From: Octopus bimaculoides
Lineage: Eukaryota
Direction: 5' to 3'
DNA: 64,000 bases
NCBI RefSeq assembly: GCF_001194135.2
Contig: NC_069002.1
Location: 37,323,073-37,387,072 of the forward strand
The notes under the pieces were generated by a model. The model saw only the letters and a program-made list of their open reading frames with translations. It ran no database searches and was not told where the DNA came from. Below, in pieces: positions 1-64,000 of this stretch (its first letter is position 1; each line of letters starts with the position of its first letter). The translations under genes were made by a program, and so were the position numbers.

Positions 1-3000
1 TATACAAACGATCTGCAATTTAGCAATACAAACGANNNNNNNNNNTTTCGTTTGGCTATGCAAACGATCTTTCCTTTGGCTATACAAACGATCTTCCCTT
101 TAGCTATACGAACGAGCTTTCCTTTGGCTATACAAACGATCTGCAATTTAGCAATACAAACGATCTTTCGTTTACCTATTCAAACGATCTATCTTTTGGC
201 TATGCAAACGATCTTTCCTTTAGCAATACAAACGATCTTTCGTTTACCTATTCAAACGATCTTTCGTTTGGCTATGCAAACGATCTTTCCTTTAGCAATA
301 CAAACAATCTATCCTTCACCTATTCAAACATTCTTTCCTTTGGCTACACAAACGATCTTTCCTTTAGCTATTCAAACGATCTTTCGTTTGGCTATGCAAA
401 CGATCTTTCCTTTAGCTATACAAACGATCTTTCGTTTACCTATTCAAACGATATTTCCTTTGGCTATACAAACGATCTTTCCTTTGGCTATACAAACGAT
501 CTTTCCTTTGGCTATACAAGCGATCTTTCCTTTGGCTATACAAACGATCTTTCATTTTGCTATACAAACGATCTTTTCTTTGGCTATAGAAACGATCTTC
601 CCTTTAGCTATACAAACGAGCTTTCCTTTGGCTATACAAACGATCTTTCCTTTTGCTATACAAACGATCTTTCCTTTAGCTATACAAACAAACTTTCGTT
701 CACCTATTCAAACGTTCTTTCTTTTGGCTACGCAAACAATCTTTCCTTTAGCTATATAAACGATCGTTCATTTGGCTATACAAACGATCTTTCCTTTAGC
801 TATACAAACGTTCTTTCCTTTGGCTATACAAACGATATGCAATTTCGTTATACAAACGTTCTTTCGGTTACCTATTCAAACGATCTTTCGTTTGGCTATG
901 CAAACGATCTATCCTTTTGCTATGCAAACGATATTTCCTTTAGCTATACAAACGATCTTTCGTTTACCTATTCAAACGATATTTCCTTTGGCTATACAAA
1001 CGATCTTCCCTTTATCTATACAAACGATCTTTCCTTTGCCTATACAAACAATCTTTCCTTTGGCTATACTAACGATTTTTCCTTTGGCTATACAAACGAT
1101 CTTCCCTTTAGCTATACAAACGATCTTTCCTTTGTCTATGCAAACGATCTTTCCTTTGGCTATAGAAACGATCTTTCCTTTTGCTATACAAACGATCTTT
1201 CCTTTAGCTATATAAACGATCATTCCTTTAGCTATACAAACGATCTTTCCTTTAGCTATACATACGATCTTTCGTTTACCTATTCAAACGAAATTTCCTT
1301 TGGCTATACAAACGATCTTCCCTTTATCTATACAAACGATCTTTCCTTTGCCTATACAAACGATCTTTCCTTTTGCTATACAAACGATCTTCCCTGTGGC
1401 TATTTAAACGATCATTCCTTTGGCTATACAAACGATCTTCCCTTTAGCTACACAAACGATCTGTCCTTTAGCTATACCACCGATCTTTCCTTTAGCTATA
1501 CAAACGATCTTCCCTTTGGCTATACAAACTATCTTCCCTTTAGCTATACAAACGTTCTTTCCTTTAGCTATACAAACGATCCTTCTTTTGGCTATAGAAA
1601 CGACCTTTCAGTTAGCTATACAAACGATCTTTCCTTGAGCTATACAAACGTTCTTTCCTGTGGCTATACAAACTATCTTTCATTTAGCTATACAAACGAT
1701 CATTACTTTGGTTATACAAACGATNNNNNNNNNNNNNNNNNNNNNNNNNNNNNNNNNNNNNNNNNNNNNNNNNNNNNNNNNNNNNNNNNNNNNNNNNNNN
1801 NNNNNNNNNNNNNNNNNNNNNNNNCCTTTGGCTATACAAACGATCTTTCATTTTACTATACTAACGATCTTTTCGTTGGCTATAGAAACGATCTTCCCTT
1901 TAGCTATACAAACGATCTTTCCTTTAGCTATATAAACGATCTTTCCTTTGGGTATACAAGCGATCATTCCTTTAGCTATACAAACGATCTTTCGTTTGGG
2001 TATACAAACGATCTTTCATTTAGCTATACAAACGATCATTCCTGTAGCTATACAAACGATATTTCCTTTGGCTATACAAACGATCTTTCCTTTCGCTATA
2101 CAAACGATCTTTCCTTTGGCTATACAAACGATCTTCCCTTTAGGTATAGAAACGGTCTTTCGTTTGTCTATGCAAACGATCTTTCCTTTGGCTATACAAA
2201 CGATCTTCCCTTTAGCTATACGAATGAGCTTTCCTTTGGCTATACAAACGATCTTTAATTTGGCTATACAAACGATCTTCCCTTTACCTATTCAAACGAT
2301 CTATCTTTTGGCTATGCAAACGATCTTTCCTTCACCTATTCAAACGTTCTTTCCTTTGGCTACACAAACGATCTTTCCTTCAGCTATTCAAACGATCTTT
2401 CGTTTGGCTATACAAACGACCTTTCCTTTAGCTATACAAACGATCTTTCCTTTAGCTATACAAACGATCTTTCCTTCAGCTATTCAAACGATCTTTCGTT
2501 TGGCTATACAAACGACCTTTCCTTTAGCTATACAAACGATCTTTCGTTTACCTATTCAAACGATATTTCCTTTGGCTATAGAAACGATCTTCCCTGTATC
2601 TAAAGAAACGATCTTTCCTTTGCCTATACAAACGATCTTTCCTTTAGCTATACAAACGATCTTTCCTTTGGCAATACAAACGATCTTTCCTTTAGCTATC
2701 CAAACGATCTTTCCTGTGGCTATACAAACGATCTTTCATTTAGCTATACAAACGATCTTTCATTTAGCTATACAAACGATCTTTACTTTGGCTATACAAA
2801 CGATCTTTCCTTTAGCTATACAAACGATCTTTCCTTTAGCTATACAAACGAACTTTCCTTTGGCTATACAAACGATCTTTCCTTTAGCTATACAGACGAT
2901 CTTTTCTGTAGCTATACAAACGATCTTTCCTTTGGCTATACAAACGATCTTTCCTTTGGCTATACAGACGATCTTTCATGTAGCTATACAAACGATCTTT

Positions 3001-3127
3001 CCTTTGGCTATACAAACGATCTTCCCTTTAGCTATACGAACGATCTTTCCTTTAGCTATACAAACGATCTTTCGTTTACCTATTCAAACGATCTTTCCTT
3101 TGGTTATACAAACGATCTTCCCTTTAT
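1..3127. repeat. 24-bp minisatellite array (about 130 units, consensus near GCTATACAAACGATCTTTCCTTTR)
   Basis: Unit directly visible; translates to AIQTIFPL / YTNDLSFS repeats, which explains the long ORFs at 52-3153; contains two N gaps. Confidence 0.98.
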
Positions 3128-5220
3128 CAGATGGAGTCTCAAGTCAGAAGTGAGATGAGACTTTCTCAAGATCAGGATAGACATGCACATACCCCATACA
3201 TCCAAATTTTCATGACAAGTTAAGGCCTGGAATACTCCAAAGGGACACATGACATGTCGCTTAGTGGAATTAGCTAATGATTTACTCCAGTAATGTTTTC
3301 TGAATGCTGCACCTTGTTGTATCACCTGTTTCAACATAACTATAAGATATATACAAACTATGACATTTTAATCCTGAGCAATGCCAGGTATCTCTGCTAG
3401 TCAAGCATAAACTCTGGTTTTGAGATTTGTGAGTGAAATTGGTTGGTACAAATCATGCATAAGCCCTTCATATATATATATNNNNNNNNNNATATATATA
3501 TATATATATATATATATATAGCATGGTATAGTTATAAACTGGGCAAATCTTAACCATATTTATATTGGAAGTTGTCACTTGCAAATGTGTATGATTTAGT
3601 AACATATACCATGCTTTTGCTAATTATTTTAGGTACCTATGTAACAATGAGCAGCTGGATACTCTCTCAACCCTCCTAACCCTAACCCAATGGGGCATCC
3701 GTGTTGTAACAGCTGGAGGTTGAGAAGACTGTGATAGTACTCTGCTGGTACTTACTTTCAGCGAAATAGACTGAAGCTCAGGGATACAATGAACCATCTG
3801 CTCCAGGAATGGAACCATAGTTTCATGATGCACCCTGAATACTCTGAAAAACAGGTCTGCTCAGTCAAGCGTGGCTTGCCAACAACAGCATATCTTGATG
3901 AACAAGCAAACTAATTAAAGAAAATAAAGAGAAACAACAAAGAGAAATAATTATTATAAACTTTATTTCATTAGAGTCAATGGTAACAAATGATAATGAG
4001 ATGAATATGAAATGAGTTTATAATCTAAATATGTTTTGTGTTTCCAAATTGGTAAATAGAAAGACATTTTTTAAAGAAGTTATATATATATATATTTATT
4101 TAATATACAGTAGTATTTTGTCTCCATGGTCAGCATTTTAAAAAAGTGTTAGTAAACAAGTATGCATATAGTTGAGGAGGGGTTGAGTGTGAAAGATCTC
4201 TCTCCTTTTTTTAAATTGATTGTTATCTGCCTGTCCCCATAATCAACAGCTGAAAAATCTGGGAATTACAAGGATGGCAACTTGCATTTAACTTATCCTT
4301 TCTTTATTAGGTTCTTTCTTTCTTTTTCTTTTTGTTTGTGGAGAGGTGGGATGGTGAAAGTTCAAATTGATAAATCTAGGACCTCCTTGGTCTAAACTGA
4401 AATTTGTTGAGAAGGATGATGAGGGAATAAACAGAAAAAAAATTTACACTAAAATTGCAAATCAATAATAATTTCTAATTTAAGCAACAAGACCGGCAAT
4501 TTTGTGAGGAGAACTGTTTGTCGATACCACAGACCCCCATATTTAACTGGTGATTTATTCTACCAGCCCTAAAAGGATGAATTGCAAAGGTGACCTTGGT
4601 GGGATTTGAACTCGAAATGTGAAAAGCCAGAATGAATAGTGAGGATATTTTATCTGACACTAATGATTCTACCAATCCATCTTATAAAACTGAAAGAAAA
4701 TTTTTCCTTCCAGATTCAGTTTCAATATATTAAGTTGAATTTGAACCCAAACCAAAGATTTCCGATTCTGCATTACGATTATGACTCAGTTCCATTAATT
4801 CAGGGTTTCAAGCTTGAAACTGCTGCCACAACTTATTTTTCCATCCATGTTAAATACAAATCTGGAAATTACAATAATTATTTCTAATTTAGGCCCAAAG
4901 CCAGCAGTTTGAGGAAAGGAAATTAGTTGATACCACCAACCCCAGAACTTGGTTGGTACTTTATTTCATAGACCTTAAAATGATTAAAGTCAAAGTTGCC
5001 CATGGCAGTATTTGAACTCAGAATGAAATAATGATTCTGCCAGTTTGTTGCTATTTTGATAATTTTGATAATTCTGCCATTCCAGTTAAACAAAAATACC
5101 AAGTTACAAATTTAGGGTAAAAAGAAGTGTCAGTTACACAAAGGACAACTGAGCTACTTGGGGTTTGTTGAGCAGAGGATGTTAAGTAACATAACCGAAA
5201 CCATATGGCAAAGTATCTAA

Positions 5221-5450
5221 TAATAATAATAATAATGGTTTCAAATTTTGGCACAAGGTCAGCAATTTCGGGGAAGTGAGTAGGTCAATTACATTCAAAC
5301 CCCAGTGTTCAACTGGTACTTATCTTATTGACCCTAAAAGGATGAAAGGCAAAGATGACCTTGATGGAATTTGAACTCAGAACATAAAGATGGACAAAAT
5401 CTTGCTAAGCATTTTGTCTGGCATGCTAACGAGTCTGTTAACTCGAGAGG
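5221..5450 (-). mobile_element. SINE family A copy (others on minus near 4500-4685, 4880-5050, 6240-6370, 9830-9980, 26400-26560, 46180-46385)
   Basis: Shared core aaggatgaaaggcaaag..gacc..ggaatttgaactcagaac and (TAA)n tail. Confidence 0.85.
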
Positions 5451-5654
5451 AATGTTTAGCAATTGCTTAATAAGATGGAACAATCAGGAGTGTCTCAGAG
5501 TTTGTTGTTCTATTGACAAGTTTTTTTTTTTGTGTGTGTTTTGCTATGTTTGGAACATCATTAAAGTGGGCAACACAGAACAGTAGCAAATATATTCCAA
5601 ATATTTCGGGCAAACGAATATGCCTGTCTCTCAATCTCTATAAAAAGTAACATT

Positions 5655-5770
5655 TCACTGTGTAGTCTCCAAGTTCAATAATTGAAGGGCTTCGGATATA
5701 TAAGAGCTGGTCTCAATTGCTGTTACTATTCCAACAACAAATGCTTTCTCAAGAATCACACTGGCGTGTT
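5655..5770 (-). CDS. INTS1: INTS1 terminal coding exon 46
   Basis: cccacag acceptor; HASVILEKAFVVG...ISEALQLLNLETTQ then TGA (human EHAAVLLHRAFLVG...ISEALRIL). Confidence 0.96.
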
Positions 5771-8700
5771 CTGTGGGAATAGAGAAAAAGACCAAACGAC
5801 ATAAGCAGATAAATACACATAAATAAAAATAGAAATAGCTAAGAGTTGAAAATCAACACAACTAGATATGATATAAATAATAATATTCCAGTTATTGTCC
5901 AATCTACATTGAAACACTGAGGTAGAAATAAAGGCACTGGCAACGACCTAGCTTAGAGAAATGACATGTGTAGAAATTGGATTAATCTTTTGGAAGAAAG
6001 GTATATCCACAATAAAGCCAGTGATCAATCTTTATGCATTACTGGTACAGGATTCAACTGTCAATCTCTTTTCTTCCCACTCCAGGAAGTAAAAAAAGGT
6101 AAAATCTGAATAATAAGATTTGTAAGATTTGAACTTGACTTGCTAGAAATATCAACAATATCTCTTTCAAATCATACCCTACCATAAAAAAAAACAGAAG
6201 GATATATTAGATAATGTAAAACAAAAGGCACTCTAATATTTCCATCAGTCTACCATTTTAGACTAGTATTTTAGTTATCAACACTGGAAGGACAAAAGGC
6301 AAAGTTAACCTTGGTGGGATTTGAAGCCAGAACTAAGTGTCTGATGCTCTTAAACTCTGCCAATTTCCTAAATAGAACATGGAGCAGTGAAGACTGACAG
6401 TAAATACTATTGAGTTCAATTCTTGTTTTCCAATCTGTGCCTTCAAGTTATCTTCAGTAGCTCAGAACTGAAAAATATTTGCTTGAGTGGTTGGCGTTAG
6501 GAAGGGCATCCAGCTGTAGAAACTCTGCCAAATTAGATTGGAGCCTGGTGTTGCCATCCGGTTTCACCAGTCCTCAGTCAAATCGTCCAACCCATGCTAG
6601 CATGGAAAGCGGACGTTAAACGATGATGATGATGATGATGTGAGACAACAAAAGGACATAGTTCCTTGACCTACTAAACATAATAGTGAAATTCTCCTTC
6701 CAACCACACCCAATTGTCTTAACAAAAGAAGTGACAGGCATAAGACAATATCTTAGATATACCAAAAGAAAGGATGGCTCCAAGTGAAATATCTTTAATT
6801 ACTGGCTTTAATGACCTGCAGCCATAGCAGAAGTAGCTTGAAAGAAATTAAATGCACAAGTGCTTATATTAAACACATAGAAAAGCAAATATGAACTTTA
6901 CCTTGACAGAGTGCCACAAATTCAGCTAAATTCCTCAGAGCACTTATAACAATATCTGGACTGTCATCACCAAGACACTGAACTAACACAGGTACATATT
7001 GGGAACCATTCCTGTACAAAAAAAGGGGAGGGAGGAAGAAATAAGTATAAAAGACTATAAAGGGAAGGTGAGACAGGTAAAATATAAGTGGGGTGATGGA
7101 GTGACAGTGATGAAAAATTGAGATGTGGGTAGGTGAAAAGAGGAGTGGGATTGGGTGATAAAAAAGGGGTTAAGAAAATGGCAGTGACAATTTCAGGATT
7201 GGTAGGGATTTCAGTATTGAGGGATGTGGCCTTGTGTCTATTGAGCAGTTAAAAAGTATAAAAGAGGGATAGAGATAGGTGTCTTGTTGTGGAAGAGATT
7301 CATGGATAACCTGGTTGAAAAAGAGAGAAAGTGAGAGATGGGACTGAGAACCAAGCCTTGGTGAACTTGTGCACTAAATTCATCACTGTGTTCATGGTTA
7401 ACATTTACCTCACAGCACTCCTGTACATGGTCTGTACAGCTTTTATCTATCCCTAGCTTCTTGTAATTCTTTGATTCTTAAAATAACTTCCAAAATGCGT
7501 AATTCTTTAAAATGTCCCCCAGTGTGGGCCGACCAAATGAAGAAAAGGAGCACTTTTAGGATATTCTTCTGCAGGCTACCTCAAAGATGAGTGACATTGA
7601 CCTCATCTTTTTGGGTGGGATTCCAATGAGCATGTCAGGCAGCAGCCTGGTGTCTTCCATGGAATTGGTTTCCGAAACAAAGCGGGGACAATGCTATAGG
7701 AGTTCTGTGATGTGAATAACCTATTGATCTGCAACACCAACTTCAGGAAGCCTGCCAGCCACCAGATGACCTACCAATGAGGGAGGTGGCAGCGGGAAGC
7801 ATGGTTGCTCCTAAATTCAAAGACCTTCGCTGGAGAAGAATGTAACCCCAACATAGACTAGTCATCAGTGACTTTAGATTCCTGGCCAGAAGGATGCCAA
7901 GAAGCAGACCAATCTGGAAAAGAAGGATTTGGAAGGACCCTTCACATGGTCAGAGATTTTGTCAATGGTGTTCCTCAGGTCTTTCAACACCTTGCTCCCT
8001 TGATGCAGCCAGGATTCATGAAGAACCAGCTTGCATCCCAAAATGTGTGTGTGTGTGTGTGCAAATCTTTACATAAATAAGAACACAAATGGTGGGGGGT
8101 TGAGATACACTATGGCTGTTTCAGACACATTTTTTATTAATGAATAGACCGATTACCTCATGATAAAACAAAACAAAAAAGTTTTCTTCAGGTGAATTAA
8201 AAACTTTGAATTTAAAATTTGTTTGAGAAAAATTATCAAGATATAGAATGTTGACCCTCTCATTTTGGCAATAATTGAGAGAGTGCAGTTGCACTGAAGC
8301 ATAGCCAGCTATCCTATGAGTAAGTGTTGTGAACCTGTTAATAAAGACACTCCTTATTCATATTAAAGAGATGGTGAGAGATCAAGCTTAAGAGAAAGAA
8401 GAATAGGGGTGAAGTAGGGGAGACTATCAGTGCAGAATAGCAAAGATTACTAGTGTCAAACTGCGAGATTACAGACTCTCAGAATGGGATCATTTAGAAT
8501 AATGAACACTTACATACATGTACCTATACAATGTCCATAAATTGTATATGTATATTTATGTATGTGTGTGTATATATACATATATACACACACACACACA
8601 TATACACACACACTTGTGTTTGTGCACATGATGGCATGTGTGTGTGTGTATATCATCACAATTTGAAAGAGAGTGAGAGGGAAGGAAGGAGAGAGAGAGA

Positions 8701-9709
8701 GAGAAAGATAGAGAGGAAGAGAGAGAGAAAAATTTAAGAAACTAGAATCTTTTTCTTACGAAGGGTTCTGACGGATACTTCTCATCACCATGGAATAGGC
8801 ATAGCTGCGACACTCATCATTTAGGTCAGCCATCAGTCTCTTCAAATCAGCCTGGTAAAGAGAACAATCAAATTTTCATAATAATAATAATAATCCTTTC
8901 TACGATAGGCAGGAGGTTTGAAACTTTTTGGGGAGGGAGATATGCTGTGATTGAGAAGACCCAGCAACTAAAGTGAGATCCCACTAGCTGAAGGATTGTT
9001 CAGGCTCCATGTTTGTGTTGGCAGGGTTTCTAAGGCTGGACGCCCTTCCTAACGTCAAAATATGTATGAGAATATATTTTACACTGACTATTATATGTAT
9101 ATATATGTAGTCTGTATTTGACTGTTAGCATTTATAGTGAATATATTTTACAAAACTAACTATTACATCTACATACATCCAATCCATGTAAATGTGGATT
9201 TAAAATGACTACAATGAAGATGATATGGCTGCTATTTCAATATATTTTACATTATTAACTGTTACATATGTAGCAATAATAAATAAATGATAAATGAAAA
9301 ATACAAATATAAAAGCAATAAGGAAATGAAATTATAATAATGTTCTGTTACCTGGAAATTATCTAAGATGTTAACTTTTCTCTTAGACGCTTCATCTAAA
9401 TCTTGAAGAACTCCTAAAATTTCTGTAGAGAAGAAAAATATTTAATAATTCAACGAATGGTCAAAACAGGTAGAACTTTAACTATTATTCAATATTATCA
9501 ACAATTAATTTGCATATTACATAAAGGGTTAAATACGTAAAAACTACAGTCAATAATTCGTTATCAGCAAGCAAATCATTTTATTACCCACAAATTCATA
9601 ATCACAGTTTTACATTCAATCCTAGTACTTGGTATATTGAGAAAGGATTTTCTACTAAAAGACCTGAGCAAAATTTGGTAAAAACTTGTGTGTGTGTGTG
9701 TGTGTGTGA

Positions 9710-9767
<58 letters not shown>

Positions 9768-12700
9768 TGAATCAGAAATGTTCCATAAGATCACTCTCTG
9801 TGTAAAGGAGACGACGCTGATAACAATGATTGTTTCTAATTTAAACTAGTATTTTAAGGGATTGGGGTCAGATCTGTTATATCCTGAAAGGATAAATGGC
9901 AAAGTTGACTTTGGCAGGATTTGAACTCAGAACATGTACTAGAAGAAATATACAAACAGCAGTTTGTTTAATGATTCAGACAATTAAGTGAGATTTCATT
10001 AGTTAAATAAAACGTCTCGACTTTGGTTGGTGAGATAGGAGTATGTTGGTCTCTTAATGAGTACTCAGTCTCTTTATGGCGTGAATCTTTATTGACATAG
10101 GTAAAATTTTGTTGTTAGAAAGGTAAAAGGGAGTGGGGGGGGGGGTCATTAAAAGGGTCAACATTTATTCAGCCAGGAGTTTGATGCTAAAGGATAATTT
10201 TATGGTTAGAAAAAAAAAAAAAAAAAAAAGGTGTGATTACCAGCTTTGGGAGAGTCTTTTGAAAGTCTAGCAAAGAACGGTGCCAACTGATTGAAGCTCC
10301 ACAGTGAGTTTGTTTGCATATTTACAAGAGGTGGTGTAACTGATGTTTCAGTCTCATCAGCCTCTCCAGTACCCTTGGTCAGTTGTCGTGGCAGAGAAAG
10401 TCCAGCCAAGAGAGACTTCAGTACAGATAAGTCTGGATAATAGTTTGACACAACACTGAAAACAAAAAAAAAAAATTTAAATATATAAGAGAAAAAAAAA
10501 GCATAAAATATAAATCAATTTAAATTTCTCTTCCTTGATTTTCCTGACAAGAATTCTAATTGATGTTAATGATTTTTCTTCTCATTACACATAATTTCAA
10601 TTGATTAAAAGTTCTTTGTGATTCACTACTTGTCAACTTTACTATATGTTCTTCATACAGAAGATATCTCTTGGAAATTTTCCCTCAATGTCCATTTTCC
10701 ATGCTGGCATGGGTTGAATGGCTTTGATCAGAGCTGGTAATCAGGAAGGCGGCATCAGGTTCCAGGTCTGATTTGGCTTGGTCTTTACAACTGGATGCCC
10801 TTCCTAACACCAGCCACTGTGCCATTGGGTGTGCCACTGGGTGCTTTTAGCATGGCACCGACACAAGTGCGTTTTATGTGGAGCTAGCACAGGGCTCCTG
10901 TAGGCCAATCCTTTTCATCAGGTAGAGTAGTATTAACATGCTGACTGAAATTTAACCAGACATCTTTTATTGACCAGGCAAACATGATAATTATTACACT
11001 ATACGGTCTCACAATTTCCTTCATCTAAAATTAACCCATTAGCTGCGAGAATAACCTTTTGTTTTTGATTTAGCTGAAACTTTAAGGGTTAGTTGAAACA
11101 CCAGTTACATTGATTTGAAACCAGAAATGTTATTCCTTTTTATTCAGTAATCAAAAGTATATGTTCGTCTTTTACAGCAGTGAAAATAAAAAGAAAAGGC
11201 AATATGGTACATTTTATGGTAATTATTATTGAAAAAATGCTCCTTTATTATATATTTCATATACTATGAGTTAGTAGTCACAACAGCAACAGATTATTTT
11301 TTATGATAATCCACAAAACACGAGATACATAATCCAATATCACATTTTTCACATTCAGCTCGAGTTTTTTATTTTCTTAACATGGCAGGTAGGGATTTGG
11401 AGGGAGATTTGGCTACTATTTTTAAAAGGTTGAATAACTTTCATGGAGGTTCCCTCATTAGCTTGTTGTGGATATAATTGCTTTACTCCAGGTCAGACCT
11501 AGGCTTCGAGACATTTCAGAGCTAAATTTGTATTCTAAAACAGTAATGGGACTCAAAAAAGATTTAACTATTATTGGTCAAGCAACCATTTGAGAATCCC
11601 TTTTTGGTTCAATATGTGTAACATTATACAATACTGCACTGGTGACACAACAGAAACACATCTCCAGACATCAACAATGAAACAGTTATTGGTACTCAAG
11701 CATGAAAGGGTGCCTCTACATGGTCACCTTGAAAATAACAGCAGCCAAATCTTACTTATGCAACACCGTACTGTCTTTAAAAAATATACACTGAATAATA
11801 AATCCATAAATACGATATGCCTGAAAAAGAAATGGAACATCTTTGATCAGAGTTCTAGAAGTGAGCACGGCAGCTAAATAACAACAACAACCACATCTTT
11901 TATGACTGTGGTTGTTGTTATTTAGCTGCCGTGCTCACTTCTAGAACTCTGATCAAAGATGTTCCATTTCTTTTTCAGGCATATCGTATTTATGGATTTA
12001 TTATTCAGTGTATATTTTTTATGAATGTGTCAATGATATGCCTCTATTTCCATCAAATCACACTACGATCTTTAAAAAATGAAGAACACATTTGATAATG
12101 TAATTCTAGGTACCTCTAAAAGATTAAAAACTGGTAAGCAGATAGTCTTGGTTGGAGATCTACTCAACCAGGACTGACCTGTGGCCAAACAACCATCAAT
12201 AAATTAAAAAATTTGTTACTTATCTGGATCTTGATTATTTTCAAATTGGATTGCTATATACAGACAATGTAGAGACACATAAGGTGAACACTGACCTGAG
12301 AAGTTCAATATATTTCTGCAAAATATGAACAGCTCTGTTTGGTTCATGAAGCACAAATCTTTGTAGAAACTGGATGAACTTGACAATAATAGAAGATAGA
12401 TTCTTGTATTCTTGGCCATGGTTCTGTATATATAATAAAATAGAATGAGATGAAGAATGCAGGATATTTCAAATGAGTTAGACGTTTCAGGAAGGTAGCG
12501 GCAAGAGTTGATTAAATCAACCCCAGTACCCAACTACCCGTTACTTCAAAAAGTAGGTAGATGTAGTTCACCGAAATATGCAACCAGTAATGGAAGCAAA
12601 TAGACACTGGATAGAACTGGCCTCCGTCTTCAGGGTGGAGAGATATAAATTAAAACCTAACACTTCCATTATTGTTTGCATATTTTGGTGAACTACATCC

Positions 12701-15700
12701 ACCAACATTATGAAGTAAGTCTGAGATCCCAGAAACAGCTGTCAGACTTATAGCACCATACCTTCTCCCCTTTAATTTTCTGTGTCTTTCTACTCTGTGT
12801 AAGTTCATTTCCAGTCTTCTATGAAAATGTTTCTGGCCATGGGGAAATGTAATCTTGCTTGGAAGCAGGTGAGAATTGATGAGAGGAAGGGCATCCATCA
12901 AATAGAATCTGCTTCAAGAGATTGCATCTAACCCATGCATGGAAAAGTGGAGATGATGATGATGATGTATATGGTAATAACATTGAAAGAAGATAATATA
13001 CATATGTAAATGTGTGTCTGCATCTCAGTTTTATGTTTACAGTGGTCTAAGTACTGTTGTTGTTGTGCACGTCCCATAATTTTGTGGTTCAACAAATATG
13101 CATCAATAAAATAACTATTGGATCAATATGATTGACTAAAACCCTTGAAAGTGGTGCCCCAGAATGGGTGTGGCAAAAAGACTGAAACTGGTGAAAGAAT
13201 AAACTATGTGTGTGTATCTTTTCCTGTCCTCATTGTCATTTAATGCCTACTTTCCATGCTGATGTGGGGTGGAAGTTCAGAAGGATCTGATTAGCCAGAG
13301 GATGGCATTAAGCCCAATATCTGCTTTGACTAGGTCACTTCGGTTGGATGCCCTTCCTAATGCTTACATCTTTACAAGAATGTACTGGGTGCTTTTGACA
13401 TCTTCAGGAGTTGATAAAATAAAGTACTAATAAAGTACTGGGGTGATGGTATACACACACACACACACACACACGATCATAAAATCCTCGTGGTTTAAGC
13501 TAACCTTGATGAGAGAGAAATATGCTTCCAAGACATCATCCAATGCTGTGTGCTCTTTACGGAATATGTGTGGCTCAAGAAACTCCAACAAACCAAGGAC
13601 ATATGAGAAGAGAAGCAGATAATTACGACTTCTCATTTCTCCAATCGTGAAATGAGTTTTACCCTGAAGGAGTGCAGCAATGAGGGGCAGCTGCCTGGAA
13701 AAAGTAGACAAAAACATGTTATATATACAAGGAAGATAGTACAAAAGAAGAAAAAACCAAACTATCAGTAAACAAAAGCAGAGAAGAAAAAAGATGATAT
13801 TCAAACAATCTTTAGGTCAATCTTGACCAAGCTGACCTATGAACTGACAATCCAGCTATCCCTATTCTGTTTTTTTTTTTCTGTGTGTGTAATTAAGGAT
13901 ACATTAACCGATGAGTACTTTTATTGTTATAATTATTTAAACCCAATTTTGAAGACTACATCACCTAATGTGAGCTTTCATTACACAATAGTATGATTTT
14001 AGAGAGATTTACCTGCTATTGCTAGCCAAGTATAAGAAACACATCATAAAGATTCATTCACTTGCTCTAAGATTCAATGTCTAAAATTGGTAACATTAGA
14101 AATAAAAACAATTTTATTGTCTTTATTAAGTTAACCTGTTCATAACTATTGTTAATGAAATTCACTGTGTTTCATTAAAAGATGGCCTCAACAGTCAAAA
14201 ATAGAAATAAAAAAGTAGAACTATAATGGTTTCAGAAAAATTTCAGTGTATAGTGTCACCTTCAGGTAACTACAGTGGATACAAGAGCAACACAATAAAC
14301 AAACCTCAGAATAAGAAGAGGGTGTTCAGCAGCTAATTTCCTGCTAGCATTGTTAGCATCATACATTCTGTTTTCAGCTGCTTTACCTGGTAAAGCATTT
14401 CCAAGGGCAGAGAGCAGACGATGAGATATGTGGTCCAGCTAGAGAGAAGAAAATAACTTATAGAGCAACAAAAATAACGGTAATAATTGTTTCTGACAAA
14501 AGCACAAGGCCTGAAATTTGGAGGCGGGAGGGGGAATTGTCAATATTATTGACCCCAGTACTTGACTGGTACTTCATTTCATCAATCCTGAAGGATGAAA
14601 CTTGACCATGGCACAATTTGAATTCAGAATGAAAAGGGCCATAGAACAGATTCTGTGGAGCATTTTGTCTAATGCCATAAAAATTCTGACAATCCACTAT
14701 CCTAATAATAATAATAATGGTTTCAAATTTTTCCACAAGGGCAGCAGTTTTGGGGAAAAGGATGAGTCAATTACATTGATTGGTACATATTTTATTGACC
14801 TCTAAAAGGATGAAAGGCAAAGTCGACCTCGGTGGAGTTTGAACTCAGAACATAGCAACAGGTGAAATACCGCTTAATGGATTGTCCAGCGCACTAACCA
14901 TTCTGCCAGCCTGCCACCTTTTCTACTGTAGACTTAGTCGCCTAGGTAGCAGAAGCTATCAACTACTTCTAGTTTCTCCCCCTGGCATGTGATGGAATCA
15001 GTTTTCTGTACATCTTCAGTGTTTATTGCCCCTGTGCATCTGCCACACACAAAGACTATCTTCCTGGTTAACCTTCCTCTGATATTGCCGCACCTTTCAT
15101 GTGTCCATAGCTTACACCAGGTACATTGTATGGAGTTTCTACCCTCGCCTTTTCTACAGATCGAGCAGGGCCATCTACCTGAAGGGGTTTATGATTTGAC
15201 AGCCTTCCTACTTACTAAGACTTTGGTTTTTGCTAGGTTAATCTTAAGGCCCTTTGATTCTAGACCTTGCTTCCACACCCTAAACTTCATCTCCAGTTCT
15301 GGCAGTGACTCGGCTATTAGAGCAAGGTCATCAGCATAGAGGAGCTCCCAGGCGCAGCCTGTCTTGGACTTCTCTGTTTGTGATGGATCTGTAAATATAA
15401 TTAGAGTCCAGGTATGGACTTTGCTAGGAAGCATCATCATCATCATCACCAGGCTGGTGATGATGATAATGAGCAGCAGCAGCAGCAACGATGAAGACGA
15501 TGATCAGACTTAATGACAACCACATCTTTCAACTTTGTCGTCTCTTTTGTGAGCTACCAACACCAAAGCCGCTACCACCTGCTGTCCTGCAATTTGAACT
15601 CAAAACGTCTACTCCTATCTTACTGTCTTATTTTGGTCATAACAAGTAGACTTCTTTCTCAATGTTCTGCTGACACAGACCTGTGAGAGTGATTGGCAAA

Positions 15701-15988
15701 CCAAGACAGCTTCTTAAATGTATAAATAATTAAATATACTAAAGAATAAAAGTGAAAAAAAACCCCCCAAGTTGAGGGCAGCGTAACTTACCTGACTGGC
15801 ACATTTTTGTGTGGTTTGTACATCTCCTAACAGTAAACTGGTGTCTTGTAACCAGCTGAGAAGGTAAGGATACTGTAGGTATAGCTCCAGCAGAGTATGT
15901 TGGTACAAGTTTGAGAGTGAACTGGAAATGGACATAAAGGCAGAAGAAACAGGTGAGAGATGGATAAACAAACAGAAGATTCACGTCA

Positions 15989-16029
<41 letters not shown>

Positions 16030-17738
16030 TTAACCACATATACATTGATATTTCGTCATTTTTGTGGTCTGTTAACATCATGTACCCACCAGGGTTGAAA
16101 GCAAGTCACCTAGCCAGCCCATGACTTACATGCTCATGGCGTGTTAAAACAAGTACTGGCATGCTCAGAAATTGCATACCTAAGAGAAAATTTACATATG
16201 AAATAAAAGCAGCCCTAGTATAATAAATATTAGTCATCGGCCACGTCAGCGATTTTGATTTATAGAAATAATTAACACTAATCAACCAAGAAAGAAAAAA
16301 TAACCAGGAGGAGAGAGGATTTGCTTACCTGGAACTGAGAGCATATTTTTCCGTGTGTCTCACCAAACCCTTCAACTTCGTATCACTGTTGCTGAGACAA
16401 TTCTTCACTAACTCAATACGACAATTGATCACTGATGCAGAGTCATTGGAGACTTTCTGATCAGAAACGTCTTCTCCTTCTTCTGTCTCCTGCAGACAAG
16501 ATTCACTCGCCTCCTGCACAACATAGTCCACAACTGTACAGATTTGCTCAAGTCTCAACCCAAGAACATCATCTGAAGTGAAACTCTGAATAAAAAGAAA
16601 ACAAAAAGAAAAATAACATTTTTCAATTTATGGAACAATAATTAATTAAAAGAAAACAATTTTTGAAAGTTATATCAAATTATCAGAAAAGAAAGAAATA
16701 ATGTCAAATGTACACTTTGAAACTGTAATGTGAAAAATGATTAGTCTTGTAAATGTTACTTTATTTTTATATAAAGTATCCGTCATGTACTGGAGTGAAA
16801 TAAATTTACTAACACTTTAAACAATTATTATTATTATTATTAAGGAAGCCAACTGGCAGAATCCTTTGCATGCCGGATGAAATATTTAGCAGCATTTCTT
16901 TTGGTTTTATGTTCTGAGTTTAAATACCACAGAAGATGACTTTGTCTTTCATCTTTCTGGGGTCAATAAAATAGGTCCCAGTTGAGAACTGGGACTCATG
17001 TAATTGACTACCCCAACAATTGCTGGCTTTGTGCCAAAATTTGAAACTATTATTATTACTTCTGCCTCAGTGAAGGTGGAGGTATTGCTTACAGCTGTGG
17101 TTTGAGGGGGTGAGGAGCCGACTGGTAGTGAAAAGACAAGAAAGGTAATATGTGCCAATATTTCCCTCAAGTGACTAGTCACTAAAAAGTGCCATTTACG
17201 GAGGAGTGATGGAGGGCTGGGTATTAGAGGAATGGGATATGGAGAATGCTTGATGGGGCAGAATGAATTGCAAGTATAACCAGAATGCTTTCAGGGCATC
17301 ATTTATGCTGTGGTGGGCAGGTCTTCTCAAGCCACAGCAAATAGCCAATCATCTCAGTCATTTGTCATCTTCTCTGCGAGGCTCAGTATCCAGAGATCAG
17401 GTCCCACTACTTCTCTGACGTCTTCCTGGCCCTCCCTATTCCACAAGTTCCTTCCACTGTCCTCATCCACATGCATCACATACTTCCGTAGACAAGAGTG
17501 AAGTTAACTCAGTTGATTCAGTTGAAGATTCCAGTCAACACAAAATAGAATAAAGGGGTGTAAAAGTACCAACCTTTTGACCTTTTCTTTCTTGTCCTTG
17601 CCACAACTTTGGAATGTGAATACAGGCCCAAAGGAAGTCTAGCACAGAGGTCGGGTCATGCCTGCAACAGAAAACAATACAGAAAACATACACATACACT
17701 AAATATGTGTGTGTGTGTGTGTGTGTGTATACATATGC

Positions 17739-17786
<48 letters not shown>

Positions 17787-19733
17787 AATATATATATACA
17801 CATACAATGTGTGTGTGTGTAGGTGTATCTTTTATCTTTCTTTTACCTGTTTCAGTCATTAGACTGCGACGTTGCTGGGGCACCACCTTGAATTTTTAGT
17901 CGAATGAATCAACCCCAGTACTTATTTCTGGTACTTATTTTATTGGTCTCTTTTGCCAAAATGCTAAGTTACAGAGGCATAAACACACCAACACAGACAC
18001 ACATATAGATATATATATATACATATATATACAATGGGCTTATTTCAGTTTCCATCTACCAAATCTACTCATAAAGCTTTGGTCAGCCTGAGGCTCTTAG
18101 TAGATGACACTTGCGCAAGGTGCCATGCAATGGGACTGAACTCAGAACCATGTGGTTGGGAAACAAGCTTCTTACCACACAGCTACTACTGCACCTATAT
18201 ATATATATATATATATATATTGTATGCTTCAATCAACACCCACTCTCCCACTCATTACATATATAGAAGTAGAGGTATAAAAAGAATGACAGACTTATGC
18301 TGAGATAGTGAAAGACAGATGTACAAGAGTGAGAGACAGCAACACTAAGAGAGGGAACAGTTAAGGGACAATTAAAGGAGTCGGTTATCAAATAAGAAGA
18401 TCACAGAAAAGGAATGTAAAAGGTGGAACCCCCCCCCCCACAAAATAGGTGACTTACTTGATGTGTTCGTCAGTCTGCAACAGGTAAGTGATACACCTGT
18501 GTAAGGTACCCCAGTGGCTTTGGTGAGTAAGCAGAGCCAAAAGGTATGCCTGCTGTTGACGGGGACGACCTTTAAAGGATTCCTTCACCATGCTGTTGCT
18601 TAGGTGACCATCAGAGTAGTTGCTATGCACCGAGTTCATGTCGTTGGTGGTAGATGGCAGCATCTTAGATGATGATGATGATGATGATGATTCGGATTGT
18701 TGTTGTTTGGTAAATAGCAGCAACATCTGCAGGTCTGGAGCATTGTGGATGACTTCAGGATCAATGAGTTCCAACCAGTCAACAAACAGCCATGCAGCTG
18801 ATGATGGCACTGCCAATCTGGGATAGATATTTAAGGGGATAATGTGGGATTAAAACTTGTCACTGCAAATCTGGAGATTATATTTAAGGATAGCACAAAT
18901 AAGGATCCCAACAAAAGTTAGCCTTTCATTCAGAAAATATAGTTTAACTTACCCCAACTGATTGTCTTTCAACATTCTGCAGGCAACTTTGGTTATGGAA
19001 CACATCTTCTGAGTTTTTATTTGATTCTTCATACAACATTCAACAACAGACTCAAACAATGGATCTTTCTCTAAACCAAGTTTTTTGAAATCTAGTCAAA
19101 AGAAAGCAAGTGAAAATATATATCAAAATCAACCCCATTCTGAGACAGAAGATTACTTTTTGTATAATCAGGTCCCTCACATGCCGACCCCTACACACTC
19201 TCCATGTTGTCACATGTCTACTATAGACCTCCATTCCAATTTCTCTCACCATCTCTAAACATCTTCCCTCACACTCGTGAAACACCCTTCTCTATTCCCT
19301 CTCTACCACTTATAGTCAGCCCAAATGTACCTTGCAGGGTATGACCCAATACATCTCCAACACCTATTTCTCTTTCTCTCCCTCTCATTTTGTCTCTCTT
19401 CTTTGTTTTTCTCCTGGGGTAGATAAGTATTTCCTCTATAGTAAGACACCTACCTCTATCCCTCTATTATACTTTAACCCCCTCAACCGGCACAAGTCAC
19501 TTCCCTCAGTATCACACCCCCTCCCAGCTAAGGGGTGCAAGTTACTCGGTGACTCTGCTGGTGCTGGTACCACATAAAAAGCACCCAGTACACTCTGCAA
19601 AGTGGTTGGCATTAAAAAAGGCATCCAGCCATAAAAACAATGATAAGCAGACAACACAGCCTGGTGCAGTTCTCTGGCTTGCCAGCTTCTGCCAAACCAT
19701 CCAGCCTATGTCAGCATGGAAGAAGAATATTAA

Positions 19734-19764
<31 letters not shown>

Positions 19765-22700
19765 GAAGGAGGATAAGCAATCATCCAATCACCAGTTTGC
19801 TTGAGACTCTATTTTAAATTTTTCATCTCATTATCAAAATACTCACCTGATACAGTTTTATCTTCTTCAAGTTCTTTGTTAGAATTGAAGATCTTTGAAG
19901 CTACGGTTTGTATTTCTGATGCTCCTGCATGTTGGTTGGAAGAATGGTGACAGTAAGATACCATGTACTGATTAACTACAGCTGCTACTGGAGATCTGTG
20001 ACCTTTACATAAAGACCAGAGTTGTTCCATCATTTGTCTTAAAGAGTCCTGTAGTTGTCGCTGCAAAGTAAGAAACAAAGAGAGGATGAAACCAATAAAC
20101 TGTCCACAGTTTGTCTACCCGATGTGAAAGGCCTCTCCGAAAAGATACAAAAGATATGCAGTCCATATGACATCAGGACAGTATTCAAGAGTAATACAAC
20201 ACTTCACAAATATCTCCTTCAAGTAAAACCACCAATAGAAGAGAATATGACCAAAGACTGCATGTACTCCATCCCATGCAGCTGTGGTAGGTTATACAAG
20301 GGTGAAACATGCCACCTCCTTAAAATAAGGGTAGAGGAACATTGCAAAGCTGTGTCACGGGGGAGATATTGATAAATCAGGTATAGCTGATCATGTATGG
20401 AAAAAGGGAGACCACCTCCCCTTGTGGGATGAAGTTAAAATAACAGACAGAGAACACCACTGGAAAATACGAAAACTAAAAGAAGCAGCACATATGCTAG
20501 GACACAACAACCTCCTAAGCAGACCGAGTGCAGATATGAACAACATATGGGAACCGGTATTAAGGAAGGATAGGAGAATATTAGATTTATAAGCCCTAAA
20601 ATTCACTCCATAATTGCCCACAGCATTCAGTGGTTATGCATAAGGCGTAATGGTTAAGAGCATGGGCTAATAACCCCAAGATTCCAGACAGTGACCTAAA
20701 TGATGAATGATGATGATGTTGGTGATGATGATGACGACGACAACATCAAAAAATACCTTAGGAATGAGAACCCAGGTTCGAAATTTCCCCAAGACACCTG
20801 ATGAAGGCTGGAGGGCATATCAGCCGAAACATATTAACAACAAACAAGATGAGGACAAATATACATAATGTACATTGTACATAATTCCTCATCTCTTAAA
20901 TATAGAACTGTGTTCTTCCTTATTTCAGTCAATTAGGGTCTAATTTGGTTGCCTCTTCTAGCAACTTGAATGACCACACAGGTTCCCTAAATGGCTCTTT
21001 ATCCAAAATTAAATGTCAACTACGGTAAGTTGAAGTAAAAATCTTGAATGAGAGGCACAACAAATTCAAGACTTAGGTTGCCATGCCAACCTTTGACCTT
21101 AAAATTCATATACCAATAATTTTTCACTTCAAACAATTATCCAGAATGCTTCTTGAATTTACAGTAAATTAAACAAACCCAACAAATAAATGATAAAAAT
21201 TAATGCAATCACCTGATCCCTTACCTGTTTTGCAATGAGCAGCTTCAGTAAAGGGCAAGCTTTGGTTGCTGATTTCAACATCTGTTCAACAAATACTTCT
21301 TGTTGAGGAGAGTTCAATATCTGAAAACAAAAAAGAAAAAGGAAGGAATTTGCAACTAAATATTTCACTGGTTTTATTCTTTCAATACAAACCTGCCAAA
21401 GACCATCTATAAGTTCCTACTTATCAAAGCACCCACAACTGCCAATATAAAAATCTTGTGATTAAAATAAAGCTGTGATGTAAGATCTCAGTCAATAAAC
21501 ATATATCAAATTGTGTTTCAAACACGAATGCGAGCAATAATTCTTATTTTTTTAAAATTATCTATTTTGCTGCTAAACCTAAGCAAATTTTTTATCATTT
21601 TAAGCTGTGAATTTGGGTTTGAGATGAATGGTCATGATAGTGTCAAAATGAACACATGCACACACACACAGAAATATACCATGGTACCTTGAGTGAGTGT
21701 CTTCTACGAGAGCCTTGTGAGTGGATTTGGTAGAAAACTGAAAGCTCATATACATATTTGTGCCTTGTGAAATGAAGATTTTTTGTGGCATAAACTGCGA
21801 TCCCACCGACCTGCCAGGTATGATAAACAATAGCATTGGATGGCAACAGAGAATCATGAGAATCCATGCAAACCACATGACTGAATTATGATGAAGATGA
21901 TAACAAAAATTTGAAGCCATTGTTGGTATTCTCCACTGAAGACTGTATATTGCTGATGAGCAGATACCATGATGAGTGTTATCCAGGATACAGTGGAAAA
22001 GTGAACCACTGAATTTGGTTAAAAAGAGACGATGAGCAATAGCTAGAAGAATATTGAGTGAAACCAAGAAACCAGTTGATCTCACAAGTATCAAGTTTGG
22101 TGAGGTTGAGTAAAATAATTTAGCATTGTGTTCGTTGAATATTTTATGGTATCTGTGTGTACGTAAAAAGAACTTATTCCTCACTTCCTTCAAAAAGAAT
22201 GTAAACAACTTAAGTACAATTTATGTAATAACATGTTCCATGAACAGATGAACAATGTAATTCCTAATGACATTGTATCATATAGGAAGTTAAGAGTTAA
22301 TGACCAGTTGAATGTTTCAATTTTGTCAAATTTGCTCTGACATGAACGATAAACACAAACCATTCTGTAGGTTATCATCAATCATTATAAAAATATATAT
22401 TTTCTTTATCTACACACACATACACACAAACATATATATACACATCTATGCACGTACGACACACACACACACACACACACACATGTAGCAATGTAATGCA
22501 ACAGAATGCTGCTTACAGTATACAATTCCCATATAATTCTATGAGCATAGACCAAACTCTGTAGGCATTTGTTTCTGAATTACTACAGAAAATGCTGTTT
22601 GAAATCTTTATTTGGCTAGAAAGTACCAGTAATTAGAAGAACTCACTACTTACCAAGCTAAGGGCCTTTGTGATATTTAATGCCACTTCATTGCTAGATG

Positions 22701-25700
22701 TCAAACTCTGAGGAGAAATGGAGAATGTGAAGAATGTGACAAAATGTTACAAATTGAGAAACTGTCACTTACAGAAATACCACAAAGATGAAGTAAATAT
22801 TTACAAAATATAAAAAGATTTAAACAAAAACACGAATATACCAAGGAAATGATGACAAAAGGTGAGTCTTAGATCTTTAATGTAAATTCATGTAAAAAGG
22901 TTCCACAAACTTCCTCCACCCCAAATAAATAATGATGATATTTCTTCCAAATTTTGGCACAAATCTAATAATTTTAGGAGGGGACAATTAAATACATGCC
23001 CAATAAACACACACAAATTTATATATGTGTGTACATGAATGGTCTTATGTGCCCATGAGGTTAGATATGTGTATCTGTGTGTATGCACATATAGAACTAT
23101 GAATGTACTGAGATATGTAAGTTCATACTTTTACAATAATTTGCTTTTGTACTTTTATTTCAATTTTATGAATTTACAACTTATTCTTCTATATTTTCAA
23201 CATTTTAAAGGATCTTGTGACACATTTTTGTTTGTTCCCATCATATTATTGTATTTTATTCACTATTATTCAATCATTTCTATTTATTTTAAATTATTTT
23301 AGTTTACAAAATATCCCTGATTTTTTTCCTCTTATTTTATCTTATTTTAATTTATAATTTTGTGTGACCACCTAATTTAGTGAGGCGTCAGCTTACTGCA
23401 TTTAGCCAAAGAGAGGGTAAGAGGTTGTTGAACAAATGAACAAACGGAACTATAAATTATGGACAGTAACTTAACGAATTAAAGAAACCACACCTCTTTT
23501 TGAGAATGCAGCAAAGACATGTGATTGACTGTTTGAAAAACTTTTTAACTACTTCTCCTCAGTTTGTAACTCAATTGTACATTCTTTGTCCTATAACATT
23601 TGATACACAATGCTAAATCAATTTCGATAAGAAGCAGTTGTGTACCTGATGTGGAGACAGATTATCCCCATATTTGCTGGATTTTCTACTTCACAAACAC
23701 ATGTACAGAACCGTGACTATCCATATATTCCATATATTTATTTATTGCATACTGTTCAACGGAAGTTGCTATTGAATTCAGAGTTGTGTGGCATTTGTCA
23801 TCTTGTCAAAATTGATTCTATTCATTTTGGAAAAGGATGAAGGGAATCATACATTTTTATTAATAAATGTTATTCTGAGCTGAAAATTCTGCTGAGAATG
23901 AGACATTGCCTGTCATCCTTTCAGGGTCAATAAAATAATTACCAGTCAGATACTGGGGTTGATGTAACCAACTTCCCTTCCCCTCAAAAACTACTAGCCC
24001 TGTGCCAAAATCTGAAACTGGTATCATTAAGTTCTCACCAGTTCTTGGAAATTTATAAAAACAAAGATTACCTTTAATATTTTTTGGTACTGTCCAGCAG
24101 CCAAAGAGTTACTGTTCACAGGACTTGAAAGGAATAGCTAAAAATAGAATGAAATGAAAGGTCATTTGTAAGAAGTGGGGTAAGTTACAGAAGAAGGTTA
24201 TGTGGTAAGTGACACGGTGAAGTTGGGACAGAAGAAATGGCAAAAAAAAAAATGGAAATAAAGCGAAAACCAAAAAAAGGATGTTGAGAAGTAGAAAGGG
24301 AAAGAATGGCAATTGAGGTGTTGATGAGGCAAAAGTACAGCGAAATGTAAGGATATTAATCAATGAAGAATGGGTAAGAGGGAAATGAAAAGTTGAAAGA
24401 TAGAAAGGATCCGAATTTAAAATGGTCATACACATTTCAGGGATAGAACGATCAATAGATAGATCCCTCAGCAATCTATCTTCTAGTCCTGAGTTCATCA
24501 GCTCTATATTATGTTCATTAAAAAGATACTTAACTCACAAATGACACTGTCAACCGAGATGTAAAGGGGTACCACAAACAAAGCACAACCTACCTCTCTA
24601 AACAGTAGCAACAGTGCTGTACAATTGGATAAGTGGTTCATTAGATTGCAGTGCTGCTAAGGTAAACTTCCATTGTGGATCTGGAGAAGCTACACCAGTA
24701 TTCAGGTGTGGCACTTTGTGTTTTACAATTGTTTCGGTGCCAATCTGCCTTGCTTTTGGAACTAGATTGTGATTACCAGAGATTAAATGTGCAATGGTTG
24801 TAAAACAAACTTGTAGCAATACGTAATAAGAGTTGATGAAAAGAATATTATCCCAAGTCAGTTTATCATAATATATTTATTGCTATTTTAGAGAGAAAAA
24901 TACAAAATGTGTCAGTCCAATAGAACAAAAAGAGAAAGACCAGCACGGTGCATTCCAGTAGGTTCATCTGGGTCTCACAATGCATGTGGGTGCACAGACC
25001 ACCAAAATGTTAAACTTATATTATCAGTCATTCCCTTGACTATAACGAAATCATGTAATTGGTAGTATGTGATGTCTTCAATGAAAAGTGTGTTTCATAA
25101 ATGTGACAATTGTCCAGATTTATCAGTTCTAAAAGATTCGAGGCAGTGGGGATTAAAGAAACACACCTTCCAAGTGTGTTTCAATGGCCATAAAATCTAA
25201 CTGGTAACAGCAATAGAGCTGAAATTTTCAGAAACTACCCCTCTCGTGGATACTAACAAATTGTGTAAATTTAAAGAAAATCTAAGAACCTTTGTGATAG
25301 TTGAAATTCCCTGGAATGACCCTAATGGAATCAGTTAGAGAAAGCATTTTGTTTGCAGTCATGCTTCATCACTTATGACTCTATCAATTTCTATTGCCTT
25401 TACTTGTCAATATCATCAGCTGACTGACCACTAACACAATCCAGTCTGTCTGAGTGCTTGTCCAACTCTTTTCCACTACTTATTTGCTATTCTTTTTATA
25501 AGCTGTAATCAACGTACTCAAAGCATGACTGATTTTCAATCAACAATTTTGGATTTGTTTGAATTTTTACTGACATCAGTCAAAGAATATGAGATGTAGT
25601 TGTTGAGCATCGTTGCTTAGGTTTCTCTTGACACCAACACATTTGTAAGCTGCTTTGATCTGATTCCAAATATTACTACAAGACCCTTGGTCAGTTTGTT

Positions 25701-28700
25701 GCTGACATGAAAAAACTACAGGTTACATCTTTTCATATTAGGAAACCAAAAAGTTCCAAGTTTGAATCACAGCATAAATCTGGCTACAGAGACTGTTTTC
25801 AGTTGAACTCACAAAGTACATTGAGGCAATAACTACCCAGGTGGTTCAAATGTTTGTTAAAGTAATGGTGAACTCAAAAAGGAATATTAGAAAAGGAAGG
25901 AAGGCAGAGAAGAGAGAAAGGGTGAAAGCAAGAAGGAAAGGAAAGAAAAAGAAAGAGTGAAAAGGAAGAAAGAAAGAGAGAAAAGATAAAGAAAAGAAGA
26001 AAGGATTGAATAAAGGAGGTAAATAAGAGGTTTATATACTAACTTGTTGCAGATATGTTACCATATCTTTAATCTCGGTAGAAAGTGATACTTGACCAGT
26101 TTTTGGTGGAGGAGTCCACTCTGATGACTTAGACTCTTCATAGTCCATTGCAAAATCATCTGATCAATGAAAATAAAAACAACAACAACAGTTCACCAGA
26201 TAATAAAATTAACAAAACAATTACCAGGCAATAAATGACACAAACACAGACGTCCATGCAAAGCACATATTCTTACATTTATTGATCCTGAAAGGATGAT
26301 AGTCAAAGTGCCCTCACCTTGTGACGATATATGTGTCTCCATGTATATCTATTCAATGCCAGTGAACAGTTGGAAAGAAATCAGCTGACTAAATTTCCCC
26401 CACCATCAAGTACTTGATTGATACTTTATTTTATTGGCCGGGGAGGGGAGGGGGATGAAAACAAAATTGATCCTGGTGAAATTTAAACTCAGAATGTAAA
26501 GACTAAGAAGAAATACTACAATACATTTTATCTGATGCTTTAATGACTCCATCATTACGATGATGATGATGAGTCCCTTTGTGCCCAGTTTTCCTCTCAG
26601 CACACATGAACTCTGCTGTCTATTCACACTAACACTGCACATCCAGTGGAGCATGCTCACTTCATTTCTAGTTTTTGCAGGTCTTCTGCATTCACTCACA
26701 CATGCAGGTTTGTCACTGCATGTCACTGCATTGGTACTAAGCAGGTAATGCTTCAATGTGGGGAGTCACAGAATGAAGGACTTTACTTGGAAGTAAGGGT
26801 TGGCATCAAGAAGGGCACCAAGCCATAGAAAACTGCCTCAAGAAGCCCCATCCGACCCATGGGGGGAGCAGATGAAAAAAATGGACGGGGTGATGATGAT
26901 TCATTGCTGTTTCTCTGAATTTCTCCCTTGTATACATTCGTTCAAGTAACAGAAATAAATGAATGCACAAAAGTGGGGAAACTCAGAGTAGTGAAGGAGT
27001 GACACACCAGTTTGTGCAGCTAAATATATACACATATAGTGTGTGAGTGGGTGTTTTGTTTACAAATGGTAGGAAAACATATTCAATACATGTTTATAGA
27101 GTTTCCTTATGACGGAGTACAGTCAACATTAATTTTGTAATAAATTTTACTTCTTTATTTAAAGCTGAGGTGTCTCACTGTCATTATTTGGAGTTTCCCA
27201 TTTCTAGTTTATGGAGTCACTGTGGAAAACAGGAGAGAGGAGGAGGGGGAGAGGGGGGGAGAGAGAGAGAGAGAGGTACATGAATTGACTGACCTTCTTC
27301 ATTAGTTGTGGAAGGACTGTTTTCTTTGAGCATCTTGAGAAATATATGACCTCCCTCAGCACCACGAGTGTGTTGGATATCAATGAGCTGCGCTAGGTAA
27401 CACTTGTCAACACCGGCCTGATCAAGGACCAAGCAATCCATCTTGACAGCGTGGTCAAGATACTTGAGCAGTTTTGTCATGCTGGACACAGGAATACCAA
27501 ATGATTGCACAAACAAGAAGAGCTGAGCAGGGTCAAGGTCTTGAAGCGCTGCAGACACAGAGAAAAAGAGGATGGTAAATGTTGATGTTTACACACAGAG
27601 ACACACATGAAGGAGAAAAGAAAGAGGAGATACAAAAGAGAGTAGGAGACAAAAGGAAAAGGGAGAGAAGCGATAAGAGAGTAGGAAGAAAAGACAAGAA
27701 AAGAAAGGAGGAAACACAAACAAAAAAAAAGGAGGATGAAAACTAAAAAGAAAGAAACAAAGGCAGAAATAGGAAAAAAATAATAGAGAAGAGGAGGAGA
27801 TGGCATGAGAGATGACCATTAAGAACATCAAAGTGAAGATGAAGCAACTGACCAGCATCAATAAGTCTCTCGATGCTGGACCTAATCATACGTAGTTTCA
27901 ACCAGTCTGGGAGTAAAAGAGCCTCTTCTGAAGTGTCAAGGAGGAAGGCATTAGGTGGGCTACCTTCTTCAGGGAACCAAATCTTGAGTAATTCTTCGTA
28001 ATATGTTTCTCCATCTGATAACAAAATGGCAACAGATTAGCTTAATCTTATATTTATACAAACACACACACACACAACTAGATATTTTGTGCTGAATTAT
28101 TGGCTGAAAATACAGGCTTGTCTGACCATTATATTATCAAAGGATTGAAACTAATAGTAAATTACATTAAATTTACATATAGGCATAGCTTTCTGGTAAG
28201 ATGATTGCTTCCCAACCGAACTCAAGACCATGTGGTAACAAAAACAGAACCCTGCCTCTACACAGCCAAGCCTTATTGAGATGAAAACAGTAAATAGGAA
28301 GTGAAAAAAGAAAGAGGGAGGGCCATACCTTTAGGTGGCCCATATGTCAGCAAAATTATCATGGCATGTACCACCAGCACAAGCATTGTTGCCGAGTCCC
28401 CAGACTCCCACTGAAGTATGATTTGATCCTGAGTGTTAGACTGTTGGAGGAAGCAAACAAACATTCAATTAGTTACAGAAACATGCATTGAGGTTATGAT
28501 GAAACGAAAGAAGGAAGGAAGGAGGGGGGGATGTCTCCTCCCCTTCATACAAGGAATACTTTGGCTCATAATGCTGCAGGATCAGGGCTGACCTGGGGCT
28601 AATATTACCAGAAAGAAAGAAATTTGTACGTATGTAGATGATTAAAGCAATACAATTACTACTTATTGTCTTCAGACAAACGAACGGCATAATTAACAAC

Positions 28701-30909
28701 CAGGATTTGAATGCAGATCATAAACATGCGACTAGACACCACAAAGTACACTGTCCCCTTCATTCCCCAAGATATTTTTTTAATAATTTTTTAATTGTTA
28801 CTGACTATTTTAATGTAGCCATGTTGGAGCATAGCATTAAAAATATTTCAGTCAATTATATCAACCACAGTAATTTGCCTGGTACTTATTTCATTAACCC
28901 TTTAAGCATTTCGATAACTCCCTTACATGTAATGCTCATCCATTCAAATAGCTTTCAGATTTCAAGGATGTGATTGCTTACTTTTATAATGACATTGCTG
29001 GGTAGTTGCAAGAGGTCTGATTTAGTTAGTCTGAACACAAAACAGGTAAAATATTTGGGCCTAATATGGCCAGTTTGAATGCTAAAGGGTTAATCTCCGA
29101 AGCTACAAATATAAAATAACTGTTAGGAGGTAATTATATTCTTGCATATTTCTGCCTCCATGAGGCCCAATGCTCAAATGGTAAATCTTATGTGCCAGCA
29201 GCACAGGTGCCAGTCAGACGGCACTGGTATCAGCCACGACTATGATTTCACTTGGCTCAACAGGTCTTCAAAAGCACAGCATATCGCTCAACATCTGAAG
29301 GGGTGTTTTTAATGGACCAGTTACTCAACACTGGCATTGGCCACGACTACAATCTCCCTTGGCTTGACGGGTCTTCTCAAGCACTATATATATATGTGTA
29401 TATATTTACAATTTCCCATTATCTTCCCCCACCAATCCCCTCCTTTCAGTGCCTTCTCTCTCCTGTGTTGTTCTCCCTCGTTAGCACCTCACCCTCATCA
29501 CATACCTACCACAACCCCGGCCTCTCTCCTGTATTCCATTCCATCATTTGTCTTGGTCACCTTTATCCACCCCCACCCCACCTTGTTCAAACCTCTGCAT
29601 CACCCTGCTTATTCTCACCACTCCCAATGTTCCTTAAGGACATGTCTCCACATCTCCACCACCATCATCTCTCACTATTGCTCCCTTTACCTTACTCTGT
29701 AAACCATCTTTTCTTTTTCAATTGGAGTATTCATGCATCTACTCTACAACAGGACACCTATCCTTGTTCCTCCATACCTCTAATCTCTCATCAACTCACA
29801 CAAAGTATATGTGTGCGTGTGTTATATGAGAAGCTTCTGCACAGTTTCCAACTACCAGAATGATGATGATAATAATGGTGGAAATGATAATAACTGAAGA
29901 GCTGATGATGGTGAATAAAACAACGATATTAAAGAAGAGAATGACGAAGAAAACAAGATGTCTGTTGTGTGTTCTCACCCAATCGTAAGCATCTTTATCT
30001 GGTTCTTTTGCTCTGCGAATATATTTGGTATAAAGAGAGAGAACTGCAGTTAACGTTCGGTTTGCCAGTTCTGGTCTGTCGCTTTCAGGAGGCACCACAT
30101 GACTCATCACAGTTGTGCGTTCAACAATCAGCTGTGCAACTTCCTACAGGTACAAAAATGCAGAGTTAAACACACCAATATCTCCGAAGCAACTTTCTGC
30201 TGCAACGTTACCTGCAATTTTTTCATACATGTATTAAAATAAACTAACAAAAATAGAAATAAACTAACTGAAATCTTTTTGTGATCAAATGAATAAGGAA
30301 TCATTAAGGAATCAGATTTACTGATTTTTGGAAATGTTAACCAATTTGAAAGTTGTGACATCCATACTATTTTTTCACAGGAATCATGAGGTGTGTTTGT
30401 ATAACAGAAATAGATACAGCCGAAAATTTAATCAGGTTTCATCAATCATTTTCCACACTTTTTATTTTAATTTAAAAATTTTTTTTATTTATTTATTTTA
30501 AAAAATTTTTTTTTTTGTTATTGTAGAAACACTTCTTAACAAATAAATGACTAAATTCAGTTGCTGAAACATCAACCACATCAAATGCACTAATCTGGAT
30601 TGAGGAGACCTGAAAAAAAACCCCAAAAACAATAGAGAATAAACATTCTACCTCTATGTGTAGATGATTAAAAATTATTTATAACTTTGACCCTTTTGTG
30701 TTCCAATATTTCTGTTGGAATATTCTGCTTTTGTTTCAATTCATTTTTAAAATACAGAAAAATATAGTAAAATAACTGTCTTCATCAAGATGATGTTAGG
30801 AACATAATTTCATAAAATTTTGATAGAAGGTTTTAATTAAGATAAATTTAAAATGAAAAGTTTGCATCAGAGGATCATGATGGGTTTCAGAGAGAGAGAG
30901 AGAGAGGGA

Positions 30910-30975
<66 letters not shown>

Positions 30976-33900
30976 TGGGGGGAGGGGAAAGAAGAGCAAT
31001 TACTTACAAATGCCAGGTCATCTAAATTCTGTAAACTGACATCTTTAACATGACGGTCTAAGAAGATGACATACGCACTGACCAGAGTTGGATCAGTTTC
31101 AACACGACAGGCCTGGAAATACAGAATTAGCATAGGTCAACAAGTTCAAAACAAGGATTGATGGTAGAGTGGTCAAGTGATGGTAAGTTAAAAATGCAGG
31201 GACATATTGATTGTAAAAATGTGACAGGTAGCTTCAATATTGATACTTCACAGATAAAACTGAATTGACAGAGTTGGTAGAGCATCAGATGGAATGTTTT
31301 GTGCTATTTATTCCAGCTCTCTGAGGTTTGAGTTCAAATCATAGTGAGGTAAATTTTGCTTTGACTCTTGTGGTGTTGATAAAGTGTAGGTGCCACTTAA
31401 AAGCACCCAGTCTACACTGTAAAATGGTTGGCGCTTGGAAGGGCATCCAGCTGTAAAAACCTTGCCAAAACTGACCTCGCTTGTGCTTGTGCCATGTAAA
31501 AAGCACTAAGTCCATTCTACTGAGTGGTCGGTGTTAGGAAGGGCATCCAGCTGCAGTTGTCTTACCAGAAATATAGTATCAAGGGTGCTTTTCCCTGATA
31601 CAAACCCAAACTGCATCTTGCCTAAACTAACTCTCTCCCTGATTAGTTGGGCTATGGCCCTCTCCATGACTTTCATCACCTGATCCAAAAATTTGATACC
31701 TCTACAATTATTCCTATCTAATGTGTCACCTTTACCTTTGTAGCAGTTGACTATGGTACAGCTACACTTGTCATTGGGTATGATTCCTTCATGTATCACC
31801 TGGTTGACTATACGGGTGACTAGACTATAGCCTACACCGCCAGATATTTTAAGCATCTCTACAGTGATTCCTGAGGGGCTGGGAGCTTCCCATGTATATA
31901 TATATATATATATATATACATACACACATATATATATTTGTGTGTCTGTCTGTCTGTCTCCCCGCTATTGCTTGACAACCGATTCTGGTGTGTTTATGTC
32001 CCCGTAACTTAATGGTCTGGCAAAACAGACTGATAGAATAAGTATTAGGCTTACAAAGAATAAGTCTTGGGGGCGGTTTCATCAACTAAAACCCTTTAAG
32101 GCAGTGCTCCAGCAAAGCCGTAGTCAAATGACTGAAACAAGAAAAGAATATGGTAACCTACCTGTACATGGCCAAAATCAACTTCGTGGCCTCGTGCTGG
32201 ACTGAGAAACGATGGACAATGGTAAATGAGACCTACAAACTGATTGAACAAGATTGGACCAGTCCAATGCAGTGGACCAAGCAAGTGGAAAGAAAAGTAT
32301 GTGGGGCTCAACAAAATGAGATGCACCCTAAAAGGAAACTTACCTTTCGAATTGCATAGCAGGCCTGGGTTCGGAGAGAATCAAACAAAGGCAAACTAGG
32401 GAGATAGAGAAGTAACCACTTATGTTGTGGAATCAACTTCAGAAACTGTTCCTCTTGTTCATCCACTTTGATGGGTTCAATCTCAGATGGAGGAATGTGA
32501 GACATCGACACAACAAGTGACAGACCCTGTTAATGAATCAGATAATGAGTCAAATAAATAAGCAAACAAACAAACAAAAAAAATTCCAAGTAACAAACTA
32601 GAGAAATAAAAATTTTCAGTTTTTTTATATTTAATCATGATCAATCATCCTCATTTAGTTTCTGCTTTCCTTGCAGGCATGGGTTGGATTGTTTAACTGA
32701 AACTGGTAAGCCAAAGAAGCTGCACCAGGTTCCAATTTGATCTGACATGGTTTCTATGGCAGGTACTCTTCCTAACACCAGCCACTCCAAGAGTGTAATG
32801 GGTGCTTTTTATATACCACTAGCATGGGTGCCAGTTACATGATACCGGCATCAGCCACACCTATGATTTCACTTTGCTTGACAAGTCTTCTCAAGCATGG
32901 TATATTGCTAACGGTCTCGGTCACTTAGCATTGGCTCCGTGAGGCCCAATGTCCAAAGGGTGCTTTTCACATGACACTGGTATGGATGCCTGTCATGTGA
33001 CACCAGCATCAGTCAAGATCATGCTTTCACTCGGCTTGACGGATCTTCTCAAGCACAGTATGCCACCAAAGGTCTTGGTCACTTGTCATTGCCTCCATGA
33101 GGCCCAACGTTTGAAGATCATGCTAGAATGAAGGTGGTCTTTCCAGGATATTATCAGTCAATGGTCTGAAGCTCATAGCTTTCATTACAACCGTAGGATA
33201 GCTAAGTTTGCTTGTTGATGGACATATATATTTGTGTGTATGTATGGCTGAGAGGCTTGCTTCCTAAGCATCTGGTATTGGGTTCAATTCCAAGGCATGG
33301 AACCATGGACAAGTGTTTTCTATTTGACAACAGCTATATGAGTGGATTAGATAACCAGAAAATGAAAGCTTATCAGGCTATAGGATGCAATGTTGTTTGT
33401 TTCCAATCTTTTGTGAAAAAACAATGTAAGGCCATCAAGGCTGTAGAAATACCTGCTTCAACAAATTCCATCTGGCCCATGGAAGCATAGAAAATTGGAT
33501 GTTAAAATGGTGAATTTGAATGAAGGTTTTCTGTTTAAACTTACCTGACTTAACAATATCATTATTGCTTTGAGAAGCAACACCTACCTTGATAGCCAGA
33601 CTTCGACTTGAAGCTTGACTGGAAGATAGTCTCTTGAAAAAATAGTCCATAACTTCAAAAGTGGTGGTGCTATCACTTGATGGACTGTGCACCAGCATTT
33701 GGAGTTTGGCCAGTAGCTGTTCTTGTTTCTTCATTTTCTGAAAAACAGAAAGTATACGGACATTAGCAAAGCATCCTGGCATTGCCCGGGTGTTATGACC
33801 TACAACCACATTGTATTATTTGTTCCTTTCTTATAGGCAGAATCAGCACAGCTACTATATAGTGAACTGGATTACTGGTGGAATGAATATTTTATATTTG

Positions 33901-36482
33901 TTTAAAAGTGAAGGGGGAGGGGTACAATTTGAATGGGTTTTCATGAAAGTGCTTTCAGTTCTTAAGAAGGATCACAAAATTATGTAGCTTGCACCCCTTT
34001 TCCAGGTAGAGATGATAATGGTGAACCAGCGGGTTATGAATGAAGTAGCTCATTCTCTGCAGATTAATCATGGTTCTGCCTATCAAATTATCCATGATGA
34101 GACTGTGCAAGATGGGTGCTAAGACGGCTTCCTGCAAAGCACAAGCACAAACATCTTGAAGTCTGCCAATGTTTACTCGATTGCTACAAGAATGAGGGCG
34201 AGGAAACTTTGAGCAGAATAGTCAGAGGGGATGAAATGTGGGTCCATCATTATGAGGCAGAATCCAAAAGACAGAGTATGGAGTGGAAACATCCTGGCTC
34301 GCCAGTGACAAAGAAATTCAAGATTCAGTCTTCCATGGGAAAGGTGTTGCTAACCCTTTTTTGGGACTCAAAAGGGCCTATACTGGAAGACTACCTGGAA
34401 AAGGGGTCTACGATCAACAGTGCAAGATACAGTGCTTTGCTGGCCAACAAACTGAAGCCAACAATTTGCACCAAATGCCGAAGCCTATTGTTGGAGAAAG
34501 TTCTATGTTGTATGACGATGCATGCCCACACATGCCCAGACCATTGAAACCATTAACTAATTGGGTTGTGAGGTGCTGGAACACCGTGCCTACAGCCTAG
34601 ATCTTGCTCGCTTCTGACTATCATATCTTTGGACTACTCAAAGATGATTTACGAGGTTGTTGGTTTCCTATGGATGAAGATGCAAAGGAAGCGATGCATA
34701 AATGATTGCACAATCAACCAAAAACCTTCTTCTTGGAGGGAATACACAAGCTTGTGGACCGCTGGACCAAGCGCATCGAAGGAGACTATATAGAAAAATG
34801 ATGTACTTGTTTATCCTCTGCTTTTGTGGAAATACATTGAAAAAACAAGAGTACGCATAATTTTTGACTCTCTCTCATGTATATATATGTATGTGCATAT
34901 ATATATATATATATATANNNNNNNNNNNNNNNNNNNNNNNNNNNNNNNNNNNNNNNNNNNNNNNNNNNNNNNNNNNNNNNNNNNNNNNNNNNNNNNNNNN
35001 NNNNNNNNNNNNNNNNNNNNNNNNNNNNNNNNNNNNNNNNNNNNNNNNNNNNNNNNNNNNNNNNNNNNNNNNNNNNNNNNNNNNNNNNNNNNNNNNNNNN
35101 NNNNNNNNNNNNNNNNNNNNNNNNNNNNNNTGGCCAAAAGTTTGGAACATAGACCTGTAAGTTAGAATTTTTATATTAAATGCCCAAATATATACATTGT
35201 ATATGTTTGAATTGAATTGTACTTGGGTATAACAATTTTAATTTTTTTTAAATGTTCCAAACTTTTGGCCACAACTGTATATATGATAAACTTCCTACAG
35301 TTTCCATCTACCAAATCCACTTGGCCAAGGTGCCACTAAACCATGAATCTGTGAAGCAAACTCCTTAATCATACAACCATACTTGCACCTATATAAACAG
35401 AATAAAAGTATATTCTTATAAACACTAAATACTGACCCGCTTTTTCTGTTTCTCAGCTTCGAAATCTGCATCGTCATCTTCTGTAGAGTCTTGTGGATCG
35501 TGAAGCAGAAACTCACACAAACATTGCACTGGGAGAACATCCAGTGATCCTTCATTGGATTCTACCAACTCAGCCAGCCATGGCATAGATTGTGTAGTAC
35601 CCTGCATCAGAATTTGTTAAGCAGTTATTAAAGAACATTAAAAAATATAGTATGTCTACTTCAGCATGGTTTCTACAGTTGGATGCCCTTCCTAATGCCA
35701 ACTACTTTACCAAATGCTGTTTAGGATGCTGCTTTTGTGACAATGACACATGGGGTTGCCCAGTAACTAATCGTCCTCCAAACAAAGAAAAAGACCCCTT
35801 GACTGAGTGAGGTTGTAGTAGAGAGGGAAGTGGCTCAACACCAGGTGTTGAGAGGCTAACGTGTAATAGAGGGGACAGGTACAGGAGGGATACGTGTGTG
35901 GTTTAGAAGTAGCTGGAAAGTAGACAATGGTGGTGATAAGATGTTATGCATACTCTCAGGATACAAGAAGGTTAGTACAAGAGAGAATGTGGTCAGAGAA
36001 TCGAAAAGTGGGGGAATAAGAGTTCATTAGAATTAGTGTAGAATGGCAAATGGTTGGAGATGGGGTACAGGTGAACGTAATGAATGAAACAAGGGTGGAG
36101 GTGTGGTCAATAGTCCAATATAAAAAAAAACAAAAACCCAGTTCCCAGTCTATATATAGAATATTTAAAATTATACCGCTGTCAAAACAATTTAAAATTT
36201 AAAAGACACATGGAAACATAATGTAGAAGTCAAAATAAAAACACTGTTCTGATATTATTTACCTGACGTTGAATTATGTCGAGCAGGAAGTCTGGGTTAC
36301 GACTTCGGCACAACCGCTGACCAATTTTCAGATTCTGGTTCAAAGTCACGAGCTGCTCAATGACAGTAGAAGGAGGTTTACGTAAAGATCCTCTGTAAAG
36401 AACAACAGTGGGAATGGGATGATAACGTTACTATAGCTGTCATATACATGTGATGCTGCATATATACTTTCGTAAGTACATA

Positions 36483-36522
<40 letters not shown>

Positions 36523-39500
36523 TGGGTGTGAGGAACACGTAGCTTTCAGGAGAGAGGGGGTAGGTGGCTTTTCTGCTGTCCCTCACAAAGAAACACTCAC
36601 ACACAGACACACATATATATACATACACATGTCTACTGTACACTATTTTAAACTTGTGATTACCTGTATGTACATTTGTAAATTTGTGTGTGTGTGTGTC
36701 ACATCCTGTAACTGTCTGTCTCTCTACTTTTGTGGCTTAATTACACCTGACTCATACTAAAATTTATATATTGACATAGGATTGGGGATAGGAATGAGAG
36801 CAGAACTAAAACAGGAACTGAACAGGGAATGGAATAAGACATGAAACAGTGCAATGGAAATGGGAACTGGAAATGACCCCTGCTTTTCCAGGTATTACCA
36901 GGTAATTCAGTTAGTTACATATATTGTTTAAATGCACATTGTGTATCCTTCACTGATGTATATCAGCAAAGGATGTAAACATTAGCAAGAAAGCCCAAAA
37001 GAGAAAGAGAAATGCTTTCTGAATGAAGTCACTTGTGATATTTGTCTCACATGTAATACAGCCCTTCTCTTGTTATTTATCATCATCATCATCGTTTAAT
37101 GTCCGTCTTCCATGCTGGCACAGGTGGGACAGCATGACAGGAACCAGCCAGTCAAGCAGAAGACTACATCAGGCTTCTGTGACTGTTTTGACATGGTTTT
37201 TACAGCTAGATGCCCTTCTTAACACCAACCACCCGACAGAGTGGACTGAGTGCTTTTTATGTGGCATGAGCACCGGCAAGGTCAGTTTTGGCCTGGTTTT
37301 TACAGCTGGAAGGGCCTTCCAAATGCCACCCACTTCACAGAAATACAAATGAACTAGTGGTTGGCACACTGAAAACCTATAATCAATGGCATTACTGTTC
37401 ATCGATTGGGATATAAAAGTATTTAAAATTAAGTAACATATCGATAAAAGAATGAATCCAATGATGGGACGAATCAAAAATGGAAGGAAGGAAGAAAGAG
37501 GATAATTAAGAAGGGAACGAACACTTGAAGGAATCAATAGACACGAATAAATAAATGAAACAAAGAAAAGTACAAAAGAACAGAGGAATAAAAATTGAAA
37601 TGTGGAACTTACGAGACATCCATAGTGGTGAGCTGAGATAGCAGCAAACTGTTTGACTCTGTGATAGTAATTTTACTGGTAGCAGCAGCTAAATGAGACT
37701 CAAATTCAAGTATCTCATGTTTCTCTTTTTCATAGAGCTGTAACAACATTATAACACATGTTAGAATACACTTATGTAATTGGCAGTGAGTCCCCTATCT
37801 CTCTCTCTCTCTATTTCTGTTCACTAATCCTTCAAAAAAAGATAACTTGGATCTTATTAGATTTATCTTCCTTGGTTACTGTATTAGTATTGCTAACATA
37901 ATTACTGCGAATATACACATGAAAAATTTGTTTTAATTTTATTTTAATTTAGCAAGGATCATCCGATGCTGGGCTACACTGAGGAAATGACAAGAGACTG
38001 GAAGATGTGACGATTTGCTGTATTTGATAAGACACATCAAGCTAAGTAAAATGACTGTCTTCCAAACATACAGGCTTATCCTTTGCAGGTACCAGTGCCA
38101 CTGCAGTGTAAATGCACCTGTGATGAAGACATGTAAAAAGCACCCAGCGCATTATTAAGTGGTTGGCGTTAGGAAGGGCATCCAGCTATAAAAACTATTC
38201 CACAGCAGACTGTTGGAGTCCAGATAGCTCCCTGCTAGCCAGCTGTTAGTTTAATATCACCAACTAGTTTTCAGTCGCTTTTAGAATTTAGGTGTCCATG
38301 CTGTTGTAAATACACGATCCTGGTTTCCAACTTGTGGATAACTACCTAGCTTCCTCTCACCAAAAAACCCCCAACAATGATGGAGTTTTTTGATGATAAA
38401 TCAAAGATTAAACAAACCTGCTTTTCATGGTTTTTGATCTCTTCAATATGTTTCTCTTCAGTGGCTGTTGTTGGAGGTGGAAATTTGTAATTGCTGGAAA
38501 TGAGTTAACAAAAGGGGAAATATTCAAGACAATATTTAACTGTACAAATTGTAATTATTCAATGGCACTGAATAGATATACATGGAGACAGTATCTGGTC
38601 CTTAAGTTCCTCTTCACTGCTATAAAGAACCAAATTGCTCTCAACAGTGGCAAAAAAAAAAAAAAACCCACTGGAGAAACCAGCCAAAGATTTCATTACC
38701 TTCATGCGTTCAGGATAGCAGATCTGTTTGAAGAAGAAACTTTCTGAGTGATGAAAAACAGAAAGGCTATTGGGAGATGGCTGCAGATTTACCAGGGTGC
38801 CAAGGGCTTTTTCCCATTCCAGTTACAAAGACACTGGATATTATCATATGGTGTGAAAGAAAGTAGTAAATCTAGTTGAGTTAATGATTCCTCTTGAAGG
38901 TAACATGGACACCACACAGACTTGAAAGTTCAACCGTTATAAAAACCTCCTTACTAATTTTATTATAAAATCGAGAAATAGATGAGCTATATCTATGAAT
39001 AGTAAGAGCTAGCAAGAAGAGGTATGAGAATATATCAACTATATAGTAAGAGAATCTGATCATATGAATAGTAAAGCCATGGTTAATATAAAAAATTTTT
39101 AAATGCAAAAATAACCAATGCATCCACTGTAAAGCAGAAGGAGCCACCTGTCCTTGTTAGGGCAAAGTTAGTTTGTTACTCAAAATTCATGCAAAATAAA
39201 AATAAAGCCTGCAATTCAGCTACTGTTCTTGTCAACTTGCCTGAAAATAAAAAATCTGAAACCTGCTACTGTGAAAATCCAAGCATACTATCAGAACGCA
39301 AAAACCTTGTCAATTTACTTTAAGAAATAATAATCTAAATTCTGCAAATCTTAATACTGAATTAAAGTTTAAAAGCAAACAAAAAAACTTATTAAAACAG
39401 AAGTTCTTACAACTTTGGTCATCGTAACGCTTTGTTTTCATTTGTTTAATAAAAATTCCTCCTTGGATAATGATTTTGCTTTCATTTGGTGATAGACGAC

Positions 39501-39700
39501 TATCATGCAGAAAATGCCAGCTTCTAAATCCTGTTTTCTGATTAGGTGAAAATCATTAAACTTTAAACCTCAGTAATATTTTTCTGCAATAAGTATGTAT
39601 GTATGTATNNNNNNNNNNTTATGTGCCACCCGCACAAGCCAGTCCAGGGGCACTGGCAACGATCTCGCTCGAAAATCCTACAGGAGCCAATATATGTATG

Positions 39701-39734
<34 letters not shown>

Positions 39735-42700
39735 TGTGTGTGTGTGTATTTATGATGGAGAGCAGAAAAGAGTTCATTTGTCATCAATTATCAACTTGCT
39801 TCCTCGCTACATATTCGTCACACCTTTGTTTCCCTTCATGAACACACACACACAAACACACTCTCACCACAACTGAAAAAACGTTTTAAGGCCAAATTGC
39901 CTCTTAACAGATTAGTCTTGTGAGCCCCATCTTCTGCTTCCTTTGTTTGAGATGGTGTTTAAGGTCCAGATGCCCTTCTTGTTATCAACTTTTACCTCTT
40001 AAAACATGCAGATACACAGTGTATCTCTTCTAAAACTGGGCTGCACACACATCGCATTCGCTGTTGTTGCTTTCCCTATTTGTGTAGATAAGAAAAACAA
40101 AAAGAAAAGGAAGAACAACTTACTTGGTCATTGCCATTTCCATTAAACATTTCAAAATAGGGTAATTCTCCCAGGCAGTTTGTCCTAAACAGAAAACAAA
40201 ATTAAAGATAATACACAACAATTTCAGCAGATCACTGACAGAAATCCCAGAAAATCCATGAGGTCAACTGCAAAAGATCTCCATGAATCAGAAAGAATGA
40301 TCGGAAATGTTGTCCATGAAGACATCCAGTACAAGTTTTAGATGATGGAGAGTGGTCAATCCATGTCAAAAAAAAAAACAAAGGAAAATCATTTGCTCAG
40401 ATCTAAAAGGTTATCAAAAATGACCAACAATCTTTCACTACTATAAACAGAAGGGATGCCATTTCAGCTAAATCTATATTAAATTGGAGTTTATCATGAA
40501 CTTACAGACTAAACTGCTCACCATACTGCTTCTTTGGAGGTTTTCTATTTCCCAAGTTGACACCCATAGTTCTCTGAGACAAAACTACAGACTAATGAAA
40601 CAAATGACTCACCAAAAGTACTGGGATTGAATGCCACAATGATAAGCAACATATTCCAAGCTTTCCAGTAAAGTGCAGATATGGCCAGAGTTGGTGGAGT
40701 ATATCTGTTGAAAAAGAGTGAATTAAGGTACAAGAAAGGAATATAGAAAATTATAAAATATAGATCTTGGAAATCAACAAATTGAATTTAACAATTTTAT
40801 CAGTCTTTATTATAGTGTTATATTTCTTCTTGAATTTCTTGGTAGCCTGACATACATACACATGTATAATGCTATAAACAGTTATGCAGAATATATGCAA
40901 ATAGCATTAAGAAACTGATAGAGGAAAAATACAGTATTAGTCAAGATTAATAACTTGATTTATTCAGACAAGTGTCAGAGGTGGACATATTTTATGACTT
41001 ATGATCTCATCAGTGACACAGATGTTTTCATATTTGCTAAAGTAGTGATACGAGAATCATTAAGTAAACATACAAAATTATATTAAAGATATTTTACAAA
41101 CATAACTAAACAGATTTGTTCCTGTTATTCTCTTAAGCTTACTTGTAGAGCTTGATGCAGTCCTCTGGTTTGCCAGCTCCTATCAAATTGTCCAATCCAT
41201 GTTAGCATGAAAAATGGACATTAAATGATGATGCTGGTGAAAATTTATATAAATTTTTACTTTCCATTTAGCACTATCAACACCTGGTACCTTACTAGGA
41301 ACACGTTTTGAATGCAATAGTGGTTTCTTATCACTTTCCTTCGTGCTTTTTCGTTTACAAAACATCATTTTTTTGGCTAGATACGGACCAGTTCACGACA
41401 CCATCTTATATATTCTAAATATAAATGCCAGAACAAATACTACAAAGTATTTTGTTAAACTTGCTAACAATTACATCCCAGCCTCCCGTCTCAATGTTAT
41501 CCAAGGGAAAGGCAAAAGGGGCCGATACAGCTTGGCACTAGTGACACTGCAACTCATTTCTACAGCCGAGTGAACTGGAGCAACATGAAATAAAGTGTCT
41601 TGCTCAAGAATTGACCTCACTACCTCATGATTGTGAGCCCAACACTCTAACCACTGAGCGATTCATTTAACATTATCATTTTTTGTCTGCTTTTTCTCTT
41701 CTGTTAAAGGTTGGATGAGAGCCAGTGAGGCAGCAAGATGCCAGTCTTCTAACTAACTTGTACCTGCTTTTCATGTAAGGTATTTTCATTCCACAGGCCT
41801 TCATACACAAAGAAACATTTTTTATGTTTTCCGTGAAGTTTTCACTGGTCCAGCTAGTGAATGATTAAAAGAAGAAACATAAATAGACATAACCAGTTAA
41901 CAAGTAATAAATAAATCCAAGTCTCACCCTTTTGGTAAAACAATGTTCTCAGGATGTCGATAGGCACAAAGATTCATTAGAGCATCAACAAATTCTAGAC
42001 GAGTGACTCGAAGAACTTCAACACCTGAAAAGTGAAAAACAAATGTTGAAAGAACAATAAGGTATAACAAAATAAGTAATGACACCATGAAAACAAAAGT
42101 GGATATAGTGTTCTTTAGCTCCATGTCTTCTCTGACTGAGCAGACAAATCAGTTTTGATCAAAGGCACTCTAGCGATGACAATTCCAAATTTTTGTACAT
42201 CTACAAATACATTTTCCATGTCATTATTTCTTCCTTTTGAAAGACTGTAAGGTTAACTTATATTTTTTTTTTTGGGGGGAGAAGGGTTAAATTTAGCTAT
42301 TTATACTGGATAGGGAGGTAACAATGTAGTGTAACTAGGATTGCACAATACAATGTCTCCTTTTAAGACAGCAGAATGTGATTTGGCTGCTATTTCTAGC
42401 AAGTGGAGTACCGACATAATGCATCTGAAACTGCATCCAAAATGCATCCTCCTTTATGGTGTTGCTGTTTCACCCCAGGAAAGCACTAATCTAAAAAAGA
42501 CCTGTACATTCACACACACAGACACATACACATATACCCACATAGCTAGAATGAGAACTGGTTGGAGAAAGTCCAGGGAGCTACTATCACTGCTGGCAAC
42601 AAAGAACGAAGGGTAGATTATATGATGCTTATATTAGACCTGCAATGCTGCATGGAAGTGAGAGATGGGCCTTAAATGTAGAGGACTTGAAAAGTAAGAA

Positions 42701-45700
42701 AGAAAATGAAGTCAGCATGCTCTGATGGATGTGCATTGTGAGCATGCATGAAATAATTAGGACAAAAGCTGGATATAAAAGGAATCAGAAGTTGTGTTCA
42801 AGAAAAAAGACTGTGCTGTATAGAGACATGATGTGTATGGGTGAAAACAACTGTATAGAGAAGTGCCAATCACTAAATGTGGCTCGAACTTGCAGCAGAA
42901 GAAGACCCCAGGAAGACATGAAATGAAGTGGTTAAGGCCAACCTCAGAACTCTGAACTACAGGGAGGAAATGACAAAAGGCCAGATCGCTGGCAATACAA
43001 GGTTCTCAAAAAGACCAGGCTTCGTCAGCAAGACTGGAAGTGCTATGTATTGTGTGCTTCACACACACGTTACAGTGACTCATTCCCTCCTCCCATGCAT
43101 TAGGCCTACCTCTTCTCCCACCCAGGCTCCTACAGAATACCCAGCCATATCATCCTTCTCTCCTGTCCTTCATCCCTGACAACTGTATCAACCCCACTAC
43201 TCCAGCTGCTTGCCCTGCACCCACCCACTCTCTTTTCTATCCCCTTGTCTCCCCAACTTGTGCCTCTGCTCATCTACCCTTCAACACAACCTACTTTGGC
43301 AGTTTTCCTCTTCATCCTTTCATTCTTTGTCACATCCTATCTGGCAAACTGATTCTTCAACCTACTTAGTGTCTTGTGAGGCCACCTCAGAATCTCTCCC
43401 AGCTCTTATTCCTCATTTTCTCTTTCTTTCTCCTTCCCCTATTAGATGTGAGTAGCCATGCAGATCCTCTACAAGAACCTACACTGCCCCCCCCCTCCCC
43501 GCAGGGTTTATAGTTATGTCTGCTGCATGGCAAGCTCCATAGTGCAGTGACAAGAATAAAGCACCCAATCCACACTGTAAAGTGACTGCAAGGACTGCAT
43601 CAAATCCTGTCGAACTGCCAAACTATGCCAGCATGGAGCAGGGATGATGATGATGATGATGATGATACATACAAACATACACACTCACATGCATCTATAC
43701 ATATGTTTGTGAGTCTTTACTTCTGTGTGTCTCCACACTGACACCATTTGATTGACAGCATCTTCTCAAAACAATATTCTCTGCAGCTCAGTGATTTCAA
43801 CTTGTGAAGAATAAAAAAAATATCTTGCTTGAAAAACAGTGAGGTGACAGGAAGGTTCTGCTGCTGACTACTGAGACAATAGATTTCTTCCCATCCGGAC
43901 CAGCAGAGGAAAAGCAGACATAAAAGGGATGAGAAACAAAGCAATATATGTAGAGAGACAAAAAGTGAGTCACTGTAATTGACAGCTTCGACATGGGTTC
44001 AAGTTGAGATAAAAAGAGATAATGCAGTGAGCCCCTACATGCAAGGATCTGACCACAAGACCAACAAACAACCATTGCCAAATACTGGTCATATGACTTA
44101 AGTAAAAGAAAAGATTAAAAAATTGTGTGTCAATTGAAATGTGAAAACAGAATTTTATGTTTCCTACCTTCCAGTCGAATCATAGCAGCTCTTTTGATCA
44201 ATTGGTCAGCTAATTCAACAGCATCTGCAGAGCTGAGAGAAAGTTCTCGAGACAAACCTATGACGAGGACACGCATTAGTGTATCTTCAAGAACAGGGAC
44301 TTCAGAAGCAATGCGGAGCATTAAGCTGTGGAAAGAGAGAGAGAGAGAGATAATTGTTAAGATAGGAATAATTGAGTACAAAGAAGATGCATAAATGGAT
44401 GTCTAGTGTTTGAACAAATTGTTTCCAAGTGTGAAAGTGAAGAGGCACACATGAGTGAACTAGAGACAGAGAGACAGAGAGATGGTGAGTGTGTGTGTGT
44501 GTGTGTGTGGACTACACACACATATGTCTACCTAAATCTGACTTTCTATGCTCACAGCATAAGAGATGTTTTGATTATTACCCATAAAAGTATGGTAGAT
44601 ATTAAAACAATGATAGTGGTGGTGGTGGTGATGAGGTTAATGACTAAAATAAATCAATTGCAAAATCACAGTTAACACACCAAGCTTTAGAGAGATTTTA
44701 TCTGGCAAAAAGGATCCTCATTCACCTCTACTGAAGCTCCCCAATCAGATGCACTTTTCCATGCTTCCAGCAGAAAATTAAACACCACACACACAATTGA
44801 AATGCTTAATAACAAGAAAGAGGGAAAAAAAAGACAAAAAACAATCCAATGAAAAATATATCACAAATTTTTTTAAGACCAGTGGACGAAAATCTTACTA
44901 GAAAAAAAAAAAAACAATGGCTGACAACAGGAAGAGCATCTTGTCATAGAATACTGCCTCAATCAGTCTTGTCCACTCCATACTAGCACAGAAAAAGTAT
45001 ATGAAATGATAATGAAGATGAAAGAAGAGTTCATATTGTGTGTGTGTGTGTGTGTGTGTGTGTGAGAGTGAAAGAAGTAGTTTACAGTGATGCCTGCTTT
45101 TACAGAACTATTACTTCATCGCATGTGTGTTGTTGACACAGTGCTTAACCGGAAAAAGACTTTGCTATAAAAGAAGCATACTCTTACCAAAAATAGGGTT
45201 AGGTCGGAAAAATGGGTCAATCGATTGTTGCAAATACTACTTACGCACGGTCAGACTCCAGGGGCCAGTTGTCTTTGTTGTGGTAATGCTCAGTACTTTC
45301 CATAAACAAGACTTTATGTAAACTGAAATCAAATGAGATCTTCATAATAATAGGAAAACAAGACTAAAGAGCCGCAACATGGCCATGTTGGAATGTTAGC
45401 GATTCATTACCAAATACATGGCATCCCAAAAATCTTATTCATGCACTGCACAAGGAGACAGGGAACCACTTTAATATTTCAAAGCCAATTTTAAAATATA
45501 TTACGGTATTCCTTTTCTATATACTCTTAGCTAAAAACTTCTTGGTTGTACCCTGACATGGCACAAAACCAAACTGCATCTTATCTGATTCTCTTCCTAA
45601 TCAATTCTGCAAATACATTTTCTGTTACTTTTACAATCAAATCAATCAGTTTGATATGTCTGTAGTTGGTTCTTTATAAAACATCCTTAACTGCTGTAGT

Positions 45701-46591
45701 AGTTGACTGTTGATGGCTATAACCAATCAGTTGGTATGATACCTATGTATCATACTTGATAGATTATGTGAGAGATTAGCTTGAGTCTTAATTGCCACAT
45801 ATCTTCAGCATCTCAATGGAATTGTAACTTTCTCCCATCTTCATGTCCTTCATGGCCACTCTGACCATATAACTGTCCACTTCAACAGCTGGTTCCCTCT
45901 ATAAGTAGTTCTTCTTCTTCTCACAACATTTTCAAGCCTAAGATGACCAAAGTGGAATTTGATTTCAGAAGGCAAAGCATCAGAACAAAAAACACAAACC
46001 ATTTGTTTGATGTTCTAACAACAAGAACAACAATAATAATAGTTTTTTGATTTAGGCACAAGACCAGCAGGTCTTAAAGTGCTGGAACAGGTCGTATAAG
46101 GCCTTTCCACTGATTCTGCCATTCCACCACCCACCAATTCAATAATACCAACCCACTCCCATCCTAATCATAATAATGCTTTCTACTATGGACACAAGGC
46201 TTAAAATTTTTTTTTTTGGGGGGGGGGGGGCTACTCGATTACATTGACCCTAGTGTGTCACTAGTACTTATTTTATCGACCCTGAAAGAATGAAAAGCAG
46301 AGTCAACCTCAGTAGAATTTGAACTCAGACAAAATGCCACTAAGCATTCTGCTAGTCATGCTAACAATTCTGCCATCTAACCACCCTAGTTACAACAACA
46401 AAAGATAAAATTATGCAAGAGTTCTGAATTCAAGGATAAAAAAGCAGTCATTACCAGTGAACATATTCATGTGGTTTCATTTCAACTATACTTGGTACAA
46501 CAGTGTGAAGCCACCACACACTGTCTCGTTGAATAAGTGTTACCTGCTGCTGATATTGGTGAAGAATTTCCAAATCTGAAAATTATAAATG

Positions 46592-46622
<31 letters not shown>

Positions 46623-47461
46623 CAAAGACATCATCATCATCATCATCATCATTCTTATATCCACTTTCTGCCACATTCAGTAATTTGGTGTAGATGAATG
46701 GCTTGTAACTGGATGAGTTTAGCGAAGAATTAAGCATAGATGTAGTTCAAGGCTCAGTCCACAGTTCCCCCCTATTTATTATAGACCTACAGGCCATCAT
46801 AGAAGAATTCAAGACTAGATGCCCTTGGGAACACGTATATGCTGATGACCTAGCTCTCATAGCTGAATCTATAAGAAAATTAGAGAGGAAATTCTGAGCA
46901 TGGAAGCCTTAGCAAAGGTTCTAGTCAGTAAGAAAGAAGATAGGAGTCTGATATCTTCAGGGAAATAGCCTTGCTCACTATGAAGTAATGAAATAGGTAT
47001 AAATTCCATAAACTGTACCCAATGTAAACGATAGACATGCAAGAAATGTAGTGGAATCAAAGGTAGACTAGCAGAGAACTTAAGCTTTGCATATTAAAGA
47101 TGCACTAGAGTAGTATGTATTAAGAACATACCAGAAATAGATGATTTTGAATTCTAGGATGACTCACTAGAAATATGCTGTGTCTAGGGAGAGTCATACT
47201 GTCTTAATAATGCCTTATTATCTAACACACTCACTGATTTGATTTCCACTCATTTATTATTTATATTTTTGCTTTCAAAGCTGTTGTTGCTTTTGCAACC
47301 TTGTCAATCATCCTATTTTTCAGTGTAATAACTTTACTAACCTTTACGATCACCACGGGCCAAATTGCCAAAAGCTTCTCTCACTGAAGGTGTGATTCCG
47401 ACCAAGATGGTCAAAGTGATAAGATCAGTTATTGCCAAAACATACCGCTCCTAAGAAAAAA

Positions 47462-47498
<37 letters not shown>

Positions 47499-49706
47499 GT
47501 ACTTTTGGTGAAGCATTTAAAGAGATTTGTGTAAGGCTGGAACAACGAAAGAATCACAAGCTAAACTACAAAAGGGAAAAGAAAAAACAAATGATACAGT
47601 GATCAGATATATCTGCTGAACATTAGCTCACTCGCTCCCTCCCTCAAATCAGCATTGCCTGAACAGGTGCACAGTGTGCCCCACGTCAGGTATCAAAGTG
47701 ATCACAGAGCAATGGGAAATGAAATATTTTGTTCAGAGACACAACGCACCGCCCAGTCTAGGAATTGAAACCAGGATGTCACAGTTGTCACTGCAACACC
47801 CTAACCATCATATATACAGGGTGTCCCAAAAATAAGGCAACCAAAGTTTCGGGCTTTAATAACTATCAATAAATGTGATAAGATATGAAAAATATACATC
47901 ATTATAAAAGCTTAGTGTGTCTTCTTTTTCTTTAAGACTAAATAAACTCAGATATATAAATTAGATAATGGCTAGAGACTGAAACATAATTATAATCTTC
48001 CACAAAGGAGGTGAAAGTAATACAGTTTTAGCAAAAAGCTTAAGATTAACAGAACAGTCTGGAAAATTGTCAAGAAATTTCAAGAGACTGGTTCCACCAG
48101 TGATTGAACTGGACGTGAGTGAAAAAGAAGTGCGCAGACACCTCAGAGAAAACGTATGGTGATATTCTCATTATTCTGTCAGAAAACTGGCTGCCACAGC
48201 AAAAATAAGCTGACCATCAATGCATTGAGTGCTGAAGGAGGATCTCAAGACCTACTCCTACAAGATGATCTGCCATCATGAGCTCACACAAGTTTATAAG
48301 GCCATGAGACTGGAGAGAAGTCATCTTATCTTGTGTCAGGTAGCTGAAGGCATGGGCCCAATTTGTTTTGGCAAATTGGAAAAAGTTGGTTGCCCTAATT
48401 AATTAGGTAAGGAGAGAGAGAGTTTTAATTAAAACTTTATTACAAGTTTTATTCAGTTGTTACACCCTATTCTCCCCATTCTGAAGTTCCATGCCTCCCA
48501 CAAAATATCCTTCCTCACACTAGTGGAGCATATACCCCTGTTTGAGAAACACTGCAGAGTAGATGGAAACTGTATAGAAGCCCATCATACACAAGTACAT
48601 CTGAGTAAATTGATGCATACAAGGGAGTTAACTATCTAGAGAGACATAACTCTGATAAACTTGGCTATTCGATAATAATAGTGGTTCATAAGATGAGCAG
48701 CAGACCAAGAACAGAGGTTAACATAATTAATACCATTGAAGGTAGTGCCGTACATGACTTCTGTATAGAAATATTGAAACCAGTAAGAGAATAATGGAAT
48801 AAAAGAATACTTACTTTAAATGCTTGATCCATATCAAGAAATTTAGTCTCAGTTCGTTTTTGCATCAGACCCAAACAGAAAGCCACAAAGTTCAAATCAT
48901 GCCTCAATGAACGAACTATTTCCCTAAATAGAGCCCTTAATGCTCTTAGGTAGTCTTCTTTATTAACCAACAGGTCCTGGAAGATTTCAGCAAGGATCTG
49001 TAGGAGAGATATGCAAAAGACATTAGGAACATCAGATGAGGAGGAGAGAAAAAACAAAATAGTGATATTAGTAACAAAGATAATGATTGTGATGATATTG
49101 GTGCTGATGATGGGAATTGTGGTGGTGGTGATGTTGGCTAGGATGATGCTGATGTTGATTACAGTGGTGACAGTAATGATGCTGTTGGCTATGGCAATGG
49201 TAGTGATGGTGATGGTGGTGATCACGAAGAAGATAACAGGCAGTGGTGAGTTGGTGTCCAGCTCAGGTCAGACTTGATCAAGCAAACACATCCCATCTTT
49301 CACGGACTTTTGTTGTTCTTTTGGAAGTATTATGGCTGTCATTTAATGTAAGTATGACAGCTACTTGATTCAGGTTCAGCAAACACAGAAGCTCCTGGTG
49401 GTGATGATGATGATGATGTTAAAATCAGCCGTGACCGAGCAGACGTAGGAGTCTAAGATACTGCAACCTTATCTCACTCCGTCACCTCAGACACAGTGCA
49501 ACCAGCATGGAATATAGACATGACGATGACGACGATTATGACGATACTTACTCTAGCAGATGTTTCTGGAGAACTTTGACATATTACACCAAGTAAAGCC
49601 ATGTTGTTAGGGTTACGAGCACTGGACAACTCATTGTAGATGGTCTGGGTTAATATCATACGTAAATTTTCAGAGTTTTGGGAGAGAAGTTCTCTGTAAT
49701 TATATC

Positions 49707-49737
<31 letters not shown>

Positions 49738-52700
49738 AATATAATTATTTCAAACATTGGCACAGTATTATGGAGTGATTACAGTCAGGCAAATTAACCC
49801 CAGTGTACTTTATCCCTTTTACTGATTTCAACCATCAGGCTATGATTATGTTGGAACTTAAATTTCAAGGGCTTAATTGATCATATCAACCCTGCAATGA
49901 TTATTTCAGTCTGGTACTTATTTTATATTTCATTGATCTACATTCATCAAACAGCCAAGTCACATCGTTTGGTTCAACAATAACTTTATATCAATAAAAA
50001 CAGAGACAAACACACACACAAGAAACCTCTACACAAATATTACCCATTTCAGAATTAGAATCCTAATTATGCAATGTCAATGTATGGTATAATGTACACC
50101 ACAAAATCACCATGAACCAAAAACCCCTAAAAAGGTTTAACTCTAAAGAACTATCAATGACTTGTAGGTATATGGTATTTCGTTATGCAACTACAATATA
50201 CTATAAAGTATATTAAATGTTTTTTATGAGTCAACACCACATCCTGCTGTTTTAGCAGTGCACTTTACATTATTTTGTTAAGGTTATTTCTACAGATATA
50301 AATTATAGCCAGCACTGATTTTTTGCTACAATATTTCATATCAAGATGTAAACATTGAGACTGAAGATAAAAATGAGTAATGAGTGTATATGCCATATTT
50401 CAGGGGTTTTTTGCCCCTTCATCAGCACCCATCTAACCCATTCTTGCCTCTGAACACATTGCTTACATAGCCACCGCATACAGCAGTGTTAAGCTATTGG
50501 ATTTACCAATTTACATATGAAACACATTCCTGGAGATGCTACGTAAATATTAATGATTTGTAGGTACGTGGTATTTTGTTATGCAACCATACAATATAAA
50601 TAATATACTGTATAAATAATGTAAAAAGCACTGCTAATGCAGTAGAACATGGGGTTGACTTATAAACATTTAATATACAAGGTGTCCCAAAAGTCGCTGA
50701 GAGATTTCAATTTTCAATAGCTAAATCATGAGTGCAACACTAACCACTTGGCCACACATTTTATCCACTCAGACATGTCCTGGGTAACATGTACTGAATT
50801 AAGCACAAATTTTTTAAAAAATAAAAATAAATTATTTTCATTTTTGCCACACAAATTCTCACAAATCAGAAACTCAAAAAGTGAGAACTACTACGTAAAT
50901 TGTTTTATATTTTACCAAACTCCTTCAAAATCATAATATTAAAAAGAATTGAAAAACACAGGCAACTGGAGCCTCTACTTGGTGTCTCAACTTGTAAATA
51001 GCAGTCAAGTGTCCCTCAAACCAGACCCAAAGAGCCTGTTGAATGATGTGTTCTTGGGTTTCCTTCACGCGGGAAAAAGACAAGTCATGGATGGAAAACC
51101 TCTGACTGTAGGTCCATAAGTGGGCTCAATCAGAAGTGTTTTAGGGATATGCCACAAGAACTCATAACAAATATAATCAGGGAATGAGTTAATGAAAAGA
51201 AAAAGTCTTACCGCAGACTTGAAAGGTAATGGTTAATTAGAGGTTTAGTTTTCAGTCGAATTTTGGTTAGTTGAACAATAGTCTCCACATCCATGGAAGA
51301 TGATTGGTCACAATTGAGACAGACAGAAAGTAGAAGGTCTTGAGCTGATCTAGACAACTGTAATGGGAGAAAATGTAAAAATATTTTTTAGTCATATTTC
51401 ACAAAGGATAACAGATTAAATTACAAACTGTTTAAGTTTAGCAAAACCTTTGGGATTCCATCAAGAGTTAAGTCAAAACTCTTCATGGAATCCCATCTCT
51501 TGTCTGCTGGGGCTTAGTTTTGTCTTTTTCACAGTAGTGACAAACCAGATGTGACACCTCTCATAACAGAAAGCTGTTGCTGTATTTTTTTACCAAACCA
51601 GCCACTCTGAAGAGTGCAGTCTTAAGATAATCACCTGATTATTAAATATACTGTGTAACTGATTGGTAAGATCAGTTGAAATGGATCTAGAATATTATAT
51701 ATATCTTAATATAGCCTCTTCCATATGTAGCCATCAGCACTTCTTTATACATCTGTCCTCATCCATCCACATGACAATACCAGTACAATCTCACCTGCAC
51801 ACCCCATAAGATGCTTCTTATACCCAATTTTTATCAACATATTTGTGCTTTGTCATATATGCATGCTGACATTTTAATCTAGCAAAGCATGAAAATTCAC
51901 ACAACCAACCTTTGGATTTTGTAGCCACATTTCTAGACGCTGTGCTGCAGTAAGACGGATCTCCCCAGAACCACAAGTGACTGTCATAAGCCGGATTAGG
52001 TTGCGTGTTGAACCATCCATTGGCTGACGTTTGTTCAGTTGTTCTCTCACAATTTCAAGGACATCTGATTCTATCATCTCTTGCTGGTAAACGTATCTAA
52101 GGTAAAAAGCAAAGAAGTTGGAAAATGAAAATAAAAAAAATATATCCCAGGGGAACTAATCACAGTCTGCATCAACGAAAAATTTAGTAAAGTTTTGCAA
52201 ATTTGAACATGGTTGTATGTCATGGGCAGACAAGAGTTTTAAGCAAAGCCTTTCACCAAAGACAGAAAAGAAAAGATTTCTCTCCAAACAAAAGATTAGC
52301 TGGAATTTTCAATACTCACATTCTGTCTCAGCATATAAACTTAACCAAATTTGAAAACTTTGTAAATATCTATGAGAATATCTTCATCTGTACTACTCAT
52401 AATTATGTGACAGATAATTTGCCATTTAATGAAAAGAATACACAAAATGGAGAAATATAACTGCATTCTAAAAATATCTGAGATGTCTTGCATTCACACT
52501 TCACTAACAACCTTAAATAGAGATGAAACCTTCACATTAGAGTCTAAACTGGAAATAAAATGCACACAAATGAATACCTAGAACAAGGTCAAAGATCAAG
52601 ATGAAAATCACACACACATCAATACCTTAATAAGGTTAAATACTACGACACCAAGGTCAAAGTTACAGACATACCTTCAAAGCTCAAAGTTTAATGTCTT

Positions 52701-55700
52701 ACTATAAGTCGAAACCAATCACATTTCTCACCTGCGGGTTATCGGAGAGTTATCAGCATCCCAGAAGCCAGATTTGAAGCTGTCACTATCAATACTTTTG
52801 TCTTCTTCTTCACACACACTCAATGATGGACTTGCTGAGGAGGGGGGAAAACATATTAATAGATTGCTTAATTATTAATTTACATTTGTTTTGTGATAAT
52901 TTAAGGTATTGTGCTGTTGTTTCTGATGAAAAATTGCATCAGATTTATTCTGCATTTGTTTACTTTTAAAATTAAGAAATACAAAGTTACACAAAAAAAA
53001 AAAAAAAACAGAATTAAAGGGAAAATTATGAAACATAAAAAACAATGCTTAAATGTCTGAGGTAAGAACAAGATTACAACTTTGTGTGACCATCACTGAT
53101 ATAAAGTGCTGTAGCATGGTCTTAAACCTGATAGCTAAAATAAAGTGAAGAACTAATTAACTTCACTTTTACAGAGGAGAAATACTTCAATATTTATATT
53201 AACACTACATATTGATCTGTTCGATCTTTCATTGTCAAATGATCGATTGAATCTGTCACCCGGTTTAACACCACCATCAGGTCTTTGGGTGCAAGCATTT
53301 GAAGATACCTTTCTCTCCCCAACCAGATTTACAGGCCCTGAGGCAGGACTGTGGGCACTGCCCTTCCTCCTGTTGAAGTGGAAAAAAGTTGAAGAACCAT
53401 GTGGTTGGGAAGCAAACTTCGTACCACACAGCCATACTTGAGCATTCTAAAGTAAAAAAAAATGAATCATTTTTTATCTTTGATGCTTTCTACAAAGTCA
53501 ACTTGATATTCGTTTGTAAAGTAACTTACAACTTCCAGACTGTTCTCCAGATTTTGAACCTTCAATATTTGACAATAATCTGTTTTTTGTGGGAGTCTTT
53601 GTGTTAAATGCTGTGAGTATATTATCGACAAATGTTTTGCACTCTTCTTTGTCCACCCAGTTATGTTCACCGAGGGAGTCTTCTACATAAACCTGAACAG
53701 ACAAAAAAAAAAAAATCAAAATAAATTTAGTGAAAAATAAGTAAATCTGAGAAGCTAAGATTTTCTTCTAAAGAACATTTTTTTTTTGATAAAATGCTAT
53801 TTCAGTAGAATAGTCTGAGCATTTAGAAAATTGAATGTGCCTCAACTGGAATAGATAAACCACTATTTCATTTAGAGAGAAAAACAAAGCATGGAATAAA
53901 TAGATGTTATGATTTTTCAGACAGAAGGCTTTCATTTTTTACCCTGTTTGTGAAGGGTCAAAAGGCACATGATAGCCTCTATCTGTACCCTTGACCTGCT
54001 GGAAATAGCAATCAAATCTTCTTCAAATCACACCCTAACATCTTAAAAAATGAAGGACTCATTGGTCAATGAAGTCCGAGACATGAAAAGATGACCACAG
54101 CTGAGTGTCTCTGATCATAAGTCTGCATGGTTAGGACTCAACAACAACAACAATAACCGATTGGTCATTGACATAGAGAGACTATACATTCATCACTAAA
54201 GCTTGATAAAACAGTAGTGACCAATGCAGCTGACCAATGTTAGCTATTTTCAGCCAATGTCCTGGTCAACAATATTCCGGTGTATTCGTCTGGACATGGT
54301 GAAGTGAAAAAATCAATGCTACAGTTTGAACCATTGAGGCTTTGGCTGGAAGGCTGACACGTCATCACCATCCTCAGCTGTATGATCACCATTATTGGTC
54401 AAAGGTCAGCAGATCATAAACTCATCAAGTCATATCACTACCCTTATTGGAGTGGTCTTCAACTCACCAAACTGTGTCATCAATGTTGTGGGGGGTCAGT
54501 ACTTCACTGACCCACCCAGCGGCAGCAGCAGCCACCATTGCCACCACCAAACTGTTGTTTCAAGCCATTTTAGTTGATTATATTGACACCTGTGCTTTGT
54601 TAAGATTTTATAAACCGTCAGAGGTTTATAAAGGCAAAGCTGACCTGAATGGAACTGAAATTCAGAATAGAGAGAGACCTTACCAGATTTTCTTCTCGGA
54701 GGTTCTCTGCCAATGCTGCCAACTCACCCCCATCACACTATCTGTCTTTCCATTCTATGATGGGTAGATAAGTGTGCAATACAACATATTGTCACCCCTC
54801 TCGACTGAGCTACCAACAAGGGAGACATGACATGTTAGAAATAGCAGCTAAATCTCCTCTAAAAATTACAGCTTAACATCTTTAAAAAAAAAAAGGATAC
54901 TGGGGTAACATAGTTCAAGGTACACTACAGCTGAAAAAAAAAGTGGGATAACCCTGGCTGGAATAGATTTTGAGCACCAGTCCATTTGATCAGGGAATAA
55001 CGAAAGAGCTAAACAACAATAATTCCTTTTCCTCTCAATTTTGTATAATCTTATCTGTATAATCCAACATCCTCAGTGATTTGACGTTACCACTTCCAGA
55101 AGTTATTTTATCCCCCAATAAGCTAAAAAGACTGCCAAAAAGTCAATGTTCACAGTAGAAATGCTGGGCCCAGTTTACCTTGACAAAATCATCTGGCCAG
55201 TTGTCATCTTCGCTGTAAGCTGCCATCAAAATGTTACATGCTAGAACTGAAACCAATGGATTGCCTTTTGCTTTGAAATTGATGGACACATCACGCTTTA
55301 ACAAACTGCAGAAAGCCTGAAAATATAAATAAATACAAAAATGAATGTGTAATTTTTCTTTGGGTTTTTTTTTCTTTTTCTTTTTGAAGAAAAAAACTGA
55401 AGGGAAAAATACAAATGACATTCAACTAAATTCTATCATTCAATAATAGCTGTAAAATAGTGTGTGGAGTTGTGTCTCTTTATGACAAAAAAGGTACCTT
55501 AGTCATTTACTAAATATAGAATTCAATAAAATAAGTACTAGATTCAATACAACCAATTAAACACGTGAAGACAGTACTCTAAGATGGCCATAGAACAACG
55601 ACTAAAACCAGTAAAAGAATAAGAGAATATTCCAGAAGAGATTAACCTTTTGCTTTTTCTCACCAAAAGATAAACGAAGTAAGCCAAGTGTGTCTCTTCG

Positions 55701-56323
55701 TGTTAACTCACCTCTGTCACAAGTTCACTGAGAAAGATACTTGGTTTTACTCTGACCAGGTATATTAAGCTGAGGTAGAGGCACGGATCTGGTTTGGATC
55801 GGTTAGCACGGAGAGATTTAACTGCGCCACAGAGTAGTCCATCCACCCTCTCCATATCACTGTCAAGAGCATCTTGAACTTCTGTGAGAAAGTCAGCAGC
55901 ATCCACTGAAAGCAAAGATGTTAGAAAGAATTAAATTAGGTCAAAATGTTGGTCATAATTACTGCTCGTTACCATCGGCGTCTTCATCGTTTTCTACATA
56001 AATTTTCAGCTCACAGCTAGCATCACCATACAGGAGCCTCTATATAGGCACTCAACATACTAGAAACAGCAACTAAATCTCCTTCAGCACAAACCTTACT
56101 ATCTATATCTATAAAATTCACTGTGTGTGTGTGAGTGTTTCCTCTATGTACAGCCAAACTGCTGGATCAATCAGTACCAAATTTGGCATGAAGGTTTTCC
56201 ATTACTTGGGGNNNNNNNNNNNNNNNNNNNNNNNNNNNNNNNNNNNNNNNTGTCCATACCCTCCATGGTAATCTTTCGTTACGAGAGCAGAAATTGAAAG
56301 AGAGTCAAAAGTGAAAGATGGAA

Positions 56324-56367
<44 letters not shown>

Positions 56368-56408
56368 GTGCCACTTACGCATACATAACAACACACATCT
56401 TCAATCAA

Positions 56409-56442
<34 letters not shown>

Positions 56443-57732
56443 GTACAAAAAAGATGTACGCATATGTATTTATGTATGTACATGTATATGAAAGATAGTG
56501 TGTGTGTGTGAGAGAGTGTGAGTGCCACTTATATATGCATGACAACACACACCTTCATTCACACACACACACACACACACAAAAGAGATGTATGCATGTA
56601 CGTGTATATGAAAGATGTGTATGAAAGAGAGAGAGAGTGAGTGCCACTTACACATACATGCAATAAATATACATGACAACATACTTCCTACCTGGCCAGC
56701 CCCTGTCAACTGTCCCCCCATGCATGTATGGAAGATGGACATTAAACAATGATGATGATGACGATGAAAGAGGAAAAGGCAATATCTAAAAGGTACTGAC
56801 CTTCAATGGCAGATTCTTCATATAATGGCACTTGGACAATGGAAGAAGTTTTTTTATCCAAATCTGAAGGACGTCCAAGAGGTGTGAAAGTAGCACCAAG
56901 GAGTTTTGGTTTTTTAGCCAAGCTAACTGGCACTGCTGCACCGGGTTCACGCTTTCGGTCTGGATTTGACAAGCTTGATTTCTTTCCAGCACTGCTGGAA
57001 CATACTCTGAGCTCAGTTTCAGATGAAGACTTGCTCTGTTTACCTAAAGCTATGAAATCTCCTGGTGGAGGGAGGGCTGAAAATAGATAAATAAAACGTT
57101 TGTCATTTAATAAAACAATGATAATATTTTGTAAAATAATGTCATATATATATTTATGTCAAAGCCAACAGGAAGCGGTCCAGCTTCCTAGGGCTAAATA
57201 GCAGTAGTATATTCCCTTATTGGGACTGTCACGTTAAGTCGACAGTATACAACTACTTTATATATATATATATAGTTTTCAATGTGTGTGTTTGCAACAT
57301 AAGCTGTATTATTGTGATCACCTTGGGAAAGAGTTTTTCTTACATAACACTAATTGGCTGATAACATTATGCAGAAAATACAGAAATATACAAAACTTAA
57401 GCATTTCTCAGATCTCTTCTCTCCACCTACCCTCTTCCCCCAAGATCGATTCTTCCTCAATACACATTACTTTTCAGCACCCGCGTACGTACGTACGTAC
57501 GTATTCATGCATGCATGTATACATACACATGAGGGGAGGGGCTGAAAAGTTCATGGCTTTAGAGTTATCGTGAAAGGTCCGGCTGGAGGCAGAACCTTCC
57601 AAGTTCTTTTACAGGGCTTAGAAAAACTGAAAGACCACAGCAATAAGTGTGTGGATCTGAGAGGGGAATATGTTGAATAAAATCATCACGAACTGATCCT
57701 CCTGTATTTTCTTTTACATATAATATATACAT

Positions 57733-57777
<45 letters not shown>

Positions 57778-58056
57778 NNNNNNNNNNNNNNNNNNNNNNN
57801 NNNNNNNNNNNNNNNNNNNNNNNNNNNNNNNNNNNNNNNNNNNNNNNNNNNNNNNNNNNNNNNNNNNNNNNNNNNNNNNNNNNNNNNNNNNNNNNNNNNN
57901 NNNNNNNNNNNNNNNNNNNNNNNNNNNNNNNNNNNNNNNNNNNNNNNNNNNNNNNNNNNNNNNNNNNNNNNNNNNNNNNNNNNNNNNNNNNNNNNNNNNN
58001 NNNNNNNNNNNNNNNNNNNNNNNNNNNNNNNNNNNNNNNNNNNNNNNNNNNNNNNN

Positions 58057-58087
<31 letters not shown>

Positions 58088-58554
58088 GCATGTCAACTTA
58101 CGCAGAAATACAGCAATATAAAATCACATGTGGACCCTTATGTTTACATGTATAACTATAAATATGTATAACTATAAATGCAAATATCAATTAAACAGGA
58201 TGAAAGAGTCCGCTCGAATATTCTGCAATAAAGTTGATGATATGATTTTAATATTCGGAGCTTGAGACATAGTCATAAAAAACAGAGCTTGTTTATAAAG
58301 CTTACAAGCTGAAATGTCTACACTTCAATATGCAATCATAACATTTTAGTTTATGAATGATAGTTTTCACACTTTAAATGTTATGAACTCACCAGGATGG
58401 GGACGGGGGAAATAGTGAAAAACACAGAAACGAATAAAGTTATATATTGTGAATATATATTTCAAGATAAGTATCACAGAAAAACAAACTAATGAAGAAT
58501 TTCAGGACAACAATTACCTTTGCTTTTGCCCCTTTTGCTGCTACCAGGCTTCAT
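5655..58554 (-). CDS. INTS1: Integrator complex subunit 1, full spliced CDS (46 coding exons, 2162 aa)
   Basis: Manual exon assembly: 45 GT-AG introns, consistent phases, 6489 nt total, no internal stop. Motifs PPPGDFIALG, INFKAKGN, EMWLQNPK, NELSSARNPNNM, SMPWLAELV..EGSLDVLPVQCLCEFLLHD, DTSEEALLLPDWLKLRMIRS and LDFLWACIH match metazoan INTS1 in order (comparison from memory). Confidence 0.98.
6485..6640 (+). mobile_element. RTE-tail-type short repeat family B with (GAT)n tail (copies near 10685-10870 -, 13240-13400 -, 19560-19765 +, 32650-33125 -, 37080-37330 -, 38130-38240 +, 43540-43670 +)
   Basis: Recurrent ggttggcgttaggaagggcatccagctgtaaaa...catgctagcatggaa...gttaaa(tga)n. Confidence 0.85.
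6902..7011 (-). CDS. INTS1: INTS1 coding exon 45
   Basis: gtacag/gtaaag; CLGDDSPDIVISALRNLAEFVALCQ. Confidence 0.96.
7520..8040 (+). mobile_element. RTE-clade LINE fragment, AP-endonuclease region
   Basis: Degenerate PQCGRPNEEKEHF...GIGFRNKAG...EFCDVNNLLICNTNFRKPASH.MTY...PQHRLVISDF. Confidence 0.8.
8760..8851 (-). CDS. INTS1: INTS1 coding exon 44
   Basis: taccag/gtaaga; ADLKRLM...ECRSYAY...RSIRQNP. Confidence 0.95.
9352..9422 (-). CDS. INTS1: INTS1 coding exon 43
   Basis: ctacag/gtaaca; ILGVLQDLDEASKRKVNIL. Confidence 0.95.
9687..9760. repeat. (TG)n(AG)n compound microsatellite; many similar TG, AG, TA, GAT and AAC runs throughout (e.g. 17705-17820, 30889-30972, 63915-64000)
   Basis: Directly visible. 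Confidence 0.97.
10241..10455 (-). CDS. INTS1: INTS1 coding exon 42
   Basis: ttttcag/gtaatc; DLSVLKSLLAGLSLP...LAPFFARLSK. Confidence 0.96.
11778..12021. repeat. Near-perfect long inverted repeat (arms 11778-11895 and 11907-12021, 11-nt spacer)
   Basis: The arms are exact reverse complements except for one extra AAC unit in the left arm. Confidence 0.97.
12296..12423 (-). CDS. INTS1: INTS1 coding exon 41
   Basis: atacag/gtcagt; IVKFIQFLQRF...ILQKY. Confidence 0.94.
13505..13694 (-). CDS. INTS1: INTS1 coding exon 40
   Basis: ttccag/gttagc; QLPLIAALLQGKTH...VLGLLEFLEPHIFR. Confidence 0.97.
14305..14438 (-). CDS. INTS1: INTS1 coding exon 39
   Basis: ctctctag/gtttgt; LDHISHRLL...ENRMYDANNASRKLAAEHPLLILR. 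Confidence 0.96.
14480..14915 (-). mobile_element. Two tandem SINE family A copies
   Basis: Family core occurs twice (about 14480-14700 and 14705-14915), separated by a (TAA)n tail. Confidence 0.85.
14985..15425 (-). mobile_element. RTE-clade LINE fragment, RT C-terminal part and Cys-rich region
   Basis: WELLYADDLALIAES...WKQGLESKGLKINLAKTKVLV...WPCSICRKG...SIQCTWCKLWTH. Confidence 0.92.
15792..15921 (-). CDS. INTS1: INTS1 coding exon 38
   Basis: ttccag/gtaagt; TLLELYLQYP. Confidence 0.93.
16329..16585 (-). CDS. INTS1: INTS1 coding exon 37
   Basis: attcag/gtaagc; DVLGLRLEQICTVVDYVVQEA...INCRIELV. Confidence 0.92.
16835..17060 (+). mobile_element. SINE family A copy (another plus copy at about 23860-24020)
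   Basis: ctggcagaatc head, gttctgagtt box B, ctttcatctttctggggtcaataaaat core, (TAT)n tail. Confidence 0.85.
17574..17661 (-). CDS. INTS1: INTS1 coding exon 36
   Basis: ttgcag/gttggt; DPTSVLDFLWACIHIPKLWQG. Confidence 0.97.
18030..18190 (-). mobile_element. tRNA-derived CORE-like SINE family C (copies near 21660-21760, 33235-33320, 35290-35390, 53390-53445)
   Basis: Head gctgtgtggtaagaagcttg...ggttctgagttcagtcc; CORE-like gacacttgcgcaaggtgcca. Confidence 0.75.
18458..18817 (-). CDS. INTS1: INTS1 coding exon 35
   Basis: tcccag/gtaagt; LFVDWLELIDPEV...YLLALLTHQSHWGTLHRCI. Confidence 0.96.
18953..19091 (-). CDS. INTS1: INTS1 coding exon 34
   Basis: tgactag/gtaagt; FKKLGLEKDPLFESVVECC...; phases 1 to 2 bridge exons 33 and 35. 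Confidence 0.85.
19847..20060 (-). CDS. INTS1: INTS1 coding exon 33 (alternative in-frame acceptor at 20048)
   Basis: ctttgcag/gtgagt; RQLQDSLRQMMEQLW...EEDKTVS; open frame, phase 0 to 1. Confidence 0.85.
20062..20911 (+). mobile_element. Penelope-like retroelement 3' fragment (GIY-YIG endonuclease relic plus 3' repeat with hammerhead-like core)
   Basis: LPDVKGLSEKIQKIC...MYSIPCSCGRLYKGET...LKIRVEEH matches the PLE RT C-terminus/GIY-YIG pattern; frameshifted continuation IADHVW...KLKEAAHM; CTGATGA..GAAAC at 20798-20830. Confidence 0.88.
21225..21320 (-). CDS. INTS1: INTS1 coding exon 32
   Basis: ttttcag/gtaagg; ILNSPQ...ACPLLKLL (human LLSSPH...ACPLLRQL). Confidence 0.93.
22654..22707 (-). 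CDS. INTS1: INTS1 coding exon 31
   Basis: ttctcctcag/gtaagt; SLTSSNEVALNITKALSL; 54 nt, phase 0 to 0; called mainly on splice signals and frame. Confidence 0.75.
24072..24137 (-). CDS. INTS1: INTS1 coding exon 30
   Basis: tttttag/gtaatc; LFLSSPVNSNSLAAGQYQKILK; phase 0 to 0; positionally equivalent to human IFPLSPD. Confidence 0.8.
24870..25300 (+). mobile_element. Decayed DNA-transposon transposase fragment, probably Sola (Sola2-like)
   Basis: Frame from 24937: RPARCIPVGSSGSHNACGCTDHQNVKLIL...*...KCDNCP, preceded by YCYFREK; matches the RPxxCxxxGxSGxHxxCxCxxHQNVKL pattern that I recall from Sola2-type transposases. Superfamily assignment is from memory. Confidence 0.6.
26044..26159 (-). 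CDS. INTS1: INTS1 coding exon 29
   Basis: gatcag/gttagt; DFAMDYEE...MVTYLQQ; low conservation but phases 1 to 0 fit. Confidence 0.85.
27294..27548 (-). CDS. INTS1: INTS1 coding exon 28
   Basis: ctgcag/gtcagt; LQDLDPAQLFLFVQSFGIPVSSMTKLL...RGAEGG. Confidence 0.97.
27853..28014 (-). CDS. INTS1: INTS1 coding exon 27
   Basis: tatcag/gtcagt; IWFPEE...FLLDTSEEALLLPDWLKLRMIRS. Confidence 0.97.
28329..28440 (-). CDS. INTS1: INTS1 coding exon 26
   Basis: caacag/gtatgg; QDQIILQWESGDSATMLVLVVHAMIILLTYGPP. Confidence 0.97.
29979..30143 (-). CDS. INTS1: INTS1 coding exon 25
   Basis: cctgtag/gtgaga; EVAQLIVERTTVMSH...YIRR...YDW. Confidence 0.95.
31008..31112 (-). CDS. INTS1: INTS1 coding exon 24
   Basis: ttccag/gtaagt; ACRVETDPTLVSAYVIFL...DLAF. 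Confidence 0.96.
31550..31892 (-). mobile_element. RTE-clade LINE fragment, RT N-terminal domains
   Basis: APSPSGITVEMLK...YKGKGDTLDRNNCRGIKFLDQVMKVMER...MQFGFVSGKSTLDTIFLVRQLQ. Confidence 0.92.
32344..32526 (-). CDS. INTS1: INTS1 coding exon 23
   Basis: taacag/gtaagt; GLSLVV...WLLLYLPSLPLFDSLR. Confidence 0.95.
33588..33737 (-). CDS. INTS1: INTS1 coding exon 22
   Basis: ttttcag/gtaggt; KQEQLLAKLQ...EVMDYFFKRLSSSQASSRSLAIK. Confidence 0.96.
33930..34881 (+). mobile_element. Degenerate mariner (Tc1/mariner) transposon
   Basis: RIVRGDEMWVHHYEAESKRQSMEWKHPGSP...KVLLTLFWDSKG...YLEKG.TINS, then frameshifted DDACPH and YSLDLAS.YHIFG.LK-type motifs; TIR-like end ataatttttgactc...gTA near 34852-34881. 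Confidence 0.93.
34918..35130. other. Assembly gap (other N runs at about 36-46, 1725-1824, 3482-3491, 39609-39618, 56211-56250, 57778-58056, 59790-60118)
   Basis: N runs, mostly beside microsatellites. The exon chain is phase-complete, so no INTS1 coding exon appears lost. Confidence 0.99.
35131..35279. mobile_element. Tc1-type MITE (left end lost in N gap)
   Basis: tggccaaaagtttggaacat at 35131 and its reverse complement atgttccaaacttttggccacaactgTA ending at 35279. Confidence 0.8.
35437..35601 (-). CDS. INTS1: INTS1 coding exon 21
   Basis: atgcag/gtcagt; QSMPWLAELVESNEGSLDVLPVQCLCEFLLHD. Confidence 0.97.
36263..36392 (-). CDS. INTS1: INTS1 coding exon 20
   Basis: tttacag/gtaaat; LCRSRNPDFLLDIIQRQ. 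Confidence 0.97.
37613..37737 (-). CDS. INTS1: INTS1 coding exon 19
   Basis: ttacag/gtaagt; EKHEILEFESHLAAA...ITESNSLLLSQLT. Confidence 0.96.
38418..38493 (-). CDS. INTS1: INTS1 coding exon 18
   Basis: ttccag/gtttgt; NYKFPPPTTATEEKHIEEIKNHEKQ; phases 2 to 0. Confidence 0.92.
40124..40184 (-). CDS. INTS1: INTS1 coding exon 17
   Basis: gtttag/gtaagt; AWENYPILKCLMEMAMT. Confidence 0.95.
40613..40704 (-). CDS. INTS1: INTS1 coding exon 16
   Basis: caacag/gtgagt; YTPPTLAISALYWKAW...AFNP. Confidence 0.96.
41460..41660 (-). mobile_element. tRNA-derived CORE-like SINE family D (another copy near 47640-47810)
   Basis: gaaataaagtgtcttgctcaagaa CORE-like block and cccaacactctaaccactgagc (reverse complement of a tRNA head). 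Confidence 0.7.
41928..42024 (-). CDS. INTS1: INTS1 coding exon 15
   Basis: ttttcag/gtgaga; VEVLRV...NLCAYRHPENIVLP. Confidence 0.96.
42540..42960 (+). mobile_element. RTE-clade LINE 3' ORF remnant
   Basis: ARMRTGWRKSRELLSLLA...IRTKAG...EKCQSLNVARTCSRRRP. Confidence 0.7.
44168..44325 (-). CDS. INTS1: INTS1 coding exon 14
   Basis: tccacag/gtagga; SEVPVLEDTLMRVLVIGLSREL. Confidence 0.97.
45245..45322 (-). CDS. INTS1: INTS1 coding exon 13
   Basis: tttcag/gtaagt; LHKVLFME...DNWPLESDR. Confidence 0.96.
45500..45890 (-). mobile_element. RTE-clade LINE RT remnant
   Basis: Degenerate homolog of 31550-31892 (MQFGFVP, NCYS motifs on the minus strand). Confidence 0.65.
46455..46575 (-). CDS. INTS1: INTS1 coding exon 12
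   Basis: ttttcag/gtaatg; IQRDSVWWLHTVVPS...EYVH. Confidence 0.96.
46785..47200 (+). mobile_element. RTE-clade LINE RT remnant
   Basis: QAIIEEFKTRCPWEHVYADDLALIAES; homologous to 14985-15425. Confidence 0.8.
47342..47450 (-). CDS. INTS1: INTS1 coding exon 11
   Basis: ttcttag/gttagt; ERYVLAITDLITLTILVGITPSVRE. Confidence 0.95.
47817..48400 (+). mobile_element. Tc1/mariner-family relic (5' TIR plus HTH-region remnant)
   Basis: TA|cagggtgtcccaaaa TIR; decayed KIVKKFQETGS...SVRKLAA...LKEDL...HEL motifs. Confidence 0.65.
48815..48997 (-). CDS. INTS1: INTS1 coding exon 10
   Basis: cctacag/gtaagt; ILAEIFQDLLVNKEDYLRALRALFREI...FCLGLMQ. Confidence 0.97.
49552..49693 (-). CDS. INTS1: INTS1 coding exon 9
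   Basis: ttacag/gtaagt; ELLSQ...IYNELSSARNPNNM. Confidence 0.97.
50379..50433 (-). ncRNA. Type I hammerhead ribozyme motif, intronic, sense to INTS1
   Basis: Minus strand reads GAUGGGUG-CUGAUGA-AGGGG(CAAAAAA)CCCCU-GAA-AUAUG(G)CAUAU-A-CACUCAUU: full catalytic core, 8-bp helix I, 5-bp helix II, 5-bp helix III, AUA cleavage triplet. Confidence 0.8.
51212..51357 (-). CDS. INTS1: INTS1 coding exon 8
   Basis: ttacag/gtaaga; LSRSAQDLLLSVCLNC...KIRLKTKPLINHY. Confidence 0.96.
51910..52096 (-). CDS. INTS1: INTS1 coding exon 7
   Basis: ccttag/gttggt; VLEIVREQLNKRQP...RLEMWLQNPK. Confidence 0.97.
52732..52834 (-). CDS. INTS1: INTS1 coding exon 6
   Basis: cctcctcag/gtgaga; SPSLSVCEEEDK...PITR; phases 1 to 2 fit both neighbours. 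Confidence 0.88.
53530..53692 (-). CDS. INTS1: INTS1 coding exon 5
   Basis: gttcag/gtaagt; VYVEDSLGEHNWVD...CKTFVDNILTAFNTK. Confidence 0.96.
55179..55316 (-). CDS. INTS1: INTS1 coding exon 4
   Basis: tttcag/gtaaac; AFCSLLKRDVSINFKAKGNPLVSVLACN...WPDDFVK. Confidence 0.97.
55712..55905 (-). CDS. INTS1: INTS1 coding exon 3
   Basis: ctttcag/gtgagt; VDAADFLTEV...DGLLCGAVKSL...KPSIF. Confidence 0.96.
56801..57076 (-). CDS. INTS1: INTS1 coding exon 2
   Basis: ttttcag acceptor, gtcagt donor; LPPPGDFIALGK...AKKPKL...EESAIE. Confidence 0.93.
57528..57715 (+). mobile_element. Mariner-derived non-autonomous element
   Basis: gaggggaggggctgaaaagttc 5' TIR-like end followed by a transposase 3'-end remnant (gcttagaaaaactg...gtgtgtggatctgagaggggaatatgttgaataa). 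Confidence 0.65.
58518..58554 (-). CDS. INTS1: INTS1 coding exon 1 (MKPGSSKRGKSK)
   Basis: ATG at 58554, donor G|gtaatt, phase 1 joins exon 2 to give ALPPPGDFIALG; an acceptor-like ttattaacag lies 3 nt upstream of the ATG. Confidence 0.75.
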
Positions 58555-59019
58555 TGTCTGTTAATAAAGTGATTTTCACAAGAAGAAGAAAAAAAACTCC
58601 TAGCTATATATATATATAAATATATTTATATATATACAGGGAGAAAGAGAGAAGGAGAGAGATTAAATAATTAATGATGCATATACGACAATCTGTGTTT
58701 GAGGAAGAAGAAATATCTTTTCTACGTTAAGAAGCATCAATTGAGAAATAAGAGTTTCGTTTTAAGGGACATAATTGTTGTCACGGCTTAAACATCGGTG
58801 AAGCAGCAAAATAGTTGAATATCGAAATCTAATGTCAGAATTTAATTACAGAAGTGTGACGAAAGAACTCTGGCCGAAATATGATTAATGTAATGTAATG
58901 TAATATAAAGCTGAAGCAAATTAACACCAAATATACAGTGCGTGTGTTTTTATTGGCTAAACTGGCAATATGACCATCCCCAAATACAACAGTTTTTGGA
59001 AATAATATAATTGTTGCTG

Positions 59020-59345
59020 TTGTTTAGCCGGAAGTGAAAGTAAACAATTAACCATTTTGATTGAACAAGCTATGATCAAAGACGTTCTGTCCGTGACTTT
59101 CTGTTTACCCCCAAATGAAGTCTATAGGATTTACATGAAGACCGTAGACGTTACTTATTTGATTTGATGTGGATGTAACGGCTGTTGTTAGCAAGGTCGA
59201 TCGACCACGCTGAGGTTATCTCGTGTATTTCCAAGTTTATTGTTGTGGTTAACATTCAGTTTGCAGTCATAAAATGGTGAAAGTAAATTGTCTTCAAAAA
59301 ATGAAATCATACTGCGATAGAAATCGGAAGTGACAACTGTGGCTC
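59020..59345 (-). promoter_or_regulatory. Candidate proximal promoter of INTS1
   Basis: Locally CpG-enriched; ETS-type CCGGAAGTG (59028) and TCGGAAGTG (59324); YY1-like AAAATGGTG (59271); 0.5-0.8 kb upstream of the first coding exon. TSS not determinable. Confidence 0.4.
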
Positions 59346-59416
59346 CCCGTCAATTTGTGTAAACAATGAATGTGACATAACCCAATATTTATAATTACGT
59401 ATATTTAATACAGCAT

Positions 59417-59625
59417 GAAGGTAGCGAGCTGGCAGAATCGTTAAGTATGCCGGGCGAAATGCTATGCGGTAGTTCGTCTGCCGCTACGTTTTGAGTTTTA
59501 ATTCCACCGAGGTCGACTTTGCCCTTCGTTCTTTCGGGGTCGATAAATTAAGTACTAGGGTCGATGTAATCGACTATCCCCCTCCCCCAAAATTCCAGGC
59601 CTTGTGCCTATAGTAGAAAGGATAT
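59417..59625 (+). mobile_element. tRNA-derived SINE family A, least decayed copy (Deu/Nin-domain-like core)
   Basis: Box A-like gctggcagaatcgtta, box B-like ttttgagtttaattcc, core gtcgactttgcccttcgttctttcggggtcgataaattaagtac, tail ggccttgtgcctatagtagaaagg; CpGs largely retained. Confidence 0.85.
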
Positions 59626-60513
59626 TTGATACAGCTTTAAAACCGTACATATATTTTATATAAGATGAAAACGATGACATTTACGGGAAAGTATGACAGT
59701 GATGCATGGAATGAGATTTGGGAATAGTTTCACACGATGTCTAAACTCTAAATTTGTTTCGCCACTCATGCTCATGAAGATATCATCCGNNNNNNNNNNN
59801 NNNNNNNNNNNNNNNNNNNNNNNNNNNNNNNNNNNNNNNNNNNNNNNNNNNNNNNNNNNNNNNNNNNNNNNNNNNNNNNNNNNNNNNNNNNNNNNNNNNN
59901 NNNNNNNNNNNNNNNNNNNNNNNNNNNNNNNNNNNNNNNNNNNNNNNNNNNNNNNNNNNNNNNNNNNNNNNNNNNNNNNNNNNNNNNNNNNNNNNNNNNN
60001 NNNNNNNNNNNNNNNNNNNNNNNNNNNNNNNNNNNNNNNNNNNNNNNNNNNNNNNNNNNNNNNNNNNNNNNNNNNNNNNNNNNNNNNNNNNNNNNNNNNN
60101 NNNNNNNNNNNNNNNNNNACCACCAACTTCGTGCATCTAAATCTCAGTTATATCCGCTCTCGATTTGGCACCTCTTGAACAGCCTATTTTATTTATGCTA
60201 ACTTCGCTCCGTGAAATTCTGGTTGACATCAGCCATAACTTTGCTTCATAATGAACAGCATAGTTTCGTTTAAGCTAGCTCCGTTTCCTACTAGCTTATG
60301 ACGACTTCCAACTGAATCTATTGTTCAAACATACATACAGGCTTCACTCTTTTTACTTGTTAACTCTTGTAATAATTTAATAAATTGAATAATTTGTTTA
60401 AAAACTGTCTTCTGATATTCCATTATACATGCTTCTCAAAAGTACATTTACTGGACTTTTTCACGAATACTTCCATGCTTTAAATTAGTGACCACTCTCA
60501 TCAAACCTGCAAT

Positions 60514-60555
60514 AGATCATGGAACTAAAACCAATTGGTTTTAGTTCCATGATCT
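60514..60555. repeat. Perfect 42-bp palindrome AGATCATGGAACTAAAACCAA|TTGGTTTTAGTTCCATGATCT
   Basis: Checked base by base; no spacer. Confidence 0.95.
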
Positions 60556-61129
60556 GGTTTTTGACATGCATAATGAAAATGCAGACACGTTTCAGTATTG
60601 TTAAACTTTCGCAGTGAAAAGTTCAGGTATTGTCTATATTTCGCTGAGGAGCTCTAATAAGCCTGAAACATGTCAGTATCCGCCACCATTCTTGCCAAAG
60701 TTAATGTAGACATATTTAATATAGTGAGCATCAAAAATCTAATCGGAAATATTTATGGAGTGAAGAAAAGGCGACATTAGTTTTTCACTTTCTCCCTCCG
60801 GACTCAGAAGCCCTAAAAATGGTCATAGGTGCAGCCTTCCTTTTATGACTAAGCCATTAAAAAAAAAAGATCTTTTCTCCTTTGATAGATTCAGCCATCA
60901 GCTACCACAGAATCTTATTTATATGTATTTGTCGCATTAGTGTGTCAGATGAAATAAATATTTATAAATTTAATTACATTACACAATTAAACGGATTAAA
61001 AATACTCAAATGAGCACAAAATTATCTTTATAAAATAAAATTGATAAAATACTTTTTTAATTAACATCTCGAAACAGAAGTAATTGTTTATCAAGGTGCG
61101 TTATTTCATTTTTTTCTGAAGTCGAGAAT

Positions 61130-62330
61130 CCATAGAAAAAAACAAAAGAGAGAAAGAAAGAAGGATTGTTATGTCACGCTATTTGAGGCTGATCGATCAC
61201 CCTTTCTCTTGAAAAGGCTATCATGAAATAGTGAGTAGCTGCTGAGAATGCAGATAAAGAGTGGGAGAAGATAAAAAGATGTAAAAACGAGTGAAGGAAA
61301 AGGAAGGTTAAAAAACTCGGAGATAAAGAAAGAGATTTGGCAGAACGGGGTTAAAAAAGGAAATATTAAGGTCTTGTGAGATATTGAGAGAGAGAGAGAG
61401 AGACTAATGTAGAGTATGTTGGAGAGATCGCGATTAGCAGTATGAGGAGAAAGAAGGGTTAAAAGGAAAGAGTTTTAAAAAAGGAGAAAGGAGGATTTAA
61501 GAAGATATGGAAAAAGGAGGAGGAAGAATTTAATAAGAAAAACAGAAAGGGAATATAAGAAAAAGGAGTGAACGAGTTAAATAAAAGAATAGTTGTCAGA
61601 TGAGAATGAGCAAGGGAGAGAAAGAGAGAGAAAAGTTAAAAAAAAACAGGACGAGTTGTTAGATAAAAACATGGAGAGTAAACAATTAAAAACGAAAGGT
61701 GTGAAATTCATAAGAGAGGAGGTGTTTAAAGAAAGGAGGGAAGATTGCTTTTTGATAGAAAGAGCTAATGTTATTGTTTTGTCCTAAGTCGACCTGAACG
61801 AACAGGTTTTGATTTGGGATTTCCAACAAATATCATGTTTTCTTTTCTAGACCAAAATATTGAACGTATCCTTCCCTTTTAAGGCAACAGGGTGTGATCT
61901 GAGGATGATTTTTTTATTGGCATTTCTAGGAGGTTAGGCGACCACACAACGAATCCTACCATTACAATGAAAGGTATGACGAAGATAAGAAATCGTATAA
62001 ACAAGAAAAGAGGATACATTAGAAGAGAGAAAGAGTAAGTACGAGAGGAAGAAGCATTGGAGAGAAAGAAGCTATATTGAAAGAAAATGATAATGCACTT
62101 GTGTGTGCATAAAGGAGAAAAGATTTCAAGCGGAACAGGAGTGGAAGAAAGAGTGAGATTAAAGAGAGTTGGGGGAAAGCGATAAAATGAAAAAAAGCGA
62201 GAGTGAGGAAGAACTGTTCCTAAGCAGAGGAGTAGTGGGAGGAAGAGTAGGAGTAAGGTACAGTAAAGAGAGAGAGAGTGTGTGTGTAAAGAAAAAGGAA
62301 AAGAGGGAACAGGTTTGAGAGAGAGGGTGG
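61130..62330 (+). repeat. About 1.2-kb low-complexity polypurine (G/A-rich) tract
   Basis: Plus strand is overwhelmingly A/G with no periodic unit. Confidence 0.85.
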
Positions 62331-63914
62331 CAGCTCAGTTTTAATCTTGATTAAATCGGAAATCAGCCCAGTTTGCAAAATGTCAACAATTGCGACCACT
62401 CTTGCTGTGGTTGGCTTCACAACAAACGTTTGAAACGAAGGAAAAGCCACCAACCATTTCTACCTTTCCTTGCTCTACACAAAAGAAAAACAATCTAAAT
62501 ATTACATCAGGGATCTTTACATACCTAGCAGTTCAGTTATTTCTCTGCTTCACTTATTTTTTCAGCTTGCCCACCCGGACTATTTGTTCTATGAAAAAAT
62601 AAATCATACTATTATTTGATGTTCGAACCCCGATCGTGGGGTTTAATCATACCGTCAGTCATAATAAATGATTTGTTTAAATTAATTACCTGTGCGAGAG
62701 AAAATAAAATATTTTCGAAACCACCTGAAAGGCAATTCTTACTTTAATTGGGACCATTCAACCGCTTCGCCTTATTTTCATTAAATATATTTTTATCAAC
62801 ATTACCCACCAAAAAGTATAATTGAACGTTGTTGTTGTTCCTGTTATACTTTACTATTATAAATCGCTAACTTTACTACAGAAGCAACAAGGAAATCGTT
62901 TAAAAAAATCTACCAAATTGTTTTCTATTTCTCAATACGTCTGTCTATCTACCACTCAATATATTTAATTGATATAAAAGTCGGAAATTATACCAAGGTA
63001 AGTGCTAAACCCCTTCTGTATCAGTCTTATTTCATTGCAGTTTAAGAAATTTATAAAATTGCTCAATATATATTAGATATTGTTTTAAAAAATTAATCAG
63101 CGATGTGATTTTATGATTTTGTTTTATTTCTGCACCGTTGTTAAACTAGTTGCTTATCTCACTTTGATACAGATCAAATGCTTGCCAACTATGACCATCT
63201 CATCGATTTTTATTTTCAAGTAATCTCTTCCTCAGACTACAATAGCCAACATGTCTTATTCTTTTTATGGGCAGTTTACCTGCTATCGATAGCAGGTCGA
63301 GTAGTCACGTAGGGAAAGGACGGCTCTGATTGAGCAAACCGATGAGGTCATATGATTAGAGACATTCCAGCGATGACCTTCCTGTCATACAATTGGTAGG
63401 ACATTGTTTAATGTATCCCTTTTTTTAAGACACAAGGGTGATGCAATTTGAGGGATTTTTGCCTGCAATTTCTAGCTGATTGAACGACCACCTAGACTCT
63501 AGGTCCCAGAGGCTTCCTCGTTGACTCATTAACTTAGTTTCCGTCCTGCTCGGTTGGTCAAAGAAACGAGAGTAGAAATATATTCTTGGTTGATGGTTTG
63601 TTTCATCGGTTCAGCAGAGGTGCCAACACCCAGCCTTCACCAGAAGGACCATATATGACAAAAAGAAGGAAAAAAACCCTATTAAATATAAGCCCCGTCC
63701 CAAAGGGTTAGCAATAGGACGGGGTGACCTTATCACTTTGTTTTTGTTATTTGAAAACATTTTGTTCGCTAAATAAAAAAAAACTAAAAAAAACTCGGTG
63801 TGTGTGCATATCAAAAGCGGAAGGAAATCCGTACAGATGTGTTGTGATAAGATGGGATTTTCTGTTATAGTGAAGGTGTGGTTCGCGTGTGTGTGTGTGC
63901 ATATATAGATATAT

Positions 63915-64000
<86 letters not shown>

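What the first reader, a model, noticed from the sequence alone, without database searches (positions are those of the whole stretch)
50379..50433. Apparently intact hammerhead ribozyme in INTS1 intron 8, on the transcribed strand
Seen: the minus strand folds as a complete type I hammerhead. Helix I is GAUGGGUG/CACUCAUU (8 bp, two G-U). The core is CUGAUGA. Helix II is AGGGG/CCCCU with a CAAAAAA loop, followed by GAAA. Helix III is AUAUG/CAUAU around a single G. The cleavage triplet is AUA, with the predicted cut between 50387 and 50386. Established: minimal type I hammerheads with near-loopless palindromic helix III occur in Penelope-like elements and metazoan non-LTR retrozymes and often cleave as dimers. 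Inference: it lies in INTS1 pre-mRNA, and its core and helices are intact although the flanking repeats have diverged about 15-20% from each other. This could mean retention and co-transcriptional self-cleavage in the transcript of the scaffold subunit of Integrator, itself a nascent-RNA cleavage and termination complex. The regulatory link is speculative.
Basis: partly seen in the sequence, partly recalled or inferred. Interest (0 to 1): 0.78.

Follow-up and report, generated by a model that had tools for sequence, protein, structure and literature searches.

The report
Lone hammerhead ribozyme motif in intron
A complete self-cutting "hammerhead" RNA motif does sit on the transcribed strand of an INTS1 intron in an octopus-like genome, but it is a single copy of the kind that normally needs a partner copy to cut. 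It is most likely a leftover of a mobile element and not a regulator of the gene.

Summary
Minus strand 50433-50379 reads as a type I hammerhead with all 11 core nucleotides, A15.1-U16.1, A17, helix I of 8 bp, helix II of 5 bp and a near-palindromic helix III.

It is the only such motif in the window. A Markov null gives about 1e-5 per window at this quality, so chance is unlikely.

It lies in a 1518-nt INTS1 intron on the sense strand.

Three features argue against efficient cleavage here:
- It is a single copy.
- Helix III is four A-U/U-A pairs that do not fold alone. Two copies would fold into the classic trans-helix-III dimer.
- The 10.1-11.1 pair is A-U, not the highly conserved G-C.

No Rfam hammerhead model matches it. 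This is weak evidence, because the same models also miss a bona fide Penelope-element min-hammerhead from Octopus vulgaris.

I found no second copy in the window, in 115 kb of related DNA, or in protein-space searches, so the parent element is unidentified. The orthologous intron could not be reached.

Intactness is not evidence of selection, because only intact copies get noticed.

Best reading: a solo relic of a dimer-type, retroelement-borne hammerhead. The link to Integrator regulation is unsupported.

The parts
50426..50433 (-). Helix I, 5' strand (GAUGGGUG)
   Evidence: sequence; descriptor gives 8 bp with 50379-50386, two G-U.
50419..50425 (-). Core C3-A9 (CUGAUGA)
50402..50418 (-). Helix II AGGGG/CCCCU with loop CAAAAAA. 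The closing pair 10.1-11.1 is A-U.
   Evidence: This hairpin is kept in every predicted fold.
50399..50401 (-). Core G12 A13 A14
50388..50398 (-). Helix III AUAUG-G-CAUAU (A15.1=50398, U16.1=50388). Near-palindrome: 4 bp plus a GGC triloop in cis, or 10 bp with a central G-G mismatch in trans.
   Evidence: the hairpin alone is 0.0 kcal/mol, the trans duplex is -10.4, and the cofold of two copies gives the dimer at -46.8.
50386..50387 (-). Predicted scissile bond between A17 (50387) and C1.1 (50386); triplet AUA
   Evidence: Cleavage itself was not tested.
50379..50386 (-). Helix I, 3' strand (CACUCAUU)
50345..50465 (-). Extended, imperfect helix I. UGGGU (50440-50436) pairs with ACUCA (50378-50374) after a UA bulge, then about 10 more pairs, so the hammerhead sits at the tip of a long open stem.
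   Evidence: 121 nt, -31.9 kcal/mol, z=-2.08.
50614..50680 (-). Repeat X (upstream arm of a 68-nt inverted repeat)
   Evidence: (I1), 8, 44: 81% complementary to 50208-50275.
50208..50275 (-). Repeat X inverted (downstream arm). Together with X it encloses the hammerhead in a 338-nt loop.
   Evidence: The 491-nt fold gives -150.4 kcal/mol, z=-7.4.
50545..50596 (-). Direct repeat Y (upstream copy)
   Evidence: D7: 77-81% identical to 50149-50200, spacing 396 nt.
50149..50200 (-). Direct repeat Y' (downstream copy, outside the inverted-repeat pair)
49694..51211 (-). INTS1 intron holding the motif (GT at 51211-51210, AG at 49695-49694; 1518 nt, phase 2)
   Evidence: sequence. The flanking exons align to human INTS1 on either side of residue 420.
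51212..51357 (-). Upstream INTS1 exon (LSRSAQDLL...HYLSSLR)
49552..49693 (-). Downstream INTS1 exon (ELLSQNSENL...SPETSAR)

Best explanation
The 55-nt motif is a true hammerhead-lineage sequence: a solo copy of a dimer-type type I hammerhead of the kind carried by metazoan retroelements (non-LTR retrozymes, pseudo-LTRs of Penelope-like elements). It lies passively, in sense orientation, in the middle of a 1.5-kb INTS1 intron.

In its element of origin, two neighbouring copies would pair their palindromic AUAUGGCAUAU segments into one long helix III. Each active site would then cut after A17, leaving 2',3'-cyclic phosphate and 5'-OH ends.

In the INTS1 pre-mRNA there is only one copy, so helix III must form from four A-U/U-A pairs on a triloop. 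The closing pair of helix II is A-U instead of G-C, and no recognisable loop-loop contact is present. Cleavage is therefore expected to be slow or absent, and the effect on INTS1 expression negligible.

Shown: the motif, its rarity by chance, its single-copy state in the window, the energetics and the gene context. Inferred: the retroelement origin, the low activity and the neutrality.
For: - The motif is complete and unique in the window.
- Chance expectation is about 1e-5 per window.
- The monomer hammerhead fold is -16.3 against an MFE of -18.3 kcal/mol and makes up 0.25% of the ensemble. Helix III alone is 0.0 kcal/mol. Two copies cofold exactly into the trans-helix-III dimer at -46.8 against 2 x -18.3.
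- Published descriptions say metazoan type I hammerheads have short palindromic helix III and work as dimers. Most occur as single, probably truncated copies, and PLE hammerheads cleave poorly in vitro (PMC4209133).
- Retrozyme 'monomers' are common, and about 44% of Xenopus copies overlap introns (bioRxiv 10.64898/2026.07.22.740005).
- The motif sits in a repeat-structured block with X/inverted X and Y/Y' at 77-81% identity.
- Hammerhead-bearing retroelements have invaded this very gene: a Penelope endonuclease fragment with a decayed min-hammerhead lies at 20.0-20.9 kb.
- The two G-U pairs in helix I, and possibly the A-U at 10.1-11.1, look like neutral transitions.
Against: - No second copy of the hammerhead-bearing segment 50276-50544 was found in the window.
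- None was found in 115 kb of Octopus and related DNA.
- None was found in protein space through the ORF that spans it, or in the three contig collections. Membership of a repeat family is therefore not shown.
- There are no tandem units, no target-site duplication of usual size, and no RT/EN ORF in the intron.
- X and Y look like low-copy local duplications, not a dispersed family.
- The architecture differs from the Penelope min-hammerhead of this lineage.
- If the flanking repeats date the insertion, only about 2% of copies would be expected to stay unbroken (my estimate). This leaves some room for constraint.
Confidence: 0.7

Rival explanations
1. Domesticated intronic ribozyme. The hammerhead is kept by selection and cuts INTS1 pre-mRNA co-transcriptionally, lowering or gating output of the Integrator scaffold subunit. 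This is the reader's idea and is analogous to the conserved amniote intronic hammerheads.
For: - Sense strand, mid-intron, complete core and helices.
- No detectable sister copies in any data I could reach, which is what a single-copy domesticated motif would show.
- Precedent of conserved intronic hammerheads in RECK, CTCL and DTNB (PMC6155905).
- Helix I is extended into a long stem.
Against: - No comparative evidence at all.
- Single copy of a dimer-type helix III.
- A-U at 10.1-11.1, where G-C is highly conserved.
- No Rfam HH9/HH10 or other hammerhead hit.
- The accessible octopod sample is only 41 kb of Octopus plus 74 kb of another taxon, so absence of copies means little.
- Intactness is subject to ascertainment.
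- From general knowledge (Dye, Gromak and Proudfoot 2006, not checked here), splicing tolerates intronic ribozyme cuts because exons stay tethered to Pol II. Even cleavage would therefore not necessarily regulate output.
Confidence: 0.06
2. Chance or de novo motif. An AT-rich intron hairpin happens to carry the 11 core nucleotides and two small stems, with no descent from any ribozyme.
For: - The motif has no detectable relatives and no Rfam match.
- The Markov null gives about 0.5 motifs of this quality per 2.5-Gb genome, so one or a few per genome are possible. Real genomes are richer in inverted repeats than a Markov chain.
- It has non-preferred choices at 10.1-11.1, 16.2 and 17.
Against: - Per window, the expectation is about 1e-5.
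- Features not required by the descriptor also fit the known class: a minimal-loop palindromic helix III that yields a perfect trans dimer, and a long extension of helix I.
- Hammerhead-bearing retroelements number hundreds to thousands per invertebrate genome (PMC4209133; 235 Rfam-level hits in giant squid, PMC6962438). Prior odds therefore favour descent.
Confidence: 0.12
3. Part of a still-functional mobile element. The X/inverted-X bounded 472-nt block is a live non-autonomous element, and its hammerhead serves the element's own RNA processing (in trans with sister transcripts), not the host gene.
For: - The 68-nt inverted repeats enclose the motif, with a strong predicted long-range stem.
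- The dimer fold is favoured when two copies meet.
Against: - The arms are 19% diverged.
- There is no target-site duplication at the arm ends (by inspection).
- There are no sister copies in 64 kb plus 115 kb.
- There are no tandem units.
Confidence: 0.08

Closest known systems
Type I hammerheads of metazoan non-LTR retrozymes (Cervera and de la Pena 2020, PMC7229834; bioRxiv 10.64898/2026.07.22.740005)
   Same: Type I topology, a palindromic helix III that allows an active dimer, low-GC context, frequent solo 'monomer' copies, many of them in introns.
   Different: No tandem unit carries a second hammerhead. Helix III is longer (4-5 bp against 1-2 bp plus a 2-4 nt loop). Helix I is 8 bp plus an extension rather than 6 bp plus loop 1. 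There are no recognisable loop 1-loop 2 contacts, the 10.1-11.1 pair is A-U, and no family copies were found.
Min-hammerheads in pseudo-LTRs of Penelope-like elements (Cervera and de la Pena 2014, PMC4209133)
   Same: Dimer logic, palindromic 15.x-16.x, occurrence mostly as single truncated copies, weak in vitro activity expected.
   Different: The Penelope min-hammerhead of this lineage has a bulged A after A9, G10.1-C11.1, helix II of 6-7 bp, ACGU with no loop 3, and helix I of 4-5 bp. It lies about 200 nt 3' of the GIY-YIG ORF. The INTS1-intron motif shares none of these particulars and has no PLE ORF nearby.
[quoted passage not shown]
   Same: Type I hammerhead on the sense strand of an intron of a protein-coding gene, thought to descend from retroelement hammerheads.
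   Different: Those are defined by deep orthologous conservation and by stable, tertiary-stabilised folds that are active as monomers. Here, conservation is untested, no Rfam HH9/HH10 match exists, and the monomer fold is marginal.

Membership tests
Hammerhead ribozyme (general definition) | Core nucleotides C3 U4 G5 A6 N7 G8 A9 and G12 A13 A14 | tested here: met
   CUGAUGA at 50425-50419 and GAA at 50401-50399.
Hammerhead ribozyme (general definition) | A15.1-U16.1 pair and a non-G nucleotide at position 17 | tested here: met
   A50398-U50388, A17=50387.
Hammerhead ribozyme (general definition) | Three helices radiating from the core; open helix I for type I | tested here: met
   h1 8 bp, h2 5 bp, h3 4 bp plus triloop. 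It is the only such site in the window, and the null is about 1e-5 per window.
Hammerhead ribozyme (general definition) | G10.1-C11.1 pair, highly conserved in canonical and PLE hammerheads (PMC4209133) | tested here: not met
   A50418-U50402. In the alternative reading with a bulged A, an extra U lies between C11.1 and G12.
Hammerhead ribozyme (general definition) | Match to a curated covariance model (Rfam RF00163, RF00008, RF02275-7) | tested here: not met
   No hit at gathering score, or at E<=10 on 601 nt or 91 nt. Control: the same models miss an intact PLE min-hammerhead, so this test has low power for retroelement-type hammerheads.
Hammerhead ribozyme (general definition) | Site-specific self-cleavage giving 2',3'-cyclic phosphate and 5'-OH | not testable with these tools
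   Needs in vitro transcription or end mapping.
Hammerhead ribozyme (general definition) | Hammerhead secondary structure is thermodynamically accessible | tested here: inconclusive
   The monomer fold is 2 kcal/mol above the MFE and 0.25% of the ensemble, while the dimer fold is the MFE of two copies. Tertiary energy is not modelled.
Non-LTR retrozyme | Tandem repeat units, each with a type I hammerhead | tested here: not met
   One hammerhead only. No tandem array at the site. Only a 52-nt direct repeat at 396-nt spacing.
Non-LTR retrozyme | Belongs to a multi-copy family (monomers, dimers, multimers) in the genome | tested here: inconclusive
   No copy in the 64-kb window or in 115 kb of related DNA. 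The source genome itself could not be searched.
Penelope-like element min-hammerhead | Lies in the pseudo-LTR / 3' end of a PLE, next to the RT-GIY-YIG ORF | tested here: not met
   No such ORF in the intron. The only PLE fragment is at 20055-20589 on the other strand.
Penelope-like element min-hammerhead | Unpaired nucleotide between 9 and 10.1, long helix II (6-8 bp), short helix I (4-5 bp), no loop 3 | tested here: not met
   Helix II is 5 bp, helix I is 8 bp plus an extension, and helix III is 4-5 bp. Contrast the lineage's PLE hammerheads.
Penelope-like element min-hammerhead | Palindromic 15.2-16.2 region allowing a dimer | tested here: met
   AUAUGGCAUAU pairs with itself (10 bp, one G-G mismatch), and the cofold gives the dimer.
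Conserved (domesticated) intronic hammerhead | Sense-strand intronic position in a protein-coding gene | tested here: met
   INTS1 minus strand, intron 51211-49694.
Conserved (domesticated) intronic hammerhead | Conservation at the orthologous position across species, with covariation | not testable with these tools
   INTS1 exon query returned only two distant Logan fragments. No octopod INTS1 locus could be fetched.

The most novel reading that the evidence does not exclude
The motif is a single-copy, lineage-retained intronic hammerhead of octopods. It cuts INTS1 pre-mRNA (alone, or when the long X/inverted-X stem and extended helix I hold it in shape) and so couples a self-cleaving RNA to the dosage of the Integrator scaffold. 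This would be an invertebrate counterpart of the amniote RECK/CTCL intronic hammerheads.
Probability: 0.05. Interest if true: 0.65.

Novelty: new member of a known kind. Interest (0 to 1): 0.3.

Why it matters
If it is only a relic, it adds one more example to the thousands of retroelement-derived hammerheads in invertebrate genomes. It also shows that Rfam models miss this class. If it proved conserved and active, it would be the first domesticated intronic hammerhead outside amniotes, sitting in a gene whose product itself cleaves nascent RNA. That case needs orthologous intron alignments and cleavage assays before it deserves weight.

Tried and rejected
1. Rfam at gathering score and at E<=10 on 601-nt and 91-nt slices found no hammerhead family. 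I do not read this as refutation, because an intact Octopus PLE min-hammerhead is also missed.

2. The weak Rfam hits (snoR99, mir-279, C/D-box snoRNAs) are far below gathering scores. They reflect the UGAUGA box and the long hairpin. Rejected.

3. tRNA-derived SINE origin: no tRNA found.

4. A second hammerhead one 396-nt period away: none.

5. Finding sister copies through the spurious ORF spanning the motif gave no word-index hit. phmmer against 1.84e9 representatives gave two repeat-protein artefacts.

6. Reaching the orthologous intron through INTS1 exon peptides gave only two distant Logan fragments.

7. Exact-pattern scans gave 6 unrelated hits in metagenome contigs and 0 in genome contigs and viral contigs.

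8. nhmmer of the intron against 115 kb fetched around Penelope endonuclease homologues found nothing.

9. Mariner-type MITE reading of the block: a TIR-like string ACAAGGTGTCCCAAAA abuts X at 50677-50692 and recurs at 47815-47831. I found no partner TIR and no TA duplication. Left open.

10. Reading Y/Y' as a 52-nt target-site duplication of a retro-insertion does not explain why the insert would end in an inverted copy of the upstream flank X. Unexplained.

11. Pfam does not recognise the PLE endonuclease fragment. Its identity rests on the GIY..CxC..YxG signature and on homologues.
Full report
**What is there**

Read on the minus strand, 50433..50379 is GAUGGGUG-CUGAUGA-AGGGG-CAAAAAA-CCCCU-GAA-AUAUG-G-CAUAU-A-CACUCAUU.
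- Helix I is 8 bp, with two G-U pairs.
- The core is C3-A9 and G12-A14.
- Helix II is 5 bp with a 7-nt loop.
- A15.1-U16.1 is present.
- A17 is at 50387 and C1.1 at 50386.

Two points need correcting.
- A 5-bp helix III around a single G cannot close as a hairpin. It is either 4 bp on a GGC triloop or a duplex formed between two copies.
- The pair closing helix II (10.1-11.1) is A-U. Cervera and de la Pena describe G10.1-C11.1 as highly conserved in both canonical and Penelope-element hammerheads (PMC4209133).

**Is it more than chance?**

A descriptor scan of both strands finds this as the only type I hammerhead in the window. That holds even when the helices are relaxed to 3, 3 and 2 bp.

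In 600 Mb of order-2 Markov sequence trained on the window, the counts were as follows.

| Helix lengths required (h1, h2, h3) | Hits in 600 Mb |
|---|---|
| relaxed (3,3,2) | 417 |
| (5,4,3) | 8 |
| (6,4,3) | 2 |
| (6,4,4) or better | 0 |

Each extra base pair costs a factor of about 0.37. The observed quality (8,5,4) is therefore expected at about 1e-10 per nucleotide-strand. That is about 1e-5 per 64-kb window and about 0.5 per 2.5-Gb genome.

Features the descriptor does not ask for also fit the known class.
- Helix III has the smallest possible loop and is self-complementary.
- Helix I continues beyond a UA bulge for about 15 more pairs.

I conclude that the motif descends from a real hammerhead, with chance as a minor rival.

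**Rfam**

No hammerhead family matches at gathering score, or at E<=10 on a 601-nt slice or a 91-nt slice.

As a control I ran the same search on an intact Penelope min-hammerhead from Octopus vulgaris (L007, minus strand, C3 at 11920). It is also missed. The negative result therefore says the motif is unlike the curated families. It does not say it is not a hammerhead.

**Energetics**

- As a monomer, the hammerhead secondary structure scores -16.3 kcal/mol against an MFE of -18.3. It makes up 0.25% of the predicted ensemble.
- The helix III hairpin alone has no predicted stability (0.0 kcal/mol).
- Two copies cofold into exactly the dimeric hammerhead, with a 10-bp trans helix III. That dimer scores -46.8 against 2 x -18.3.

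This is the architecture described for metazoan type I hammerheads, which work as dimers in tandem repeats and are poor cleavers as single motifs (PMC4209133; PMC7229834). The window holds only one copy.

**Context**

The minus strand encodes INTS1. A concatenation of exon-like ORFs matches human INTS1 residues 123-532 with E=8.5e-136.

The motif lies in a 1518-nt GT-AG intron (51211-49694). It is about 780 nt from the 5' splice site and about 685 nt from the 3' splice site. 'Intron 8' is consistent with the exons I can see plus one upstream ATG exon, but I did not verify the count.

Around the motif, in transcript orientation, the order is X (50680-50614), Y (50596-50545), 111 nt, the hammerhead, 103 nt, inverted X (50275-50208), Y' (50200-50149).
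- X and inverted X are 81% complementary.
- Y and Y' are 77-81% identical.
- The X pair is predicted to form a long stem enclosing the hammerhead (491 nt, z=-7.4).

I could not turn this layout into a known insertion signature.
- There is no target-site duplication at the ends of the inverted repeat.
- There is no tandem unit with a second hammerhead.
- There is no tRNA-like head.
- X and Y occur nowhere else in the window.

**Search for relatives**

The hammerhead-bearing segment has no second copy in the window.

The tools hold no cephalopod genome to search by DNA, so I tried indirect routes. All failed.
- The spurious ORF that spans the motif has no relatives.
- INTS1 exon peptides retrieved only two distant fragments.
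- Exact-pattern scans of the three contig collections gave nothing related.

I then fetched 115 kb around homologues of a Penelope endonuclease that the window encodes. The sources were O. vulgaris, O. sinensis and an ENA assembly of another taxon. None of it matches the intron or the hammerhead block.

A SINE-like repeat of the window (46200-46400) has 14 copies in the 41 kb of Octopus DNA. So the window is Octopus-like, and the hammerhead's parent element is at least much rarer than that SINE.

**A useful contrast inside the same gene**

At 20055-20589 on the plus strand, antisense to INTS1, lies a 5'-truncated Penelope-like element. Its ORF has the GIY..CxC..YxG signature that PMC8557442 gives as diagnostic for these endonucleases. 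It has 206 homologues. The best named ones come from O. vulgaris (86%) and O. sinensis (78%), and one is labelled GIY-YIG endonuclease by JGI.

About 200 nt downstream is CUGAUGA-A-GGCUGG...CAGCC-GAAAC (20798-20829). Copies from Octopus and the ENA taxon show the family consensus AACAC-CUGA[U/A]GA-A-GGCUGG..UCAGCC-GAAACGU-U-GUGUU. That is a textbook min-hammerhead.
- It has a bulged A.
- It has G10.1-C11.1.
- It has an ACGU palindrome.
- Helix I is 4-5 bp.

It is intact in L007 and L012, with compensatory changes in helices I and II. The window's copy has lost the ACGU and the 3' strand of helix I.

This shows what a retroelement hammerhead of this lineage looks like. It also shows that the INTS1-intron motif is not one of them.

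**Interpretation**

The best-supported reading is a solo relic of a dimer-type retroelement hammerhead, carried passively in the intron (confidence 0.7).

That argument does not hold, and the following estimate is my own inference.
- If X and inverted X were identical when formed, 19% divergence means about 0.11 substitutions per site per lineage.
- The chance of no change in the 13 fixed positions is about 0.24.
- The chance of no pair-breaking change in the 34 stem positions is about 0.08.
- Together this gives about 2%.
- About one wobble-creating change is expected, and two G-U pairs are seen.

A family of hundreds or thousands of copies would leave some intact survivors, and only those are noticed. 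The age assumption may also be wrong.

The regulatory link to Integrator has no evidence for or against it beyond position and strand.

**Comparison and novelty**

The motif works like the dimeric type I hammerheads of retrozymes and Penelope-like elements. It fails the defining tests for membership of either group: no tandem units, no pseudo-LTR context, and different helix proportions. It could not be tested for the one feature, orthologous conservation, that defines domesticated intronic hammerheads such as HH9 and HH10 (PMC6155905).

I file it as a new member of a known kind, of modest interest.

There is a 5% chance that it is a conserved octopod intronic ribozyme, which would be notable. 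The decisive steps are a genome-wide copy search, alignment of the orthologous intron across octopods, monomer-versus-dimer cleavage assays, and mapping of RNA ends.

Noticed in passing
window 20055-20589 (+) and 20790-20835 (+): 5'-truncated Penelope-like element, antisense to INTS1. It has a GIY-YIG/CCHH endonuclease ORF with one frameshift and 206 homologues, the best named from Octopus vulgaris at 86%. About 200 nt downstream is a decayed min-hammerhead. Core, bulged A and helix II are intact. The ACGU palindrome, the cleavage site and the 3' strand of helix I are lost.
   Followed up: yes
L007 11870-11945 (-), L012 10880-10960 (-); alignment A4: Intact Penelope min-hammerheads in O. vulgaris and in an ENA assembly (ERZ21867824), with compensatory changes in helices I and II. 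Direct and inverted copies lie 0.5-4 kb apart. Rfam hammerhead models do not detect them.
   Followed up: partly
window 46-1724 and 1825-3126: About 3 kb of satellite, with self-similarity at offsets in steps of 24 nt and 83-89% identity. It translates as a repeating 8-residue unit. It lies at the 3' side of the gene.
   Followed up: no
window 50208-50275 and 50614-50680: A 68-nt inverted repeat (81% complementary) within one intron would form a long double-stranded stem in the INTS1 pre-mRNA (fold z=-7.4). This is a possible ADAR substrate in a heavily editing lineage. The inverted copy sits where a direct copy would be expected from the 396-nt spacing of Y/Y', which I could not explain.
   Followed up: partly
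window 49707-49739 (minus strand reads T33): An uninterrupted 33-nt poly-U tract immediately upstream of the 3' splice site of the hammerhead-bearing intron. It is an unusually long polypyrimidine tract.
   Followed up: no
window 34101-34544 (+): Mariner-type transposase fragment (Pfam Transposase_1, E=4.5e-15). Mariner-like terminal strings ACA[A/G]GGTGTCCCAAAA occur at 47815-47831 and 50677-50692, the latter abutting repeat X.
   Followed up: partly
window 15192-15503 (-), 31509-31964 (-), 46709-46894 (+): Non-LTR reverse-transcriptase fragments (RVT_1; one with a PHD-like finger) scattered through INTS1 introns.
   Followed up: partly
window 46200-46400, also about 5221-5437, 14703-14920, 16857-17058, 23906-23967, 59418-59606: SINE-like dispersed repeat family. 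It has 14 copies in 41 kb of O. vulgaris / O. sinensis DNA and none in 74 kb of the ENA taxon. This places the window in or near the genus Octopus.
   Followed up: partly
window 11778-12021: A 244-nt segment that is 95% identical to its own reverse complement (a perfect-type palindrome or foldback).
   Followed up: no
L001 3118-3147, L003 6475-6504, L005 351-380, L006 200-229: Four JGI metagenome contigs share a nearly identical stretch, CUGAUGA-AGGGG-ACCUUCAGU-CCCCU-GAAAC-ACUC...AGUGU. This is a hammerhead-like core with the same A10.1-U11.1 helix II as the octopus motif, in an unknown organism.
   Followed up: no
window, about 59-61 kb and elsewhere: 990 N in several runs (assembly gaps), next to (TA)n/(CA)n-rich sequence upstream of the first visible INTS1 coding exon. 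The 5' end of the gene may be incompletely assembled.
   Followed up: no
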